From an uncultured Gammaproteobacteria bacterium (lineage in GTDB: Bacteria; Patescibacteriota; Patescibacteriia; Magasanikbacterales; UBA922): a stretch of DNA of 64,000 bases. A model generated the notes under the pieces. It was not told the DNA's origin, ran no database searches, and saw only the letters and a program-made list of their open reading frames with translations. Location of the stretch: NCBI GenBank assembly GCA_964344965.1, contig CAYFPJ010000001.1, positions 22,771 to 86,770 on the forward strand. The letters run 5' to 3'. Numbering within the stretch: the first letter of the stretch is position 1; every line of letters begins with the position of its first letter. The position numbers and the translations under genes were made by a program. Positions 1-64,000 of this stretch are shown one piece after another.

Positions 1-324
1 ATTTCTAATTTTAAAGTTAGAGAAGGTACTGCAGTAGGTGTGTCTGTAACTTTACGTGGAGAAAAGATGTATGATTTTTTGCAAAAATTGGTAAGCATCA
101 CATTCCCTCGTGTCCGTGATTTTCGCGGTATCAGCCCACACAGTTTTGATAAGCAAGGAAATTATAGTGTTGGTTTCAAAGAAAACATTGCCTTTCCAGA
201 GATAAATTCAGATGCTGTGGAACGTATTCACGGATTAGAGGTCGTAATTCAGACTACAGCAACCAAGAAGGAAGAAGGTTTTGAATTGCTGAAAGGACTT
301 GGTTTTCCATTTAAGAAAAAATAA
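1..324 (+). CDS. rplE: 50S ribosomal protein L5, C-terminal part (5' end lies outside window)
   Basis: Frame-1 translation from nt 1 ([27 protein letters not shown]...NIAFPEI...) matches the conserved L5 C-terminus. It is followed by S14, S8, L6, L18, S5, L15 and SecY in canonical spc order. Confidence 0.9.
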
Positions 325-342
325 TATAATAAAATAATTCCA

Positions 343-425
343 ATCTACAAATAAATCCTAATGCTACTAATATATACTAAGAATGATGTAGCAAGTATTC
401 GCAACATTAGGATTTATTTGTAGAT
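343..425. repeat. 21-bp perfect inverted repeat (atctacaaataaatcctaatg / cattaggatttatttgtagat) forming a long hairpin between rplE and rpsN
   Basis: The arms are exact reverse complements, read directly from the sequence. An inner gctac/gtagc pairing extends the stem. Confidence 0.6.
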
Positions 426-445
426 TCGGATTATCCCATTCGTGT

Positions 446-631
446 ATGGCTACAAAAGCACAAATTGCAAAATCAAATAAAAAAGTCAAATTTAGTACCA
501 GAAAAGTTCAAAGATGTTGGAAATGTGGCAGAAAGCGTGGATTTATGCGTAAATTTGGTTTGTGCAGAATTTGTTTTCGAGAATTGGCAAATGATGGTAA
601 GCTGCCTGGTGTCCGAAAATCAAGTTGGTAA
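446..631 (+). CDS. rpsN: 30S ribosomal protein S14, zinc-binding type Z
   Basis: 61 aa with CWKCGRKRG...CRICFRE (CxxC...CxxC) and ending in W, typical of short S14 type Z. Position between L5 and S8. Confidence 0.9.
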
Positions 632-690
632 TTAAATTAGTATCAAGATTATAAATAAGAAATAAAAAATTTTATAAACACGTCAATTTT

Positions 691-1080
691 ATGATGACCG
701 ATCCAATTGCAGATTTGTTAACACGTATCAGAAACGCCTACAAAGCAAAAAAGGCTACTCTTGAAGCACCTCTTTCCAAAACAAAGAAGGCTTTGTCTGA
801 TATTCTTCTATCTGAAGGTTATCTTGAGGCGGTCGAAGTTACAGATACTAAGCCAGCAAAACTTATTTTGAAATTAAAATACCATGGCAAACAGCCTGCA
901 ATACAGTCAATCAAAAGAAACAGTAAGCCAGGACACAGAATCTACAAGAAAGCAGACGAATTACCAAAAGTCTTGAATAATTATGGTATCGCAATTATTT
1001 CTACCTCCAAAGGATTGATGACTAATAAACAGGCCAAGAAAGAGGGGATTGGAGGAGAAGTGCTTTGTAGTGTGTATTAA
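691..1080 (+). CDS. rpsH: 30S ribosomal protein S8
   Basis: N-terminus MTDPIADLLTRIRNA is the S8 signature. 129 aa. Operon position. Confidence 0.93.
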   Translation: MMTDPIADLLTRIRNAYKAKKATLEAPLSKTKKALSDILLSEGYLEAVEVTDTKPAKLILKLKYHGKQPAIQSIKRNSKPGHRIYKKADELPKVLNNYGIAIISTSKGLMTNKQAKKEGIGGEVLCSVY

Positions 1081-1210
1081 AACACAGATGACACAGATTA
1101 TGAATGGATTACGCGGATAGTTTTATGAAGATTGTTGCTATCCAAATTGGCCACATATAATCTGTGAAATCTATATATAATCTATGTAATCTGTGTTAAG
1201 ATAAAAAAAT

Positions 1211-1756
1211 ATGTCACGTGTTGGAAAACAGACAATTGAATTACCAAGTGGAGTAAGTGTGGAATTGAAGGAAGGTAATATAGTGGTGAAAGGGCCAAAA
1301 GGTCAACTTGAGCGCACTGCAAATCCTCTGGTTCAAATTAACATTGCCGATGGTCAGTTGACTGTGAGCGTAAAGAATGAGGGAAACAAAAAAGAAAGAT
1401 CTCTGTGGGGTACATATGCTGCACACATGAAGAATATGGTTGTGGGCGTGACAGAAGGTTTCAAAAAACAATTGGAAATCAACGGTGTGGGTTATCGTGT
1501 TGGTATGCAAGGTTCAGATCTAAAGATTGAAGTTGGATTTTCTCATCCTGTAATTTTTAAGATTCCAGAAGGTATAAAGGCTGCCGCAGAAAAAAATATT
1601 ATCACCATTGAAGGAATTGACAAAGAATTGGTAGGTCAAGTTGCGTCAGAAATAAGAGCAATCAGAAAACCAGAACCGTATAAGGGTAAGGGTATCAAAT
1701 ATGTAGATGAACAGATTCGCAGAAAAGCTGGTAAGACAGCCAAGAGTGCTGAATAA
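1211..1756 (+). CDS. rplF: 50S ribosomal protein L6
   Basis: MSRVGKQTIELPSGVSVELKEGNIVVKGPKG is a typical L6 N-terminus. 181 aa. Confidence 0.93.
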   Translation: MSRVGKQTIELPSGVSVELKEGNIVVKGPKGQLERTANPLVQINIADGQLTVSVKNEGNKKERSLWGTYAAHMKNMVVGVTEGFKKQLEINGVGYRVGMQGSDLKIEVGFSHPVIFKIPEGIKAAAEKNIITIEGIDKELVGQVASEIRAIRKPEPYKGKGIKYVDEQIRRKAGKTAKSAE

Positions 1757-1776
1757 AAAATTACTTTAGTTATAAT

Positions 1777-2151
1777 ATGAATACAAAAAATCAATCTAGA
1801 GAATCAAAGAGAAATAGACGTAGAATTAGGGTACGCTCTACTATTTTTGGCACAAAAGAAAGGCCACGTCTGAATGTTTCAAGAGGTCTTCGTCATACCT
1901 ATGTCCAACTTATTGATGATCAGAGTGGTAAGACACTGGTTGGTTTGCACAGTAAAAATAGTGAAGTAAAGGGTGATGCCGGTGAAAGAACTGGAAAGCA
2001 AGCCGCTGCCTACTTGCTCGGTAAGATTTTGGCTGAAAAAGCAAAAGCAATGAAGATCTCAAGTGTTGTCTTCGACAGAGCTGGTTATAAATATCACGGG
2101 AGAGTGAAAGCTGTAGCAGAAGGAGCTCGTGACAATGGTCTAGTATTCTAA
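1777..2151 (+). CDS. rplR: 50S ribosomal protein L18
   Basis: Basic N-terminus, RLNVSRGLRHTYVQLIDD and a C-terminal GYKYHGRVKAVAEGARDNGL match L18. Operon position. Confidence 0.9.
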   Translation: MNTKNQSRESKRNRRRIRVRSTIFGTKERPRLNVSRGLRHTYVQLIDDQSGKTLVGLHSKNSEVKGDAGERTGKQAAAYLLGKILAEKAKAMKISSVVFDRAGYKYHGRVKAVAEGARDNGLVF

Positions 2152-2204
2152 AATTGTACACCGTTGATTAAAAAAACATTTTATAATAAAATTACCTAGT
2201 CTAT

Positions 2205-2765
2205 ATGGAAGGAAAGAGAAAAAGAAAAATGAGAAAACCAAAAGAAAAGCCTGAGTTTGACCAGCAGATTGTTGACTTGGCCCGTGTTACTCGTGTGACC
2301 AAAGGTGGTAAGCAGCTCAGTTTTCGAGTTTGTGTTTTGATTGGAGATAGAAAAGGTAGAGTAGGATATGGTATTTCAAAAGGAAAAGATGTTCAGATCG
2401 CTGTCGAAAAGGCTGTATCACAAGCCAAGAAAAGACTCATCAAAGTACCAATTACCAAAGGTACCATCCCTCACATGGCAGAAGCAAAATATAAGGCCGC
2501 CAAAGTAATTTTGAAACCTGCTCCTCAAGGTTCTGGTGTTATTGCTGGCTCTGTGATTCGTACTGTTCTTGAGATGGCTGGTGTACCAAATGCTTCTTCT
2601 AAGATGCTTGGTAGAACTAATAATAAAATCAACAACGTTAAGGCAACATTCGCTGCTATTGAATTTTTGAAGACTTTTAAAGGAAGAAAAAAACCTTCTT
2701 CAAAAAAACAAGATGACAAGAATGATTCAGAGGGTGAGAGTAAGGAAAAAAAGGAAAAGAAATAG
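2205..2765 (+). CDS. rpsE: 30S ribosomal protein S5 with Lys-rich C-terminal tail
   Basis: RVTRVTKGGKQLSFRVCVLIGDRKGRVGYGISKGKDVQIAVEKA is the S5 dsRBD/S5 core. The C-terminal KK-rich extension is low complexity. Confidence 0.9.
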   Translation: MEGKRKRKMRKPKEKPEFDQQIVDLARVTRVTKGGKQLSFRVCVLIGDRKGRVGYGISKGKDVQIAVEKAVSQAKKRLIKVPITKGTIPHMAEAKYKAAKVILKPAPQGSGVIAGSVIRTVLEMAGVPNASSKMLGRTNNKINNVKATFAAIEFLKTFKGRKKPSSKKQDDKNDSEGESKEKKEKK

Positions 2766-2782
2766 TTTAAAATAATTTTAGT

Positions 2783-3226
2783 ATGACTCTAACAGCACAT
2801 ACAATTTCAGCCAAGACTGGATCAAAGAAGACTAAAAAACGTGTTGGACGTGGTAATTCTTCTGGTAAAGGCACTTATTCTTCTCGTGGTCTCAAAGGTC
2901 AGCGTTCTAGATCTGGTGGTAAGAGTGGGGGTAAGTTGAGAGGTTTCAAACAAGCCTTACAAAAAGTACCAAAAGTACGAGGATTTAAGAGTGGTAGGCC
3001 GAAAGCGCAGTCAGTTGCTCTTGCAACATTGGAACGTGTAGCTGTGGAAGGGAAAGAAATTACCCCTCGATTTTTGAAAAATGTCAAAGTAGTTAAGGAT
3101 TTTAGAAAACCTGTAAAGATAGTAGCTACTGGTGTGATCAAAAAGAAAGTGGTCATCAGTGGTTGCTTGGCTACCAAAAATGCTATAGAAATGATTGAGA
3201 AGGCTGGCGGTAGTGTGAAATTTTAG
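2783..3226 (+). CDS. rplO: 50S ribosomal protein L15
   Basis: KKRVGRGNSSGKGTYSSRGLKGQRSRSGG Gly/Arg-rich N-terminus typical of L15. Located before secY. Confidence 0.9.
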   Translation: MTLTAHTISAKTGSKKTKKRVGRGNSSGKGTYSSRGLKGQRSRSGGKSGGKLRGFKQALQKVPKVRGFKSGRPKAQSVALATLERVAVEGKEITPRFLKNVKVVKDFRKPVKIVATGVIKKKVVISGCLATKNAIEMIEKAGGSVKF

Positions 3227-3319
3227 TAATTACTGATGCGTTAATAATCAGTTTGCTTCGTTCAGTTTTATACTAATTGTCCTTTTGATTTTTGGAAAAC
3301 GAAAATTATATCGTGTAAT

Positions 3320-4585
3320 ATGTGGCAGAAATTTCAGAGAATTTGGAAAATTAAAGATCTTCGCAACAGCATCCTTTTTGTATTAGGGATGCTTGTTATA
3401 TTTCGTGCTGCTGCTCATATTCCGGTGCCTGGTGTGAATCCCGAAGGGTTGAAGCAGTTGTTTGCTGGCAACCAAGTTCTTGGTCTCTTGAATGTATTTT
3501 CTGGTGGTACTATTGAGAATTTTTCTATTGTGATGCTTGGTGTTGCTCCTTATATTACTTCATCTATTATTTTCCAACTTCTGGTGATGGTCATTCCTCG
3601 TTTGGAGGAATTACAAAAAGAAGGTGACTCTGGCCAACAAAAAATCAACATGTACACACGCATCGTGTCTGTACCTCTTGCTATATTGCAAGCTTTTGGA
3701 TTGATCAAGCTTCTTAGCTCTAGTCAGGCCAATATTTTGGGAGATGTGAATACTTTCAAATGGGTCGCCATTCTTACTACAGTAACAGCAGGTACAGTCT
3801 TCCTCATGTGGATTGGTGAGCTTATTACAGACAAGAGAATTGGTAATGGTATCTCTCTCCTAATTTTTGCAGGTATCATCGCAGCCCTGCCGACAGCTGT
3901 CCAGAATGCTATTGTAAACTATACTCCATCTGACCTTACTACTTATATCTTGTTCTTGGTGATTGCTATTGTGACCATTGTTGGTGTAGTGATAATTACA
4001 GAAGGGCAGAGAAATATTCCAATCAGCTATGCACGTCAGGTGCGAGGTAGAGGTGCTGGGTCTAATTCTAGTTTACCGCTTCGAGTGAATATGGCTGGTG
4101 TGATTCCGATCATCTTTGCTATTTCAGTTGTCCTATTTCCACCAATGATTGCGCAGCTTTTTGTAAACAGTGGAGGATTTTTGGGCAGATTTTCCACCAT
4201 GACGATCAACTTGTTTAACAATCAAATATTTTACGGAGCAGTTTATTTCCTACTTGTATTCGGATTTACATATTTTTATACAGCAGTGATCTTTCGTCCA
4301 GAAAAGATGGCCGAGAATCTTCAGCGCCAAGGAGCTTTCATCCCAGGCATTCGTCCTGGTAAGCAAACTGAAGAGTATCTGGCTAGGACCATGAACAGAT
4401 TGCTATTTAGCGGAGCTACTTTCTTGGCTGCGATTGCTGTCTTGCCACTTCTCATGCAAACGGTGACCAACTCCCAGTCTATGGTAGTCGGTGGTACTAG
4501 TCTTCTTATTGTTGTCAGCGTAGCGATTGATATTGCCAAGCAGATCGATGCTCAGCTTACTATGCATGCGTATGATCGGGTGTAG
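3320..4585 (+). CDS. secY: preprotein translocase subunit SecY
   Basis: 421 aa with 10 predicted TM segments and conserved SecY N-terminal motifs (FRAAAHIPVPGV, GTIENFSIVMLGVAPYITSSII). Ends with TAG. Confidence 0.93.
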   Translation: MWQKFQRIWKIKDLRNSILFVLGMLVIFRAAAHIPVPGVNPEGLKQLFAGNQVLGLLNVFSGGTIENFSIVMLGVAPYITSSIIFQLLVMVIPRLEELQKEGDSGQQKINMYTRIVSVPLAILQAFGLIKLLSSSQANILGDVNTFKWVAILTTVTAGTVFLMWIGELITDKRIGNGISLLIFAGIIAALPTAVQNAIVNYTPSDLTTYILFLVIAIVTIVGVVIITEGQRNIPISYARQVRGRGAGSNSSLPLRVNMAGVIPIIFAISVVLFPPMIAQLFVNSGGFLGRFSTMTINLFNNQIFYGAVYFLLVFGFTYFYTAVIFRPEKMAENLQRQGAFIPGIRPGKQTEEYLARTMNRLLFSGATFLAAIAVLPLLMQTVTNSQSMVVGGTSLLIVVSVAIDIAKQIDAQLTMHAYDRV

Positions 4586-4660
4586 TTTGAAAATTAACAA
4601 TTAACAATTAACAAAACCCGCGGAAGTGGGATTTTTGTTCAGTTGGCAACTTATAGGCAA

Positions 4661-4689
4661 TTGTAAAACTGGTGGTTTGATGATATAGT
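4661..4689 (+). promoter_or_regulatory. candidate sigma70-like promoter (TTGTAA, 17-bp spacer, TATAGT) upstream of the small ORF at 4721
   Basis: Hexamers and spacing read directly from the sequence. No experimental support. Confidence 0.25.
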
Positions 4690-4720
4690 GTTAAGGTTAA
4701 AGAGGTAAAATTGCTAATTT

Positions 4721-5035
4721 ATGGGCTTTTTTGCATATCTTTTTGGGACAGGTGCTCCAAAGAATAAAATATCCAATGTCGAACATCCTCTTGGTAAAGA
4801 TGAGATTTTTCTTCTTGTCTCGACTGCCAAAATTAAGACTCTTGATCGCAAAGAAAGAGACCTAATTCGTGAATTAATTTTGAAGCGTCGTCTGGGAGAC
4901 GGGAAGATTTCTGCCAGGCAGATTGATGAAGTACTTGCTCAAGCAGAACATGAAAACTTGATTAGTAAGTATGATAGGCAAAATGTGGTGAGAGTAATTG
5001 GTGAACATTTCAATAAAAAATTTGGAAATGCCTGA
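4721..5035 (+). CDS. hypothetical protein (104 aa) inserted between secY and adk
   Basis: Complete ORF with no recognisable motif. It occupies a slot that is normally empty in spc operons. Confidence 0.45.
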   Translation: MGFFAYLFGTGAPKNKISNVEHPLGKDEIFLLVSTAKIKTLDRKERDLIRELILKRRLGDGKISARQIDEVLAQAEHENLISKYDRQNVVRVIGEHFNKKFGNA

Positions 5036-5045
5036 AATACTGAAA

Positions 5046-5106
5046 AAGCTTAAAAGGCTACTATTTTTCAAGCCTTTTAAGCTTTTCAAGCCTTTTAAGT
5101 TTTTTT
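5046..5106 (+). terminator. hairpin with alternative pairings plus T-run (attenuator/terminator-like) immediately before adk
   Basis: aagcttaaaaggct (5046-5059) is the exact reverse complement of agccttttaagctt (5071-5084). A third copy, caagccttttaag (5088-5100), could pair alternatively and is followed by a T-run. Confidence 0.35.
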
Positions 5107-5108
5107 GT

Positions 5109-5768
5109 ATGAAAAAAATAATTATATTAATGGGGGTCCCTGGTAGTGGTAAAGGAACTCAAGCCAAAAAATTAGTCGAACGACATGGCTATGGTCATAT
5201 CTCTACTGGAGATCTGCTTCGTGCTCTTGCAGTAGATGAAAATGCTGATCCAGAAGACAAGCAAATGCTAGTTGACATGAAGGCTGGTAAGCTTGTTGCC
5301 GACAAATTGATTTACAAACTTGCTTTTGCAGAAATAGAAAAATATCTGTCAAAAGACACTGGAGTGGTGTTGGATGGAGCGATTCGAAATGTTGAGCAGG
5401 CAAAAAAGTATCAAGAATTTTTTGTTGAAAATAACTTGGCAGAAGAGGTGGTAGTAGTTGAAGTTTCCCTCAGTGATGAGACTAGCTTTCTACGCCTATC
5501 AAGACGCAAAGTTTGTTCTGGTTGTGGGGATATCATCCCGTACTCCAAAGAAAATGAATCAAAAAAAGAATGTGAAAAGTGCGGTGGGGAGCTGGTAGTA
5601 AGAGAAGACGACAACGAAGAGGTGATCAGAAAAAGAATCGAGGAACAAGGTAATGAAAAGCTACAACCAATTTTGGATTTTTATCGTGATCTCGGAATAT
5701 TACAATCTGTAGATGGTGAGATGAGTATTAATGAGGTAGATGGGGAGATTATCAAAATACTAGAGTAG
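5109..5768 (+). CDS. adk: adenylate kinase with zinc-binding lid
   Basis: P-loop GVPGSGKGTQ and a CSGCGD...CEKCGGEL Cys4 lid. The start is chosen at MKKIIILMG; the track ORF extends upstream in-frame across the hairpin. Confidence 0.9.
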   Translation: MKKIIILMGVPGSGKGTQAKKLVERHGYGHISTGDLLRALAVDENADPEDKQMLVDMKAGKLVADKLIYKLAFAEIEKYLSKDTGVVLDGAIRNVEQAKKYQEFFVENNLAEEVVVVEVSLSDETSFLRLSRRKVCSGCGDIIPYSKENESKKECEKCGGELVVREDDNEEVIRKRIEEQGNEKLQPILDFYRDLGILQSVDGEMSINEVDGEIIKILE

Positions 5769-5776
5769 AACGAAAG

Positions 5777-5846
5777 GATTCCTGCCGAAAGGCAGGTCAG
5801 TCCGGACAGCGTTCGTAGACCGCCTTTCGGTGGCAATCCTAAGTTT
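5777..5846. repeat. about 68-bp structured element, copy 1: outer stem aggatt/aatcct enclosing two GNRA-loop hairpins (cctgcc-gaaa-ggcagg and ccgcc-tttc-ggtgg)
   Basis: Seen directly. The reverse-complement copy is at 12187-12256. Confidence 0.7.
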
Positions 5847-5872
5847 AGCACAACACTTGTTTTAAAATTAAA

Positions 5873-5892
5873 CCTGCCTGCCGGCAGGCAGG
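5873..5892. repeat. 20-bp perfect GC palindrome CCTGCCTGCCGGCAGGCAGG (copy 1 of 7)
   Basis: Perfect palindrome in an AT-rich adk-map intergenic region. Related copies are at 8087, 30188, 31548 (split), 36298 and 52490. Confidence 0.8.
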
Positions 5893-5917
5893 AATTTCAA
5901 ATTAAAAATTACCAATT

Positions 5918-6733
5918 ATGTCTTATAAAAAAACTGCCGAGGAGGTAAAATTAATTATCGAAGGTGGAAAATTGATGGGAGGAATATTAGAAAAAATATC
6001 CAAGCTTGCTGTAGTTGGTGCCGTGCCAGCTGATATTGATCGTGAGGCAGAGAGATTGATTCGTGAAGCTGGCGGTATTCCTGCATTCAAGGGCTATGGT
6101 GGGGGAAATGGTGTACCAGCATTTCCATCTACTATTTGTTCCTCTATCAATGATGGGTTGGTTCATGGTGTCCCACGTGAAGATATTACACTTCAGGATG
6201 GAGATATCTACAGTATTGATATTGGGATGCAATATCCTGCCAATAGCGGTCTTGGTAAGAATGGTAATGGATTCTTCACAGATACAGCTCTGACTATTCC
6301 AATTGGCGAAATTCCTGAAAAAACCAAGCAATTACTCAGTGTTACCAAAAGGGCACTGGAAATCGGAATTGAGCAGTGTCAAGTTGGCAATACTATAGCT
6401 GATATTGGAAAAGCGATTCAGGATTACATCGATCCTCAAGGTTATGGAATTGTCCGTGATCTAGTCGGGCATGGTGTGGGTCATGAAGTGCACGAAGAGC
6501 CGCGAGTGCCAAATTATCATGATGATAAATTAAAAACTTGGGTTCTGGAGCCGGGGGTAGTGATTGCAGTAGAGCCGATGATCACTATTGGGGATTATCA
6601 AGTTGAGACAGACGAAGAAGATGGTTGGACGATTCGTACCAAGGATCGTAGTCTCAATGCTCATTTTGAGCATACTATTGCTATTACAGAGGATGGACCG
6701 GTGGTGGTTACTAGAAGACCTAGTGAGGTTTAG
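5918..6733 (+). CDS. map: methionine aminopeptidase, type I
   Basis: Metal-ligand motifs DGDIYSIDIG and HGVGHEVHEEP, with a C-terminal E ligand region. 271 aa. Confidence 0.92.
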   Translation: MSYKKTAEEVKLIIEGGKLMGGILEKISKLAVVGAVPADIDREAERLIREAGGIPAFKGYGGGNGVPAFPSTICSSINDGLVHGVPREDITLQDGDIYSIDIGMQYPANSGLGKNGNGFFTDTALTIPIGEIPEKTKQLLSVTKRALEIGIEQCQVGNTIADIGKAIQDYIDPQGYGIVRDLVGHGVGHEVHEEPRVPNYHDDKLKTWVLEPGVVIAVEPMITIGDYQVETDEEDGWTIRTKDRSLNAHFEHTIAITEDGPVVVTRRPSEV

Positions 6734-6736
6734 ATT

Positions 6737-7675
6737 ATGCACAAGATAATATCTATATTTAGTCCGAAAGATGACGCCAAGAAGTTATTGGGAAATATAA
6801 ATTTGTCTGATGTTGATGATATTTATTTTTGCGACAATGCTGCAGATGCAAAAATTCATACCAAAGACGCTACAATCCTTTTTGGCAGACCTCCAGAATT
6901 GATCAAGATTGTGGATGATACACCAAACCTGCAGTGGATTCATTCTAGCTTTACTGGAGTAGATGCCCTTTTCAATTCTCCTAGACGTGACTATCTGCTT
7001 TCCAACACAAGAGGTATATATGGTCAACATATTACTGAATATGTGATTGGACATCTTATTTTGATAGAGAGAAATTTTTTGAAATATACCGAACAAAAAA
7101 AGCAGGCAATATGGAAGCATCATCAGTATTCCGGACTAGCTAACAAAACCATTGGCATCATGGGTTATGGCTCTATCGGCTCTCATCTTTCAAAAGTGTC
7201 AGCTACTTTTGGAATGAATGTCTGGGTATACAGACACAATAGAGAAAAGCCGTCAGAAGCTCAGGCTGTTTTTGTTGGAGATCAACTTAAAGATTTTTTA
7301 AAGGGATGTGATTATGTCGTCAATGTTCTTCCTGCCACAGAAGAGACTTCATCTCTAATAAATTCAGATGCTTTTGATCACATGAAAGATCAATCTATTT
7401 TTATAAATGTTGGCAGGGCAAGTGTTGTAGATTCAGAAGCTTTGGTTGCGGCCCTAAGAGACGGTAGAATAAGATCTGCAGTCCTTGATGTTTTTCCAGA
7501 AGAGCCTCTTCCAGATTCTAGCCCTTTGTGGGAAATGGATAATGTTTTTGTAACTCCACATAATGCGGCCAGAGGGTCCTCTTCTGACATTTTGGGTCAA
7601 TTTGTAGAGAATTACAACAGATTTATAAAAGGTCAAGAATTAAAAAATATTGTAAATTTTGAGAGAGGATACTGA
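6737..7675 (+). CDS. D-isomer-specific 2-hydroxyacid dehydrogenase family protein (NAD-binding)
   Basis: Rossmann GIMGYGSIGSHL, catalytic R/E/H region (VGRASVVD...VTPHNA). 312 aa. Confidence 0.8.
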   Translation: MHKIISIFSPKDDAKKLLGNINLSDVDDIYFCDNAADAKIHTKDATILFGRPPELIKIVDDTPNLQWIHSSFTGVDALFNSPRRDYLLSNTRGIYGQHITEYVIGHLILIERNFLKYTEQKKQAIWKHHQYSGLANKTIGIMGYGSIGSHLSKVSATFGMNVWVYRHNREKPSEAQAVFVGDQLKDFLKGCDYVVNVLPATEETSSLINSDAFDHMKDQSIFINVGRASVVDSEALVAALRDGRIRSAVLDVFPEEPLPDSSPLWEMDNVFVTPHNAARGSSSDILGQFVENYNRFIKGQELKNIVNFERGY

Positions 7676-7678
7676 TTT

Positions 7679-8053
7679 ATGAACATACTAGGTATTGACT
7701 ATGGTAAAAAGAGAATTGGACTTGCTTGGGTGCAGTCTGGTCTTGATGTGGTGTTGCCCTACGGAACAATTAACAATGAACAATTAACAATTAACAAACT
7801 TATTGAATTTGTTAGAGATGAAAAGATAGATAGAGTTGTCGTGGGTTTACCACTTGGTTTGGATGGGGGAGAAAATGAAAATACCAAAAAAGTTCGTGGT
7901 TTTGTAGAAGAATTTAAAAAAGAAATAAGTATACCTGTTGAATTTGTAGACGAACGTTTTTCTTCTCGTCAGGCTGATGTCATGGGTGGCGAGGTAAGCC
8001 GAGATGAGAAAGCAGCTATGGTTATTCTTCAGTCGTATTTGGATAAGGTTTGA
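7679..8053 (+). CDS. ruvX: Holliday-junction resolvase-like protein RuvX/YqgF
   Basis: MNILGIDYGKKRIGLAWV N-terminus with the RNase-H-like YqgF fold signature. Contains an in-frame caattaacaa-type tandem repeat at 7764-7798. Confidence 0.85.
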   Translation: MNILGIDYGKKRIGLAWVQSGLDVVLPYGTINNEQLTINKLIEFVRDEKIDRVVVGLPLGLDGGENENTKKVRGFVEEFKKEISIPVEFVDERFSSRQADVMGGEVSRDEKAAMVILQSYLDKV

Positions 8054-8086
8054 ATTTCAAATCACAGTTCCCCTCCTTAGAAAGCC

Positions 8087-8105
8087 ATGCCTGCCGGCAG
8101 GCAGG
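8087..8105. repeat. GC palindrome family member (gcctgccggcaggcagg)
   Basis: Seen directly. It is adjacent to an imperfect long hairpin (8104-8185) with an ACGAATATTCGT apex, and to a ccccctttccaaggggg hairpin. Confidence 0.7.
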
Positions 8106-8220
8106 GAGGGGTTAGAGGTGGTTGATTCATAGTACGAATATTCGTGGTGCTATCATCAACCCCCTCTAACTCCCCCTTTCCAAGGGGGAGGATTTACTTG
8201 GTAGATATGCCCTAATTTAT

Positions 8221-8982
8221 ATGAGAGCAATAGTACTAGCCAGACGTGACTTTCGTGAGTCCAATCAGGTGATCACAGTCTATACTCCTGACAAAGGGAA
8301 ACTCGAATTGATCGCACGTGGTCTAAAAAAAATTACAGCAAAAAACTCGGCTCATCTTGAGCCTTTTTCTTTCGTGGATATTGATACAGTGCCTGGCAAG
8401 GAATATGACTATCTGACCCGCGTCCATCCATTAGAGTATTTTACAGATATTCGTAAAGATTTGGACAAGAGTCTCGTGGCTCAGTACCTTCTCAATTTGG
8501 TCTATCGATTACTAAACATCGGTGAATCAGACAAGAGGGTTTTTGATCTTCTATACTCATGGTTTCGTTTTGTAGACAGCATAGATATTTTCAAAATTAT
8601 CCTCTTGGATTCTTTTGTTATGAAATTTTTCGCCTTGCTTGGTTTTCAGCCGGCACTAGAAGCTTGTGTGATTTGTGATCGTACTTACAGAAGTATGATG
8701 AAGGCTGATATCAAAGGTAAGCACAAACCTGGATTTTATTTTGCTGGGGGCGGATTAGTTTGCGAGGATTGTAAGCTTGAGAAAAGGAAAATAGGGGAGC
8801 AGATCGTGGATTGTGGAATTCGAGAGGTGAGTGACATGCAGATGATCTTGCGCGGAGATTGGCGAGAAGTGGCAAGTTTTGAGATTGATGAAGTAGAATA
8901 TAATAAGCTACACAAGTTAGTCTACGAGTTTGTGATTTATCATAGTGAGAAGAAGGTTGGGGATTGGGGTGAGGTGTTGTAG
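8221..8982 (+). CDS. recO: DNA repair protein RecO
   Basis: N-terminal OB region (AIVLARRDFRESNQVITVYT) and a C-terminal CxxC...CxxC zinc motif (CVICD...CEDC). 253 aa. Confidence 0.85.
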   Translation: MRAIVLARRDFRESNQVITVYTPDKGKLELIARGLKKITAKNSAHLEPFSFVDIDTVPGKEYDYLTRVHPLEYFTDIRKDLDKSLVAQYLLNLVYRLLNIGESDKRVFDLLYSWFRFVDSIDIFKIILLDSFVMKFFALLGFQPALEACVICDRTYRSMMKADIKGKHKPGFYFAGGGLVCEDCKLEKRKIGEQIVDCGIREVSDMQMILRGDWREVASFEIDEVEYNKLHKLVYEFVIYHSEKKVGDWGEVL

Positions 8983-9225
8983 ATGTTGGATCACTTCGTT
9001 TGTTGTAAATGTTTTATTGTTGTATTACTTTGTGGTATTTAATGCCTTTCATTATGTAAATTTGTCCAAGTTGGCACGAACCCCTCCTAACCTCCCCTAC
9101 GAGAGGAGGAATAATTCTGTATTAAAAAACACCTCGATGACCATCGGGGTGTTTTGATAGATTGGGAATGGGCGAGCAGCTGCAGCATGCAGATTGACCT
9201 CTGCTGCCCTCCCCCCTCCGCGTCG

Positions 9226-9387
9226 TCAGGTGACCATCGCCGCAACGATGGCCGCCAGGATGGCGACACGGAGGACGTGCATGGCGACGCGCCATGCACG
9301 AGTTCGCCGGATGGGCTCGGTGAGCCACCCGACGAACGAAGCTGCTGCCCACAAGAGGAGCAGCAGCATGATCACCACGAACCACAT
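9226..9387 (-). CDS. small hydrophobic protein (53 aa) inside a high-GC island, preceded by a perfect AGGAGG Shine-Dalgarno sequence
   Basis: The minus-strand ATG at 9387 is preceded by AGGAGGAACAA. The product is MWFVVIMLLLLLWAAASFVGWLTEPIRRTRAWRVAMHVLRVAILAAIVAAMVT. Local GC is far above the window average. Confidence 0.45.
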   Translation of the reverse strand: MWFVVIMLLLLLWAAASFVGWLTEPIRRTRAWRVAMHVLRVAILAAIVAAMVT

Positions 9388-9631
9388 TTGTTCCTCCTGT
9401 GGGTCTGGGTGAAGAAAAAGCACATTTTTGTAAATATATCTTTTCTTCACCCTATTTTTTCTAAAAATAGACTATTAAATATAACATGCTTTAGCCGTTT
9501 TGTCAACTTTTATGATCAAAAAACTTGCTTATCTTAGCAAAAAATGATAAATTACAGGCATAAGGTTTAAGATTTAAGACATAAGAATTTTCTTATCTTA
9601 TACCTTAAGTTTTATTTCTTATTTCTAAAAT

Positions 9632-10924
9632 ATGCATATTTTAATCAAAGATATCTCTAAGCATGTTGATCAAGAAGTGACGATCAAAGGCTGGCTCTAC
9701 AACAAGCGTTCTTCAGGTAAGATTGCCTTCCTTGAGTTGCGTGATGGGTCGGGGTTTATCCAAGCTATTGTTTCTCAGGCAGAAGTTAGTGAGCAAATTT
9801 GGCAAGATGTCGACAAGACTACCCAAGAATCTGCAGTAATCGTCACTGGAAAAGTTAGTAAACATCCCAAAAAAGAAAATATTTTTGAGTTGCAAGTTAC
9901 TGATTTTGTGCTGCATTCTCTTGCTCAGGAATATCCAATTACTAAGAAAGAACATGGCCCAGACTTCCTTCTCGACAATCGTCATCTCTGGCTCCGAAGT
10001 AAAAAGCAATGGGCTATCCAACGAGTCCGTGATGTAGTGATCCAGGCAATTTATGATTTTTATCATGCCAACGGATTTATAAAAATCGATACTCCAATCA
10101 TCACACCAAACGCATGTGAAGGAGCGACAACACTTTTTGGAATAGAGTATTTTGATCAGGGCGAAGTATTTCTCTCCCAATCTGGACAACTTTATCTCGA
10201 AGCAGCGATTATGTCTGTTGGTAGAGGATTTGATTTTGGTCCTACTTTTCGGGCAGAGAAAAGCAAAACCAAACGCCATCTGACAGAATTCTGGATGATG
10301 GATGCAGAGGCTGCTTATGTCGAACATGAGGAAAGCATGGAAATTCAAGAAAATATGATCGTATTTATTGTTGAGCAATGTCTTGAAAAATGTCAGCAAG
10401 AATTAGCTATCTTGGAGAGAGATCTCGAGCCACTTAAAAAAATACAAGCACCTTTCACTCGTTTGACCTATAGCGAAGCAATAGAAAAATTGAATTCACT
10501 CGGTTCAGATATAAAATTTGGTGAAGATCTTGGTAATGATGACGAAGGTACACTGACCCAGGATTCAGACGTGCCAGTATTTATTCACAAATGGCCCAAA
10601 GCAATCAAGCCATTCTATATGAAGCAAGATCCAGATAATCCAGAATTAGTGCTAAACAATGATCTAATAGGTACAGAAGGATCTGGAGAGCTAATCGGAG
10701 GATCTCAGCGTGAGGATGATTATGAGATATTGAAAGCTGCTATTGAAAAAGAAGGTCTAGAAGGAGAAGAATATCAGTGGTACCTAGATCTTCGCAAGTA
10801 TGGCTCTGTGCCTCATTCTGGCTTCGGTCTAGGATTAGAAAGGACTGTAGGGTGGATATGTGGTGTGAAGCACATCAGAGAGACTATCCCTTTCCCAAGA
10901 CTTATCAATAGAGTCAGACCTTAG
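9632..10924 (+). CDS. asnS: asparaginyl-tRNA synthetase (class IIb)
   Basis: N-terminal OB anticodon-binding domain and class II motifs (FRAEKSKTKRHLTEFWMMDAE, GSGELIGGSQRE, GFGLGLERTV). At 430 aa the length fits AsnRS rather than AspRS. Confidence 0.88.
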   Translation: MHILIKDISKHVDQEVTIKGWLYNKRSSGKIAFLELRDGSGFIQAIVSQAEVSEQIWQDVDKTTQESAVIVTGKVSKHPKKENIFELQVTDFVLHSLAQEYPITKKEHGPDFLLDNRHLWLRSKKQWAIQRVRDVVIQAIYDFYHANGFIKIDTPIITPNACEGATTLFGIEYFDQGEVFLSQSGQLYLEAAIMSVGRGFDFGPTFRAEKSKTKRHLTEFWMMDAEAAYVEHEESMEIQENMIVFIVEQCLEKCQQELAILERDLEPLKKIQAPFTRLTYSEAIEKLNSLGSDIKFGEDLGNDDEGTLTQDSDVPVFIHKWPKAIKPFYMKQDPDNPELVLNNDLIGTEGSGELIGGSQREDDYEILKAAIEKEGLEGEEYQWYLDLRKYGSVPHSGFGLGLERTVGWICGVKHIRETIPFPRLINRVRP

Positions 10925-10932
10925 ATTTTTGT

Positions 10933-12129
10933 ATGCCTGAAGGTGGTGGAAAACACGACATGGATCCCAAAGTTTCTGGACCAGATGATGCTGATTTTGT
11001 TGCTGCCCCGGAAGAAGAGGTGGTAGAGCAAGAAGCCAGATTTGAAGATGAGCCAACAGACGTTGCAGATTCGATAGAGAATGAAGAAGAGCGGGCTGTT
11101 CGACAGCAATCTCTGGAAGAGTTGAAAGCTGCTTATCTTGGCTATAGAATTAACCAAGACGGAAAAGAATTATCTTTTGCTGGGGCAATTGATAGAATTG
11201 AATCTCTAGCAGAAAAAATTTCTGGTTTTACTGCTGAAGAACAGTCTGAACAAGAAAATTACTCAGATGTGGATGGTGATGAATCAACCTTGGTTTATTC
11301 TGCCATAGACTCAAAGCTTAATGATATTTTTGTTTTTTCCTCTGAAAACGATTCAAGTAGAGAATTGAAAAGTAGTATTGAACAAAAATTTGATTCAGTA
11401 CTTGATAAAATCAAGAAGTTATTTTCTAGCGATGATACCATTGATGAACAAAAGATGGAGGAACAGATTAATAATATTTTGAAGAATTTTTTCAATTTTC
11501 TTGATAAATTATACAATAAATTGACCGCTGAGGGAGATGAAGAAGATGCTGCATCTTCTTTTAGAGAAGATTTGGCTACTTTAGATGAGGATGATTATTT
11601 CGATGATGAGCAAGAGGAAATAAAAGATGCTTCTCACTTACGTTTGGTTTCAACTGCTACTGATGATACAGATGAGAATAATGATGATGACGCAGCTGCG
11701 GCAGCTACCATGCTCCTTCTCAATAATGACGAAGCAGAAGGTTCCTTTGGTGCTGTAACAAAAGATCCTGAGATCGGCGAGAGGTGGAAGAAAATGATTG
11801 TCAGTGGATTTATGAACGGTTCTTTAATTAGAGAGAGTGACGGATCTTATAAAATGGAAGTTCGCAATCCGGTGATTCCATGGATTGCAGATAAGCCGGA
11901 AGAATTTTTCCGTAAGAATTATGAACGCCATGCCGGTGATCCAGAATATTTTTCTACCCGCCGTAATCCAGCTCGCGATGGAGAATTTTTTCCACGTGAG
12001 GTGTTTTTGGATGAGACTGGGACAGCATTAGACTTGTATATCAATGGACGATTTGATGAATTTGCCAGCACTGAGGCGGGGAAGAATTTTTATGCTGAGG
12101 AGCAGAGCCCCTTTGAGATAGCGGCATAG
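10933..12129 (+). CDS. hypothetical highly acidic protein (398 aa, D/E-rich)
   Basis: Complete ORF tightly following asnS. No recognisable domain. Confidence 0.55.
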   Translation: MPEGGGKHDMDPKVSGPDDADFVAAPEEEVVEQEARFEDEPTDVADSIENEEERAVRQQSLEELKAAYLGYRINQDGKELSFAGAIDRIESLAEKISGFTAEEQSEQENYSDVDGDESTLVYSAIDSKLNDIFVFSSENDSSRELKSSIEQKFDSVLDKIKKLFSSDDTIDEQKMEEQINNILKNFFNFLDKLYNKLTAEGDEEDAASSFREDLATLDEDDYFDDEQEEIKDASHLRLVSTATDDTDENNDDDAAAAATMLLLNNDEAEGSFGAVTKDPEIGERWKKMIVSGFMNGSLIRESDGSYKMEVRNPVIPWIADKPEEFFRKNYERHAGDPEYFSTRRNPARDGEFFPREVFLDETGTALDLYINGRFDEFASTEAGKNFYAEEQSPFEIAA

Positions 12130-12186
12130 AATGTATTTGCGAAATTACGAAAGGTGCGAAATATACGAACCATTAATAATACTAAA

Positions 12187-12256
12187 GGATTACCACCGAA
12201 AGGCGGTACCACGAAGATTGTGTGTGCTAGCCTGCCTTTCGGCAGGAATCCTAACG
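12187..12256. repeat. about 68-bp double-GNRA-hairpin element, copy 2 (reverse complement orientation of 5777-5846)
   Basis: The reverse complement reproduces aggattcctgccgaaaggcagg...accgcctttcggtgg..aatcc, with a different 22-nt centre. Confidence 0.7.
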
Positions 12257-12359
12257 TTTTGGTTGTTTTTTTGTACTTTTCGTAATTTTGCACATCTTAG
12301 ATATTTGCCAAAACTATATTATTTTGCTAAGATATTACTGTTAATTTAGCAAAATATTT

Positions 12360-14171
12360 ATGGAATATCGTACTCACAATTGTGGACAATTAAACACAAA
12401 ACAAGCTGGACAAGAAGTAATTCTTTCTGGTTGGGTACACCGTCGTCGAGACCTTGGTGGTCTTATTTTTATTGACCTCCGAGATCGTTATGGGATTACT
12501 CAGGTAGTTTTTCATCCTGATCAGTTGGCTGATTTTGCTGTAGCAGAAAGTCTGAAATACGAATACGTGGTCAGAGTAAAAGGTAAAATAGAAAACAGAA
12601 AGAAAGAAAATGTTAATAAAGATCTGAAGACTGGTGAGATTGAAGTGATGGCTACAGAACTGAGTGTCCTCAGTACAGCGAAGGCTATGCCTTTTGAGAT
12701 TTTTGAAACAAACAAAGGTGAAGAAGACGAAGAGCTGAGATTGAAATATCGTTTTCTTGAATTGCGTCGAGAAAGATTGCGTGAAAATATTATCTTCCGC
12801 GCCAAGATGGTCTCCCACATTCGTAAATATATGGACGAGCACGACTTTGTCCACATTGATACGCCAATCTTGACTGTTAGTTCACCAGAAGGGGCACGAG
12901 ATTTCCTCGTCCCATCTAGACTACATCCTGGTAAATTTTATGCCCTACCGCAAGCTCCGCAGCAGTACAAGCAGCTTTTGATGGTGGCTGGCTTTGATCG
13001 TTATTATCAGATTGCTCCTTGCATGCGTGATGAAGACCCGAGAGCCGACCGTTCTCCGGGAGAATTTTACCAGCTGGATTGTGAGACTAGTTTCATGAGT
13101 CAAGACGAGTTTTTTGAACTCATGGAACCCTTGTTTATCGAATTGACAGAAAAAGTTGCAGGTAAAAAAGTAAAATCAAAACCACTACCAAGGATTCCAT
13201 TCAAAGAGTGTATGGAGACTTATGGTAGTGACCGACCAGACTTGCGCTATGATCTTGAAATTCAAGAAGTAACAGAATGGGCCAAAGGAACAGACTTCAA
13301 AGTTTTCAACAGTGCAGAGCATGTCCGTGTTTTGGTGATCCCTGGAGGTGATAAATTTACTCGCAAAGAGATTGACAAAGAGTTTACAGATGTGGCCAAG
13401 AGAGCGCACGCCAAAGGACTGGCTTGGATGAAATATATAGATGGCAAGTTTGAAGGAGGGGTGAGTAAATTTTTTGATGATGATCAGCTAGAAAAGTTGT
13501 TGAATTTACTTAAGGCGAGACCCCCCTCCGACTCCCCCCTACAAGGGGGGAGGGAATCGGGTGGACTTGGGGATGCTATTCTTTTTTTCTCGGCTGATGA
13601 TTGGGAAGTGAGTTGTACAGCTCTTGGGGCGGTGAGGCATATGGCAGGAGAGAAGCTTGATCTGGCAGATCCAAATGAGGTTGCTTGGGCTTGGATAGTG
13701 GATTTTCCATTTTATGAGAAAGATGCGGAGACTGGCAAGATAGATTTTTCACACAATCCATTCTCAATGCCTCAAGGTGGTATGGAGACTCTAGAAAACA
13801 CAGATCCACTAGATATCAAGGCTTTTCAGTATGACATCATTGCTAATGGTCTTGAACTTAGCTCTGGCGGAGTACGAAACAAAGATCCAGAAATAATGTA
13901 CAAAGCATTTGAAATAGCTGGCTATACCAAGGAAGACGTGGATGCCAAATTTGGTCACATGATCAGAGCTTTTGAATTTGGTGCTCCTCCTCATTGTGGA
14001 TTTGCTCCTGGTATCGAGAGGATGGCTATGCTCCTCTTGGGAGAGAAAAATATTCGTAGCGTAGTTCCATTCCCCAAGAATCAAAAAGCAGAAGAACCAA
14101 TGGTGGGTAGTCCTGCTGAGGCCGATGAAGGGCAGTTGAAAGAATTAGGATTGGAAATAAAAAATATATGA
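12360..14171 (+). CDS. aspS: aspartyl-tRNA synthetase (bacterial type with GAD insertion)
   Basis: 603 aa. Motifs QQYKQLLMVAGFDRYYQIAPCMRDED, GGVRN, GFAPGIERM. Contains a GC-rich in-frame insert at about 13505-13562. Confidence 0.92.
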   Translation: MEYRTHNCGQLNTKQAGQEVILSGWVHRRRDLGGLIFIDLRDRYGITQVVFHPDQLADFAVAESLKYEYVVRVKGKIENRKKENVNKDLKTGEIEVMATELSVLSTAKAMPFEIFETNKGEEDEELRLKYRFLELRRERLRENIIFRAKMVSHIRKYMDEHDFVHIDTPILTVSSPEGARDFLVPSRLHPGKFYALPQAPQQYKQLLMVAGFDRYYQIAPCMRDEDPRADRSPGEFYQLDCETSFMSQDEFFELMEPLFIELTEKVAGKKVKSKPLPRIPFKECMETYGSDRPDLRYDLEIQEVTEWAKGTDFKVFNSAEHVRVLVIPGGDKFTRKEIDKEFTDVAKRAHAKGLAWMKYIDGKFEGGVSKFFDDDQLEKLLNLLKARPPSDSPLQGGRESGGLGDAILFFSADDWEVSCTALGAVRHMAGEKLDLADPNEVAWAWIVDFPFYEKDAETGKIDFSHNPFSMPQGGMETLENTDPLDIKAFQYDIIANGLELSSGGVRNKDPEIMYKAFEIAGYTKEDVDAKFGHMIRAFEFGAPPHCGFAPGIERMAMLLLGEKNIRSVVPFPKNQKAEEPMVGSPAEADEGQLKELGLEIKNI

Positions 14172-14529
14172 AAAGGTCTGGAGGATTAGAATATAAAAGT
14201 TCAAAGAGAAGTGCAGATAGCAGACTCTCTCAAGCCTTGGCTCATGCGAAAAGAGATTTACGCAATCATTTTGTTTCAAAAAACAGAGAGATAGACGAAG
14301 ATTTTTTTAATTCAGCGGGAACTCCCCGCCTGTTAAGGTGGGGATGAGAGTCAAATCCTGCTCAAGCAGGACAAGCCCAGCTTGAACTGTAGGCCTCAAG
14401 GCCACAAGTGCCACGGCTGTTAAGCCGTGGGTATCTACTGCTTTTCAGGAAAATGAGGCCCGACTTGCTTTTCAGGGAAATCCTCATGGGGATATCGAAA
14501 AACTAAGAGAAAAATTTTATCGTCCTGAT

Positions 14530-14721
14530 GTGACAGATCCGTCTCTGTGGCTAGAAGATACAAAAGGTAGGGTGATGGCAGAGCAGGCCCAGATTTTGGT
14601 GGGAGCGTTGGATATGGTGCGTAGTGGCAAGTCTAAGTCATTGGAGGTCTCACAAGCTTTGGCTTTGGCTGATTTGTTTATAAATCCTCCAAAAGACGTA
14701 TCTACTGGTGAATCATTTTAA
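14530..14721 (+). CDS. small hypothetical ORF (63 aa, GTG start) in a long intergenic region
   Basis: Only ORF-track support. Confidence 0.2.
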   Translation: MTDPSLWLEDTKGRVMAEQAQILVGALDMVRSGKSKSLEVSQALALADLFINPPKDVSTGESF

Positions 14722-14846
14722 AGTTTTTTAGAATAAAAATTACTATCCTCAGAGATAGTTTTTTATTGTATGAAGATAAAAAATATGCTATAATTATTTC
14801 GTTTTTTATGCCTTATTTTAGCAAAAATTTTGGAAATTATTGATTT

Positions 14847-15539
14847 ATGAATACTCCTATAAGCCTTGAGGAATTTAGTGGGCCACTTGATCTATTACTA
14901 TCTCTTGTACATGAAGAGAAGTTGGACATTACAGCTATTGCGCTTTCTCAGGTGACAGAACAATATATTGGCTATATAGAAGGTCTGGAGGAAAGTTCTG
15001 GTGAAGAGTTGGCTGACTTCGTAGTGGTGGCAGCCAGACTACTCCTCCTCAAATCTAGTAGACTAATGCCTCAGTTTGCGCCAGCAGAAGACGAAGGTCC
15101 AAGACTTGAAGATCAACTACGCTTATATCAGTCTTTTGTAAAAGCAAGCAAAGGTTTTAATCTTCTTTGGGAAAATGATAGGCAAAGTAGATTTCGTATC
15201 GAGCCACCACGGGTGTCGGAAGAATTTGTCATGCCAGCAAATACTACTCTAGCAAGCCTATACGAGTTCATGGTACAATTGATAAACCGGATCAAGCCTG
15301 CCAAACCATTACCGCAGACTCAGATTGACAGAGCAATATCCATCAAAGAAAAAATTGCAAATATTAGAAAATTGTTGAGAAGTAAAAAGAAGTTTAGTTT
15401 TCAGGAGGTACTAGAAGATTCAGAAAATAAGACAGATGTGATAGTAGGATTTTTGGCTTTACTCGAGCTGGTAAAACAAAAGCATGTGGGTCTAAAGCAA
15501 GAAGGTAATTTTGGGGATATTATGGTGAATCGGGCTTAA
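14847..15539 (+). CDS. scpA: segregation and condensation protein A
   Basis: N-terminus EEFSGPLDLLLSLVHEEKLDITAIALSQVTEQY is typical of the ScpA kleisin. Confidence 0.85.
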   Translation: MNTPISLEEFSGPLDLLLSLVHEEKLDITAIALSQVTEQYIGYIEGLEESSGEELADFVVVAARLLLLKSSRLMPQFAPAEDEGPRLEDQLRLYQSFVKASKGFNLLWENDRQSRFRIEPPRVSEEFVMPANTTLASLYEFMVQLINRIKPAKPLPQTQIDRAISIKEKIANIRKLLRSKKKFSFQEVLEDSENKTDVIVGFLALLELVKQKHVGLKQEGNFGDIMVNRA

Positions 15540-15584
15540 CACTTAAACACTTTAACACCTTAGCACTTAAACACTTGGTTTATT

Positions 15585-16121
15585 ATGAGTTCATTATTAT
15601 CAAAAATTGAGTCAATCCTCTTCGTAGCATCGAAGCCTTTGTCTTTCAAAAAGATTGCCAAAGCGGTGGGGAAGATGAGTGGAGAGGTGGCTCAGACGAT
15701 TGAGACTCTACAAATGAAATATAATAAAGAAGATTCTGGAATTCATTTGCTGGTGGAAGGAGAAACTGTTCAGATGGCCACTAATCCAAGTAATTCGGAT
15801 GTAATCGAGGGATTTGTAAAAGATCAGACCAGAGGAGAGCTGACTAAAGCTCAACTTGAGACTTTGACCGTGATAGCGTATCGCAGTCCCGTCACTCGTC
15901 CAGAATTGGAACAAATTAGAGGGGTGAATTGTGCTGTCATTATTCGAAATCTTCTTATAAGAGGTCTGATAAAAGAAAAGTCAGACAGTGACGCTCTTTT
16001 GCCAGAATATTCACTTTCTATAGAAGCTTTAAGTAATCTGGGTATTAGTTCTGTGAGTGAATTAAATAATTATGAAGATTTACATGCTCATGAGTATGTG
16101 GAGAACGTGGTAAATCAATAA
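15585..16121 (+). CDS. scpB: segregation and condensation protein B
   Basis: Winged-helix motif ETLTVIAYRSPVTRPELEQIRGV. Follows scpA. Confidence 0.85.
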   Translation: MSSLLSKIESILFVASKPLSFKKIAKAVGKMSGEVAQTIETLQMKYNKEDSGIHLLVEGETVQMATNPSNSDVIEGFVKDQTRGELTKAQLETLTVIAYRSPVTRPELEQIRGVNCAVIIRNLLIRGLIKEKSDSDALLPEYSLSIEALSNLGISSVSELNNYEDLHAHEYVENVVNQ

Positions 16122-16126
16122 ATAAT

Positions 16127-17158
16127 ATGGGAAATAATTTTTTGCAAATCGAACCAGGCAATGAAAGGTCTAATCGTTGGCGGAATTTTTTTGCTGTTTT
16201 TGTGGTTGCAACAGTATTTTTGACTGTAGGATTTTTTTCTACTGATTTGTCTACTAAATTTTTGATAAGTGGAGAAAAATTTGTAGAAAAAACTTTTCCA
16301 GTTTCTTCTGATCGAGAAGTGCAAGCCAGTGTAGGTGGAGATATAGTAGTGCAGCCAAAGAGAATTTTGTTGCCAGTTTTGGATGGAGATTTGCTTCCCT
16401 CTGACCAACTTACTGCCGCTAGTATATTTGCAAAAGATGTGGAGACTGGAGCAACTTTGTATGAAAAAAATACTTATCAGACAAGACCGATCGCTAGTAT
16501 AACTAAGCTGATGAGTGCTCTAGTAATTTTAGAAAAAAATCCAGATTGGGATTTGTCAGCTGTTGTTGTTTCAGACAATATACTTGATACTCATATGTAT
16601 GCTGGCGATACTTATACTCTTGATGAGCTATGGATTTCATCTCTGGTTGGTTCTTCCAATAAAGCCATCCTCACGCTTGCTGATGCTGTTGGTTGGCCAA
16701 GAGAAGCCTTTGTAGAACGCATGAACCAAAAGGCTCTAGAACTTGGAATGAGTGACAGTAACTTCGTTGATCCAACAGGTATAGAAGCTGGCAATATTGC
16801 TACTGCTTCTGATGTTGCTTTGCTTCTAGAAGAGAGTATGAGACAAGAAAAAATAGTAGAAGCATTGTTGACAAGAGAACAAGATTTGTATTCAAAAGAA
16901 AGAGAAAATTCCCACCATATTTGGAATACAAACTGGCTACTTCTTGGTTGGATTCCTCATACTCTCCCAGAAATACTTGGTGGTAAGACTGGTTATATTC
17001 CAGCTTCTGGATACAATTTTGCTATGCAAATCGTGAATGAGCAAGGGAAAATAATTGATGTCGTAGTGCTCGGGGCTGATGTTCATGAAGCCAGATTTAC
17101 CGAAGCTCGTGATGTGGCAGAATCTGTTTTTGGAAATTATACTTGGCCAGAAAATTAG
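16127..17158 (+). CDS. D-alanyl-D-alanine carboxypeptidase (S11 serine peptidase, PBP5/6-like)
   Basis: SxxK (ASITKLM), SxN (GSSNKA) and KTG (GGKTGYI) motifs in the correct order. N-terminal TM anchor. Confidence 0.8.
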   Translation: MGNNFLQIEPGNERSNRWRNFFAVFVVATVFLTVGFFSTDLSTKFLISGEKFVEKTFPVSSDREVQASVGGDIVVQPKRILLPVLDGDLLPSDQLTAASIFAKDVETGATLYEKNTYQTRPIASITKLMSALVILEKNPDWDLSAVVVSDNILDTHMYAGDTYTLDELWISSLVGSSNKAILTLADAVGWPREAFVERMNQKALELGMSDSNFVDPTGIEAGNIATASDVALLLEESMRQEKIVEALLTREQDLYSKERENSHHIWNTNWLLLGWIPHTLPEILGGKTGYIPASGYNFAMQIVNEQGKIIDVVVLGADVHEARFTEARDVAESVFGNYTWPEN

Positions 17159-17271
17159 GCACATAGGTAGATTTAGGTGCTTAGGTTATTAGGTTTTTGT
17201 GACTTGGTAATTTAAATTCCTAACAACCTAAAGACCTGTAGCCTATACTTACTTATACTTATCTAAGACCT

Positions 17272-17769
17272 ATGCTTAATCCCGTCGAATGGTTCACTAG
17301 CATCCCTCCTGAATGGGCAGTTTTTTTTCTGTCCATGATTCCTGTCACTGAACTTAGAGCTTCTATCCCTATTGGTATAGAGGTCTACAACCTTGCTGTA
17401 TGGAAAGTCTGGATTATTGCTGTTATTGGCGATCTTGTCCCAGCTTTATTTATTCTTTATTTTATTCCTTATGCTCATAAGTGGATAATGAAGAAAAAGT
17501 TTTTGGGACGTGTTTTGACTAAAAAACTTGAACATGCCGAAAAGGCTTTTGGTGGAAAATACCAAAAGTATGGAGCCATTGCTTTGGTTGTGTTTGTGGG
17601 AATACCCTTGCCAATGACTGGATCTTGGACAGGGTCACTGGCTGCATTTATATTTAATATTCCTTTCAAAAAGTCAGTACCTCTTATTACTGCTGGGATT
17701 TGCGTGGCAGCTACTTTGGTGACTTTGATTACATTGTTTGCTGGTGAAGCTATCCGTTCTGTAATATAA
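17272..17769 (+). CDS. small multi-pass membrane protein (COG2426-like putative small exporter family)
   Basis: 4 TM segments. The TELRASIP motif is reminiscent of COG2426 proteins. Low certainty. Confidence 0.4.
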   Translation: MLNPVEWFTSIPPEWAVFFLSMIPVTELRASIPIGIEVYNLAVWKVWIIAVIGDLVPALFILYFIPYAHKWIMKKKFLGRVLTKKLEHAEKAFGGKYQKYGAIALVVFVGIPLPMTGSWTGSLAAFIFNIPFKKSVPLITAGICVAATLVTLITLFAGEAIRSVI

Positions 17770-17773
17770 TTTT

Positions 17774-18397
17774 ATGAATAATATTGTCAGAAAAAGAGAA
17801 GAAGGAGAGCCAACAATGTTAAAAAATGGTGAGCCAAAAATAGTTTTTGAGGCTAGGATTGGGGCTGTGATAAATTTTCCTGTACTTGAAGACGCAGGAG
17901 AAGGCTATGTCCAAAAGATGTATGAAAAGTATGTCCGTTCACCGGGGACAAGAATTATAGCTCTCAGAGATGATAAAATTTATCTCCAAAAAGAAGATCG
18001 AGTAGAAAGTGAGAAAAAATGGGATTGGAGATTGCCTGGTGGGAAAGTAGTTGATTCCTTTGTTGCTTACAAAGAATATCTTAACAAGCCACTACCAGAA
18101 GAAATAGTATTTGAGGCTGCAAGAAAAGAATTACAAGAAGAAGCTCATCTTGATTCTGAAAATATGATGATCTTTGACAAAAAAATTTGTGGCACACTTG
18201 TGGAATGGGATCTTTACTATGTCATAGCCAAAGATGTGGTAGGTTTTGATTTTGAGGGAACACATGCGGAAGGTGAAGAGATTGGAGAATCGGGATGGTT
18301 TGAATTTTCAAAAGTTCTTGAGATGTGTCAGACTGGGGAGATATCTGAAGGTAGGACAGTGTCTGCTCTCCTGCAATTTATACATAAACAAAAATAA
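17774..18397 (+). CDS. Nudix-like hydrolase
   Basis: Partial Nudix box around RKELQEEAHL preceded by LPGGKV. Divergent. Confidence 0.45.
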   Translation: MNNIVRKREEGEPTMLKNGEPKIVFEARIGAVINFPVLEDAGEGYVQKMYEKYVRSPGTRIIALRDDKIYLQKEDRVESEKKWDWRLPGGKVVDSFVAYKEYLNKPLPEEIVFEAARKELQEEAHLDSENMMIFDKKICGTLVEWDLYYVIAKDVVGFDFEGTHAEGEEIGESGWFEFSKVLEMCQTGEISEGRTVSALLQFIHKQK

Positions 18398-18413
18398 TCC
18401 TGAATAGGATTAT

Positions 18414-19385
18414 TTATTTTAGAGTAATTAATACTACCTCCGGGGGATTAAACAATCTCGCCCTCGTCCCAGACTCTCCAGTACCACTACTGACAAACAA
18501 TTTAAAATTTTTAACATCGTGTAAACCCTGGTACCATTGTGCTGGGGTTTTATTATCTATTCTTCCAAGTGGCCCCAAAAAAGGCAGGCGGATTTGTCCA
18601 CCGTGGGTATGTCCTGACAGCATCAAGTCAAAGTGATAATTTGATAAATCTTCCAGAGCTGCAACTGGATTGTGGATGAGAGCAATGGTTGGGGTGGTAG
18701 AGCTTGATGCGTTTATGTTTTTCCAGTTCAAATTACCAGACCAAGGGGCGTCCCCACCAAAAATGTCAATTTCTTGATTATCTATTTTGATTGTTTCTAA
18801 TTCGTTTACCAGATATTTTATTTCTAAGCTTTCTATTTTTTCTTTGGCTTCTTTTGAAACATCGGCTATACGATATCGAGGGTCAGTCACTGCTTTGCCA
18901 GAGCCAATACCGTATTCATGGTTGCCATGAATAGCAAAGGTTGGAAATTTTTCTACTAATTTTTTTAAAGGATCTAACATTACTAGCTCTTCTTCAATAG
19001 ACAGACTATTGTCTACTTGATCTCCACCTAGTAGGACAATATCAGGATTGAGAGAAATAACTCTCTCTACTATTTTTTCTGTATTTTTTACGTTACGATA
19101 CTGTCCAACTTGCATGTCAGTCACCAGAACTATCTCTATTTCCTGACCTAGATTTTCTAAATCAATTGATACTTTGTTTGTTACCAGGAGATGTGGCTCT
19201 ATGAAGCTCCCATATACTAATATTGCTGTCCCAAATAGCAACATTGTAGACATTAGGACTGTAGATTTTTTATGCTTGTATTCCCATGATTTTTTGTCTC
19301 TATTTTTGTGATATAACAAAATAACGGCTGGGAGAGCCGTGATAATAATTCCGATAGTGATGAGAAGGTCAAAGTATTTTTTCAT
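18414..19385 (-). CDS. membrane-anchored calcineurin-like metallophosphoesterase (YkuE-like)
   Basis: Phosphoesterase motifs are present in order: GDQVD, GNHEY and GHTHGG. The start is chosen at MKKYFDLL because the longer track ORF runs in-frame through two tRNA-type sequences. Confidence 0.8.
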   Translation of the reverse strand: MKKYFDLLITIGIIITALPAVILLYHKNRDKKSWEYKHKKSTVLMSTMLLFGTAILVYGSFIEPHLLVTNKVSIDLENLGQEIEIVLVTDMQVGQYRNVKNTEKIVERVISLNPDIVLLGGDQVDNSLSIEEELVMLDPLKKLVEKFPTFAIHGNHEYGIGSGKAVTDPRYRIADVSKEAKEKIESLEIKYLVNELETIKIDNQEIDIFGGDAPWSGNLNWKNINASSSTTPTIALIHNPVAALEDLSNYHFDLMLSGHTHGGQIRLPFLGPLGRIDNKTPAQWYQGLHDVKNFKLFVSSGTGESGTRARLFNPPEVVLITLK

Positions 19386-19394
19386 GTTGTCTTG

Positions 19395-19473
19395 TGCCCG
19401 AGGAGAGAATCGAACTCTCACTCCCGAAGGAACACGATTTTGAGTCCCGCCTTCGCTAAAGCTACGGCGGGCA
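19395..19473 (-). tRNA. degenerate tRNA-like sequence (CUCAAAA loop, long variable arm, canonical T-arm) lacking a proper D-arm and acceptor pairing; possible pseudo-tRNA or integration scar
   Basis: Reverse complement: GCCCGCC...GGCGGGACTCAAAATCGTGTTCCTTCGGGAGTGAGAGTTCGATTCTCTCCTCGGGCA. The T-arm is perfect. The 5' GCCCGCC pairs locally with GGCGGGC instead of with the 3' end. Confidence 0.35.
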
Positions 19474-19495
19474 GGCGTGCGTTTAATTATTTTCG

Positions 19496-19579
19496 TGCCG
19501 AAGGAGGGACTTGAACCCTCAAGAGCTTGCGCTCGCAGCATTTTGAGTGCTGTGCGTTTACCAATTTCACCACTTCGGC
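19496..19579 (-). tRNA. tRNA-Leu (anticodon CAA)
   Basis: Reverse complement: GCCGAAGTGGTGAAATTGGTAAACGCACAGCACTCAAAATGCTGCGAGCGCAAGCTCTTGAGGGTTCAAGTCCCTCCTTCGGCA. Cloverleaf with long variable arm. Close to E. coli tRNA-Leu(CAA). CCA is not encoded. Confidence 0.8.
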
Positions 19580-19629
19580 ATATCACTTGAGCAAGGGATA
19601 TTATATATTTTATTGTTCATTTTGTCAAT

Positions 19630-20418
19630 TTGAGGTATAATATGCTACATATGTCCCGTGTTATAGCTATTGTCAACCAAAAAGGCGGAGTGGGAAAGAC
19701 CACGACAGCCATGAATTTGGCCGCTCATTTGGCTGAGCTTGGTAAATTTGTCTTACTCATAGATATGGATCCACAAGGTAATGCCAGTAGTGGACTTGGA
19801 TTTTCCAAAGACGATACACCTCATGGTATATACGAAGTTCTCGCTAGGCAAAAAAGAATGCATGATGTTGTTTTCAATACTGGACATGAGGGTCTGAGAA
19901 TAATTCCGGCTACTACCAATTTGGCTGGAGCGAACATAGAGCTGGTAGACATGGAAGATAGAGAGAGGCAACTCTTCAATTTGGTTGAAGAGGCTAAGCA
20001 CGCTTATGATTATATTATTATAGATTGTCCACCTTCTCTTGGTCTCCTTACAATCAATAGCTTGGTGGCTGCAGACGAACTTCTTATTCCTGTACAAGCA
20101 GAGTACTATGCTCTTGAAGGTCTTGGTCAACTTTTACAGACTATCAATTTAATTCAAGAACACATCAAGCCAGATCTGGGAATTCTTGGAGCAGTGATTA
20201 CTATGTTTGATAAGCGTACCAAGCTTTCTGGAGATGTCATGGATCAGCTATATCAGTATTTTCCAGATACCATATTCCGTTCTGTCATACCACGGACAGT
20301 CCGATTGGCAGAAGCTCCAAGTTTTGGTCAAACAATATTACAATACGATCCAAGAGGAAAAGGTTCGCGAGCCTATGAGAGGTTGGCTGTAGAAATTCTT
20401 GACAAACATAACAACTAA
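19630..20418 (+). CDS. parA: chromosome partitioning ATPase ParA/Soj
   Basis: Deviant Walker A IAIVNQKGGVGKTTTAMNLA and MDPQGN. The true start may be 19645 or 19651. Confidence 0.88.
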   Translation: MRYNMLHMSRVIAIVNQKGGVGKTTTAMNLAAHLAELGKFVLLIDMDPQGNASSGLGFSKDDTPHGIYEVLARQKRMHDVVFNTGHEGLRIIPATTNLAGANIELVDMEDRERQLFNLVEEAKHAYDYIIIDCPPSLGLLTINSLVAADELLIPVQAEYYALEGLGQLLQTINLIQEHIKPDLGILGAVITMFDKRTKLSGDVMDQLYQYFPDTIFRSVIPRTVRLAEAPSFGQTILQYDPRGKGSRAYERLAVEILDKHNN

Positions 20419-20457
20419 CAATTAACAACTAACAATCTTTGTCTGACTTGTTAATTG

Positions 20458-20604
20458 TTAAATCTTTAAGCGGTTTTATTCCTCGATGCTTGCATCGAAA
20501 AAGTGAAAACTAACATTGGTTGAAATAAGATTTTCTGCCAATACCCCGCAGCTTGCTGCGGGGATGGCCCGATGAAGTCTTACTTAAACCAAATTTACTT
20601 TTAT
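20458..20604. repeat. 147-bp element, copy A (exact duplicate of 27204-27350), ending 22 nt upstream of the parB ATG
   Basis: Identical sequence, read directly. Contains hairpins cgatg-cttg-catcg and ccccgcag-cttg-ctgcgggg (CUUG tetraloops). Confidence 0.85.
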
Positions 20605-20625
20605 TGTTAATTGTCAATTGTCATT

Positions 20626-21489
20626 ATGGCTTTAGGAAAAGGATTAAATTCTCTTATTCCACAATCTAAGTCTCGCAAAAGAATACGTAAGGAGACTAGC
20701 TCAGATAAAAATAATCATGAGCGTATTTGGTATATCCCTTTGTCAGAAATAACACCAAATAGTGAACAGCCTCGAAAGAATTTTTCTCACAAAGAGATCG
20801 AAGACTTGGTACAATCAATTAAAAAACACGGCATTTTACAACCCATTACCGTTACAGAAAAAGAAGACGGGGGGTATGAGCTTATTGCGGGGGAAAGAAG
20901 ATTGAGATCTTCTGAGATTGCGGGCTTGGCCACGATTCCAGCCATTGTGCGCAGTGCCACAAGTCAGGAAAAATTGGAGTTGGCTCTCATTGAAAATATT
21001 CAACGTCAAAATCTTGATCCAATCGAAGAGGCTTTTGCTTATCAGAGATTGATACAAGAGTTTGGGCTTACTCAGCAGGAAGTTTCTGCTCAGGTGGGCA
21101 AAAGTCGTCCTGTAATTGCCAATACTATTAGGTTGTTGGACTTGCCAGACAAGATTCAAAAAGCTTTGGTGGATAGGCAGATTAGTGTTGGGAAAGCAAG
21201 AGCATTGCTTAGTCTCAAAAGTGACAAAGAACAAATGAAAGTATTCATAGAAATGATAGGTCAAAAGGCTACTGTCCGTGATGTCGAAAAAGCTGTGGCT
21301 GCCAAGGGGCAGAGTTCACGCAAAGGTTCTGTGAGACGTGATCCTAATATCAGAGCTACAGAACAATTGATAGAAGAAAGAGTTGGTTCTAAAGTGCATA
21401 TTACCCAAAAGGGGGAGCGGGGTACTATAGTGATTGAGTATAACTCCAAAGGAGAGCTGAAGAGGATTGTGGAGGAGATAATCATTTGA
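20626..21489 (+). CDS. parB: chromosome partitioning protein ParB (Spo0J)
   Basis: ParB box GILQPITV...LIAGERRLRSSEIAG, HTH region. Start chosen at MALGKGLNSLIP. Confidence 0.88.
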   Translation: MALGKGLNSLIPQSKSRKRIRKETSSDKNNHERIWYIPLSEITPNSEQPRKNFSHKEIEDLVQSIKKHGILQPITVTEKEDGGYELIAGERRLRSSEIAGLATIPAIVRSATSQEKLELALIENIQRQNLDPIEEAFAYQRLIQEFGLTQQEVSAQVGKSRPVIANTIRLLDLPDKIQKALVDRQISVGKARALLSLKSDKEQMKVFIEMIGQKATVRDVEKAVAAKGQSSRKGSVRRDPNIRATEQLIEERVGSKVHITQKGERGTIVIEYNSKGELKRIVEEIII

Positions 21490-21530
21490 GGGCCCATGAT
21501 CTATGAACCAAGAACCATGAACTCCAATAA

Positions 21531-23009
21531 TCACTTGTTCGGTAACATGGATTTAATCCAGCCAGTTATTTTATTTTTTTGTGTAGTCTTGATGTGGGTT
21601 TTTGCAGTTGTTGTTTTTACAAAGGATAACCAGTCTGGATTTGGGCCTTTTCTATTTTTGTCTAGTATTATTTCTACTACATCACCATTCTTCAATTCAG
21701 TATCAAGACTTACCATCATGTCATTCACTAGAGCTCCGTTACACTTGTTGCCGACTTCTGTATGGATATGATATGCAAAGTCTACAGGACTAGCACCTTC
21801 TGGCAGGTCTATTACATCTCCTTTGGGGGTGAAGACAAAAATTCTGGTCTGCAAAAAATCTACTTTCATTTGTTCTAGGTCAGAAAGTTTGTTGAGCATG
21901 TCTTTTTGGATACTCACTAATTCTTTGATCCAGGCTATTTCTTTTTTTTGGGCTTTAGAACCATTTTCATCATAGTGCCAGTGTGCAGCTACACCATACT
22001 CTGCCTCTTCGTGCATTTCTGGTGTTCTGATTTGGAATTCAATAATATCTCCAGAGTCTCCAAAAACTGTGGTGTGGAGTGATTTGTAACCATTTGGTTT
22101 TGGTTGGGAGATATAATCCTTTATTCTTCCTTTCAGTGGTTTGTAAGTGTGGTGTAGTATTCCAAGAGTGGCGTAGCAGTCAGCTATGTTGGATACAATT
22201 ACTCTAATGGCAACTAGATCATATATTTTGGCAACAGAATTTTCTTTTCTAAGTAATTTTTTGTACAAACTGTACAGTCTTTTACTTCTGCCATAAATAG
22301 AGATTGTCTTTACGTTCGCCTCTTTGAATGCTTTTTCTGTTTTTTTGATTATATCTTTCAGGTATTGTTTTTTCCCCTTTATTTTTTCATCTCTGATTTT
22401 CTTCACCCTCTCATACTCCTTTGGATATACATACTTGAAGGACAAGTCTTCCAATTCTCCTTTCATTTCAGCCATCCCGAGACGGTTGGCAATCGAAGCA
22501 TATATCTCTAGACTTTCTAAGGCTATACGATATTTTTTTTGTGGAGGAAGGGCATCTAGAGTACTCAAATTATGAATTCTGTCTGCGAATTTTATAATCA
22601 TCACTCTTACATCTTCTGCCATGGCAATAAACATCTTTCTTAGATTTTCAATATATCTCTCTACCCCCCGATATTTTAGTTTCCCTAATTTTGTAATACC
22701 TCTTACTAATCCTTCTATCTCGCTGCCAAAATTTTTCCTTATATCTTCCAGTGTCACTTCGGTATCTTCTGGAACATCATGCAATAAGGTGGCTACGATA
22801 ATAGTCGGGTCAATTTTCATGTCTGCTAAAATGTGGGCTGCTGCCAAGGGGTGAGTGATGTATGGCTCTCCGGTACGCCTCTTTTGTCCTTCGTGAGCAG
22901 AGGCGGCAAAATCATAAGCAAGCTGGATCATGTCTAGATCAGCCTTGTCATGGTATTCTTTTATTTTCTCAAGCAATTTCTCAATTGTTTGTTTTTTGTG
23001 CTTGCTCAT
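21531..23009 (-). CDS. short RelA/SpoT homologue (HD hydrolase + synthetase + TGS, no C-terminal regulatory domains)
   Basis: HD motif (HDVPEDT), synthetase region (RSKRLYSLYKK...YKSLHTTV), TGS (IFVFTPKGDVIDLPEGASPVDFAYHIHTEVG). Only 492 aa. Confidence 0.85.
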   Translation of the reverse strand: MSKHKKQTIEKLLEKIKEYHDKADLDMIQLAYDFAASAHEGQKRRTGEPYITHPLAAAHILADMKIDPTIIVATLLHDVPEDTEVTLEDIRKNFGSEIEGLVRGITKLGKLKYRGVERYIENLRKMFIAMAEDVRVMIIKFADRIHNLSTLDALPPQKKYRIALESLEIYASIANRLGMAEMKGELEDLSFKYVYPKEYERVKKIRDEKIKGKKQYLKDIIKKTEKAFKEANVKTISIYGRSKRLYSLYKKLLRKENSVAKIYDLVAIRVIVSNIADCYATLGILHHTYKPLKGRIKDYISQPKPNGYKSLHTTVFGDSGDIIEFQIRTPEMHEEAEYGVAAHWHYDENGSKAQKKEIAWIKELVSIQKDMLNKLSDLEQMKVDFLQTRIFVFTPKGDVIDLPEGASPVDFAYHIHTEVGNKCNGALVNDMMVSLDTELKNGDVVEIILDKNRKGPNPDWLSFVKTTTAKTHIKTTQKNKITGWIKSMLPNK

Positions 23010-23080
23010 AATATTTCTATATTATATGAGGTTTGGTGTTTTGGCAAGGTGTAGACCTTATTTTTTTGCTAATTTAAGAT

Positions 23081-23120
23081 AAAAAAATAAAAACTCTTTA
23101 TGTATTTATAAAGAGTTTTG
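23081..23120 (-). terminator. rho-independent terminator-like hairpin (aaaactcttta/taaagagtttt) followed by a U-run on the minus strand, downstream of the topA operon
   Basis: 11-bp perfect stem plus T-run, seen directly. Confidence 0.4.
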
Positions 23121-23166
23121 TGCTTTATTCTTGAAGGTGGAAGTTTTGCTCTATCTATTTTGATGA

Positions 23167-24360
23167 TTATTGTAATTCTATTATGTCCTCTTCGATGTCA
23201 TATGCTATAGAAATATCCTCGTCACCGATATAAACTTCTTGATTTTTTGAATTTACATCAGAATTTCCCTCTTCTTTACTATGTATTTTTTTGGGAAGTA
23301 CTCTGCTTCTTTTTTTGATATATCCAGAGGGGGGATTATTTCGAGCCCCTAATGCCTCTATAAACATTTCCATGACAATTTTTGGACTAAAATATTCCCT
23401 CCCCCTTCCTATTTTACCGACCTTTACCCATTTATCTTTGTTATTTTTTCCACCTCCGTATGCCCATTTGACCACATCCAGAGCATCTAGCACTTCTTTC
23501 GCCTTAAGTGGACGATCTATTATTAATGGTGGATTTGGACCTGGGTAGTCAATTTCTTCTGTAGATTTTATTTTCATAATACTCTCTTTGTCCAACCAAC
23601 CTGAGGGTGGCTGATCTAACATTTTAATATGTTTGCCTCCTTCATATTTTTGTACCAAATATGTCAAAAGCTCGTCAACTTTTTCGTCTGGTATGGCAAA
23701 TAAATCATCATCATGCCCTGGGAACATTTTCGATCTTTCTTTAAAAGAGTTTTTTTCTATGATATTTATAAATTCTTGTTCTTTAAGAGAGGATGATATT
23801 AATTTTTGTAATCTTGTTTCCCAATTATCCTTACTGCCACCATTTGCTACTCTTTCCATAAACATTGACAAAAATGTTGAAGATGGTATCCACCCCTCTT
23901 CAATCGTGTGAGGAGCACTTTCTATTTTTTTTGCCAGACTTTCTGAGATATATACTTCTTTTGTGGTTGCGCTACTTCTGCCGTCCCCCTTTTTTCTTTC
24001 TGTACGAAATATCTTTATATCTGTAAGTAGGTCTTCTGCCCCTGCAATTTCTAGGAATCTTGTTTCTGTGATATGCATTTTTTTACAAAAGAAAACCATC
24101 GGTTCCCAACCTTCTGGAGCTGCCTCATTGATATCATTTATGTATGTTCGTAGCTCTTCAGCCTGAGCAGGCTTGATCAAAGCAGACATTTTCATTTGAC
24201 TTGTGATGTCAGCTGTCATTAACTTATATGCGTACAATAAGGTGGTAAAATCTACACCAAGCTCTCCTTGTAATTTTGTAACGAGGACACCTTTCTCTCT
24301 TTCTCTTTTTTGTGGTCTTTCTGCTACTGTTGGTGGTTTGTATATTCTTGCCCTTACCAT
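23167..24360 (-). CDS. hypothetical protein (397 aa) translationally coupled downstream of topA
   Basis: 9-nt gap after the topA stop. No recognisable domain. Confidence 0.55.
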   Translation of the reverse strand: MVRARIYKPPTVAERPQKREREKGVLVTKLQGELGVDFTTLLYAYKLMTADITSQMKMSALIKPAQAEELRTYINDINEAAPEGWEPMVFFCKKMHITETRFLEIAGAEDLLTDIKIFRTERKKGDGRSSATTKEVYISESLAKKIESAPHTIEEGWIPSSTFLSMFMERVANGGSKDNWETRLQKLISSSLKEQEFINIIEKNSFKERSKMFPGHDDDLFAIPDEKVDELLTYLVQKYEGGKHIKMLDQPPSGWLDKESIMKIKSTEEIDYPGPNPPLIIDRPLKAKEVLDALDVVKWAYGGGKNNKDKWVKVGKIGRGREYFSPKIVMEMFIEALGARNNPPSGYIKKRSRVLPKKIHSKEEGNSDVNSKNQEVYIGDEDISIAYDIEEDIIELQ

Positions 24361-24369
24361 ATGAGTGTA

Positions 24370-26643
24370 TTATTTTTTTGTTTTTTTACGACCTCTCTTC
24401 TTTGTGGGATTTTCTTTTAGCTCTATCTCACATTCTTCCAGTGTCAGATCTTTAGGCTCTTTGTCCTTGGGAATTTTGGCATTAGTATTCGTACTTGGGT
24501 CGGTGATGTATGGTCCATACCGGCCATTGAGGACTTGGATTTTGCTTCCTTCAAATGTCTTAATTATTTTTTCAGCCTCAGCTTTTTTCTTGGCAGCAAT
24601 TACTTCGAGAGCAGTTTCAATTTTTATGGTATAAGGATCTTCGTCTTTAATCGAATAAAATTTTCCTTCCACTTTCACATATGGACCGAATCTGCCAATA
24701 TTGGCGATTACTTCATTATCATTTTCATCTTTTCCTACCACCCTTGGGAGCTTGAAAAGTTCTAGAGCTTCTTCTAGAGTGACTGTGTCCACTCTTTGAC
24801 CCTTAGCAAGTTTGGCAAAGGCTGGTTTTTCTTCATCATCTTTGGTTCCTTTTTGGACAAATGCTCCGTATCGTCCGACTCGGGCGTAGATTGGTTTACC
24901 GCTCTTTGGATCAGCACCCAATTCTCGCATGGCCACTGTTTCTTCTTTGGTAAGGTTTTCAGTTTTGTCCACCAGATTCTCATGAAAGGGGTGGTAAAAT
25001 GTGGAGATGATTGGCTTCCAATCTTTTTCACCATCAGCAATAGCATCTAGATTATCTTCCATTTGAGCTGTAAATTTGTAATCTACAATGTTTGAAAAAT
25101 GTTCTACCAAGAGGTCATTGACCACAAAAGCAATATCGAGTGGTTCTAATTTTTTATTATCATCTCTCTCTACATAGCCGCGATTTTCAATAGTGCCAAT
25201 AGTCGGAGCATAGGTTGAAGGTCTTCCGATGCCATACTCTTCCATTGCTTTGACAAGTGTAGCGTCAGAATATCTGGCTGGTGGCTGGGTGAAGTGTTGC
25301 TCTGGCTTTAGTTCTTTGCAATCTACTGCATCTCCTTCAGATAGCTCTGGGAGCATTTCTTCTTTGGTTTGTTCTGGATATAGTTTGAGCCAACCTGGGA
25401 AAATGATAGTCTGACCACTAGTGCGGAACATATAATTTTTGGCAGTAGTGTCAATTGAAGTCCGATTCAATTTTGCTTCTGCCATCTGGGTGGCAAGAGC
25501 TCTTTTCCAAATCAGTGTATACACTTTTAGCTGCTTGTCATCGAGATGGGCTGACAGGAATTCTGGAGTCCAGGCAGGATTGGTCGGTCGGATTGCTTCG
25601 TGAGCTTCTTGTGCTCCTTTGGATTTTGTTTTGTATTTGCGAGGAGTTTTCAAAACATATTTATCACCATACTCTTTGCCAATAAAATTTTTAGCTTCAT
25701 CCAAAAATTTGGCTGATAAATTGACCGAGTCGGTACGCATGTAGGTGATGAGACCAGTCTGACCTTCTGCTCCAACATTTACACCTTCATACAGTTGCTG
25801 GGCAAGACGCATGGTCTGGCGAGCTGAATAACCACATTTATGACTAGCTTGTTGTTGCAAGGTTGAGGTTGTAAATGGAGGTGGGGGAGTGCGTTTTGTT
25901 TCTTTTTTGGCTACCTTGGCAATTTCATATTTGGCACCATCTAGATCAGCCAAGATTTCATCTACTCTTTTTTTATTACCAATTTCCAACTTGTCTAGTT
26001 TCTTATCATCGATAGAATGTAGCTTACCGACAAAGTCGTGTTTTTCTTTATTAAATATTCCTTGAACAGTCCAGTATTCTTCTTCTTTGAAAGCTTGTCT
26101 TTCACGCTCACGCTCCACAATCAATCGTACTGCAACAGACTGGACGCGACCAGCAGACAGTCCACGAGCCACCTTTTTCCATAAGAATGGAGAAAGTTCA
26201 TAACCAACCAGTCTGTCGAGCACTCGACGAGCTTGCTGAGCATCTACTAGTTTTTGGTTGATTGTACGAGGATTTTTCAAGGCTTCTTCGATGGCATGCT
26301 TGGTGATTTCATGAAAGGCTATCCTTTTTGCCTTACTTGGGTCTACATCAAGGATATGAGCTAAGTGCCAGGAGATAGCTTCTCCTTCGCGGTCTTCATC
26401 AGTAGCAAAGATGATTTCATCAGCTTTTTTGGCAAAGTCTTTGAGCTTTTTTACTTGTTTGGTTTTGTCCTTAGAAATAGCATAAGTAGGCTCAAAAGTA
26501 CCGCCTTCGATATCTACCCCCATCTTACTTTTCGGTAGATCTCGGAGATGCCCAAAAGAAGACTCTACTTTGTAGTCTTTGCCAAGGAATTTGGAGATTG
26601 TCTTGGCCTTGGTAGGGGACTCGACGATTACTAGTTTGGTCAT
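24370..26643 (-). CDS. topA: DNA topoisomerase I
   Basis: Toprim N-terminus (LVIVESPTKAKTI), active-site region (TYMRTDS), C-terminal Lys-rich tail. 757 aa. Confidence 0.92.
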   Translation of the reverse strand: MTKLVIVESPTKAKTISKFLGKDYKVESSFGHLRDLPKSKMGVDIEGGTFEPTYAISKDKTKQVKKLKDFAKKADEIIFATDEDREGEAISWHLAHILDVDPSKAKRIAFHEITKHAIEEALKNPRTINQKLVDAQQARRVLDRLVGYELSPFLWKKVARGLSAGRVQSVAVRLIVERERERQAFKEEEYWTVQGIFNKEKHDFVGKLHSIDDKKLDKLEIGNKKRVDEILADLDGAKYEIAKVAKKETKRTPPPPFTTSTLQQQASHKCGYSARQTMRLAQQLYEGVNVGAEGQTGLITYMRTDSVNLSAKFLDEAKNFIGKEYGDKYVLKTPRKYKTKSKGAQEAHEAIRPTNPAWTPEFLSAHLDDKQLKVYTLIWKRALATQMAEAKLNRTSIDTTAKNYMFRTSGQTIIFPGWLKLYPEQTKEEMLPELSEGDAVDCKELKPEQHFTQPPARYSDATLVKAMEEYGIGRPSTYAPTIGTIENRGYVERDDNKKLEPLDIAFVVNDLLVEHFSNIVDYKFTAQMEDNLDAIADGEKDWKPIISTFYHPFHENLVDKTENLTKEETVAMRELGADPKSGKPIYARVGRYGAFVQKGTKDDEEKPAFAKLAKGQRVDTVTLEEALELFKLPRVVGKDENDNEVIANIGRFGPYVKVEGKFYSIKDEDPYTIKIETALEVIAAKKKAEAEKIIKTFEGSKIQVLNGRYGPYITDPSTNTNAKIPKDKEPKDLTLEECEIELKENPTKKRGRKKTKK

Positions 26644-26807
26644 AAGGTCAGCAGATTAGGCAGAATATGCAGATCAAGCAGATTATGCCAGTCAAGTTTA
26701 CCTGATTTTAGGTAATTTATGCTTAGATCTTTTTTAGACTTTTAACAGCATAGTCGATATTGCACTGCATGTCAAATGGTGGTATTCTGTATTATGTAAT
26801 TTTTTAA

Positions 26808-27089
26808 TTGTATTTTCATATGGACAATCTAGGCATTGAGCAATCGAGAGTGAACGAAGTTCGTTCAGAAGTATCTAGTTTCATAAAAGATGTATCTGGT
26901 TCTGAGAGTGATATTTCTTTAGACAGTGTTATAAATGAGTTACTGTCAGAACCACGTCAAATATCTGATTTAGAGAGTAGAATAAATGCAGATTTTGGCA
27001 TCTCCTTTACAAGAGAGGAGATTGATAGTATTTCTACAGGTACAGTTGCTCAATTGATGGAGCTTGTCTCCAAAAAAATTGGGTGGTAG
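26808..27089 (+). CDS. small acidic protein with acyl-carrier-protein-like (PP-binding) features
   Basis: DISLDSV then ...ADFGISFTREEIDSISTGTVAQLMELV resembles the ACP DSLD / EEEFGI / helix-4 layout. Weak. Confidence 0.35.
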   Translation: MYFHMDNLGIEQSRVNEVRSEVSSFIKDVSGSESDISLDSVINELLSEPRQISDLESRINADFGISFTREEIDSISTGTVAQLMELVSKKIGW

Positions 27090-27203
27090 TATATATCGCA
27101 CCATATTGAGAGAAAGTAAATTTTAGATATATTTATATATCTCTTACGGAATATAGGATTAACTAACTAAATATATATTTTACATTAACTTTACTAAATA
27201 ATT

Positions 27204-27350
27204 TAAATCTTTAAGCGGTTTTATTCCTCGATGCTTGCATCGAAAAAGTGAAAACTAACATTGGTTGAAATAAGATTTTCTGCCAATACCCCGCAGCTTG
27301 CTGCGGGGATGGCCCGATGAAGTCTTACTTAAACCAAATTTACTTTTATT
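27204..27350. repeat. 147-bp element, copy B, ending 4 nt upstream of the ATG at 27354
   Basis: Exact duplicate of 20458-20604. Confidence 0.85.
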
Positions 27351-27353
27351 TAT

Positions 27354-27713
27354 ATGAAAAGAATGGACGCAGGGAAACCAAGAAAAAACGTTGATGCTCA
27401 AGAGTTGTCACATGGACATGTAAAAAGTAAAATTTTGGGTTTGACAAAATTTATAACTTCCAGTAGGGAAGGTCATATATTTCCGCAAGTAGATCAATCG
27501 CAATTGGTGCTTAACACTTTAGAAGAAGGTCGCGTCTTGGAAGATGCTGATTTAAGCTCAGTTGATTTGATATCATTTGTAGGTTCTATTGAAGAGGAGT
27601 TTGGTATTAATTTTGTTGGTCAGGAAATACACGGCTTACAACAATCAACTATAGATAAGATTGCTGAAAAAGTAATGGAAAAAATTAAAAATAAACCTAC
27701 TATGGATAGCTAG
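27354..27713 (+). CDS. acyl-carrier-protein-like protein (PP-binding domain with N-terminal extension)
   Basis: DADLSSVDLISFVGSIEEEFGINF...STIDKIAEKV aligns well with ACP [24 protein letters not shown]...helix 4. Confidence 0.5.
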   Translation: MKRMDAGKPRKNVDAQELSHGHVKSKILGLTKFITSSREGHIFPQVDQSQLVLNTLEEGRVLEDADLSSVDLISFVGSIEEEFGINFVGQEIHGLQQSTIDKIAEKVMEKIKNKPTMDS

Positions 27714-27719
27714 TGCTAG

Positions 27720-29033
27720 CTATTTTTTTGTATGTAATTCTCCGCTCAAAAAAATAGAACCGGTAACTAAAATTAGATCATCTTTCGAGGTGATCTTTTT
27801 TATACTCTCAAGAGCCTCTTTCGGATCAAGAAAAATTTTCATCTTAGTTTTTGGCAGAAGTTTTTTTAGCTTTTTATATATTGTTTGCGGGTCAGCTACT
27901 TTGCGAAAAGGGTTGCTGGTATAGCGAGTGATAGCTATTGATTTTGGGTTTAGTTTGGCAAGTTCGCGGAGCATGGTTGAGACATCTTTGTTGGCGGAGA
28001 AACCTATAATTAGGTGTATGGGTTTGCAAGTTTGCAAGTTTGCAAGTTTGCAAATTGCTTCCACTGTGGTTTTCATCTTATATGGATTGTGGGCGGCGTC
28101 GAGAATAATCGTTGGGTTTTGAGAGACTATTTCCATGCGGAGAGGTTGGTGTGCATTTTTGAGACCAAGCTTTATTTTGTTTTCTGGAACACCAAGTGAT
28201 CTTGCTATTTCTATACACAAAATTGCGTTCCTGATTTGATGTTGTCCAGGTACATTTATTTTGTAGTTTTGTTTATGGTAATTAAAAATTTGTTCATTAA
28301 AAAATTGTTTGAAAATTGAAAATTGAAAATTGAAAATTTTAAGCGAGGCTTTTTGTTTTTTACATTCATTTTCAATAATTTTCAATACTTTTTTGTTTTT
28401 TTCTGCTGTGAATACAAGATTGCCTTGCTTGATAATACCCGCTTTCTCATATGCAATTTCCTCCTTATTATTCCCAATGATTCCGACATGATCTAATCCG
28501 ATGTTGGTAATTACAGCAACATCTTTGTGAGGGATGACATTGCTAGCATCGTAGCGTCCACCGCAAGCCACCTCAAGTACTGCCCATTTTACTTTTTTAC
28601 GCGCAAAATAGACAAAACCGATTGCTTCGGTTAATTCAAAAAAAGATAGCATGTCGTACGGGGTGGTCCTGATATACTCATCCAACTTTGGTTTGATGTA
28701 TTCTATTAGCTCAACAAATTCACGTTTGCTCATGTATTTATTCCCGACCTTCCAGCGCTCAGTAATTGTAGTAGGGTGAGGAGAATAGGTTGATCCGACA
28801 TTTTTTTCACTTTCTTTCAAGATAGAGTGAAGGAAGCTGGTGACAGAGCCTTTGCCGCTAGTACCAGTAACATGTATGTAGTGAGAGATTTTTTTTTCTG
28901 GATTGTCTAGAATATCTAGGAAGAATTGAAGACGCTTAAGATACCACTCACATTTTCGTGGGTCGGTCATGTATTCTTTGCGGGGTAAGTTGAAGAGGGA
29001 GATGAGGTAGTTGTAGGCGGATTGGAAGTTCAC
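27720..29033 (-). CDS. folC: Mur-ligase-family folylpolyglutamate synthase / dihydrofolate synthase-like protein
   Basis: ATP-binding loop HVTGTSGKGS, the Mur ligase central and C-terminal domains. Carries in-frame tandem repeats (gtttgcaa x4; gaaaatt x4). Confidence 0.75.
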   Translation of the reverse strand: MNFQSAYNYLISLFNLPRKEYMTDPRKCEWYLKRLQFFLDILDNPEKKISHYIHVTGTSGKGSVTSFLHSILKESEKNVGSTYSPHPTTITERWKVGNKYMSKREFVELIEYIKPKLDEYIRTTPYDMLSFFELTEAIGFVYFARKKVKWAVLEVACGGRYDASNVIPHKDVAVITNIGLDHVGIIGNNKEEIAYEKAGIIKQGNLVFTAEKNKKVLKIIENECKKQKASLKIFNFQFSIFKQFFNEQIFNYHKQNYKINVPGQHQIRNAILCIEIARSLGVPENKIKLGLKNAHQPLRMEIVSQNPTIILDAAHNPYKMKTTVEAICKLANLQTCKPIHLIIGFSANKDVSTMLRELAKLNPKSIAITRYTSNPFRKVADPQTIYKKLKKLLPKTKMKIFLDPKEALESIKKITSKDDLILVTGSIFLSGELHTKK

Positions 29034-29097
29034 AAGTTAGCAAGTTAGCAAGTATTCAGGTTGGCAAGTATTCAGCCAACCTAAACTTGTTGATTTA

Positions 29098-29469
29098 TTA
29101 CATTGTTTTTTTATTTTCTATATTCATCCAACCACGAAGGGTTCTACCTGCTTCATTAGCTTTGCTATACAATACTCTTGCCGTTTCAATGGATATATAA
29201 TTAAGATCTTTTGATAGTATGATATAATATTTTACCTCTTCGAGAGAGCTCATTGATATCCCATAAAAGCATAATTTTTCACGAGAGGTTTTTCTATAAA
29301 AACCCTCAACAATATTAGCTGCTACAGAGGTTGAAGATCGACGCATTTGTGAAGATAATCCACATCTTTCTTCCTTTGGGAATTGTTGGGTTATTTGCTA
29401 CACGTCTAGATTAAAGGTATGTGCATGTTGCCATGCTCTTATATCTATAAATTTGGTAATTGTAGCCAT
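29098..29469 (-). pseudogene. four-helix-bundle protein (TIGR02436-like) gene interrupted by a single in-frame TAG at codon 24
   Basis: Minus-strand translation: MATITKFIDIRAWQHAHTFNLDV-stop-QITQQFPKEERCGLSSQMRRSSTSVAANIVEGF...SLEEVKYYIILSKDLNYI matches the family consensus end to end. The stop is at 29398-29400. Confidence 0.55.
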
Positions 29470-29529
29470 ATATAAAAACTTGTCAACTTGCTAACTTGAG
29501 TACTTGATGATTTGTTGTCTAGAAGTTAA

Positions 29530-30171
29530 TTATTTTTTATTACCAACTTTTTCACTGCGTAGCCACTTCACCAACGCATAAACAAGCGGAGTATCTAGCG
29601 CAGCAAAAGCAATCTTGAAGAGCCAATAGGTGACAGAAAGTTCTAGAATGAAGCCAACTGTGAATTTGTCATTGATACCATAGAAGGCAATGAACATGAA
29701 GAGCAGAGTGTCGATAGCCTGGCTGCCAAAGGTAGAGAGATTGTTTCTAAGCCACAAGTGTTTGCCTCCAGTTTTTTTCTTCCAAAATTCAAAGGCCCAC
29801 ACATCATGGACTTGAGCAACAATAAAGGCGATCAGGCTGGCGATGATCATACGGATGCTCCCGCCAAAGACTTGGACGTATTCTTCATTGAGATGATAGC
29901 GGTCTGCAGCTGGTAGTTTTACTGATATGTAAGTAAGTATTAAGACTAGAACTTGGGCGATAAGAGCAGCATAAACTAGTTGTTTTGCTTTCTTCTTACC
30001 ATAGACTTCAGAGATGGCGTCAGTCATGAGAAATGTAAGAGGATAAGCAAAGATTCCTACGGACACTGCAATTCCAAATAATGTTGTTACTTTCGAACCA
30101 AGTAGGTTGGCAGCGAGTAGTCCTGCCACAAAAATGGCAGAGACAATAGTGAGTTTGAATTCTTTTGTCAT
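29530..30171 (-). CDS. YhhQ/DUF165-family membrane protein (queuosine-precursor transporter family)
   Basis: 6 TM segments. Conserved TFLMTDAISEVYG and C-terminal motifs of DUF165. Confidence 0.65.
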   Translation of the reverse strand: MTKEFKLTIVSAIFVAGLLAANLLGSKVTTLFGIAVSVGIFAYPLTFLMTDAISEVYGKKKAKQLVYAALIAQVLVLILTYISVKLPAADRYHLNEEYVQVFGGSIRMIIASLIAFIVAQVHDVWAFEFWKKKTGGKHLWLRNNLSTFGSQAIDTLLFMFIAFYGINDKFTVGFILELSVTYWLFKIAFAALDTPLVYALVKWLRSEKVGNKK

Positions 30172-30187
30172 AATAAAAAGATGCTAA

Positions 30188-30207
30188 CCTGCCTGCCGGC
30201 AGGCAGG
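30188..30207. repeat. 20-bp GC palindrome CCTGCCTGCCGGCAGGCAGG
   Basis: Perfect copy, followed by ACGAAT-word-rich AT sequence. Confidence 0.8.
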
Positions 30208-30373
30208 TATACGAATTGTACTAATGATACTAATTGTATACGAATAATAAGATTAAGATAATTTGGTTGACTTTACTGACAATAGAATGATTTGAAAAAT
30301 ATATTAGTATTCATTCGTATCATTAGTAAAGTTAGTATATTGGTATCATATTTACAACATATGTTTGTATCGT

Positions 30374-31450
30374 TTACCTTGCTAACACATAATTCATATT
30401 CCCCACATTCCGTACTTTACCCTTCATCTCCATCATGGTGAGAGTGGCGTTTACTTCTGGACTAGAAAGCCCAGATTGCTTGGTGAGATGATCGACATGA
30501 GCTGGTTCTCGCGATAGATGTTCAAGTAGCTTTGCCTCAGTAGGGGAGTCGGGCAATATTTCTTTATTTGTAACATACTTCTCAATGTCCTGCAAATTGA
30601 GAGCCTCCAGTATGTCTGTGGCAGTAGTGACCACCTTCGCTCCCATTTTGATAAGATTGTTGGGGCCTGCTGCTGTAGGTGAGGTGATGTTTTGGGGGAT
30701 GGCAAATACTTCTCGCCCATCATTGAGGGCACATTCAGCTGTGATGAGAGCTCCAGATTTTTCTGGGGCTTCTATGACTAGGGTTCCGAGAGACATGCCA
30801 GCAATGATGCGGTTTCTTCTTGGGAAAGTGAATTTACTAGGTAAAGCTCCTGGGGGATATTCTGAGATTATAGCTCCGCCTGCTTCTATTATTTTTTCTG
30901 ATAAACTACGATGGGCAGCTGGATATATGTGGGATTTGTTTATCCCTGACCCCAGAACTGCCACTGTATTTCCGTGGTTGCTTATAGCCGTGCTGTGAGC
31001 AATACCATCTATCCCAAAGGCCAATCCGCTAATAATATTTATTCCTTGGCTAGCTAGTTGACTGACAATTTCTTCTGTCACTTGTTTGCCATAGGGTGTG
31101 TACTTTCTAGTACCTACCACACCTAGATTGAAGCCTTTTTTTACCTCACCACGGACAAATAAACAAAATGGAGGGTCATATATTTCTTTCAATAATTCCG
31201 GATATTCTTCATTGTCTTTGAAGACACATTTGATTTGTTCTTTTTCTAATATTTTATTTATTTTTTCTTCGTTTATCTTTTTTCGCCAATTTACAAATTC
31301 TGTAATTATTTCTTCTTTCCACTTACTTTTTTTTAATTCTTTAGCACTAGCTTGCCACACTTCCTCCAGAGAAGAAAAAACTGCCAGTAGCTGCTGATAG
31401 CGATTGACAGTTATTTTTGGAAAAAATGATAGGAGAATTCTTTTGTCCAT
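30374..31450 (-). CDS. dprA: DNA processing protein DprA (Smf)
   Basis: Rossmann-like DprA core (GVVGTRKYTPYGKQV...SGLAFGIDGIAHSTA...AVLGSGI). 358 aa. Confidence 0.88.
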   Translation of the reverse strand: MDKRILLSFFPKITVNRYQQLLAVFSSLEEVWQASAKELKKSKWKEEIITEFVNWRKKINEEKINKILEKEQIKCVFKDNEEYPELLKEIYDPPFCLFVRGEVKKGFNLGVVGTRKYTPYGKQVTEEIVSQLASQGINIISGLAFGIDGIAHSTAISNHGNTVAVLGSGINKSHIYPAAHRSLSEKIIEAGGAIISEYPPGALPSKFTFPRRNRIIAGMSLGTLVIEAPEKSGALITAECALNDGREVFAIPQNITSPTAAGPNNLIKMGAKVVTTATDILEALNLQDIEKYVTNKEILPDSPTEAKLLEHLSREPAHVDHLTKQSGLSSPEVNATLTMMEMKGKVRNVGNMNYVLAR

Positions 31451-31485
31451 ATGAGTATGCAGATATACGGATAATTCAGATCTAC

Positions 31486-31645
31486 GGATATTTAATCCCG
31501 ACCTCGTTCCTCGGTACGGGACGAGGGACTGGTTTAACCTGCCTGCCGGTCTTCGACTATGAAGCTCAGACTGAATAGCAGGCAGGCCCCCCGAGACTTG
31601 CTTCGGAAAAAAGGGTCCAGGGGCTTGTCTTAGGGTTCATACCTT
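31486..31645. repeat. about 150-bp structured repeat, copy 1; its internal GC palindrome is split by a 28-nt insert
   Basis: ttaatcccgacctcgttcctcggtacgggacgag...ggtttaacctgcctgccgg[tcttcgactatgaagctcagactgaata]gcaggcagg...gggtccag...catacc..ttgatt. Shared with 36248-36400. Confidence 0.75.
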
Positions 31646-31662
31646 TGATTGGATTTATAAAT

Positions 31663-32205
31663 TTAAAGTAATTTATTTATCTCATCGACACTTTGTTCTA
31701 GTATTTTATTTAGTTCTCTTTTTTCGAGCAGACCAAATTTTCCCAAAACAAATCTAGAGGTGTTTTCCATTTTTTTTTCGTTATTACTAGCTATGCCAAT
31801 GCGGATGCGAGTAAAGTCTTTGGTGCCAAGATGATTAATAATTGATCTGATGCCATTATGCCCAGCATGGCCACGGTCACTTTGCACTTTTATTTCTCCA
31901 AGTTTCAGATCTTTGTCGTCGTGAGCCACCACAATATCATCAATGCCAATGTTGTAGAAGTTGGTAATAAGCCAGACTGATTGGCCAGAGTGATTCATAT
32001 AGGTCATTGGTTTGGCAAGAATAATTTTCTCTCCATTTAGGCTTGTTTCATAGATCTCTGCATTGAATTTTTTGCTTAGCTTCCATATCTCTTTAGATCC
32101 TGGTTCCAGCTTTTTTTTCAATGCATCGAGCACCATAAAACCCACGTTATGACGGGTACGTGCGTATTGTCTACCTGGATTGCCAAGTCCGATGATGAGT
32201 TTCAT
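31663..32205 (-). CDS. pth: peptidyl-tRNA hydrolase
   Basis: MKLIIGLGNPGRQYARTRHNVGF and the HDDKDL / GHNG catalytic motifs. Confidence 0.9.
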   Translation of the reverse strand: MKLIIGLGNPGRQYARTRHNVGFMVLDALKKKLEPGSKEIWKLSKKFNAEIYETSLNGEKIILAKPMTYMNHSGQSVWLITNFYNIGIDDIVVAHDDKDLKLGEIKVQSDRGHAGHNGIRSIINHLGTKDFTRIRIGIASNNEKKMENTSRFVLGKFGLLEKRELNKILEQSVDEINKLL

Positions 32206-32285
32206 AAGGCTAGTTCATAGCAAATAGTTCTTGGCCAATATTCTTGTCATCTATGAACTATTGGCTTTGAACTATGAACTGTAAA

Positions 32286-33683
32286 TTATCTTTTCATCTT
32301 AGTTAATTTAATTATAATCGGTGTACCATAAAAATCAAATCTTTCTCGTAGCTTATTTTCTAGATAATTGATGTATGATCTGTGTACTGAGGTGCGATAT
32401 TTTACAAAGATTTCAAATACTGGCGGGGCTGTATCTATTTGTCTTATACCCATCAATTTTGGGTGCCTAGTCCCTTTTCCTCTAGAGGGGCGATGTTCTT
32501 TTGTTACTTGCTCCAAAAAGTTTTCTAGCACCTTTACAGGTATTTTGGTTTTTCTAGAGTTCCACACTCGCATAATTTCTGGTAGTATGCTGTGAACATG
32601 TAGTCCAGTTTTACCGCTCACCAAGAGCATAGGGGCGAATTTTAGATGTGGAAAATATGAATAGACCATTCTCTTTACGTACTTTTGATTTTGTTCACTA
32701 TTGTCTTCTGCAAGGTCCCATTTGTTAACAAGTATAATGACACTTCTGCCATGTCTTTCTAATAATCCTCCAAGCTGCATATCTTGTGATGATATAGATT
32801 CCTTTCCGTCAATCACAAATAGGACAACTTCTGACTCACTGGCGGCGTCAATACTTTTGAAAATTCCCTCTCTTTCCAATTTTCCTTTTACTTTGGATTT
32901 ACGTCTTATACCGGCAGTGTCAATAAAATTTATTTTTTGGTTTATTTTTTTTGAACCAATTTTGTGTTCATATATTACTAATGTGTCATGTGGTTCACGA
33001 GTTGTATGAGCCATGTCGCTGACTATCACTTTTTCTTGACCAATTAGCTTGTTGAATAATGATGATTTGCCTACATTTGGTTTACCTATCAGGCTTACAT
33101 TTATGACAGAGTCATCCAAATTGTAACTTTTTTTGGGACGTCTTTTGGATTTATTTAATAATTTGTAAATAAGATCCAACAAGTCGCCAGTATTGGCACC
33201 GCTGGTGGCTGAGATAGCAAACGGTTCGCCAAGACCAAGAGAAAACCACTCTTTTTCATAAAGGTTTTTTTGATACTTTTTGCTATCCACCTTATTGGCA
33301 ATTAAGATTACTGGTTTTTCGATGATTCTTCTGAGACGCCTGGCTAGATCTTTTTCTTGGGGGAGTACTCCTGTTTGTGCATCAGTCATAAACAATATTA
33401 TGTCAGCCTCCTTCATTGCTTTTTTTGACTGCTTCAAAATATCTTCTTCTAGAGGAACACCTTCTTCAAATCTAAGACCTCCTGTGTCTACAAGACGAAT
33501 ATATTTGCCACGCCATATCACCACCCCCTCATTGTTGGTCCTCGTTGTGCCCGGCACATTGGAAACAATTGCTTTTTGCTCTTCTGTGAGGCGATTAAAT
33601 AGGGTAGATTTACCGACATTTACTCTACCTACTAAGGCCACCACTGGCAAATTATCTATACTTCTTTTTGTGTTTTTTGACAT
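32286..33683 (-). CDS. der: ribosome-associated GTPase Der (EngA), tandem GTPase domains + KH-like domain
   Basis: Two G1 loops (GRVNVGKST, GKPNVGKSS), two DTAG/DTGG motifs, C-terminal KH. 465 aa. Confidence 0.9.
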   Translation of the reverse strand: MSKNTKRSIDNLPVVALVGRVNVGKSTLFNRLTEEQKAIVSNVPGTTRTNNEGVVIWRGKYIRLVDTGGLRFEEGVPLEEDILKQSKKAMKEADIILFMTDAQTGVLPQEKDLARRLRRIIEKPVILIANKVDSKKYQKNLYEKEWFSLGLGEPFAISATSGANTGDLLDLIYKLLNKSKRRPKKSYNLDDSVINVSLIGKPNVGKSSLFNKLIGQEKVIVSDMAHTTREPHDTLVIYEHKIGSKKINQKINFIDTAGIRRKSKVKGKLEREGIFKSIDAASESEVVLFVIDGKESISSQDMQLGGLLERHGRSVIILVNKWDLAEDNSEQNQKYVKRMVYSYFPHLKFAPMLLVSGKTGLHVHSILPEIMRVWNSRKTKIPVKVLENFLEQVTKEHRPSRGKGTRHPKLMGIRQIDTAPPVFEIFVKYRTSVHRSYINYLENKLRERFDFYGTPIIIKLTKMKR

Positions 33684-33716
33684 AATGTTTATTTTAGTAA
33701 CTAGTAACTAGAAATT

Positions 33717-35162
33717 TTATAGTGAATCATAGTCAAAGTCTTCTCCCAAGATTATCAGTATGTCTGATCCAGGGGCAAAGCTTTCTGTGCTGGGGAGATT
33801 TTCTTTGACAGGAATATCTAGTATTTCTTTCAGGGCTGGTGTAATATCTTTTTTCCCCTTATTGCTAACTTGGTATATACCACTTTCCAGTATTGGTCTT
33901 TCTGATGTGTTGCCTACTTTTGTGATAAGAAAATTATTTTTTTCTAATTCTTTTTTGGTCCGAGCTGCGAGACCAGCTTGCCATGTGCCATTTTGGATTT
34001 CTACATTTGCCTGACTGACAGTTGGTGTTTCTTGTTTGGGGGTATTGTCTTTTATTTTTACTGGGTTTTTTTGATCAAAAATCATCTCTATCATTTCACT
34101 TATTTCTTTAAAATTTCCAGAAGATGGCTCCAGAATGAAAGCTCCTTCTAGGCTGCGGGCATTTTTTAGGTATCCGTCAACACTATTGTCAAGCACCACT
34201 GTATTTATATTGTCGGTGTCTAATGTCTTACTTAATTTCAACATGGCAATAATATCTGAAAATTCCATGTTGGTGGTTATGTGCTTGTCTAAGGTTTTTA
34301 TAATATTGTGGATACGAATTGGATTGGCAAGTGTCTCAAAAGATATAACTTTTTCTTTTAGGGCTAGGATCATTTTTTGTTGCCTTTTTGCTCTTGCGAA
34401 GTCGGAGCCTTCTCCGTTATTGCCATGTCTTGATCTGGCGTACTGAAGAGCCTCTTCTCCATTCATATTGGTTATCCCTTTTTCGAAGTGGACAGTTTGA
34501 TATTCATGGTTGTCTGCTGGATATTCTAGATCTGTGAATGTCCGTTCTACATTTATTTTTATGCCACCTATCTCTTCTATCACATCTTTTACAGCCTGGA
34601 AGTCTACTCTTATGTAATAATGAATGTCTATATCGAACGTGTCGGAGATAACTTCTGTTGCTAATTTTGCTCCACTATTTTCTTTTTTTGCTTCACCTAT
34701 AGCGTTGGCACTGTTTATCTTTCTCCAGCCATACCCTGGAATTTTTACACCAAGATCACGAGGAATCGAGACCATCGATACTTGGTTGGTGGAAGGTTTG
34801 ATACTAGCAATGATGACGGTATCAGTCAAGAAGGGTCCGTCATGCCCAAGACCTCCCATGCCAAGAAGAAGGACATTGATACGGTCGTCTCTCTGCCCTT
34901 CTAATGTTATGTCTTTGCTGAATACGAAGTTCTTTATTCTTTTCAATAGACTGGCAGGTTTTTTTGGTTCCAGTGTAACCGGATCGTAAGCTTCTGGGTC
35001 GTTTGGTATGTTTTGTTGGATCATGCTTTTTGCTCCATATCCGCCAACCAAGACAACAGCAATAATTATGAAATATAAAAAAAAACGTGGTTTTTTATTC
35101 CGGTTTTTTATTCTTTTTTCTCTAGTATTTTCTTCTAAGAAATTTGTTTTCCTATTTTCCAT
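33717..35162 (-). CDS. LytR-CpsA-Psr (LCP) family cell-envelope phosphotransferase
   Basis: N-terminal TM, then LCP core INVLLLGMGG...DTVIIASI...SIPRDL. Confidence 0.85.
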   Translation of the reverse strand: MENRKTNFLEENTREKRIKNRNKKPRFFLYFIIIAVVLVGGYGAKSMIQQNIPNDPEAYDPVTLEPKKPASLLKRIKNFVFSKDITLEGQRDDRINVLLLGMGGLGHDGPFLTDTVIIASIKPSTNQVSMVSIPRDLGVKIPGYGWRKINSANAIGEAKKENSGAKLATEVISDTFDIDIHYYIRVDFQAVKDVIEEIGGIKINVERTFTDLEYPADNHEYQTVHFEKGITNMNGEEALQYARSRHGNNGEGSDFARAKRQQKMILALKEKVISFETLANPIRIHNIIKTLDKHITTNMEFSDIIAMLKLSKTLDTDNINTVVLDNSVDGYLKNARSLEGAFILEPSSGNFKEISEMIEMIFDQKNPVKIKDNTPKQETPTVSQANVEIQNGTWQAGLAARTKKELEKNNFLITKVGNTSERPILESGIYQVSNKGKKDITPALKEILDIPVKENLPSTESFAPGSDILIILGEDFDYDSL

Positions 35163-35316
35163 AATGGACCCTAGTATACGTGATTTTTTTATTTTTTACA
35201 ATCGATCTCTCTTTTTCTATTTTTAATCTTGTCTTGCTCAAAATGTCTTGCTCAAAATATTAGCTTTGTGCTATACTTAGTTTAAATTTGAACTCATATC
35301 AAGTTTTTCAAACCCA

Positions 35317-35399
35317 CCAAAATATTAACTTATTTTTTAGCCCCAAAACTCGTCTTTGGACTCACACAATTGTGTCTAAAAAATAAGTTAATATTTTGG
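35317..35399. promoter_or_regulatory. 24-bp perfect inverted repeat (ccaaaatattaacttattttttag / ctaaaaaataagttaatattttgg) with a nested 12-bp palindrome ACACAATTGTGT, in a divergent intergenic region
   Basis: Arms are exact reverse complements. The inner palindrome is at 35363-35374. Confidence 0.5.
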
Positions 35400-35462
35400 C
35401 TCTATTTTGGTCAAAAATAGGTAAAACTTAATACAAGTTCTTTAAGGAGTATTTTTCTGTTT

Positions 35463-35966
35463 ATGCCAGAAGCATTGTCAGAACAAACAACAATTGGAGA
35501 TATAAAGCACCGATGGACTATCCAAGAGTATGATAGCCATGATCGAGGTACTTTATGGCACATCCTCATGATCACTTTGGGGATAATATTTGTGGTGTAT
35601 GCCTTATGGACTGGTAATTTTTTGTTTGCCTTGATAGTGGTACTATTTTCAATAGTAATTTTTTTACAGTCTAATCAAGAAGCCTTACAAGTCAATTTCG
35701 CAATTACAGATCTTGGTATAGTGATTGGTCGTAGATTTTATGCTTATTCTGAATTTGAAAGTTTTTATGTGATTTACCAGCCACCGGAAGTAAAGACTCT
35801 GTTTCTAGAGACCAGAAGCACCTTCCGTCCATCGATTCGTATCCCTCTACTTGACGAAGATCCTGTGCAGGTCAGGAAAGATCTTTCTATTTTTTTGGAA
35901 GAGGATCTCGAAAAGGAAGATGAGCCACTTAGTGACAGAGCTGCGAGGAGATGGAAGATACATTAG
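35463..35966 (+). CDS. hypothetical membrane protein (2 TM, 167 aa)
   Basis: ORF with two hydrophobic helices. No motif. Confidence 0.45.
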   Translation: MPEALSEQTTIGDIKHRWTIQEYDSHDRGTLWHILMITLGIIFVVYALWTGNFLFALIVVLFSIVIFLQSNQEALQVNFAITDLGIVIGRRFYAYSEFESFYVIYQPPEVKTLFLETRSTFRPSIRIPLLDEDPVQVRKDLSIFLEEDLEKEDEPLSDRAARRWKIH

Positions 35967-36138
35967 TGAAATTTTCAATTTTTAATTTTCAATTTTTAAA
36001 ATTGTCTTATTGACAGTTTTATTTTTTTACGATATATTGTTGACGTCAAATGCCCCTGTTGCCCCTGTAGTTTCCCGACTTTGTCGGGATCAGCCTTTGG
36101 CTGATAATGGATAGTCCCGATATATAGATTTTGGTTCA

Positions 36139-36210
36139 GCTCTCGTCGTTCAACGGATAGGACACCAGTTTGCGGAACTGGCAATGCAGGTTCGATTCCT
36201 GCCGAGAGCA
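36139..36210 (+). tRNA. tRNA with anticodon GCG (reads as tRNA-Arg)
   Basis: GCTCTCG-TC-GTTC-AACGGATA-GGAC-A-CCAGT-TTGCGGA-ACTGG-CAAT-GCAGG-TTCGATT-CCTGC-CGAGAGC-A. All four stems pair. U33 and G37 are present. Confidence 0.75.
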
Positions 36211-36247
36211 CTATTTTTGAAGGTTTTGTACTACGTACGTTTCCTAC

Positions 36248-36400
36248 GATTTTAATCCCGACCTCGTTCCTCGGTACGGGACGAGAGATCGGTTTAACCT
36301 GCCTGCCGGCAGGCAGGTTCCCCGGGGCTTGCCCCGGAAAAATGGGTCCAGTCCCGATAAAATCGGGACTGGGGCTCATACCATTGATTTAAACTTTTTG
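36248..36400. repeat. about 150-bp structured repeat, copy 2 (intact GC palindrome at 36298-36317), 38 nt downstream of the tRNA
   Basis: Aligns with 31486-31645. Contains hairpins ccgggg-cttg-ccccgg and agtcccgat-aaaa-tcgggact. Confidence 0.75.
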
Positions 36401-36437
36401 GTATACTAGGATTGAAATGTTCTAGTTTTATTTTTTT

Positions 36438-37061
36438 ATGCAGAAGATAGAAAAAAATACTCCAAAAACACAAATTATTTTTTCAGTTATTATATTGTTG
36501 TTTGCCAATATACTTGTTATTGGTTTAGCCTTATTTTATTACTGGTCGCTTCATACATTTTTTTTGGTATTTTGGGCCCAAAGTTTGATTATTGGTTTTT
36601 TCTATATTTTGAAAATACTTGATCTAAAAAATTTTTCTACCGAGGGAGTAAAGGTCAATGGAAAATTGGTAAAACCAACAAAAAAGTTTAAAAAAGAAAG
36701 TGCTTGGTTTTTCTTACTCCATTATGGTTTTGTGCATTTTTGTATTTATTTTGCTATTGGTGATATGGCTGGGGAGGTTGATTGGAAAATGGTAATAATC
36801 GGGTCAATTATCTTCTTTGTAAATCACTGTTTGTCTTTTATCATAAATAGAAAACAAGATCGTCTACGGGTTTTTCATATTGGTAAAATTATGATTTTCC
36901 CATATTTGCGTATTTTTCCAATGATTATATTAATTTGGTTAGCATTGAACTTTGCTTCAGACCAATCAACACTTTTATTTTTTTTGGCATTTAAAATTGT
37001 GGCTGATATGACTATGCATGTTGTGGAGCATATTTGGCATGGTGAGACATCATTTTTGTAG
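36438..37061 (+). CDS. hypothetical polytopic membrane protein (207 aa)
   Basis: 5-6 hydrophobic segments. No motif. Confidence 0.45.
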   Translation: MQKIEKNTPKTQIIFSVIILLFANILVIGLALFYYWSLHTFFLVFWAQSLIIGFFYILKILDLKNFSTEGVKVNGKLVKPTKKFKKESAWFFLLHYGFVHFCIYFAIGDMAGEVDWKMVIIGSIIFFVNHCLSFIINRKQDRLRVFHIGKIMIFPYLRIFPMIILIWLALNFASDQSTLLFFLAFKIVADMTMHVVEHIWHGETSFL

Positions 37062-37065
37062 ATAC

Positions 37066-39336
37066 ATGAAATTAGATTCGCAGGTTTCACAATTGAATAG
37101 AGTCGGTAAAGTTCTGGAAAAAAAGCTAGGACGTCTTGGTATTGTTACAGTTGTAGATTTGCTAAATTATTTTCCTTTCCGTTATGAGGATTTTAGTCAG
37201 ATCGTAGATATAAAAGATTTACAAGAAGGATTGGAGGTGACTGTGCGAGGTAGAGTGGAATTGATAGCCAACAAGAGAAGTTCTCGTAAGCGAAAAATTA
37301 TTACAGAAGCAATAGTCAGTGACGGCACCGATAGTTTGCGAATTATCTGGTTTGGCCAACCCTTTATTACCAAGATTTTGAAAGCTGGAGATGATGTATT
37401 TTTTTCTGGTAAGGTGAAGGATGATATGTTTGGGTTACAGATGGTGGGACCGGGGTATGAGAAAGCTGGACAGAGGACTTCCCGCAGGACCTCACCCGCA
37501 CTCGCTTCGCTCGTGTCGACCTCTCCTGAAAGGAGAGGTGAATATGGTGGTGCTTCCAAACCTGCTTTAGATACGACGCACACCGCTCGTATTGTACCGA
37601 TATATCCTCTGACTGCGGGGGTTACACAGAAGCAAGTGCGTTTTTTGATGAAGCAGGTTATTGATTTGTCTAGTAGTATGGAAGATTGGCTGCCGGATGA
37701 TATTCAGGATCGGGTGGATGTCATGGAATTCTCAGAAGCCATAAAAGCAATTCATTTTCCTGATTCTCAAGATGAGCTTAGACATGCTGAAAGGAGATTG
37801 AAATTTGATGAGTTATTTCTCTTACAACTTCGAGCAGAGATGATCAGACAATCGATCAAGAGATCAAAGGCTCCAGAGATCAAATTTCAAGAAAATGAAA
37901 TCAAAACTTTTGTAGACTCACTTCCATTCAAATTAACTAAAGATCAAAAGATTGCTGCTTGGGAAATATTGCAGGATCTGGAAAAAGCAGAACCGATGAA
38001 TAGATTGCTGGAGGGAGATGTGGGGTCTGGAAAGACTGTGGTGGCAGCGATGGCTCTCTACAGTTCGGTGCTGAATGGTTTTCAAGGGGTGCTGATGGCA
38101 CCGACAGAGATTTTGGCGAAACAGCATTTTTCTTCACTGTGTGAATTGCTTGGCGGTAAAGTTAGTATTGGTTTGCTGTCACGTTCAGAACGAACAACGA
38201 ACAACGAACAACGAACAAGTGACAAAGAAGAAAGTTCGTCGATGGTTGATCGTAGTTCGTCAAAAAAATTGTCAAAGAAAAAAATGTTAGAGAAAATAGA
38301 GAATGGTGAATTGGAAATAATTGTTGGTACTCATGCCTTACTTTCTGATGACATAGGATTTGCAGACTTGGGTTTGGTCATCGTGGATGAGCAGCACAGA
38401 TTTGGAGTGGAACAGAGAAAAAAGATTCGAGAAAAGTCTGGTAATAAAAAAACATCTCCACATTTCTTATCTATGACAGCTACACCTATTCCACGTTCTT
38501 TTGCCCTCACTGTGTATGGTGATCTCGATTTGTCTATCATACGAGAGATGCCGGCAGGTCGGAAGCCAGTGCAGACTAGACTTGTGGACCCACATCAAAG
38601 GGATAAGGCGTATAGGTTTATCCGGGAGCAGGTGAGCGACGGTAGGCAGGTTTTTGTAGTGTGTCCTTTGATACAAGAAAAAGGAAAAGAGATAAGAGAT
38701 AAAGAGATACCTTTTATCTCGCAGCCTGCTAAACAGAATGCCTATCTTGTATCTCCATCTGTAGAAAAAAAATCAGTGCTTGCAGAATATGAGAAACTTT
38801 CTAAACAAATATTTCCAGATTTGAAAATTAGTTTTCTTCATGGCAAGATGAAGGCAAAAGAAAAGGATGAGGCGATGGCAAATTTTGTGACAGGGGAGAC
38901 AGATATCCTGGTCTCTACTTCGGTGGTGGAGGTGGGGGTGAATATTCCTAATGCCAGTGTGATGATGATCGAAGGTGCTGAAAATTTTGGCCTGGCCCAG
39001 CTACATCAGTTTCGTGGGCGTGTAGGTAGGAGTGGGCATCGATCTTATTGCTTTTTGTTTACTGATAGTGATAGCCAAAAAGTACAAGAAAGACTTTCTT
39101 TTTTTGAAAAAAATAATAGTGGTTTTGATGTGGCAGAATATGATCTGGAGATGCGCGGCCCAGGAGAGGTCTATGGTAAAGCTCAGAGTGGGATGGAGCA
39201 ACTGCGTCTGGCTTCGATGCGAGACGGTGAGTTGATTAAACTGGCTAGAGAAGTGGCGAGAGGAATTGATTTTGAGAAGTATCCTGAGCTGAGGGAGAAA
39301 GTGGAGGAATGGGAAGATTCTGTTCATTTAGAATGA
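37066..39336 (+). CDS. recG: ATP-dependent DNA helicase RecG
   Basis: Wedge/OB N-terminus, helicase motifs I (GDVGSGKT), II (DEQHRFGV), VI (QLHQFRGRVGRS). Start chosen at MKLDSQ. Carries a GC-rich in-frame insert (37448-37560) and a cgaacaa x4 tandem repeat (38191-38218). Confidence 0.9.
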   Translation: MKLDSQVSQLNRVGKVLEKKLGRLGIVTVVDLLNYFPFRYEDFSQIVDIKDLQEGLEVTVRGRVELIANKRSSRKRKIITEAIVSDGTDSLRIIWFGQPFITKILKAGDDVFFSGKVKDDMFGLQMVGPGYEKAGQRTSRRTSPALASLVSTSPERRGEYGGASKPALDTTHTARIVPIYPLTAGVTQKQVRFLMKQVIDLSSSMEDWLPDDIQDRVDVMEFSEAIKAIHFPDSQDELRHAERRLKFDELFLLQLRAEMIRQSIKRSKAPEIKFQENEIKTFVDSLPFKLTKDQKIAAWEILQDLEKAEPMNRLLEGDVGSGKTVVAAMALYSSVLNGFQGVLMAPTEILAKQHFSSLCELLGGKVSIGLLSRSERTTNNEQRTSDKEESSSMVDRSSSKKLSKKKMLEKIENGELEIIVGTHALLSDDIGFADLGLVIVDEQHRFGVEQRKKIREKSGNKKTSPHFLSMTATPIPRSFALTVYGDLDLSIIREMPAGRKPVQTRLVDPHQRDKAYRFIREQVSDGRQVFVVCPLIQEKGKEIRDKEIPFISQPAKQNAYLVSPSVEKKSVLAEYEKLSKQIFPDLKISFLHGKMKAKEKDEAMANFVTGETDILVSTSVVEVGVNIPNASVMMIEGAENFGLAQLHQFRGRVGRSGHRSYCFLFTDSDSQKVQERLSFFEKNNSGFDVAEYDLEMRGPGEVYGKAQSGMEQLRLASMRDGELIKLAREVARGIDFEKYPELREKVEEWEDSVHLE

Positions 39337-39380
39337 TTTTAAGTTATAAAAAATTAGTTATTCATTTTAAAAATAAATCT

Positions 39381-39812
39381 ATGGGTATAGATGCAGAAAG
39401 AGTTTTTGAGCACCAGTTGTTTGAGGAAAGGGCTGGTTTTATTAGAGAGCATTATCCTGGAGACGAAGAAAGGGTGGTGGAGGTTATAAATTCTGCCCTA
39501 GATGGATTTGAAGTGCTTGAAAAAAGAAAAGATGGAGATCTCTTGGCATTATTAACTTATTGTTTTGCTGAAAACTCTTTTAAAACTAAATATTGTCAAT
39601 TTGGTATGCATGTTGTAGACGAAGGAGAAAGAGGTGAAGGTCATGCTTATGAACTTTTTGAGATTTTAAAAGAAAAGGCTAGAGGTAGTGGCTGTCAATA
39701 TATTACTGCGATGGCCGACACAGAGAGTGGAAATGATTTTCTAAGAAGACAGGGTTTTGATATTGAAGAAGATCCTGTAACTGGATCTGAGTATTACCAT
39801 CTTGATCTATAG
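39381..39812 (+). CDS. putative GNAT-family acetyltransferase
   Basis: Weak GNAT-like C-terminal pattern (HVVDEGERGEGHAYELFEILKEKARGSG). Low certainty. Confidence 0.35.
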   Translation: MGIDAERVFEHQLFEERAGFIREHYPGDEERVVEVINSALDGFEVLEKRKDGDLLALLTYCFAENSFKTKYCQFGMHVVDEGERGEGHAYELFEILKEKARGSGCQYITAMADTESGNDFLRRQGFDIEEDPVTGSEYYHLDL

Positions 39813-39943
39813 TCTGTATTAAACATTTTGCTTTACGTAGATCTTATTGTTATAAAGTATCTCTATGGAGAGGATCAGTTGGTTCCACCTTCATTCGAGT
39901 ATGTAGAAGATGTTGCGATAGTCACAATGTTGTATGTTCATAT

Positions 39944-41290
39944 TTATGTCTTCGCAATCAACTCCTCAATATTTTTCACTCCTGTCATTTTTACATCTTT
40001 CATATTTGGTAAATTTTTTCCAGCAGCAGTGATTACTCGTTTCATACCCAGTGCGCTACTTTCTTTGATCCTTTTTTCCACATGTCTAACTGAGCGTACT
40101 TCGCCACCAAGGCCCACTTCACCAAATACTACCAGATCCTTACCCCCAGCTTTGTCTTTGAAGCTACTAGCAATAGCTAGGCAGACTGCCAAGTCAGCTG
40201 CTGGTTCATTAGCTTTCATTCCACCGACCACATTGATGTGAATATCATACTGACCAAGATTTAGTTTGGCACGTTTTTGTAATACTGCCACTAAGACATG
40301 AAGACGATTTAGGTCAAAGCCGCTGGCTTTCCTGACTGGATACCCAAAGCTGGTTTTATTCACAAGAGCTTGTATTTCTACGAGTATTGGTCTGGTTCCT
40401 TCCATAAGACAGGTGACAATGCTGCCAGGCATATCTTCTCCACGTTCCTCTAGAAAATTGGCAGAAGGATTTTTGACTCCATTTAGGCCGGTTGCAGTCA
40501 TTTCAAATATGCCGACTTCGTCTGTGGGCCCAAAACGATTTTTGACAGTCCTGAGTATTCTGTGCTGGTGATATCTGTCTCCTTCGAGATATAGGACTGT
40601 GTCCACCAGATGTTCAAGTGTCCGTGGGCCAGCCACAGATCCATCTTTGGTGACATGACCAATGAGCACTATTGCTGTATTGGTTGATTTGGCACATTCC
40701 AATAGTTTGGTGGTGCAAGCCCGGATTTGGTTGACATTCCCTGGCTCTCCACTGACATCATTGGAATAAAGTGTCTGAATGGAATCAATAATTGCCAAAG
40801 ATGGTTTGTTATTTTTGATGGTTGCTGAGACAGATTCGACATTTGTTTCGTTGGCCAGTTGTAGAGATGCAAAATTTTGTGTCTCTACGATACGGTCAGC
40901 TCGAAGTTTTATTTGTTCTATAGATTCTTCTCCAGAAATATATAGAGTAGGGGAAACACTGGCAGCAAGTTGAATCGACAAAGTGGATTTGCCAATCCCG
41001 GGTTCACCACCAAGCAATATTAGGCTGCCAGGTACCAGGCCACCCCCAAGCACACGATCAAGTTCAGAAAGTTTAGTATTAATTCTTTTTACATTCTCAC
41101 CTTTGATTTCAGTGAGAGTTTTTGTTTTTGCAGGTGCGTGTTGTTGCACCTTGTCAGTAGTCTGTGGTCCATAGTTCGTAGTCTGTTCTAAAGTTCCCCA
41201 CTTGCCGCATTCTAGACATCTTCCAGTCCATTTTCCAAATTGAGCTCCGCAATGAGAGCACTCAAAGATTTTATTATTTTTTTTATTCAT
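39944..41290 (-). CDS. radA: DNA repair protein RadA (Sms)
   Basis: N-terminal C4 zinc finger (CSHCGAQF...CLECGKW), RecA-like Walker A GEPGIGKST, KNRFG motif, Lon-protease-like C-terminus. ATG start at 41290 preferred over GTG at 41308. Confidence 0.9.
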   Translation of the reverse strand: MNKKNNKIFECSHCGAQFGKWTGRCLECGKWGTLEQTTNYGPQTTDKVQQHAPAKTKTLTEIKGENVKRINTKLSELDRVLGGGLVPGSLILLGGEPGIGKSTLSIQLAASVSPTLYISGEESIEQIKLRADRIVETQNFASLQLANETNVESVSATIKNNKPSLAIIDSIQTLYSNDVSGEPGNVNQIRACTTKLLECAKSTNTAIVLIGHVTKDGSVAGPRTLEHLVDTVLYLEGDRYHQHRILRTVKNRFGPTDEVGIFEMTATGLNGVKNPSANFLEERGEDMPGSIVTCLMEGTRPILVEIQALVNKTSFGYPVRKASGFDLNRLHVLVAVLQKRAKLNLGQYDIHINVVGGMKANEPAADLAVCLAIASSFKDKAGGKDLVVFGEVGLGGEVRSVRHVEKRIKESSALGMKRVITAAGKNLPNMKDVKMTGVKNIEELIAKT

Positions 41291-41301
41291 ATCTATACAG
41301 T

Positions 41302-43443
41302 TTAACACGAAGTTTCAAAACAACTAACAGTCCTGCTATCCTCTAATGGATTTTTTGGATATTCAAAGTGCCATACCTCTGATTTCAACCTCTTCCATCC
41401 TGCGGCATACATAATCTCAGCTAGTTTTTTGTTGAATTTTCTGTATTCTTTATTGTTTTGCACAGCACGTTTTGTTGGCGCACTGATGCCAGTTTCTTTT
41501 TTCCCATTTATGATCGTAGTACCTTTCAATTGGACATCTATTGCTGTCCCAGAGCCGTGTCTTGAGCCACCTGGCCAAGCTATACTTGAGGGATTGAAGG
41601 TGCCTTTGATAATTTTGTCGCAGGCTATCTCTAGTTGTTCTTCCAAAGATCTGAATCCATAATAAACATTTATTTCTAATCCTTGACTACTGGCTAGTTT
41701 ACCAGCTTTTTTCAAAGGACCTACTATGCTAGGTAGAATGCGAGCAGGCTTACCGGTTGTAGCACTGGATCTGGCTACAATACCTACCATGTTGTGTTTC
41801 TTGACAGCATCTGACAATAGTATAACTTCTGATTCATCAGGAATGCCAGCTAGTTTATATTCACCCCATTTTTCCTTATTTTTACAGATTGGTAGACATT
41901 CCTTTTCTGAGCTACACAGCCTCTTGGCTGTTGATGGGTTAAGCTCATCTTCGGGATGAATGTGTTCTCCCTCTAAAGCATAATCTAGAGATTGTGGAGT
42001 GAAAGTGATTACTCTTAGATTTTTGAATTTTACCAATTCAGGATTTACTAGGTATAAAATAGTATAAGATCCTACCGCCAAGAGTAATCCAGTGATCGAG
42101 TTCAAAAGCATCTTCTTTGCCTCTGTCACCTTCTCACTATTTCCTCCAGAAATGATAAGGGTAAAACCAGAATTAATAATCATCACAACAGCAATAATAC
42201 TCATAATAGCTACGCCATATCTATAGATGGCAGCTAGGTATTCGCCGAGGTAGGGGATAGACAAAAATTCATTTCCATGCTCATCTGCATGTAATACAAG
42301 ATTTTCAGGACTAAAGTTGAGGCCGGGAATATTTATTTTTGGTTGTGGTCTGTGGGTGATTTGTTCTATTTCACCTATTACTCCAGATCCATGCTCTGGG
42401 ATAAGCACATCATCCTTTATTGTTTCACATGTTGATTCTACTCCAGATACGTGACCATTGTATTTACCTATATGCGCCTTCACTTCACCTGGAAAATTAT
42501 CTTTATCAAACAAAACCATCTCTGTACCGTCAAAATAATAGAAAGAAACAGACAGTAGGCCACTTTTCAAAACATCTACCCACACAAATGACTGAGTAGC
42601 TTTGTCTTTTTGGCCGATTTTTTTGGAGTTCCAGTAATTGACCATACCTTTGATTGGTAGTACTACTCTTTTTCCCAGTGTGCCTGTGTTAACATATCTA
42701 AAATTATTGCAGGTCGCATCATAAAAGGCGTGATTGTGGCCAGAAAACAGTGTGCTTATATTTTTTTCTTCTAATTTTTTTACAAATAGAGGATAGTTTT
42801 TTATATCTCCAGAATCATTTAGAGCTAGAGCGCTTTCTGTATTTACATTGTAGGGGTGAATATGCTTGAAGACCAGGTCTCCGGACTGAACATTGTTTTC
42901 TATCCAACTCATTTCTTCATTTTGGAGCCCCCATGACTTGTAGTAACTGATCATAGAGAAGTAAACCCCCTTGTAAGTGAAACGATAAGAGCTCTCTGGA
43001 AATCCAGAAGCATTTTTGGCTTGAGATAGAACACTACTCTTGTTGTTGTCCCAGAATTTTTCCCAAAATATCATGCCATTATCCTTACCAATACCAAACC
43101 CGTCGTGATTTCCTGCCACTGGTACAAAGGGTACTTTCAATTTATCTAAATACACTTTCTTAAATTCGGCCCACTGTTCTTCGGCAGTATGAAAAGGATG
43201 TGTGTGTTTGCATTCTCCGCCACCACCAATTAGATCTCCCGCACCCACTACAAATGCTGGTTTTCGATCGTTGATAATCTCTACAGCATATTTTGACCAC
43301 TTTCCTTGTCTAATGTGGCATTTATTTATATCATGAGTATCTGATATTACTGCGAAACTAAATAAGACGTCTTCTTCAGCCAAAGAGGGAAGAGGGAAAA
43401 GGATAATGATTAATAAAAATATTACATACCAAATATTTTTCAT
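41302..43443 (-). CDS. mosaic envelope protein P1: signal peptide + calcineurin-like metallophosphoesterase + conserved two-TM pilin-like module + VanY-like M15 D,D-carboxypeptidase domain
   Basis: Phosphoesterase motifs (ISDTHD, GDLIGGG, GNHDG, SGHNHAFY). Module YLAAIYRYGVAIMSIIAVVMIINSGFTLIISGGNSEKVTEAKK...LLAVGSYTILYLVNPELVKFKNLR. C-terminal SRHGSGTAIDV and EVWHFEY match the M15B (VanY) SxHxxGxAxD / EWWHF motifs. Confidence 0.7.
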   Translation of the reverse strand: MKNIWYVIFLLIIILFPLPSLAEEDVLFSFAVISDTHDINKCHIRQGKWSKYAVEIINDRKPAFVVGAGDLIGGGGECKHTHPFHTAEEQWAEFKKVYLDKLKVPFVPVAGNHDGFGIGKDNGMIFWEKFWDNNKSSVLSQAKNASGFPESSYRFTYKGVYFSMISYYKSWGLQNEEMSWIENNVQSGDLVFKHIHPYNVNTESALALNDSGDIKNYPLFVKKLEEKNISTLFSGHNHAFYDATCNNFRYVNTGTLGKRVVLPIKGMVNYWNSKKIGQKDKATQSFVWVDVLKSGLLSVSFYYFDGTEMVLFDKDNFPGEVKAHIGKYNGHVSGVESTCETIKDDVLIPEHGSGVIGEIEQITHRPQPKINIPGLNFSPENLVLHADEHGNEFLSIPYLGEYLAAIYRYGVAIMSIIAVVMIINSGFTLIISGGNSEKVTEAKKMLLNSITGLLLAVGSYTILYLVNPELVKFKNLRVITFTPQSLDYALEGEHIHPEDELNPSTAKRLCSSEKECLPICKNKEKWGEYKLAGIPDESEVILLSDAVKKHNMVGIVARSSATTGKPARILPSIVGPLKKAGKLASSQGLEINVYYGFRSLEEQLEIACDKIIKGTFNPSSIAWPGGSRHGSGTAIDVQLKGTTIINGKKETGISAPTKRAVQNNKEYRKFNKKLAEIMYAAGWKRLKSEVWHFEYPKNPLEDSRTVSCFETSC

Positions 43444-43505
43444 ATTTTCCTAATTTTATAACATTGATTCTACTCCAGGCAAACAAGTATACAGGCTAAA
43501 ATAGA

Positions 43506-45431
43506 TTACAATTTTTTTGTGATCAAGTCTGTGTCTATTAGTGGACATTTTGTATCATTCCTGTCTTTGAACTTGAAAGTTGAGCCAAGGGACTTGGCTG
43601 TATCAATAACCCCTTTCCCTCCTTTGAAACCATCGTTTGTATGTCTTTTGGCACAATAATATTTCCTTTTTGTTTTTGGGTTTATTGTGTTGCACAGTTT
43701 TTCATCACCAGCCTTTGTTGCCTCTCCCATAATAACTTGTTTCGTAGGATTTTTGAATTCATGCTTGATCCACATATCATATATTACATCATGTGCTTTA
43801 TTCCAATCGCATGTGGGATCTATAATTTTTAATTTTGTCATAATATTTTTTGCACCACCAAGTCCACTGTGGTGACCTGTGTACATAAAGAATACTTTTG
43901 ATTCATTTGTGGCTTTTGGGCAGACTTTTTCGACTAGCTTATAGGAGGCGCGCAGTGAGCTTGCTCCCACCATGGTGCTTACCTCAGGATCAGTTATTTC
44001 TTCACAGTAGTCACTAAGCCCGTATTTTCCTAGATACCCGTTACTTCCATTTCCTTCACAATTTTTTTTTGTCGTTTGGAATAATCCTTTATATCCTGTA
44101 TCACTCACTGCATCTGGATTTAGCCTGGATTCTCTATAAGCAACCGCCTTTAGAATTTTCCAATCTACATCAAGACAAGATTCATATTTTTGGAATATAG
44201 AATCGTAAGTAGCATTTCCTGTAGATGATTTTGAGGATGAAGAAATTTTTAAGGGTTGACCTTTGTCTAAGATATCCAAAGGAAGACCTTGTACAGTGAG
44301 TATGCGTAAATTTTTAAATTTTACCAACTCTGGATTAATAGTATAGAGTAGGGTGTAAGAGCCTACTGCAAGGATAAGAGCTGTAATGGAATGGATTATT
44401 TTATCTTTTGCTTTGGTGATTTTTTCACTATTGCCACTGGATATGATGTATTGGAAACCAGCGTCGATAATCATCACAACAGCAATTATACTGATGATGA
44501 CTACTGCATATCTATAGATGGCAGCTAGATATTCTCCGAGGTAGGGGATTAAGATGAACTTACTACCCACCTCATCTTCTTCTTGGAGTAAATTTTCGGG
44601 ATTAGAAAAATCAAGACCAGGAATTTTTATTTTTGTTTGCGGTTTTTCTATCTTTAGTTCAATGTCACCGAACACTGATAAATCTGAGACAACTATTGAG
44701 CCATCAAAATCAAATTTTTTGTCGCCGTAAGCTAAAACCATTATCAATTGGTGAAGTAGTTTATGTCCTTCACTATTCATATGAAGACCATCCCCACTGT
44801 CGTAGATGGTCTGCATGCCTTGACCCCCATCTTCTATATATGGATATATATCTACAAATACGTCGAGACCATAAGGTTTGGAACTCAACCACAGAGCATT
44901 GTCTCGAACATTTTTCCCCCACAATTTGGTCCACTCAACTGTTTTCCCTTCCTTGGTGACAGTTTTATAATTGGCAAATGGTTGGGCCCCAGTGACTATC
45001 GTCCTTATTCCCTCTAATTCAGCTTGTTGGAGTATTTTTTTAAAACTGTCTTTGGATTTGTCTGGTGCTTTTGTAGATCCCATGAAGTTTAGACCAGAAT
45101 AAATTATCAGATCATCGTAGCCTCGCCCTTTGACCTTGTCATTGAATTGATCTAAAAACCATTTGTGACCGGTACTACTTTTTACGAAGCAATCAATTTT
45201 GTGTTTTGGTAAAGAATTTTTTAATCTTTTTATCACTCCCCAGTTTTTATTACATCCAGCTGCATAGGTGGATGATCCTATGACTGCAATTTTACCACCC
45301 TCCTCTGTCTCAGCTATGCTGGTGACTGGATAAAAAAAATAAAATGTGAATATAACACAAAATATAAAACTAATTGTTTTCACTACTTTATTTCCAAAGA
45401 TGCTGTTCATAGTTGTAAAATAGTCTCCCAA
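43506..45431 (-). CDS. mosaic envelope protein P2: SGNH/GDSL-like esterase + the same two-TM pilin-like module + lytic transglycosylase (SLT) domain
   Basis: SGNH block V DGLHMNSEGHKLL. Module YLAAIYRYAVVIISIIAVVMIIDAGFQYIISSGNSEKITKAKDK...ILAVGSYTLLYTINPELVKFKNLR is about 75% DNA-identical to P1. SLT motif AYRESRLNPDAVSDTGYKGLFQ. Confidence 0.7.
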   Translation of the reverse strand: MGDYFTTMNSIFGNKVVKTISFIFCVIFTFYFFYPVTSIAETEEGGKIAVIGSSTYAAGCNKNWGVIKRLKNSLPKHKIDCFVKSSTGHKWFLDQFNDKVKGRGYDDLIIYSGLNFMGSTKAPDKSKDSFKKILQQAELEGIRTIVTGAQPFANYKTVTKEGKTVEWTKLWGKNVRDNALWLSSKPYGLDVFVDIYPYIEDGGQGMQTIYDSGDGLHMNSEGHKLLHQLIMVLAYGDKKFDFDGSIVVSDLSVFGDIELKIEKPQTKIKIPGLDFSNPENLLQEEDEVGSKFILIPYLGEYLAAIYRYAVVIISIIAVVMIIDAGFQYIISSGNSEKITKAKDKIIHSITALILAVGSYTLLYTINPELVKFKNLRILTVQGLPLDILDKGQPLKISSSSKSSTGNATYDSIFQKYESCLDVDWKILKAVAYRESRLNPDAVSDTGYKGLFQTTKKNCEGNGSNGYLGKYGLSDYCEEITDPEVSTMVGASSLRASYKLVEKVCPKATNESKVFFMYTGHHSGLGGAKNIMTKLKIIDPTCDWNKAHDVIYDMWIKHEFKNPTKQVIMGEATKAGDEKLCNTINPKTKRKYYCAKRHTNDGFKGGKGVIDTAKSLGSTFKFKDRNDTKCPLIDTDLITKKL

Positions 45432-46075
45432 CCCTCTACATATGAAGGAGGAGCAATTTGTTCATTGTCTATGAATATTGCTGGTACTGCTTGTATATTT
45501 AGTAGAATGGCAAGTTGTTTGTTTCTTTCTACATAGTCGGTTGGTGCTGAAGTGGCAAGGCATCCAGCCATTTTTTCTGTATCTAGTCCTATGTCAGATG
45601 ATATGGCAGCCAATGTTTCTGGAGATAGATTTTCCAAATTATCAAAGGCTAGATTTTTGAATTCTTCAAATTTTCCTTGTAGGGCAGCACAATAAGAGTA
45701 GCGATGGGATGGCTCACTAGATACAGGGAATGTTTTTACAGGCAGTCCTTTCCAGATTACTTTTATCCGACCCGGATGCTTTTTTCTAAGTCCGTCTAAG
45801 ATTACCATCTGATTTTTACATCCTTGGCAGGCAAAATCTTCAAAAACTACAATAGTCTTGCCGGCATTTACACTTCCAAGCACAGGATCATCTGGGAATA
45901 TTGGTACTAGCTCTATTCCTGTATTTGCCTGATTTTTTATCTGCGGTTTTTGAAAAATATTGTTGTGCTGTATCAGACGGATGCCAAATATAATAGTGAT
46001 TAGAAGTATGGCAGGGACAAAAACAGATAAAATGTGTTTTGTTTTGATCATATTTGTAACATTTATTCCACCCAA
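45407..46075 (-). CDS. membrane-anchored DsbA-like thiol:disulfide oxidoreductase (thioredoxin fold)
   Basis: N-terminal TM, CxxC active site FACQGCKN, DsbA-like helical insert. The start may be 46051. Confidence 0.65.
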   Translation of the reverse strand: MGGINVTNMIKTKHILSVFVPAILLITIIFGIRLIQHNNIFQKPQIKNQANTGIELVPIFPDDPVLGSVNAGKTIVVFEDFACQGCKNQMVILDGLRKKHPGRIKVIWKGLPVKTFPVSSEPSHRYSYCAALQGKFEEFKNLAFDNLENLSPETLAAISSDIGLDTEKMAGCLATSAPTDYVERNKQLAILLNIQAVPAIFIDNEQIAPPSYVEGWETILQL

Positions 46076-46189
46076 GGCAGAAAAGTAGACTGATTAAAAA
46101 AGGTAGCACAGATACTTTATTGCATGATAAGAGTTTTATTTTACCATGACTCCATATACCTGTTACCTCTGACTTATTTCAGTAAAAGT

Positions 46190-47428
46190 TTATAATTCCA
46201 CATTAAATAAACCATCTTGGTTTTTGTCTGTAAAATAAATTTTGTCACCCTTGTCATCCAAAAATAGATTATCTATTGTGTGCGGCTTGTCCATGATAAT
46301 TTCTTTTTTTAGGCCGGTCTGAGTATCTATCTTATACAATTTGTCAGGAGTATTGTCAGCTAACTCTGGGACAAATCCAGACCCTTTGGAAAGATCAGTT
46401 GGGACTCCGCAATATACAAATCTATCATCAGCAAACGTGCATTTGTCTGCCCAGGTGTTCACATTCAAGAGCTTTCTGCCTGTTCCTATATTGTCTCCTT
46501 GAGCATTAACTATCCAGAGTTCTGGCTGAAAGTTGCTTCTTGAGCTATAGACGCTGTGCAGAAGCTTGTCTCCACTGGTAGACCATTTGGTCTTCAGGTC
46601 TCTCCCTTCCACAATGATGGATTTGAAATTCTCTCCATGTAGTCCGACCAGTAGCACTTCTTGCCTATCATTGCCAAGCACCTCTCCAGTCCTAGAGAGA
46701 GCCACTACCTGCTTATTTGGGGACCAATCCATGATTACTTTGTAAGCATTTTTTCCCATTGGCTCTACAGCTTTCACATTGTTTCCATCTGGATCGGATG
46801 TTACCAACCAACGGTTTTCTGGAGAAAAGCCCATACTCTTTGAAGCGATTTGACTTCCGTCATCTGAAAAGGTGAATTCTTGCCAATGCTGAGGTAGGGT
46901 AACCTGTTTTTTGGTGGTGAAATTGTAATAAATATTGGATCCGTCAGGATACTCAATGATGGATTCATTTTTTGTCGGTGACCATGTCACTTTTTGGACT
47001 TCGTAAAATACCTCATCACTGAGAGGTTGGGCCGTACCATCATCCATTAGTCTATAAAATTTACCATCTCCTTCATTATAAAATTTTGCCGCTCCAATAC
47101 TATCTTTTTGGACACCAACAAGTGGTGATTCTATCACTTGCTCTATATTTATGTCTTCCTCAAAAAATGTATCATCATCGTCAAAGTCTATTCCGCCACC
47201 GCCCGGTACTGTGCCTATGGTAGGTAGGTCACTGGTCCCACTTCCTGCAGACCCTGTATCGACAGACCCTTCTCCTGAAGCAGGGAATTGACCAGCCTCT
47301 CCAGTGGTTGTGGTAGTAGCCTCCGGGTCAATTTTTGGTGGAGCAAAAAATATGCGATACAGTAAGTATCCTAGTGCAATAGTGATTATTATGAACCCGA
47401 CTATGAGAGCAAGAAGTTTTTTGTCCAT
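46190..47428 (-). CDS. membrane-anchored beta-propeller (TolB/PD40-like) protein with Thr/Gly-rich linker
   Basis: N-terminal TM, poly-T/G linker, repeated ...PDG(S/N)...(I/V)Y... blades. Low-confidence fold call. Confidence 0.4.
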   Translation of the reverse strand: MDKKLLALIVGFIIITIALGYLLYRIFFAPPKIDPEATTTTTGEAGQFPASGEGSVDTGSAGSGTSDLPTIGTVPGGGGIDFDDDDTFFEEDINIEQVIESPLVGVQKDSIGAAKFYNEGDGKFYRLMDDGTAQPLSDEVFYEVQKVTWSPTKNESIIEYPDGSNIYYNFTTKKQVTLPQHWQEFTFSDDGSQIASKSMGFSPENRWLVTSDPDGNNVKAVEPMGKNAYKVIMDWSPNKQVVALSRTGEVLGNDRQEVLLVGLHGENFKSIIVEGRDLKTKWSTSGDKLLHSVYSSRSNFQPELWIVNAQGDNIGTGRKLLNVNTWADKCTFADDRFVYCGVPTDLSKGSGFVPELADNTPDKLYKIDTQTGLKKEIIMDKPHTIDNLFLDDKGDKIYFTDKNQDGLFNVEL

Positions 47429-47450
47429 ATTTTATTATTTTGTTAAGTTT

Positions 47451-49766
47451 TTAATTTTTTGTTTTTTTGGAGAGGAGTGTTTGTCTTTCTCTTTCTTTTG
47501 ATTCTATTTCTTTGCTTACTTTTTTTGATGCACTCCTGTTATCTTGTTCATTTATAAATTCAAAAATAACCAGAAGTATGTTGACGCCAGGAATCATCTT
47601 TAGCAAAAATGTCACACAACTTCCACTTTTGTAGGGTTTACCTTGGGTCAGTTTCATCAGTGCTACTATGGGCATTCCAATCCCTGAAAGTGTAAGTAAA
47701 TGTACAAAACACCCGGTAAGCTCATCTTCATTATCTATTTGATTGTCTATTTTCTTTTTTTGTTTTTTTAGTTTGCTAATGTCCTTATCCAGGTCCTGTG
47801 CTTTTTTATTATTTTTATTTTTTTGCTCTCTTTTTTTGTTATCCAACTCATTTTTTCTGTCTTTCTCTGTTTCGGATCTTTCCTTATTTTTTTCTTTATC
47901 CTTATCTTTTCCTTTTCCTTCTCCTTCTCCTTCTTGTTTATCTTTTTTTTCTGAATCATCTCCCTCATTTTTACTCTCATCTTCAGCCTCTTCTTCCTTT
48001 TCTTCTTCCTTTTTTTCGTCTATGGCAGAATCTTTTTTTCCGTCCAGCGCGTCAGCTGCTTGCTGCCACTTGTCAGCATTCCAAAAACTTGGCATACCAC
48101 CGGGCATTTTTTGCTTACTGTCTTCTTCTGGATCACTGCCATCTTCTGTATCACCATCTTGTTTGTCATCATTTTTTTCTTTGTCATCTTTTACATACTC
48201 TTCACCACCTGGCGCACTCTTTGCAGATTCTTCGTCAGCTTTTTTCTCTTTTTCAGATGGTTCATCACTTTCATCATCTCCGTCATCGTCCTCTTCATCT
48301 TCTTCTGCGTCTTCTGGTGAATCAGTATCATCGTCTGCATTCTCACCATCTACTGGCTGATCTTCTCCCTCGTCGTCATCATCATCAAAAAAATCATCCA
48401 TGCCTGGCACACCTTGTGCCATTCCTGCCAGTCCGTGTCCACCATCTGGTGCATCTTCATCAGTTGTATCTTTTTCATCGTCAGCTTTATCTTCGTCATC
48501 ACCTGCATCTTTTTTTTCATCAGGCCTTTTTTCACCTTCATCGGGTGTTGGTTTTTCGTCTGATGGTAGCAGATCACCACTCGGCGTATCATCAAGGCTG
48601 TCAGCTGCTTGTTGCCACTGATCATCACCCCACATGCTTGCCGGTCCTTTTGGGTTACTTGGTTTTTTTGGTTCTTCGCTTTTTTCATCTCCGCTATCAT
48701 CACCATCATTTTTACCACCTGCATCTTTATCTTTGTCACCACCTTCTTCCTCTTTTGGTTTGTCTGTTTCTGTACCATCTTTTTTTTCGTCTTCTGGTTT
48801 TTTTTGATCTTCCTTTTGCGGTGTATTGTCAGACTTGTTATTGGATTTATCGGAACCTTCTTCTACTTTTTTACCGCCATTATCTGATGCCGGATCACCA
48901 CTCGGCGTATCATCAAGGCTGTCAGCTGCTTGTTGCCACTGATCATCACCCCACATGCTTGCCGGTCCTTTTGGTCTACCTGGTTTTTCTTGGTTTTCAT
49001 CTTTTTTATTTTTATTCTCATCCTCATTTTCACCATCTCCACCTTCTTTCGATTTCTCTGGCTCTGCTTCATCTTTTGGTTCTCCTGCTTTTGTGCCATC
49101 TTTGTCGCCATCTGACTTTTCTGGATTTCCTTTTTCTTTTGGTGCGTCATCAGATTTACCATCTGACTCATTGGATTTGTTGTCGGAACCTTCTTCATTT
49201 TTTTTGTTATCATCGTTTGTTGGCGCATCAAGACTATCTGCAGCTTGTTGCCACTTGTCTGCACCCCAAAAGCTTGGCAATCCGCCTGGCATGACTGTTC
49301 TTGGCTTGCTTGGTTCAGTCGAAGCTTGTCCAGATTCTTGCTTCGGTACCTCAGCTTTTTCAGAGGCGGGTTTAGTTTGTGCTTTTTCTGGTTTTTTGGG
49401 AGTTTGTTTTTTGGGAGTAGGCTGTCGTCCTCTTTCTTGGTTTTCCTTCCTTTTTGCTTTCTTTGCCTTATCCCTCTTTTTTTTTGCTCGTTTGTTTGCT
49501 GCCTTTCTTTTCTTTTTTCTTTCTTGCGCCCTCCTTTGTCCTGGAGTTAGTTGATTGCTATCTCTGGCAGAATTTTTCAGATCCTCTCTGTTTGATGATG
49601 CTCCCCGCGTTCTATTGGTAGCTGATCGCGAACTAGGCTCTCTTCTTTTTGCTTCTTTCTTATTGCCTTGACGACGTGGAGCATCCTGATCATCACCCAC
49701 AAGAGGGGCTGGCACCTTTCTGGCAGCATTTGATTTTCTGTTTTGCTGATCAGATTGATCTGCCAT
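47451..49766 (-). CDS. 771-aa intrinsically disordered poly-acidic/Lys-rich repeat protein with four (M/F)WG(D/A)D(Q/K)WQQAADSLD motifs and a C-terminal hydrophobic anchor
   Basis: Repeats PASMWGDDQWQQAADSLDDTPSGD (x2, encoded by an exact 83-bp direct repeat), PSFWGADKWQQAADSLDAPTNDD, PSFWNADKWQQAADALDGKKD. Basic N-terminus. Hydrophobic GMPIVALMKL...VNILLVIFEF near the C-terminus. Confidence 0.6.
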   Translation of the reverse strand: MADQSDQQNRKSNAARKVPAPLVGDDQDAPRRQGNKKEAKRREPSSRSATNRTRGASSNREDLKNSARDSNQLTPGQRRAQERKKKRKAANKRAKKKRDKAKKAKRKENQERGRQPTPKKQTPKKPEKAQTKPASEKAEVPKQESGQASTEPSKPRTVMPGGLPSFWGADKWQQAADSLDAPTNDDNKKNEEGSDNKSNESDGKSDDAPKEKGNPEKSDGDKDGTKAGEPKDEAEPEKSKEGGDGENEDENKNKKDENQEKPGRPKGPASMWGDDQWQQAADSLDDTPSGDPASDNGGKKVEEGSDKSNNKSDNTPQKEDQKKPEDEKKDGTETDKPKEEEGGDKDKDAGGKNDGDDSGDEKSEEPKKPSNPKGPASMWGDDQWQQAADSLDDTPSGDLLPSDEKPTPDEGEKRPDEKKDAGDDEDKADDEKDTTDEDAPDGGHGLAGMAQGVPGMDDFFDDDDDEGEDQPVDGENADDDTDSPEDAEEDEEDDDGDDESDEPSEKEKKADEESAKSAPGGEEYVKDDKEKNDDKQDGDTEDGSDPEEDSKQKMPGGMPSFWNADKWQQAADALDGKKDSAIDEKKEEEKEEEAEDESKNEGDDSEKKDKQEGEGEGKGKDKDKEKNKERSETEKDRKNELDNKKREQKNKNNKKAQDLDKDISKLKKQKKKIDNQIDNEDELTGCFVHLLTLSGIGMPIVALMKLTQGKPYKSGSCVTFLLKMIPGVNILLVIFEFINEQDNRSASKKVSKEIESKERERQTLLSKKTKN

Positions 49767-49773
49767 AAATTTT

Positions 49774-52326
49774 TTAGACCAATCTATACTCTTTGGCCAC
49801 TCTCTTTAGAGTATAGTCTTTTTTGGTTATTTTTTTTCTTAATATATTAGATACAGCCTCACTAATAATTTTTTCTACCACAGTTTCAAGTATTCTGGCT
49901 CCTGTGTCTTCATCGTACGATTCTTTGATGATACTCTTTATGGTAGGTTTGTCTGAGGAAATTGTGATATTGTCTTTAACCAACTTTTTATTTATTTGTT
50001 CTATCCTATTTTTTATTATCTCTTCTAGTGTTTCTTCTGATAGAGTAGAGAAGAAGCAAGTTTGATCCAGTCTTCCGAGCAGCTCTGAACCAAATTGTTC
50101 TTTTAGTTTGGAGTTGATGGCGGAGTTTATTTCTTTTTTTATTTCAGCAGTCTCTTTATCTCTGGAATGACCAAATCCAATACCGTGAGATTTGTATAGC
50201 TCTGATCCAACATTGGAAGTGAGAATTATAGTGGCATGCGAAAAGTTTATTTTTTTACCAGCACTATCTGTCAATTCCCCTTCATCCAAAATTTGCAATA
50301 ACAAACGAACGACATCTGGATGAGCCTTGTCCACTTCATCGAATAGTACGACCGAGTATGGTCTTTTTTTGATCTCATCTGCAAACCTATTTCTTTCTTT
50401 GTGCCCTATATATCCAGCAGGGGAGCCAAGGAGCTTCGATATTCCATGCTGCTCAGCAAATTCGCTCATATCTAGTTTGACAAGAGCTTTCTCATCAAAA
50501 TACATTTCTTTGGCTAAGACTTTGGCTAGTTTGGTTTTACCCACTCCACTTGGGCCCACGAAGAGTAGAGAGGCAAAAGGTTTTTTTTCTGATTTGAATC
50601 CAAGGTGGGATTGCTTGAGAGAGGAGACTATCTGATCTATTGTTTTGTCTTGGCCAAAAATTTGTTTTTTTATTTTCTTACCCAAGACGTCGAGCTGCTT
50701 CCAGGTACTACTAGTCAATATTTTAGGGTCGACGTTCAATCTTTTTCCTACTATCTTGGCAATATGGGTCACTGTAATTGGTTTTTTGGGGATTGATTTG
50801 CTGTTGGCTATCTTTTTCTCTAGATTAGAAATTTGTTTTTGCAGTTTCTCAGCCTGTTTTTTCAATTCCATTGCTGCTGAAAATTCTTCGGCATGAATAG
50901 CCTGAGCCTTACATTCCAATACATTTTCCAATTCTTTTTTTATTTTTTCTAATTTTTTTTGGGTAGGATGCATTTTTTGCTTGTTCTTCACAGAAGCTGC
51001 TGCCTCGTCAATTAGGTCAATTGCCTTGTCTGGCAAGAAATTGTCATGCACATACTTGATGCTGAGATCCACTGCTGATTCGACTACCTTTGATGATATC
51101 TGGACGTGATGGAATTTTTCATACTGCTTTTTCACACCCTCTAGGATTTCTAAGACTTCTTCCCGTGTTGGCTCATCGATGTCAATGGACTGAAATCTTC
51201 TTTCAAGTGCTGGGTCAGATGAGATATGTTTTTTATACTCATCAATTGTGGTTGCACCGATACAGCGTAGCTGACCTCTTGCCAAAGCTGGCTTGAGGAT
51301 ATTTGCCGCATCCATGGTGCCTTGATTTGATCCTGCTCCAATGATGTTGTGGATTTCATCAATAAAAAGAATAATGTTCGGATTCATTTGTACTTCTTCA
51401 ATGATTTGTTTCAATCTACTTTCAAATTCACCGCGGTAGATTGTCCCCGCAATCAGAAGGGTCATATCAAGAGAGAGAATTTTTTTATTTCTCAGCACAT
51501 CTGGGACTTGACCTTTGAATATTTTTTTTGCCAAGCCTTCTACAATTGCTGTCTTTCCTACACCCGGCTCACCAACTAGGACAGGATTGTTTTTGTTTCT
51601 TCTGCCTAGTATATTTATCAGTCTTTCCATTTCGTCTTTTCTGCCTATCACTGGGTCCAGGTCGGCCTGAATATTCTTACTTGTCAGATCTGTAGCAAAG
51701 GTTTCAAGAGCAGTCATTTGCTTATGGTGATTTTTGTTATTTCTCTCTCTCTTTTTAATTTGTAATTTTGGAGAAGAGATGGCAGGCGGACCTATATCTT
51801 GCTCCATGTGATCCATGGCTTCTGCCACATCATCCACAGTCGGGAAACGGCTTGTATTTTGGACAATAGCCAGGATCTGCTCCTCTATTTCTTCGGTTGC
51901 AGTTTTTGTTTGATTTATTACTTTTTGAACATGTAAGTCTTTTGTTTTGATGAGTCCGTATAGAAGATGCTCTGTACCGACGTAGCCGTTGCCATACTCA
52001 TAAGCCAAGAGCATGGCTTTTTCGAGAGCATTTTTTGAGGCAGAATTTAGATTTGGTAAGGTGGCGGTCAGTGTGTGTCCTGAGCCCTCTTCGTTTTGGT
52101 GAGGTTTTATGATGATAGAAGAAAGCAGAGTGGAAATTTTTGTTGGGGTTATTTTATTGTTTTGTAAAATTTGGTTGGCTATCGAACCTTTTTCTTCACT
52201 CAGTGCTAGGAGAATATGGAGAGGAGTGACATCTGGATGTTTATTTTCAGATGCAGTAGATATACTTCTTGCAATGACATTTTTTAGGTGAGTCGATAAT
52301 TTGTCTAGCAGATGATCGGTATTCAT
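49774..52326 (-). CDS. clpC: Clp-family AAA+ chaperone ATPase (ClpC/ClpB type, two AAA modules, Clp_N repeats, coiled-coil M-domain)
   Basis: Walker A GEPGVGKTAIVEGLA and GPSGVGKTKLAKVLA, sensor/arginine fingers, a GIGFG loop at the ClpP-docking position. 850 aa. Confidence 0.85.
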   Translation of the reverse strand: MNTDHLLDKLSTHLKNVIARSISTASENKHPDVTPLHILLALSEEKGSIANQILQNNKITPTKISTLLSSIIIKPHQNEEGSGHTLTATLPNLNSASKNALEKAMLLAYEYGNGYVGTEHLLYGLIKTKDLHVQKVINQTKTATEEIEEQILAIVQNTSRFPTVDDVAEAMDHMEQDIGPPAISSPKLQIKKRERNNKNHHKQMTALETFATDLTSKNIQADLDPVIGRKDEMERLINILGRRNKNNPVLVGEPGVGKTAIVEGLAKKIFKGQVPDVLRNKKILSLDMTLLIAGTIYRGEFESRLKQIIEEVQMNPNIILFIDEIHNIIGAGSNQGTMDAANILKPALARGQLRCIGATTIDEYKKHISSDPALERRFQSIDIDEPTREEVLEILEGVKKQYEKFHHVQISSKVVESAVDLSIKYVHDNFLPDKAIDLIDEAAASVKNKQKMHPTQKKLEKIKKELENVLECKAQAIHAEEFSAAMELKKQAEKLQKQISNLEKKIANSKSIPKKPITVTHIAKIVGKRLNVDPKILTSSTWKQLDVLGKKIKKQIFGQDKTIDQIVSSLKQSHLGFKSEKKPFASLLFVGPSGVGKTKLAKVLAKEMYFDEKALVKLDMSEFAEQHGISKLLGSPAGYIGHKERNRFADEIKKRPYSVVLFDEVDKAHPDVVRLLLQILDEGELTDSAGKKINFSHATIILTSNVGSELYKSHGIGFGHSRDKETAEIKKEINSAINSKLKEQFGSELLGRLDQTCFFSTLSEETLEEIIKNRIEQINKKLVKDNITISSDKPTIKSIIKESYDEDTGARILETVVEKIISEAVSNILRKKITKKDYTLKRVAKEYRLV

Positions 52327-52461
52327 AGGTTATTTTTTCAAATATATATAAACAAAATACCCTAATATTTTTAGGTCGATTTTTGCTTTAGTAATATGAT
52401 TAGTATATAATAAAACGCATCATTTATCAACCAGAATTGCAGCTAAAATATATTGATAATT

Positions 52462-52602
52462 AACATACGAATTGCGAATTGTACGCCGTGCCTGCCGGCA
52501 GGCAGGAATGTTCGAATACTATTTCCAGAGTTTTATTTACAAAATGATAGATAGTAGTGTAACCGGTATTCGTACATTAGAAATATTCGTAATTCGTATG
52601 TT
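52462..52602. mobile_element. MITE-like element: terminal inverted repeats AACATACGAATTGCGAAT / ATTCGTAATTCGTATGTT enclosing a GC palindrome (52490-52506)
   Basis: TIRs read directly. The same 18-mer TIR is found at 56255-56374. Confidence 0.55.
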
Positions 52603-52633
52603 AAGTTATTATCACGTAACTAAATTTCATATT

Positions 52634-53998
52634 ATGAATTTTCCTACCCATATTTTCAAAGCATACGATATTAGAGGTCTTTATCCAGAGGAGATCGATG
52701 AAAAGTTGGCCTACAAAATTGGGTCTGCTTATGCACAGTTTATGAAAAGTGATCTTGGGAGAGAAGATTTGACTCTGGTGGTTTGTCAAGATATGAGGAG
52801 TTCTTCTATCCCAATTAAGAAAGAAGTGATTCGAGGTATGCTCGATCAGGGTGTGGATGTGGTCGATATTGGTCTTGCTTCTACTCCTACATTTTATTTT
52901 GGCGTAGGATTTCATGATTATGATGGTGGGATCCAGGTCACAGCTTCCCATAATCCTGCCGAGTACAATGGTTTCAAGATGGTCCGACCCAAAGCCAGGC
53001 CAATCAGTGGAGAGAGTGGCATTCAAGAGATTAGGGATATGGTCGAGAAAGAGGATTTCACACCGCTCAAAAATGTGGGAAGTATGAGTAGTAGAGAAGG
53101 TGTGCTCGAAGAGCAAATTGCCTATGCCCTCAAGAAGGAAGATCCAGACATTATCAAACCATTCCACATTGTAATCGACACTGGCAATGGCATGGGTGCT
53201 CCGATTATGGAAGAATTGTTCCAGCATCTACCTTGCAAATTGGAAAAAATGTATTTTGATCTTGATGGGAATTTTCCAAATCACGAAGCTAATCCGTTCA
53301 AAGAAGAAAATAATGTTGATATCCAAAATAAGATCCGAGAAGTGAAGGCTGACCTGGGGATTGCGCTAGATGGTGATGGAGATCGAGTATTCTTTTTTGA
53401 TGAGACTGGGAAAACTATCGAGCCAGCCATAGTGCGTGGGATACTGGCTCGCGCTGTTTTGCAAGATCATCCTGGTGCCAATATTGGCTATGACATCAGA
53501 CCAGGCAAGATTACCCGGGATATGATAGAAGAGGCTGGGGGCAAGCCTTTTGTGACGAGGGTAGGACATTCACTGATCAAAGAGAAGGGGATTGAGATGA
53601 ATGCTCCTTTTTCTGGTGAGTCGTCTGGACATTTTTTTTACAACGAGCCTCATGGATTTTTTGAGATGCCCGCTATTATTGTTCTCAATTTTCTGAAAGA
53701 AATATCTGAGAGTGGTCAGACTGTTAGCGAGTACACTAAGCCATTTTATAAATATGCTCATTCTGGAGAGATCAATTTTGAAGTCGAGGATAAGGAATCT
53801 GTATTCGCGAGGTTGAAAGAAAAATATGGTGATCATTTGACGACTGAGATCGACGGAGTCACCTTTGAATGGGAAGATTGGTGGTTCAATGTCAGACCGA
53901 GTAATACGGAGAATGTAGTAAGGCTCAATTTGGAAGCTGTGTCGGAAGATGTGATGAGAGAGAAGGTGGGGGAAGTTTCAAATGTTATTGGATCTTGA
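52634..53998 (+). CDS. phosphoglucomutase/phosphomannomutase family protein
   Basis: Active-site TASHNPAEYNG, Mg loop DGDGDR, sugar-binding GESSGH. Start chosen at MNFPTHIFKAYDIRG. The upstream in-frame extension runs through the MITE-like element. Confidence 0.85.
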   Translation: MNFPTHIFKAYDIRGLYPEEIDEKLAYKIGSAYAQFMKSDLGREDLTLVVCQDMRSSSIPIKKEVIRGMLDQGVDVVDIGLASTPTFYFGVGFHDYDGGIQVTASHNPAEYNGFKMVRPKARPISGESGIQEIRDMVEKEDFTPLKNVGSMSSREGVLEEQIAYALKKEDPDIIKPFHIVIDTGNGMGAPIMEELFQHLPCKLEKMYFDLDGNFPNHEANPFKEENNVDIQNKIREVKADLGIALDGDGDRVFFFDETGKTIEPAIVRGILARAVLQDHPGANIGYDIRPGKITRDMIEEAGGKPFVTRVGHSLIKEKGIEMNAPFSGESSGHFFYNEPHGFFEMPAIIVLNFLKEISESGQTVSEYTKPFYKYAHSGEINFEVEDKESVFARLKEKYGDHLTTEIDGVTFEWEDWWFNVRPSNTENVVRLNLEAVSEDVMREKVGEVSNVIGS

Positions 53999-54054
53999 CA
54001 AATTGTATGATAATATAGTATGATAATATCATATTATATAATCATATATTTAGT

Positions 54055-54261
54055 ATGACTACACTTTCTGTACCACTTACTGCTGATCTTATCAAACAGA
54101 TTGATCAGCTTGTCCAATCTGGTGTCGGAGCAAACAAGGCTGATGTAATGCGCAAAGCTCTCAAATTCTTTGCTGAAGAACAGGCTGTGCAGGCTGTTCT
54201 TCGGGCAAGGACTGAACCTTCGCTTGAAGGTGATTTGGATGAATTGGTAAGTAAGATATAG
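54055..54261 (+). CDS. putative antitoxin (68 aa) of a type II toxin-antitoxin pair
   Basis: Small protein, 2 nt upstream of a RelE/ParE-like ORF. N-terminus consistent with a ribbon-helix-helix/Phd-type fold. Confidence 0.5.
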   Translation: MTTLSVPLTADLIKQIDQLVQSGVGANKADVMRKALKFFAEEQAVQAVLRARTEPSLEGDLDELVSKI

Positions 54262-54263
54262 AC

Positions 54264-54521
54264 ATGAAAATTCTCTATAAGCCGACATTTTTGAGGCAGT
54301 ACAAAAAGTTACCAAAAAATCTTCAGAAAGAGGTAAAAGAAAAGATAAATCTATTTGAAGATGATCCGTCTCACCCTTTCTTAAAGACGCATAAATTGCA
54401 TGGACCATTGAAAGGAAGTTATAGCTTTTCTGTTAATTATAAGTATCGAATTGTGTTTGAGTATACAAAAGAAGGGGATGCAGAGTTGCTTGCGGTGGGT
54501 GATCATAGTGTGTACTCCTAG
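54264..54521 (+). CDS. RelE/ParE-family toxin
   Basis: 85 aa. ...LKTHKLHGPLKGSYSFSVNYKYRIVFEY... matches the RelE/ParE fold pattern (K..L.G.L.G.....V...YRI.Y). Confidence 0.7.
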   Translation: MKILYKPTFLRQYKKLPKNLQKEVKEKINLFEDDPSHPFLKTHKLHGPLKGSYSFSVNYKYRIVFEYTKEGDAELLAVGDHSVYS

Positions 54522-54639
54522 ATTTAATTTGAGTAAGTATTGAAAAACATCGCTTCTCTAAGCGATGTTTTTTGTGATAATAGATTTTAAAGCCCCCCCG
54601 TGGGATTAAATCCCTCCCGACTTGGTCGGGAATATTTCA

Positions 54640-54760
54640 AGTCCATGTATCTCATGACTACTTGTCATTCTGAGTGAAACGAAGAATCTCTTAAACATCA
54701 AATTTGTATGAATATACAAAGTATAAGGGATCCTTCGTTTCACTCAGGATAACGTACTAT
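54640..54760. repeat. long imperfect hairpin element (15-bp arms ctgagtgaaacgaag / cttcgtttcactcag around an inner tttgtat-gaa-atacaaa hairpin), flanked by two similar terminator-like hairpins (54545-54572, 54858-54886)
   Basis: Arms are exact reverse complements. The flanking catcgcttctctaagcgatg and catcgcttgggagagcggtg hairpins are each followed by a T-run. Confidence 0.5.
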
Positions 54761-54986
54761 CACTATAAATTTATACTCTTTAGCGTCCTTCAGGACGACA
54801 AAGTTATAGATTCTTTCGGCTTTAGCCGATAGTGGTTCAATTTAAGTAAGTATTATAAAACATCGCTTGGGAGAGCGGTGTTTTTTCTCTAACTGAGGAG
54901 TAAGCAAAGCAAGCTATCCCATGAAAAATATTTTGTGCCAACTTTTTTGAACCTCATATCTTTTGTTGTGTAATGTAGATTTTTTT

Positions 54987-55385
54987 CTACATTGCTTTCA
55001 TTGCTCTTTTTTTCAAGTAGTTAATGACAACAGTTATTGCTTCATCAGCACGTTTTATTTCATTAGCAGTTCTGTATTCTTTAAAATTAATATTCTCTGT
55101 AAATTTTATAAATTGTCTAACTTGTTCTGCTACGGTTGGATCTTCAATTACCACTTCATTTTCGCCTGTGCCCATTTCAATTCCAAGTAATAATCTAAAT
55201 CTTCCGATTATTCCATTCCACCAATTAGTTCTACATTTAGCCTGATAATATATTTCAGGATAGTTGCTAATGTGTTTTTCCGGAAGCTCATCAGTACATT
55301 CATCTCTCTCTTCTCTTAAAAATTCTAGATGTAAATTAATTTCCTGGAGCTCTGGACTCATGTTGTTTTCCGTTTTTTCAGCCAT
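54987..55385 (-). CDS. hypothetical protein (132 aa)
   Basis: ORF only. Confidence 0.4.
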   Translation of the reverse strand: MAEKTENNMSPELQEINLHLEFLREERDECTDELPEKHISNYPEIYYQAKCRTNWWNGIIGRFRLLLGIEMGTGENEVVIEDPTVAEQVRQFIKFTENINFKEYRTANEIKRADEAITVVINYLKKRAMKAM

Positions 55386-55449
55386 AGGTTAAAAAGGGAT
55401 ATTGATTTAATTTTTATTATTTTCTAAATGCATAGTTTTTGTACAACTA

Positions 55450-55860
55450 TTATTTTTTTGGAATTTGGCTAGACAAAATAGTAAGAATAGAATCACATTT
55501 TTTGTTTTGTTTTTTGTCTGTTTTTGAGTTGTGTATTTTGTTTGTATAAGTGTCTGCACTGCCGTCATAGGAGACAACAAACCAACACTCGTCTGTAATT
55601 TTTTTTAGATGTGTTTTATCAAATTGTTTTCTTGTGTCTGAGAAATATATACTAATTTTTGTTCCACCGGCGAAGTTGCTGGTATGCCAGTCGCCAGGAT
55701 ACTTAAAGTCAGGTAATATGCCCAGCATACCTTCTTTTTGTTCGTCAAAAATAACCCAACTAGAGTCAATGATTTTTTCTTGATTTTGTTTTAGCGCTAT
55801 TTTTGTTGCAATTATTCCTATTAGCGCAGCTACCATAAAAATAACAAATAATTTTTTCAT
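55450..55860 (-). CDS. hypothetical secreted/membrane-anchored protein
   Basis: Start at MKKLFVIFMVAALIGIIATKIA (signal/TM). No motif. Confidence 0.45.
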   Translation of the reverse strand: MKKLFVIFMVAALIGIIATKIALKQNQEKIIDSSWVIFDEQKEGMLGILPDFKYPGDWHTSNFAGGTKISIYFSDTRKQFDKTHLKKITDECWFVVSYDGSADTYTNKIHNSKTDKKQNKKCDSILTILSSQIPKK

Positions 55861-55879
55861 AAGTGTGCAAGAGTTATTT

Positions 55880-56224
55880 TCACAAAATCCCCAAAACACT
55901 TTCCGGCGGTCTACCCAAGACTGCTTTTTTATTATCCTTAATCACAATCGGTCTTTCAATCAACTTCGGATATTTCACCATAGCATTTAACACCTCTACA
56001 TCACTGCTATCTTTTGATAATCCAGCTTGTTTGAATTCTGACTCTTTTCTTCTAGTGAACTCGATTGGTTTCATGCCAAGCAGTTTAGCTATATCTTGTA
56101 ATTCAGATTTGTTTGGTGGATTTTCAAGATAAAGAATTACCTCTGGTTCGATACCATTGTCCTTTAGGAGTTGGAAAGTTTGTCTGCTTTTGGAGCAGCG
56201 GGGGTTGTGATATATATGGTACAT
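55880..56224 (-). CDS. ArsC/Spx-family protein (YffB-like arsenate-reductase fold)
   Basis: IYHNPRCSKSR N-terminal motif with thioredoxin-like fold length (114 aa). Confidence 0.8.
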   Translation of the reverse strand: MYHIYHNPRCSKSRQTFQLLKDNGIEPEVILYLENPPNKSELQDIAKLLGMKPIEFTRRKESEFKQAGLSKDSSDVEVLNAMVKYPKLIERPIVIKDNKKAVLGRPPESVLGIL

Positions 56225-56254
56225 AGAATTGTTAATGGATATTAGGAGTAGATA

Positions 56255-56374
56255 AACATACGAATTACGAATATTTCGAATATACGAATACCTGTAACAT
56301 TGCTCTTTGTAATATTGTAAATAAAACTATGGAAACAATATTCGAACATTCGTACAATTCGTAATTCGTATGTT
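56255..56374. mobile_element. MITE-like element with TIRs AACATACGAATTACGAAT / ATTCGTAATTCGTATGTT (second copy of the family)
   Basis: 18-mer right TIR identical to that at 52585-52602. About 120 bp. Confidence 0.55.
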
Positions 56375-56922
56375 CACAATATTCTTCTCTTAAACTCTTC
56401 CAACTCATCATTCTCCAACTTCATCCTCAAAAAACTCTCCACCACTTCACGACTATCAAAGTCAGGTTCTAATGTTTTATCTACAAACTGATCAAAACTA
56501 AGCTCAAGGACTTCTATCTTTTCTCCAGCGTCAAGATTTTGCTCTGCTACCTTCCTACAGTTCTTGGCAATATATGTGTACACTCCCCACTCAATTTTGC
56601 TGTAGGGCTCGGTAACTTGCCAGAGCTCCCAGTCACCACTCTCCATCCCAGCTTCTTCCAGGAGTTCACGTTTGGCAGTGTCTAGAGGATCTTCACTCTC
56701 GTCCTGCCTGCCACCAAGAAGACAATGAAATTCTCCTTTGGAAGGTTGGGATTGTTTTGCAATGAAGACTTTGTCACCAGCAGTAGCGATGACATTGACA
56801 GTGTTTGGTCGTTTGAGCATTTCAAAAGTGGCTGTTGATCCATCAAACATTTCCTGCTCCCACTGGTAAGTATCGAAGATATTGCCTTTGAAGGCTAGTT
56901 TGGCATTGATGGGTAATTTCAT
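56374..56922 (-). CDS. Nudix hydrolase
   Basis: Nudix box GGRQDESEDPLDTAKRELLEEAGM (GX5EX7REUXEEXGU). Confidence 0.8.
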   Translation of the reverse strand: MKLPINAKLAFKGNIFDTYQWEQEMFDGSTATFEMLKRPNTVNVIATAGDKVFIAKQSQPSKGEFHCLLGGRQDESEDPLDTAKRELLEEAGMESGDWELWQVTEPYSKIEWGVYTYIAKNCRKVAEQNLDAGEKIEVLELSFDQFVDKTLEPDFDSREVVESFLRMKLENDELEEFKRRIL

Positions 56923-56945
56923 ATGTGGTTATGGTACTAAGTGTT

Positions 56946-57626
56946 TTAATCGTCCTTGATTACTATATCTCCTTTTTCATTTTTTGTTAAATTGTGGGAT
57001 AAGAAAATTAGTTCTAAATTTTTAGCCTTTATAAAATCTACTGGGTAAATTACATTTTTTATTTTTCTAAGATCCTGATCCAAAATATGTTTGTTTTTTT
57101 CTGTGTTGTAGGCTTTTAGATCAAATCCAGCTTGCCTGTAGGCATGATCTACAAGTTGGGTACAAAAAAAATCTTCAATATCATTTTTGAAATAAAAATC
57201 ATAAGGTTTGCCAAGTTGTTTTTTGGCAAACCCTATTGCTTTGTGGATTATTTTTTTTCTTTTTTTTGAATTTATTTTTGGTCTTAGAATAGCTAGAGTA
57301 TCATATTGTTTGAATATCTCTTTCATGTTGATATAACAAACTCCCTCTACAACAGAGTGAATCATTTTTTTTTTGGATACATAAAGAAGAGAGTGGGTAA
57401 CAGGGCCGGGAATGACCAGTGAGCTGGCATAGGTGAGATTACCAGCTACCACAATATCTCCTTTTTTTACAAGACGAGCAGTTTTTTTATAATCAGAATG
57501 AGTAAGAAGATTATTGCGAAATTTTATTTTCAATTTTCCCAAAAATGTTAGAACATTACCAAAAATCTTATGGAAGATTGTTGAACCTTTTTTGAAATTT
57601 TTGATAATATGATATTTGCCAGTCAT
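56946..57626 (-). CDS. YiiX/YaeF-like (DUF830, permuted papain-fold) protein
   Basis: Pattern ...SHSLLYV...YDFYF...FCTQLVDHAY resembles the permuted NlpC/P60-like C92 family. Moderate to low certainty. Confidence 0.4.
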   Translation of the reverse strand: MTGKYHIIKNFKKGSTIFHKIFGNVLTFLGKLKIKFRNNLLTHSDYKKTARLVKKGDIVVAGNLTYASSLVIPGPVTHSLLYVSKKKMIHSVVEGVCYINMKEIFKQYDTLAILRPKINSKKRKKIIHKAIGFAKKQLGKPYDFYFKNDIEDFFCTQLVDHAYRQAGFDLKAYNTEKNKHILDQDLRKIKNVIYPVDFIKAKNLELIFLSHNLTKNEKGDIVIKDD

Positions 57627-57632
57627 ATTTTT

Positions 57633-58415
57633 TCATTTTATCAATTTGCCAACTATTTTGGCAACAATATTCCTTGGGGTAAGGCGATTGAGCCATATCA
57701 AGACTTTATTTTTAGTACCAGTTATGATAAATGTTTTATTTTTTTTCATAGCTTGGTACCCTATCTCAGCCACACGTTTGGCTGTCAGTATTTTTCCTTT
57801 GAAAAAATCATTTCTACCAGCTGTTTTTTCAAAATTGGTTTTGGTCGGGCCGGGACAAAGTGCTGTGACAGATACACCGGTCCCAGCTAATTCGACAACC
57901 AAGGCTTCAGAAAAATGCAAAACATAGGCCTTGGTAGCGAAATATACAGCCATAAAAGGCCCGGGCTGGAAAGCTGCTGTCGAGGCGACATTGAGAATTT
58001 TTCCAGATTTATTTTCTAGCATTGAAGGAAGAAATAATTTTGTCAGAGCTGTTAGTGAAGAAATATTTAATTCAATCATATCCAGCTCTCTTTCTAGGTC
58101 ATTTTTGGCAAACTCACCAGTCAGTCCGAAGCCAGCATTATTGACCAGCACATCTACTGGTCCGGATTTTTCAAATACTATTTTAGAGTTTTCTTTTTTA
58201 GACAAGTCTGCAATAATTATTTTTATATTACTATTATATTTTTCTTCTAGATCTTTTTTTAGCTTCTCAAGCTTCTCTTCATTTCTAGCTACAAGAGTTA
58301 GATCATAATTATCACGAGCAAAAAGATGAGCAAATTCTAGGCCGATTCCTGAGCTGGCGCCGGTGATGAGGACTTTTTTGGATATTGATTGTGCGAATTT
58401 ATTTGATGATGTCAC
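57633..58415 (-). CDS. short-chain dehydrogenase/reductase (SDR)
   Basis: TGASSGIG cofactor motif, NNAG, catalytic YxxxK (YFATKAY). 260 aa. Confidence 0.85.
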   Translation of the reverse strand: MTSSNKFAQSISKKVLITGASSGIGLEFAHLFARDNYDLTLVARNEEKLEKLKKDLEEKYNSNIKIIIADLSKKENSKIVFEKSGPVDVLVNNAGFGLTGEFAKNDLERELDMIELNISSLTALTKLFLPSMLENKSGKILNVASTAAFQPGPFMAVYFATKAYVLHFSEALVVELAGTGVSVTALCPGPTKTNFEKTAGRNDFFKGKILTAKRVAEIGYQAMKKNKTFIITGTKNKVLIWLNRLTPRNIVAKIVGKLIK

Positions 58416-58437
58416 AGACTTTGGTTTATATTAAGTG

Positions 58438-59328
58438 TTATGCCATATTGCGCAATTTTGAAATTCGATCTTTGATCGGTGGGTGTGTTGAAAATAGTCC
58501 GGATATACTTCTTTTTTTAAATGGATTGGAGATGAAGAGGTGGGCAGTGGCGGCACTAGCATGAGGAAGAGTTTCTTTTGACCCGCTTATTTTTTCTAGA
58601 GCTCCAGCCAGCCCTTCTGGATAGCGGGTCAAGAGGGCACCAGAAGCGTCAGCCAGATATTCACGTTTTCTTGAGATTGCCAGTTTGATTAGCTCGGCAA
58701 TGATGGGGGAGAGGACTAATAGGATAATACCTATCAAGACTATAATACCACCTGCTTTTCCACCACCATTATTGGATGACCTGTTGCTTCCCGCACCAAT
58801 CCAACGAGCACGGAAGAACATATCAGAAATTAGGGCAATAAATCCAACAAGCACAGCTGCGATGGTCATAATACGAATATCATAATTTTTTATATGAGCT
58901 AACTCATGAGCAATCACTCCTTCCAATTCTTCATTCTCTAGTTCCTCTATGATTCCTGTGGTGAGGGCGATGGAGGCATGCTCTGGATCGCGACCAGTGG
59001 CAAAGGCATTGAGAGCAGGGGAGTCGATAATATGTACTCTCGGCACTGGTAGTCCGGCTGTGATACAGAGATTTTCTACCATTCGATAGACATATGGATT
59101 GTCTTCTTTTTTTATTCCTTTTGCTCCTGTCGTTGCTAGAGCTATTCTGTCGCCTTTGAAATAGCTGAGCATGGTCATCCCAAAAGAGAATAAAATGGCG
59201 ACAGCCATGGCGTTGTATCCATAACCCATATATTCAGCCAAAAAATAGCCTATACCGAGAATGATGGCGATGAAGATTGATATGAGAATTACTGTTTTTC
59301 TTTTGTTGGAATCGATTTGGGAGTACAT
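58438..59328 (-). CDS. htpX: HtpX-like M48 zinc metalloprotease
   Basis: HELAHIKNYD (HExxH) between TM segments. 296 aa. Confidence 0.85.
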   Translation of the reverse strand: MYSQIDSNKRKTVILISIFIAIILGIGYFLAEYMGYGYNAMAVAILFSFGMTMLSYFKGDRIALATTGAKGIKKEDNPYVYRMVENLCITAGLPVPRVHIIDSPALNAFATGRDPEHASIALTTGIIEELENEELEGVIAHELAHIKNYDIRIMTIAAVLVGFIALISDMFFRARWIGAGSNRSSNNGGGKAGGIIVLIGIILLVLSPIIAELIKLAISRKREYLADASGALLTRYPEGLAGALEKISGSKETLPHASAATAHLFISNPFKKRSISGLFSTHPPIKDRISKLRNMA

Positions 59329-59402
59329 ATAAAAAGTTCATAGTAGGTAGCCAATAGCCAATAGTTTTTATCTATTGGCTATGAATTATTGGCTATGAAC
59401 TA

Positions 59403-59966
59403 TTATAATTCTACTTTTACGTTTTCCCTCTCATTTGCATCTGCAATTTCGAAGAATTCAAACTTTTTGAATTTTAGAGTGTCCGCAACCATATTGGCAG
59501 GGAAGCTCTCGATAGATGTATTGAAGCCATTTACTTGGCTGTTGTAGAATCTGCGTGAGGCTTGGATTTTATTTTCAGTATCACTTAGCTCATCCATTAA
59601 TTGAGCTACATTTTGATTAGCTTTTAGGTCTGGGTAAGCTTCGACTGCGATTTGCAATTTACCAAGCATGCCACCGAGCATGCTTTCGGCACTTGCTAGC
59701 TCTGCTGTGTTGCCAGCCTCTTGAGCTGACATGGCTTGGGAGCGAGCCTTGGTAATGTTTTCAAGTAGCTCGCGTTCGTGTGTCATGTATCCTTTCACAC
59801 TGGTTACAAGATTTGGAATCAAGTCGTGACGACGTTTTAGTTGGACGTCGATATCACTCCAGGCTTCTTTTACTCTGTTTCTTTCTCTGACAAGCTTGTT
59901 GTAAAGGCCGATCAGCCAAAGAGTTATGACGACGGCAATTACTATAATTATAGCTAGAAAAGACAT
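59403..59966 (-). CDS. lemA: LemA family protein
   Basis: N-terminal TM, then LIGLYNKLVRERNRVKEAWSDIDVQLKRRHDLIPNLV, characteristic of LemA. Adjacent to htpX. Confidence 0.85.
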   Translation of the reverse strand: MSFLAIIIVIAVVITLWLIGLYNKLVRERNRVKEAWSDIDVQLKRRHDLIPNLVTSVKGYMTHERELLENITKARSQAMSAQEAGNTAELASAESMLGGMLGKLQIAVEAYPDLKANQNVAQLMDELSDTENKIQASRRFYNSQVNGFNTSIESFPANMVADTLKFKKFEFFEIADANERENVKVEL

Positions 59967-60181
59967 AGTATTTATTTTTAGCAGATTGTGCAGAATGGAC
60001 AGAGTATGCAAAATAAGCTGTTCTTAGCTTAATTTGCCTATTCTGCTTAATCTGCCTATTCTGCAAGTGATTAATAAGTATGTATTTGATTTGGTAATCA
60101 GTCTTGCTCTTTAGATTTTTTTATGCAATAATATTACCATTATTTTACGCTAATCTAGCCTATTTAGTCAACTATTCCGTT

Positions 60182-61369
60182 ATGCTCACTATTATACTTT
60201 TCATATTGATCCTCAGTCTCCTTGTATTTGTCCATGAATTTGGGCATTTTATTGTTGCTCGAAAATCTGGAATGAAAGTATATGAATTTGGGTTTGGGTT
60301 TCCACCACGGGCATTGGGATTTTATAAAGACCCAAAAACCGGCAAAATTATACGAGTAAAAAAGAATAAAAATAAGAATAAAGAAAAAGACTCTACTCTG
60401 ACTAATACTGTCGGCGGGGGAGCGCGGGAAGAGGAATGCCCAGCCACAGTCTATTCTGTCAACTGGCTGCCTCTTGGTGGTTTTGTGAAGATCAAGGGTG
60501 AAAACGGTGAGATGGCTAGTGAACCGGATAGCTTTGGTTATCACAAGTATTGGAAAAAGGCTCTGGTTTTGGTAGCTGGAGTAACAATGAATTTTTTGCT
60601 TGCTGCCGTTTTGCTTGGAATTGGCTTCATGATTGGACTGCCTGCTGATTCTACTTCTTTGCAAGACCCGCGCGCTATCATAGTTGAGGAGGCTGCTGTC
60701 ACAGCTCAGCAAGTAGAAGATGATTCGCCGGCAGAAGAAGCTGGAATATTGTTTGGTGACAAGATTTTATCTGTCAATGGGGTAAAAATAACAGACGCTG
60801 CTCAAATGGCGGAAGTGGTAAACAAAAACGCAAACCAAGAAACAATTGTAAAAATTCAAAGAGCGGATGAAGAGATTAGTCTCAATATGGCCCCTATAAA
60901 ATTGGCTGAAGAAGAAACCGCCAGAATTGGGATTACAGTAGTCGAGGCAGGGATCATTCGCTATCCGTGGTATATTGCAATTTACAAAGGATTTGTCGGA
61001 GCTGTGGTTACTACTATCAATATCTTTTTTGCTTTTGCCATATTGATCAAGAATTTAATCTTGGGTCAAGGTCTTGCTTTTGCAGTCTCTGGTCCAGTGG
61101 GTATTGCTGTTATTGTGGGGGAGAGTGCTCGTCTTGGATTATCCTATTTGATAAATATCACGGCCATGTTATCATTAAGCTTGGCAGTGATAAATATTTT
61201 GCCCATTCCAGCTCTGGACGGTGGGCGACTACTATTTGTTACTCTTGAAAAAATATTCAAGCGTCCAGTCCCGTTGAAGTATGAACAAATGGCTCACACT
61301 GTCGGGTTCTTGCTTTTGATGGCTCTCATTGTGGTGGTGACTTGGAGGGATATAGTAGGATTATTCTAA
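60182..61369 (+). CDS. rseP: RIP site-2 metalloprotease RseP (M50, PDZ domain)
   Basis: HEFGHF zinc motif in TM1, PDZ region, LDGG motif (ALDGGRLLF). Start chosen at MLTIILF. Contains a Lys/Asn-rich low-complexity insert. Confidence 0.85.
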   Translation: MLTIILFILILSLLVFVHEFGHFIVARKSGMKVYEFGFGFPPRALGFYKDPKTGKIIRVKKNKNKNKEKDSTLTNTVGGGAREEECPATVYSVNWLPLGGFVKIKGENGEMASEPDSFGYHKYWKKALVLVAGVTMNFLLAAVLLGIGFMIGLPADSTSLQDPRAIIVEEAAVTAQQVEDDSPAEEAGILFGDKILSVNGVKITDAAQMAEVVNKNANQETIVKIQRADEEISLNMAPIKLAEEETARIGITVVEAGIIRYPWYIAIYKGFVGAVVTTINIFFAFAILIKNLILGQGLAFAVSGPVGIAVIVGESARLGLSYLINITAMLSLSLAVINILPIPALDGGRLLFVTLEKIFKRPVPLKYEQMAHTVGFLLLMALIVVVTWRDIVGLF

Positions 61370-61382
61370 GTAGAATTTTATT

Positions 61383-61793
61383 ATGAAAGATGAGGTTGTA
61401 TTAAATGATTTGGATAGACAAAGATTGAAACAAGAGCTTGTTAGGGAGTTTGGTGATATATGTGCCTATCCAGATAGTGCTCTTTTGGGAGGAGGGAAGA
61501 CAATGTCTGATTTCAAGAGAGATCTGTTAAATATTTTTAACAACGGAGAATTGAATTTTAAAAAATTGAGACAGAGTGTTAGAGAGGTTGTTTCTTCTTG
61601 GGTTAGTCATATTGATGGATGTAGGAGAGAAGTCAATGCTCCAATGCTTAAGGGGCTTGTCGGCGCTTTTCGTGACAGCTACCTGAGAAGGGTAGATGAA
61701 ATAGCAAATGATGAAGGACGAGAAGGAGGGCTGGTATCTGGAGAGGGTACTGATAATGTCGTGCATGCAGAGGATCGTTTTTCTAAGAGATAA
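61383..61793 (+). CDS. hypothetical protein (136 aa)
   Basis: ORF only. Confidence 0.4.
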   Translation: MKDEVVLNDLDRQRLKQELVREFGDICAYPDSALLGGGKTMSDFKRDLLNIFNNGELNFKKLRQSVREVVSSWVSHIDGCRREVNAPMLKGLVGAFRDSYLRRVDEIANDEGREGGLVSGEGTDNVVHAEDRFSKR

Positions 61794-61797
61794 ATAA

Positions 61798-62169
61798 ATG
61801 TCTATGCCAAAGATAGTAAGGGGAGATGGTAAGATCAGTAGAATAGCAGAAAATGAGCGAAGTGAGTCTGACAGGTTTTTAGACATTATTTCTCCTATTA
61901 TTGCTCGTGTACCTATAATGGAAAGTTCTCATCATTATGAATTGGTGGGTATTTTCACCGAATGGTTTGATGCTGTGACCCGTAACGACAGATATGCTGA
62001 AGATTCCTTTGATGAAAGGATTGGGGTTGCCATATGGTATGGCTTAATGGATGTGCATTTGAAGCATAAAAAATTTTCTTTAGAAACATACAATACTCTC
62101 AAGGAGGAGTTGCAGAAATTTTGGGATGACGGTAAGGCAAAAGTATTACAATTCCCATCAAAAAAGTAA
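61798..62169 (+). CDS. hypothetical protein (123 aa)
   Basis: ORF only. 5 nt after the previous ORF. Confidence 0.4.
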   Translation: MSMPKIVRGDGKISRIAENERSESDRFLDIISPIIARVPIMESSHHYELVGIFTEWFDAVTRNDRYAEDSFDERIGVAIWYGLMDVHLKHKKFSLETYNTLKEELQKFWDDGKAKVLQFPSKK

Positions 62170-62173
62170 TTTT

Positions 62174-63205
62174 ATGGAAAAACAGTTAAAACAAATACAA
62201 CAAGATTTTGAAAAAGAGATTAAACAAATCTCCAGTTTGACGACACTTGAGAAGCTGGAGCAACAATTTTTGGGACGCAAATCTGGATCCTTCACTCTTA
62301 TTACCAAGCAAATGAAAGATCTGTCAGAAGGAGACAGAAAAAAAATAGGACCGCTGATAAATGAAGTGCGAACAGAAATTGTAGATGGATTGGAAAAAAA
62401 GCGCAGTGAATTGCAGCTTGAGAAAATGAAAAATATTTTACAAACAGAAGCAATAGATGTCACCCAGCCTAAATTACCGAAAAAAAGTCGAGGACACCTT
62501 CATCCCATGACTATTGTCCATAATGAGTTGGAAGACTTGTTCACCTCTATGGGTTTCATGGTCCTTGATGGACCTGAGCTTGAGAGTGATTATTATAATT
62601 TTGAAGCTCTCAATATATCTGCTGATCACCCAGCCCGCGATTCCCAAGACACCTTCTTCATAAAAGATCACCCAGACTGGGTGATGAGGACACACACCTC
62701 TCCAGTCCAAGTGCGAGCTATGCAAAAGTATGGTGCCCCACTCAGAACAGTGGTGACCGGTAGGTGCTTTCGTAATGAAGCAACTGATGCTAGTCATGAA
62801 CATACATTTTATCAAATGGAAGGACTTGTGGTGGATAAGGATATTTCTATCGCCAATCTTATTGGCACTATGAAAGAATTGTTGCAAGGTGTATTGAAAC
62901 GTGAGGTGGAGGTTCGTCTGCGACCTGGGTATTTCCCATTTGTGGAGCCTGGATTTGAGCTTGATATGCGTTGTCTGGTTTGCGAAGGTCGAGGATGCGG
63001 TGCCTGTAAACACAGTGGTTGGGTAGAGACTTTGCCTTGTGGACTTGTCCACCCTCATGTCATCGAAGCTGGTGGTCTTGATCCAGATGTCTATAGCGGG
63101 TTTGCCTTTGGTCTTGGTTCTATGCGACTTGCTATGCAAAAGTATGGGATTGAAGATATTCGACATCTTCATTCAGGAGATCTTAGATTCTTAGAACAAT
63201 TTTAA
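62174..63205 (+). CDS. pheS: phenylalanyl-tRNA synthetase alpha subunit
   Basis: Class II motifs (FRNEATDASHEHTFYQMEGLVVD, GFAFGLGSMRLAM). Start chosen at MEKQLKQIQ. Confidence 0.9.
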   Translation: MEKQLKQIQQDFEKEIKQISSLTTLEKLEQQFLGRKSGSFTLITKQMKDLSEGDRKKIGPLINEVRTEIVDGLEKKRSELQLEKMKNILQTEAIDVTQPKLPKKSRGHLHPMTIVHNELEDLFTSMGFMVLDGPELESDYYNFEALNISADHPARDSQDTFFIKDHPDWVMRTHTSPVQVRAMQKYGAPLRTVVTGRCFRNEATDASHEHTFYQMEGLVVDKDISIANLIGTMKELLQGVLKREVEVRLRPGYFPFVEPGFELDMRCLVCEGRGCGACKHSGWVETLPCGLVHPHVIEAGGLDPDVYSGFAFGLGSMRLAMQKYGIEDIRHLHSGDLRFLEQF

Positions 63206-63300
63206 AAACATATAACACATATCATATAACATATAACAATTTTTTATTAAATTTCACTAAGTTTGTTACATGTTATATGGTACATGATACATGAAAAAAT

Positions 63301-64000
63301 ATGTTAGTAAGCTATAACTGGCTAAGACAATATGTAGACCTACTAGAATCTCTCACTCCAGAAGAACTGGCTTTGAAAATGACAATGGGTGTGGTAGAGG
63401 TAGAAGAAGTGAGTGCTCAGGGTGAGAATTTAGAAAATATTGTAATTGGTGAGATCACTGAATTGAAAAAACATCCAGATGCCGACAAGTTGCAGCTTTG
63501 TACAGTCAGTGATGGAAAGACAGACTTCCCAATCGTATGTGGAGGTTCAAATTTGAAACAGGGGATGAAAATTGCTTTGGGTAAAATTGGTGCCAAAGTA
63601 AGATGGCACGGAGAAGGTGATCTTATTGAATTGAAAAAAGTAAAAATTCGAGGCGAAGTATCTGAAGGTATGATTTGTCAATCTACAGAGATTGGTCTTG
63701 GTCTTCTTTATCCCATCTCTGATGAAGCTGAGATACTTGACCTAAGTCACATCGACGCCAAGCTCGGCACACCACTTGCAGAAGCTCTTGGGCTAGATGA
63801 TATTGTTTTTGATATTGACAATAAATCAATGACTCATCGTCCAGACCTTTGGGGACACTATGGCATGGCTAGAGAGTTGGCAGCTGCGTATGATCTAGAA
63901 TTGAAAGAATATAATCCTGCAAAAATTAAATCCAGTAAAGAAGTTAAAATTGATCTAAAAGTAAAAGAAAAAACTCTCTGTCCACGCTATATGGCTGTCG
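63301..64000 (+). CDS. pheT: phenylalanyl-tRNA synthetase beta subunit, N-terminal part (3' end outside window)
   Basis: Manual translation MLVSYNWLRQYVDLLESLTPEELALKMTMGVVEVEEV...HPDADKLQLCTV...GEVSEGMIC matches the PheT N-terminal and tRNA-binding domains. It is not in the ORF track because no stop lies within the window. Confidence 0.8.
   Translation, partial: MLVSYNWLRQYVDLLESLTPEELALKMTMGVVEVEEVSAQGENLENIVIGEITELKKHPDADKLQLCTVSDGKTDFPIVCGGSNLKQGMKIALGKIGAKVRWHGEGDLIELKKVKIRGEVSEGMICQSTEIGLGLLYPISDEAEILDLSHIDAKLGTPLAEALGLDDIVFDIDNKSMTHRPDLWGHYGMARELAAAYDLELKEYNPAKIKSSKEVKIDLKVKEKTLCPRYMAV

Follow-up and report, generated by a model that had tools for sequence, protein, structure and literature searches.

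A tail-anchored, largely disordered protein with multiplied tryptophan motifs in a clpC-linked operon of Magasanikbacteria-type CPR bacteria: a possible membrane-tethered docking scaffold

The window, a stretch of 64,000 nucleotides, belongs to an ultra-small CPR bacterium of the Magasanikbacteria type and carries a genuine but unannotated gene, here called Y. Its 771-aa open reading frame, already proposed in the initial annotation, was confirmed on the minus strand with an ATG start. Y lies between a clpC gene and a gene here called Z. The features of the locus, all on the minus strand, are as follows.

49774..52326, minus strand: ClpC-type Hsp100 AAA+ unfoldase, upstream of Y (Pfam Clp_N x2, AAA, AAA_lid_9, AAA_2, ClpB_D2-small)
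47451..49766, minus strand: gene Y, encoding a tail-anchored, charged, largely disordered protein of 771 aa (ORF, independent assemblies, homologue P0001, AF2)
49317..49766, minus strand: basic N-terminal region, aa 1-150, net charge about +29 (charge blocks)
49428-49544, minus strand: single confident helix, aa 75-113 (AF2 pLDDT ~88-95)
49227..49271, minus strand: Trp motif copy 1, aa 166-180, FWGADKWQQAADSLD
48912..48956, minus strand: Trp motif copy 2, aa 271-285, MWGDDQWQQAADSLD, within the exact repeat arm 48893-48974
48591..48635, minus strand: Trp motif copy 3, aa 378-392, MWGDDQWQQAADSLD, within the exact repeat arm 48572-48653
48363..48443, minus strand: second conserved linear motif, aa 442-468, GGHGLAGMAQGVPGMDDFFDDDDDEGE (counterpart in P0001, GGQGLAGMARGLPGQDDFFDEDEEG)
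48042..48086, minus strand: Trp motif copy 4, aa 561-575, FWNADKWQQAADALD (AF2 helix 565-572)
47688..47918, minus strand: Lys-rich long helix or coiled coil, aa 617-693, running into the anchor (AF2 pLDDT ~70-85)
47553..47714, minus strand: hydrophobic hairpin, segments aa 685-705 and 716-738 with a 10-residue loop (hydropathy)
47457..47579, minus strand: charged C-terminal helix, aa 730-770 (AF2)
46190..47428, minus strand: gene Z, downstream of Y, with an N-terminal TM helix, a conserved beta-rich domain and a conserved Cys pair

The composition of Y is 26.8% D+E and 19.6% K+R. The combined share of D, E and K is 42.7% and not above 50% as had been stated, whereas the description of a disordered charged protein is borne out by AF2, which assigns a pLDDT below 50 to 501 of the 771 residues. 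The disordered, strongly acidic part covers about 600 residues. The N-terminus is basic, as described earlier, with net charges of +5, +15 and +9 in 50-aa blocks 1, 2 and 3; this basic part is confined to one sub-lineage, and the stretch “KKAKRKENQxRGRQP” within the N-terminal region is invariant with respect to P0001. The second linear motif has relatives in the “FGxEDxDFGGMNMGP” repeats of locus L047. A long His/Leu-rich ORF on the plus strand (47798..49294) is an antisense artefact, in agreement with its first assessment.

Four copies of the Trp motif are present in the protein, as originally reported, and none was found elsewhere in the window in any of the six frames. The motif forms a short amphipathic helix, its hydrophobic face being W-x-x-A/M-A-x-x-L and its hydrophobic moment 0.5-0.6. 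Proteins carry it in 1-4 copies, and a conserved P-[KRG]-G-x-[AS]-S segment stands in front of it. Inside the disordered region, AF2 places helices only at this motif. At copy 3, short helices are modelled at residues 375-378 and 381-391, and the block-mean pLDDT over residues 371-390 is 55 and 69, against 30-45 in the surroundings. These models suggest that the Trp motif is a conditionally folding helix.

The exact direct repeat that encodes copies 2 and 3 is real, but it measures 82 nt and not the 83 first given (48572-48653 equals 48893-48974, and base 83 differs). The two arms lie 321 nt, that is, 107 codons, apart and are in frame. The identical block comprises exactly 27 codons (aa 265-291 versus aa 372-398; peptide PKGPASMWGDDQWQQAADSLDDTPSGD) and has abrupt edges, beside which identity falls to about 50-77% upstream and 27-47% downstream. 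The repeat had been taken for a recent in-frame expansion; the frame is kept, but the 107-codon units have diverged everywhere except in this sharply bounded block. The block looks as though the motif had undergone gene conversion or evolved in concert, rather than as though the whole unit had been freshly duplicated. A similar homogenisation of the motif within single proteins is seen in relatives. Nucleotide-identical blocks are common to the motif copies within the window gene, within L003 and within L047; in L057 the copies differ synonymously and the peptide is kept, and conservation of the motif at the amino-acid level spans lineages. Judged from these comparisons, the Trp motif is under purifying selection and is homogenised within each gene by gene conversion. 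An assembly artefact, the possibility raised when the repeat was first described, is contradicted by two independent assemblies from separate sequencing runs, ERZ930070 and ERZ930065, whose identity to the window is 100% across 17.3 kb and 11.2 kb, with the whole Y gene included in both.

The hydrophobic C-terminal anchor noted earlier was found as a hairpin, whose two segments are the sole hydrophobic segments of the protein. In the window protein the hairpin region (aa 683-740) carries 6 Lys/Arg per 20-residue flank on both sides and is followed by a charged tail of 31 residues. Among the 57 distinct Y proteins (56 from metagenome loci and the window protein), the hairpin has a median span of 47 aa, with 6.2 Lys/Arg per 20 residues on the N-side and 5.2 on the C-side. 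Since Lys and Arg are abundant on both flanks, the positive-inside rule places the disordered acidic region of about 680 aa most likely on the cytoplasmic side of the membrane. No signal peptide was detected, a hydrophobic stretch of 19 residues is absent from aa 1-650 (Kyte-Doolittle maximum 0.17), and neither LPxTG nor a lipobox is visible in the translation, so that the marks of a surface adhesin or matrix protein of monoderm bacteria (Sec signal peptide, lipobox, LPxTG) were not found in Y. With the acidic region predicted to be cytoplasmic, the initial view of a surface-exposed, matrix or adhesin-like component is left without support.

The Trp motif belongs to no described family in Pfam, NCBIfam, the PDB or a motif-profile search, in keeping with the first impression. 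In Pfam, Y matches only KilA-N, at 16.4 bits and below the cut-off of 23.8; no match was obtained in NCBIfam, by phmmer against the PDB, or by tblastn against phage and plasmid collections, and Y relatives contain no Pfam domains. The motif profile retrieved only 5 protein clusters among 1.84 billion representatives, all of one architecture, and the members with a named source are all Candidatus Magasanikbacteria. P0001, a homologue of 38% identity, occupies the same slot after clpC and has three conserved elements in common with Y; it was the sole homologue in a full-length word-indexed search swamped by low-complexity candidates. A word-indexed search with the 42-aa motif alignment, a query of a length for which the index is of limited use, returned no candidates, and a contig scan with a poly-Lys pattern, itself a poor pattern, matched only one Magasanikbacteria contig that was already known. 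Proteins with at least one P-[KRG]-G-x(4)-[WG]-[GN]-x(3)-W-x-Q-[AM]-x-[DN]-x-[LI] within an acidic disordered region were grouped as a Trp-motif subfamily. The window protein belongs here with its four copies, beside P0001, P0002/P0008, P0004, P0005, P0011/12, L012, L033/34, L047 and L060, and the profile search recovers this group alone. No description of the Trp motif or of a clpC-Y-Z operon was found in the literature, and Y represents an uncharacterised, lineage-specific family.

The operon reads clpC, (a small helical gene, X), Y, Z, a dsbA-like gene, pilin-fused peptidoglycan hydrolases and radA. Flanked by PGM(-) and recG(-), this order recurs in 80 metagenome loci as far as the contigs permit, and radA, recG and dprA are among the neighbours. 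The operon, chromosomal and housekeeping-like in character, occurs almost throughout the clade, and Pfam matches of the neighbouring genes confirm the envelope-related setting attributed to Y at the outset. In the window, 7 nt separate clpC from Y and 22 nt separate Y from Z, and no terminator-like sites were seen on the minus strand from 39.5 to 52.8 kb; in L005, successive genes from clpC through X, Y and Z to dsbA overlap by 4-14 nt. Y adjoins clpC in every related locus that is long enough. Z has 529 metagenome relatives, and in 62 of the 64 metagenome loci that extend far enough upstream an acidic, low-complexity ORF of 229-714 aa directly precedes it, the exceptions being one locus without such an ORF and one with an ORF of 56 aa only. 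The proteins preceding Z usually have a hydrophobic segment or hairpin about 45-80 residues from the C-terminus. Single-sequence AF2 modelling of Z gave a mean pLDDT of 41.7, with only the N-terminal TM helix informative. A Z profile had no meaningful match in the PDB, and the faint PD40 match of one Z orthologue is a faint hint of a beta-propeller.

According to tblastn, approximately 27 of the 80 metagenome loci have X directly upstream of Y; the same position is taken by X in L005, L006 and L009. No family was found for the small X proteins. Fusion of X to Y as its N-terminus was considered and ruled out, the window N-terminus and the X sequences being unrelated; the former aligns weakly with the N-terminus of the X-less L015/L020/L025 group.

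Membership of the Y slot is a matter of position and architecture. By position, a Y gene has clpC (or X) and Z as its immediate neighbours, in one orientation and separated by little sequence; this is so in the window, and the matching arrangement is found in L003, L005, L006-9 and the metagenome loci. By architecture, Y lacks a signal peptide and combines an acidic low-complexity region with a hairpin near the C-terminus and Lys/Arg-rich helical flanks. The C-terminal 130 aa of the window protein have no detectable similarity to other Y proteins: aa 658-771 gave no match in a database search, and when aa 640-771 were compared by phmmer with the whole set of collected Y proteins, none appeared at E<=10. 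Of the 57 distinct Y-slot proteins, 23 carry an “E-R-[SG]-x-x-T-Q-x-x-N” (“ERSxxTQGIN”) box some 160 aa before the C-terminus; the window protein lacks this box, and to the tail motif “R-x-L-[LI]-N-Q-S-L-L” its own “RERQTLLSKK” bears only a loose likeness. Because both similarity and box are missing, it is from position and architecture only that common descent of the anchor is suggested. Searches with the C-terminal module conserved in 20 Y proteins yielded only generic coiled-coil matches, by profile and by Pfam.

Taken together, the findings are best accommodated, with a probability of about 0.45 and thus tentatively, if Y serves as a multivalent docking scaffold tethered to the membrane. 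In this view Y is the form taken here by a hypervariable protein whose place in a conserved CPR operon is constant. Its disordered region would display multiple short linear motifs on the cytoplasmic side of the membrane, and the Trp motifs would recruit a cytoplasmic partner to the site at which Z, the DsbA-like protein and the wall hydrolases work. The Trp helices probably dock such a partner. The most plausible candidate is the ClpC hexamer, to which operon linkage alone points, and Y would then either link ClpC to the membrane, as adaptor or tether, or be a client under its control. Precedents are given by the cyclomarin/ClpC1-NTD and ClpV-NTD/VipB helix complexes. ClpC-type unfoldases bind disordered clients and Trp-containing peptides via the N-terminal domain (PMC12913811). 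The adjacency of Y to Z and the envelope genes is as strong as that to clpC. The linkage of clpC with radA is ancestral in Firmicutes, and clpC may for this reason be simply the operon that the envelope genes entered. The basic N-terminal helix, specific to a sub-lineage, may in addition bind nucleic acid, acidic lipid or the acidic region of Y itself.

Of the 57 distinct Y-slot proteins, 34 have no Trp whatever in the disordered region, which implies that the core function of Y is independent of the motif. This absence from most Y proteins speaks for an entropic tether or spacer, namely a charged linker of variable length that, by a ZipA-like logic, keeps a terminal interaction module off the membrane. 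The disordered region does vary hugely in length (229-714 aa) and composition through lineage-specific tandem repeats, and length polymorphism extends to the strain level: P0011 and P0012 differ by one EGEEGGDKP unit, and L058/59 differ from L063/64. The ends are what is conserved, namely an N-terminal helical domain up to “..D[SN]FG”, the basic helix 75-113 (pLDDT ~90) and the C-terminal module. A form restricted to the sub-lineage would let the basic N-terminal helix tether the nucleoid, DNA or RNA to the membrane near the recombination genes radA, recG and dprA, with the Trp motifs as accessories; the basic N-terminus, however, is found only in that sub-lineage, and no nucleic-acid-binding domain was detected in Pfam or NCBIfam. 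The multiplication of the motif and its clear purifying selection argue for a binding function of its own, and the spacer reading is regarded as unlikely.

The tight linkage of clpC and Y would equally suit regulated turnover, in which ClpC(P) sets the abundance of Y and the Trp helices serve as degrons and not as a tether. Intrinsically disordered proteins are over-represented among the clients of ClpC1 (PMC12913811), and the translation of the window ClpC shows an IGF-type ClpP-docking loop, but no ClpP gene was seen in the window and four internal degron repeats would be rare. The sequence data are just as compatible with an adaptor, and a role as a mere client appears distinctly unlikely.

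A more ambitious version makes Y the cytoplasmic hub of a new trans-envelope machine in CPR bacteria of the ABY1/Magasanikbacteria type, with the ClpC hexamer docked at the membrane by the Trp helices and the hairpin touching the TM segments of Z and of the pilin-fused wall hydrolases. The machine would thereby couple an AAA+ unfoldase either to the remodelling of peptidoglycan or to a conduit of pilin-like type, which might serve DNA uptake, in view of the conserved neighbours radA, recG and dprA, or host contact. This proposal is considered a long shot.

An extracytoplasmic protein is very improbable, whether conceived as adhesin or matrix or, in a TolB-box-like variant, as exporting its Trp motifs to bind the beta-rich ectodomain of Z. 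The envelope neighbours (Z with its N-terminal TM and Cys pair, the DsbA-like protein and the wall hydrolases) and the faint PD40 match of the Z orthologue speak for it, and the disordered TolB box of colicin E9 likewise uses two Trp residues; such Trp motifs of colicins bind the propeller of TolB. Against these stand the lack of a signal peptide, of LPxTG or lipobox and of any hydrophobic segment in aa 1-650, and the Lys/Arg-rich hairpin flanks throughout the family; moreover, export of a strongly acidic N-terminal region of 680 aa needs a route that is not known. Scarcely credible, finally, is a secreted effector inserting in a host-cell membrane with X as its chaperone, an idea for which the hairpin and coiled-coil architecture, the small helical X genes and the T4SS-like genes of episymbiotic CPR bacteria, including a virB4 that in class ABY1 is reported to neighbour recG and radA (PMC12102498), could be cited, but whose only basis is analogy with chlamydial Inc proteins, while a scan of window ORFs revealed no secretion ATPase (VirB4, VirD4) and the operon is of the chromosomal, housekeeping-like type.

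The findings give three handles on a class of genomes, those of CPR/Patescibacteria, in which unannotated genes are many and few have any handle at all. A near-invariant operon is defined, in which a ClpC unfoldase is linked with envelope proteins and RadA and one slot is filled throughout by a fast-evolving, membrane-tethered disordered protein, and a testable peptide element is pinned down within it, a Trp helix of 15-25 residues in 1-4 copies with the traces of purifying selection and gene conversion. Should the motif dock ClpC, Y would represent a kind of Clp tether, anchored in the membrane and multivalent, for which model bacteria offer no described example, and would open a route into the organisation of envelope remodelling in ultra-small episymbionts. 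Should it not, a clean case of the birth, multiplication and homogenisation of a linear motif in a bacterial disordered protein would still be at hand.

Among known systems, the adaptors of ClpC and ClpX (MecA, McsB, SspB-type) come to mind, given that Y is encoded beside, and probably co-transcribed with, a ClpC-type unfoldase gene. Such adaptors dock on N-domains by a short peptide on a flexible region, an element that Y also has, and its multivalency would suit a hexameric partner. Y differs in being membrane-anchored and almost wholly disordered, with a motif of unrelated sequence and a binding to ClpC that is putative. MecA consists of N- and C-terminal domains, the latter binding the N and M domains of ClpC, and neither a MecA nor any other adaptor domain was matched in Y by Pfam or NCBIfam.

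ZipA resembles Y in combining a membrane anchor with a long, charged or Pro/Gln-rich, variable cytoplasmic linker, the ends being conserved and the linker poorly so. However, an N-terminal TM helix holds ZipA in the membrane and the ZipA C-terminus folds into an FtsZ-binding domain, whereas Y has a C-terminal hairpin and linear motifs inside the linker; no ZipA_C match (Pfam) and no N-terminal hydrophobic segment were found in it. The N-terminal TM of TolA/TonB-type proteins is likewise absent, as are TonB_C or TolA matches in Pfam and NCBIfam.

The C-terminal scaffold of RNase E is also a long, rapidly evolving disordered region with short conserved recognition segments that gather partners at the inner membrane; they include Arg-rich stretches for RNA binding and an amphipathic element that binds the membrane. 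Y has no catalytic domain, no sequence relation to RNase E and a TM hairpin instead of an amphipathic helix. The colicin TolB box and TolB offer the parallel of a Trp linear motif in a disordered Gly/Ser/Asp-rich context with an adjoining, possibly PD40-like, beta-rich envelope gene, yet the motif of Y is predicted to be cytoplasmic and Z to lie outside, Trp spacing and sequence differ, and the CPR bacterium is monoderm-like. Chlamydial Inc proteins share with Y a hydrophobic hairpin of about 40-50 aa, coiled-coil and disordered flanks and both termini on one side of the membrane, but they are T3SS-secreted effectors without sequence similarity to Y, whose locus is not linked to a secretion apparatus.

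The open reading frame at 47451..49766 of the minus strand, here called Y, encodes 771 aa. It is a lineage-specific representative of a hitherto undescribed family of membrane-tethered disordered proteins that evolves fast and occupies a slot in a conserved CPR operon of clpC, envelope genes and radA. The descriptive account given below, of a conserved operon slot, closely spaced and co-oriented, filled by a tail-anchored disordered protein that lacks an export signal and has a selected, repeated amphipathic-helix motif, is held with a probability of about 0.85.

In every recovered locus, a gene for a ClpC-type Hsp100 is followed by Y and then by Z, a membrane-anchored protein of ~410 aa. Downstream of Z lie genes for a DsbA-like thioredoxin and for one or two wall hydrolases in which a T4SS_pilin-like two-TM module is embedded, and then radA. 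The operon is flanked by a divergent phosphoglucomutase gene upstream and by a convergent recG downstream.

Features of the operon and its surroundings (window coordinates, except for X)
39944-52326, minus strand: operon clpC, (X), Y, Z, dsbA-like, pilin-fused wall hydrolase(s), radA; also in loci L010-L089 from the searches
46190-47428, minus strand: Z, with an N-terminal TM helix, a Gly/Thr/Ser linker, a conserved beta-rich domain and an invariant Cys pair
45407-46075: membrane-anchored DsbA-like protein, after Z in almost every locus extending past Z
43506-45431, minus strand: GDSL-like, T4SS_pilin-like (PF18895) and SLT lytic transglycosylase
41302-43443, minus strand: metallophosphatase, pilin (24 bits, just below cut-off) and VanY/M15 peptidase
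19630-21489, 24370-26643, 30374-31450, 37018-39336: ParA/ParB, topoisomerase I, DprA, RecG, in the same 64 kb as RadA
L005:3958-4311, L006:9649-10017, L009:9646-9996: X genes of three further loci, all-helical products

The clpC-to-radA operon is near-invariant. Z as a query against metagenome contigs retrieved 529 relatives; 80 loci were retained, and gene order was unchanged in these 80 as far as the contigs reach (tblastn, window proteins). The window gaps are 7 nt between clpC and Y and 22 nt between Y and Z; in L005, the genes from clpC through X, Y and Z to dsbA overlap by 4-14 nt. No terminator-like site was found on the minus strand between 39.5 and 52.8 kb of the window, and a literature search found no description of the motif or the operon. 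The small helical X (116-134 aa), placed between clpC and Y, has tblastn matches in ~27 of the 80 metagenome loci and is also present in L005, L006 and L009, overlapping its neighbours in the first two of these. It has a conserved C-terminal patch, YYxxCYxL, matches no known family and occurs neither in the window nor in the L015/L020/L025 group. Four Z orthologues are 51-60% identical to each other and have an N-terminal TM and the conserved pair Cys330/Cys340; Z is unmatched in Pfam and PDB save for a faint PD40 match in one orthologue. In both large envelope enzymes the PF18895-like two-TM module is internal, between the catalytic domains. The window ClpC carries the Clp_N repeat twice, as well as a loop of the IGF type, and therefore probably works with ClpP.

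The window is a recombination- and transformation-flavoured neighbourhood. In ABY1-class Patescibacteria, T4SS loci co-localise with comF, recG and radA (T4SS survey, PMC12102498); VirB4 and VirD4 had no match among the window ORFs scanned. A small plus-strand ORF at ~54263-54520 has a weak ParE-toxin Pfam match (gene calls on the identical contig L001), and an adjoining 68-aa ORF is a possible antitoxin.

Window Y gave nothing above threshold in Pfam, NCBIfam and PDB sequence searches, and no tblastn match in phage and plasmid collections. An initial homologue search yielded P0001 alone, a partial Candidatus Magasanikbacteria protein annotated as "hypothetical protein" and 38% identical to window Y. 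Like window Y, it has a basic helix with an invariant KKAKRKENQxRGRQP and a second motif, GGxGLAGMAxGxPGxDDFFDxD, and it carries three copies of the Trp motif, extended as xWGDxxWQQAADNLDDTPSGELLP. A motif profile of 37 positions, built from seven copies, was run with HMMER against 1.84 billion representative proteins; at E<=1e-3 it retrieved only five clusters, whose source-named members are all Candidatus Magasanikbacteria. The initial annotation's remark that no known family carries the motif thus holds across Pfam, NCBIfam, PDB and this profile search. The retrieved proteins are all built alike, with 1-3 motif copies in an acidic disordered region, together with a Lys-rich helix, a hydrophobic hairpin and, at the C-terminus, a charged helix.

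The slot itself is wider than the motif. Of 64 metagenome loci whose upstream sequence is long enough, 62 have an ORF of 229-714 aa directly upstream of Z; one of the other two has no such ORF and one has only a 56-aa ORF. The 62 ORFs combine a low-complexity region, acidic or Pro/Gln-rich, with a hydrophobic segment or hairpin that usually lies ~45-80 residues before the C-terminus. Among 57 distinct Y proteins (56 from metagenome loci and the window protein), many have a helical domain at the N-terminus that ends in ..D[SN]FG and a C-terminal RRQLLNQSLL tail, and 23 have an ER[SG]xxTQGIN box ~160 aa from the C-terminus. The C-terminal module matched generic coiled coils and nothing more in PDB and Pfam. 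Conservation is far lower in Y than in Z (18-44% versus 51-60% identity). The disordered regions of Y evolve via lineage-specific tandem repeats, and their lengths differ among close strains: the homologues P0011 and P0012 differ by one 9-aa EGEEGGDKP unit, and Y has 514 aa in L058/59 versus 496 and 466 aa in L063/64. Window Y is atypical, as a basic N-terminus replaces the helical domain, the TQGIN box is absent, and no similarity to another Y was detected over its last 130 residues. It is assigned to the slot family by its position, motif and architecture.

The four motif copies initially annotated in window Y start at aa 166, 271, 378 and 561, and a six-frame search of the window found no further copy. 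The consensus of the core reads P-[KRG]-G-x-[AS]-S-x-[WG]-[GN]-x3-W-x-Q-[AM]-x-[DN]-x-[LI]; in the core W-Q-Q-A-A-D-S-L, W, A, A/M and L fall on one helical face (hydrophobic moment 0.5-0.6). The window-type motif occurs in the Magasanikbacteria-type clade. Trp is scarce in Y disordered regions (0.4%), is absent from 34 of the 57 distinct proteins and, where found, lies nearly always inside repeated lineage-specific motifs, such as DSGWQDD (four copies, L018 and L022) and QADQWAESGEGGDDLSEAEKQAA (two to three copies, L014, L017 and L037). This suggests that Trp-based linear motifs have arisen recurrently in the disordered region, with different repeated motifs in different Y lineages. Among the Y genes of L018, L022, L014, L017, L037 and L049, WQNQQWQDAINTA is a further motif of this kind.

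Second conserved linear motif
48363-48443, minus strand, aa 442-468: GGHGLAGMAQGVPGMDDFFDDDDDEGE, common to window Y and P0001

Related repeats, FGxEDxDFGGMNMGPQDE, occur three times in L047, and QFGPGDYGGMNL occurs in L029.

The exact direct repeat in window Y, initially put at 83 bp, is indeed exact and measures 82 nt (48572-48653 = 48893-48974). Its arms are spaced 321 nt (107 codons) apart and lie in a longer repeat, 211 nt at 78% identity. The window, Y included, is matched at 100% identity along 17.3 and 11.2 kb by two assemblies made independently from separate sequencing runs, and an assembly artefact is therefore ruled out. Codon by codon, identity is 100% across exactly 27 codons (aa 265-291 versus 372-398) and falls abruptly beyond them, to ~50-77% upstream and 27-47% downstream. 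Of the proposed recent in-frame expansion, the frame is borne out, but the evidence does not suggest a simple recent whole-unit duplication. Motif copies resemble each other more within one protein than between orthologues. Nucleotide-identical blocks common to the copies within each of the window, L003 and L047 genes, together with two copies in L057 that differ at many synonymous sites with the peptide unchanged, indicate that the peptide is under purifying selection and that gene conversion is at work. Public assemblies often end inside Y (P0001, P0003, P0009, P0010, P0013, P0014, L010), as partial proteins at contig ends or on 0.8-2.6 kb contigs, which is consistent with internal nucleotide repeats disrupting short-read assembly.

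Window Y contains 122 K, 114 D and 93 E (D+E 26.8%, K+R 19.6%); D+E+K is 42.7%, below the >50% initially claimed. The basic N-terminus is borne out by a net charge of ~+29 over residues 1-150, and the central part is strongly acidic, down to -29 for residues 451-500. The long plus-strand ORFs opposite Y are, as had been supposed, artefacts of a purine-rich coding strand, and plus-strand AT skew is -0.49 at 48-50 kb.

Antisense ORFs and basic helix
47798-49294, 47743-48360, 48955-49554, plus strand: His/Leu/Ser/Phe-rich ORFs opposite Y, the first an antisense shadow of the A-rich coding strand
49428-49544, minus strand, aa 75-113: extremely basic single helix of 39 residues, AF2 pLDDT ~90

AF2 with a 7-sequence alignment predicts window Y to be mostly disordered (mean pLDDT 50.9; 501 of 771 residues below 50), with helices at 75-113, at the third and fourth motif copies, and over the stretch that starts at residue 617, takes in the hairpin and runs to the C-terminus. 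The basic helix, with its 15-residue element invariant between two proteins just 38% identical overall, might have nucleic acid, lipid or the acidic region of the same protein as its ligand. The C-terminal anchor is real: aa 685-705 and 716-738 are the only hydrophobic stretches. Over aa 1-650 the 19-residue hydropathy peaks at 0.17, and a signal peptide is therefore absent. In the 57 distinct proteins the hydrophobic span has a median of 47 residues, which fits a tight two-helix hairpin, and its flanks are Lys/Arg-rich on both sides (6.2 and 5.2 Lys/Arg per 20 residues). The positive-inside rule would place the two termini in the cytoplasm, and the entire disordered region with them. The surface-adhesin reading of the initial annotation does not agree with such flanks or with the lack of an N-terminal hydrophobic segment.

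The anatomy of Y is clear and testable, and its function we infer as follows. From a cytoplasmic disordered region, the membrane-tethered, multivalent display of linear motifs would recruit a partner. ClpC ranks as the likeliest candidate, because clpC is immediately upstream and tightly linked, because a hexamer with six peptide-binding N-domains would suit a multivalent ligand, and because ClpC-type enzymes have documented affinity for disordered clients and, at the N-domain, for Trp-containing peptides (PMC12913811). The link is circumstantial, since most Y proteins are without the motif and the clpC-radA pairing is ancestral in Firmicutes; ClpC as the motif's partner, with Y as tether or client, is a tentative and rather unlikely assignment. 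A rival reading makes Y a ZipA-like entropic tether whose basic helix would bind nucleic acid or lipid. Y may also be a ClpC substrate, with the motif as its degron. The readings in which Y is exported, either with motifs that would bind Z in the manner of a TolB box or as an Inc-like secreted effector, conflict with the missing N-terminal hydrophobic segment and with the Lys/Arg-rich sequence that flanks the hairpin on either side. For ClpC as the candidate partner, further precedent for N-domain peptide binding is provided by the cyclomarin/ClpC1-NTD and ClpV-NTD/VipB helix complexes.
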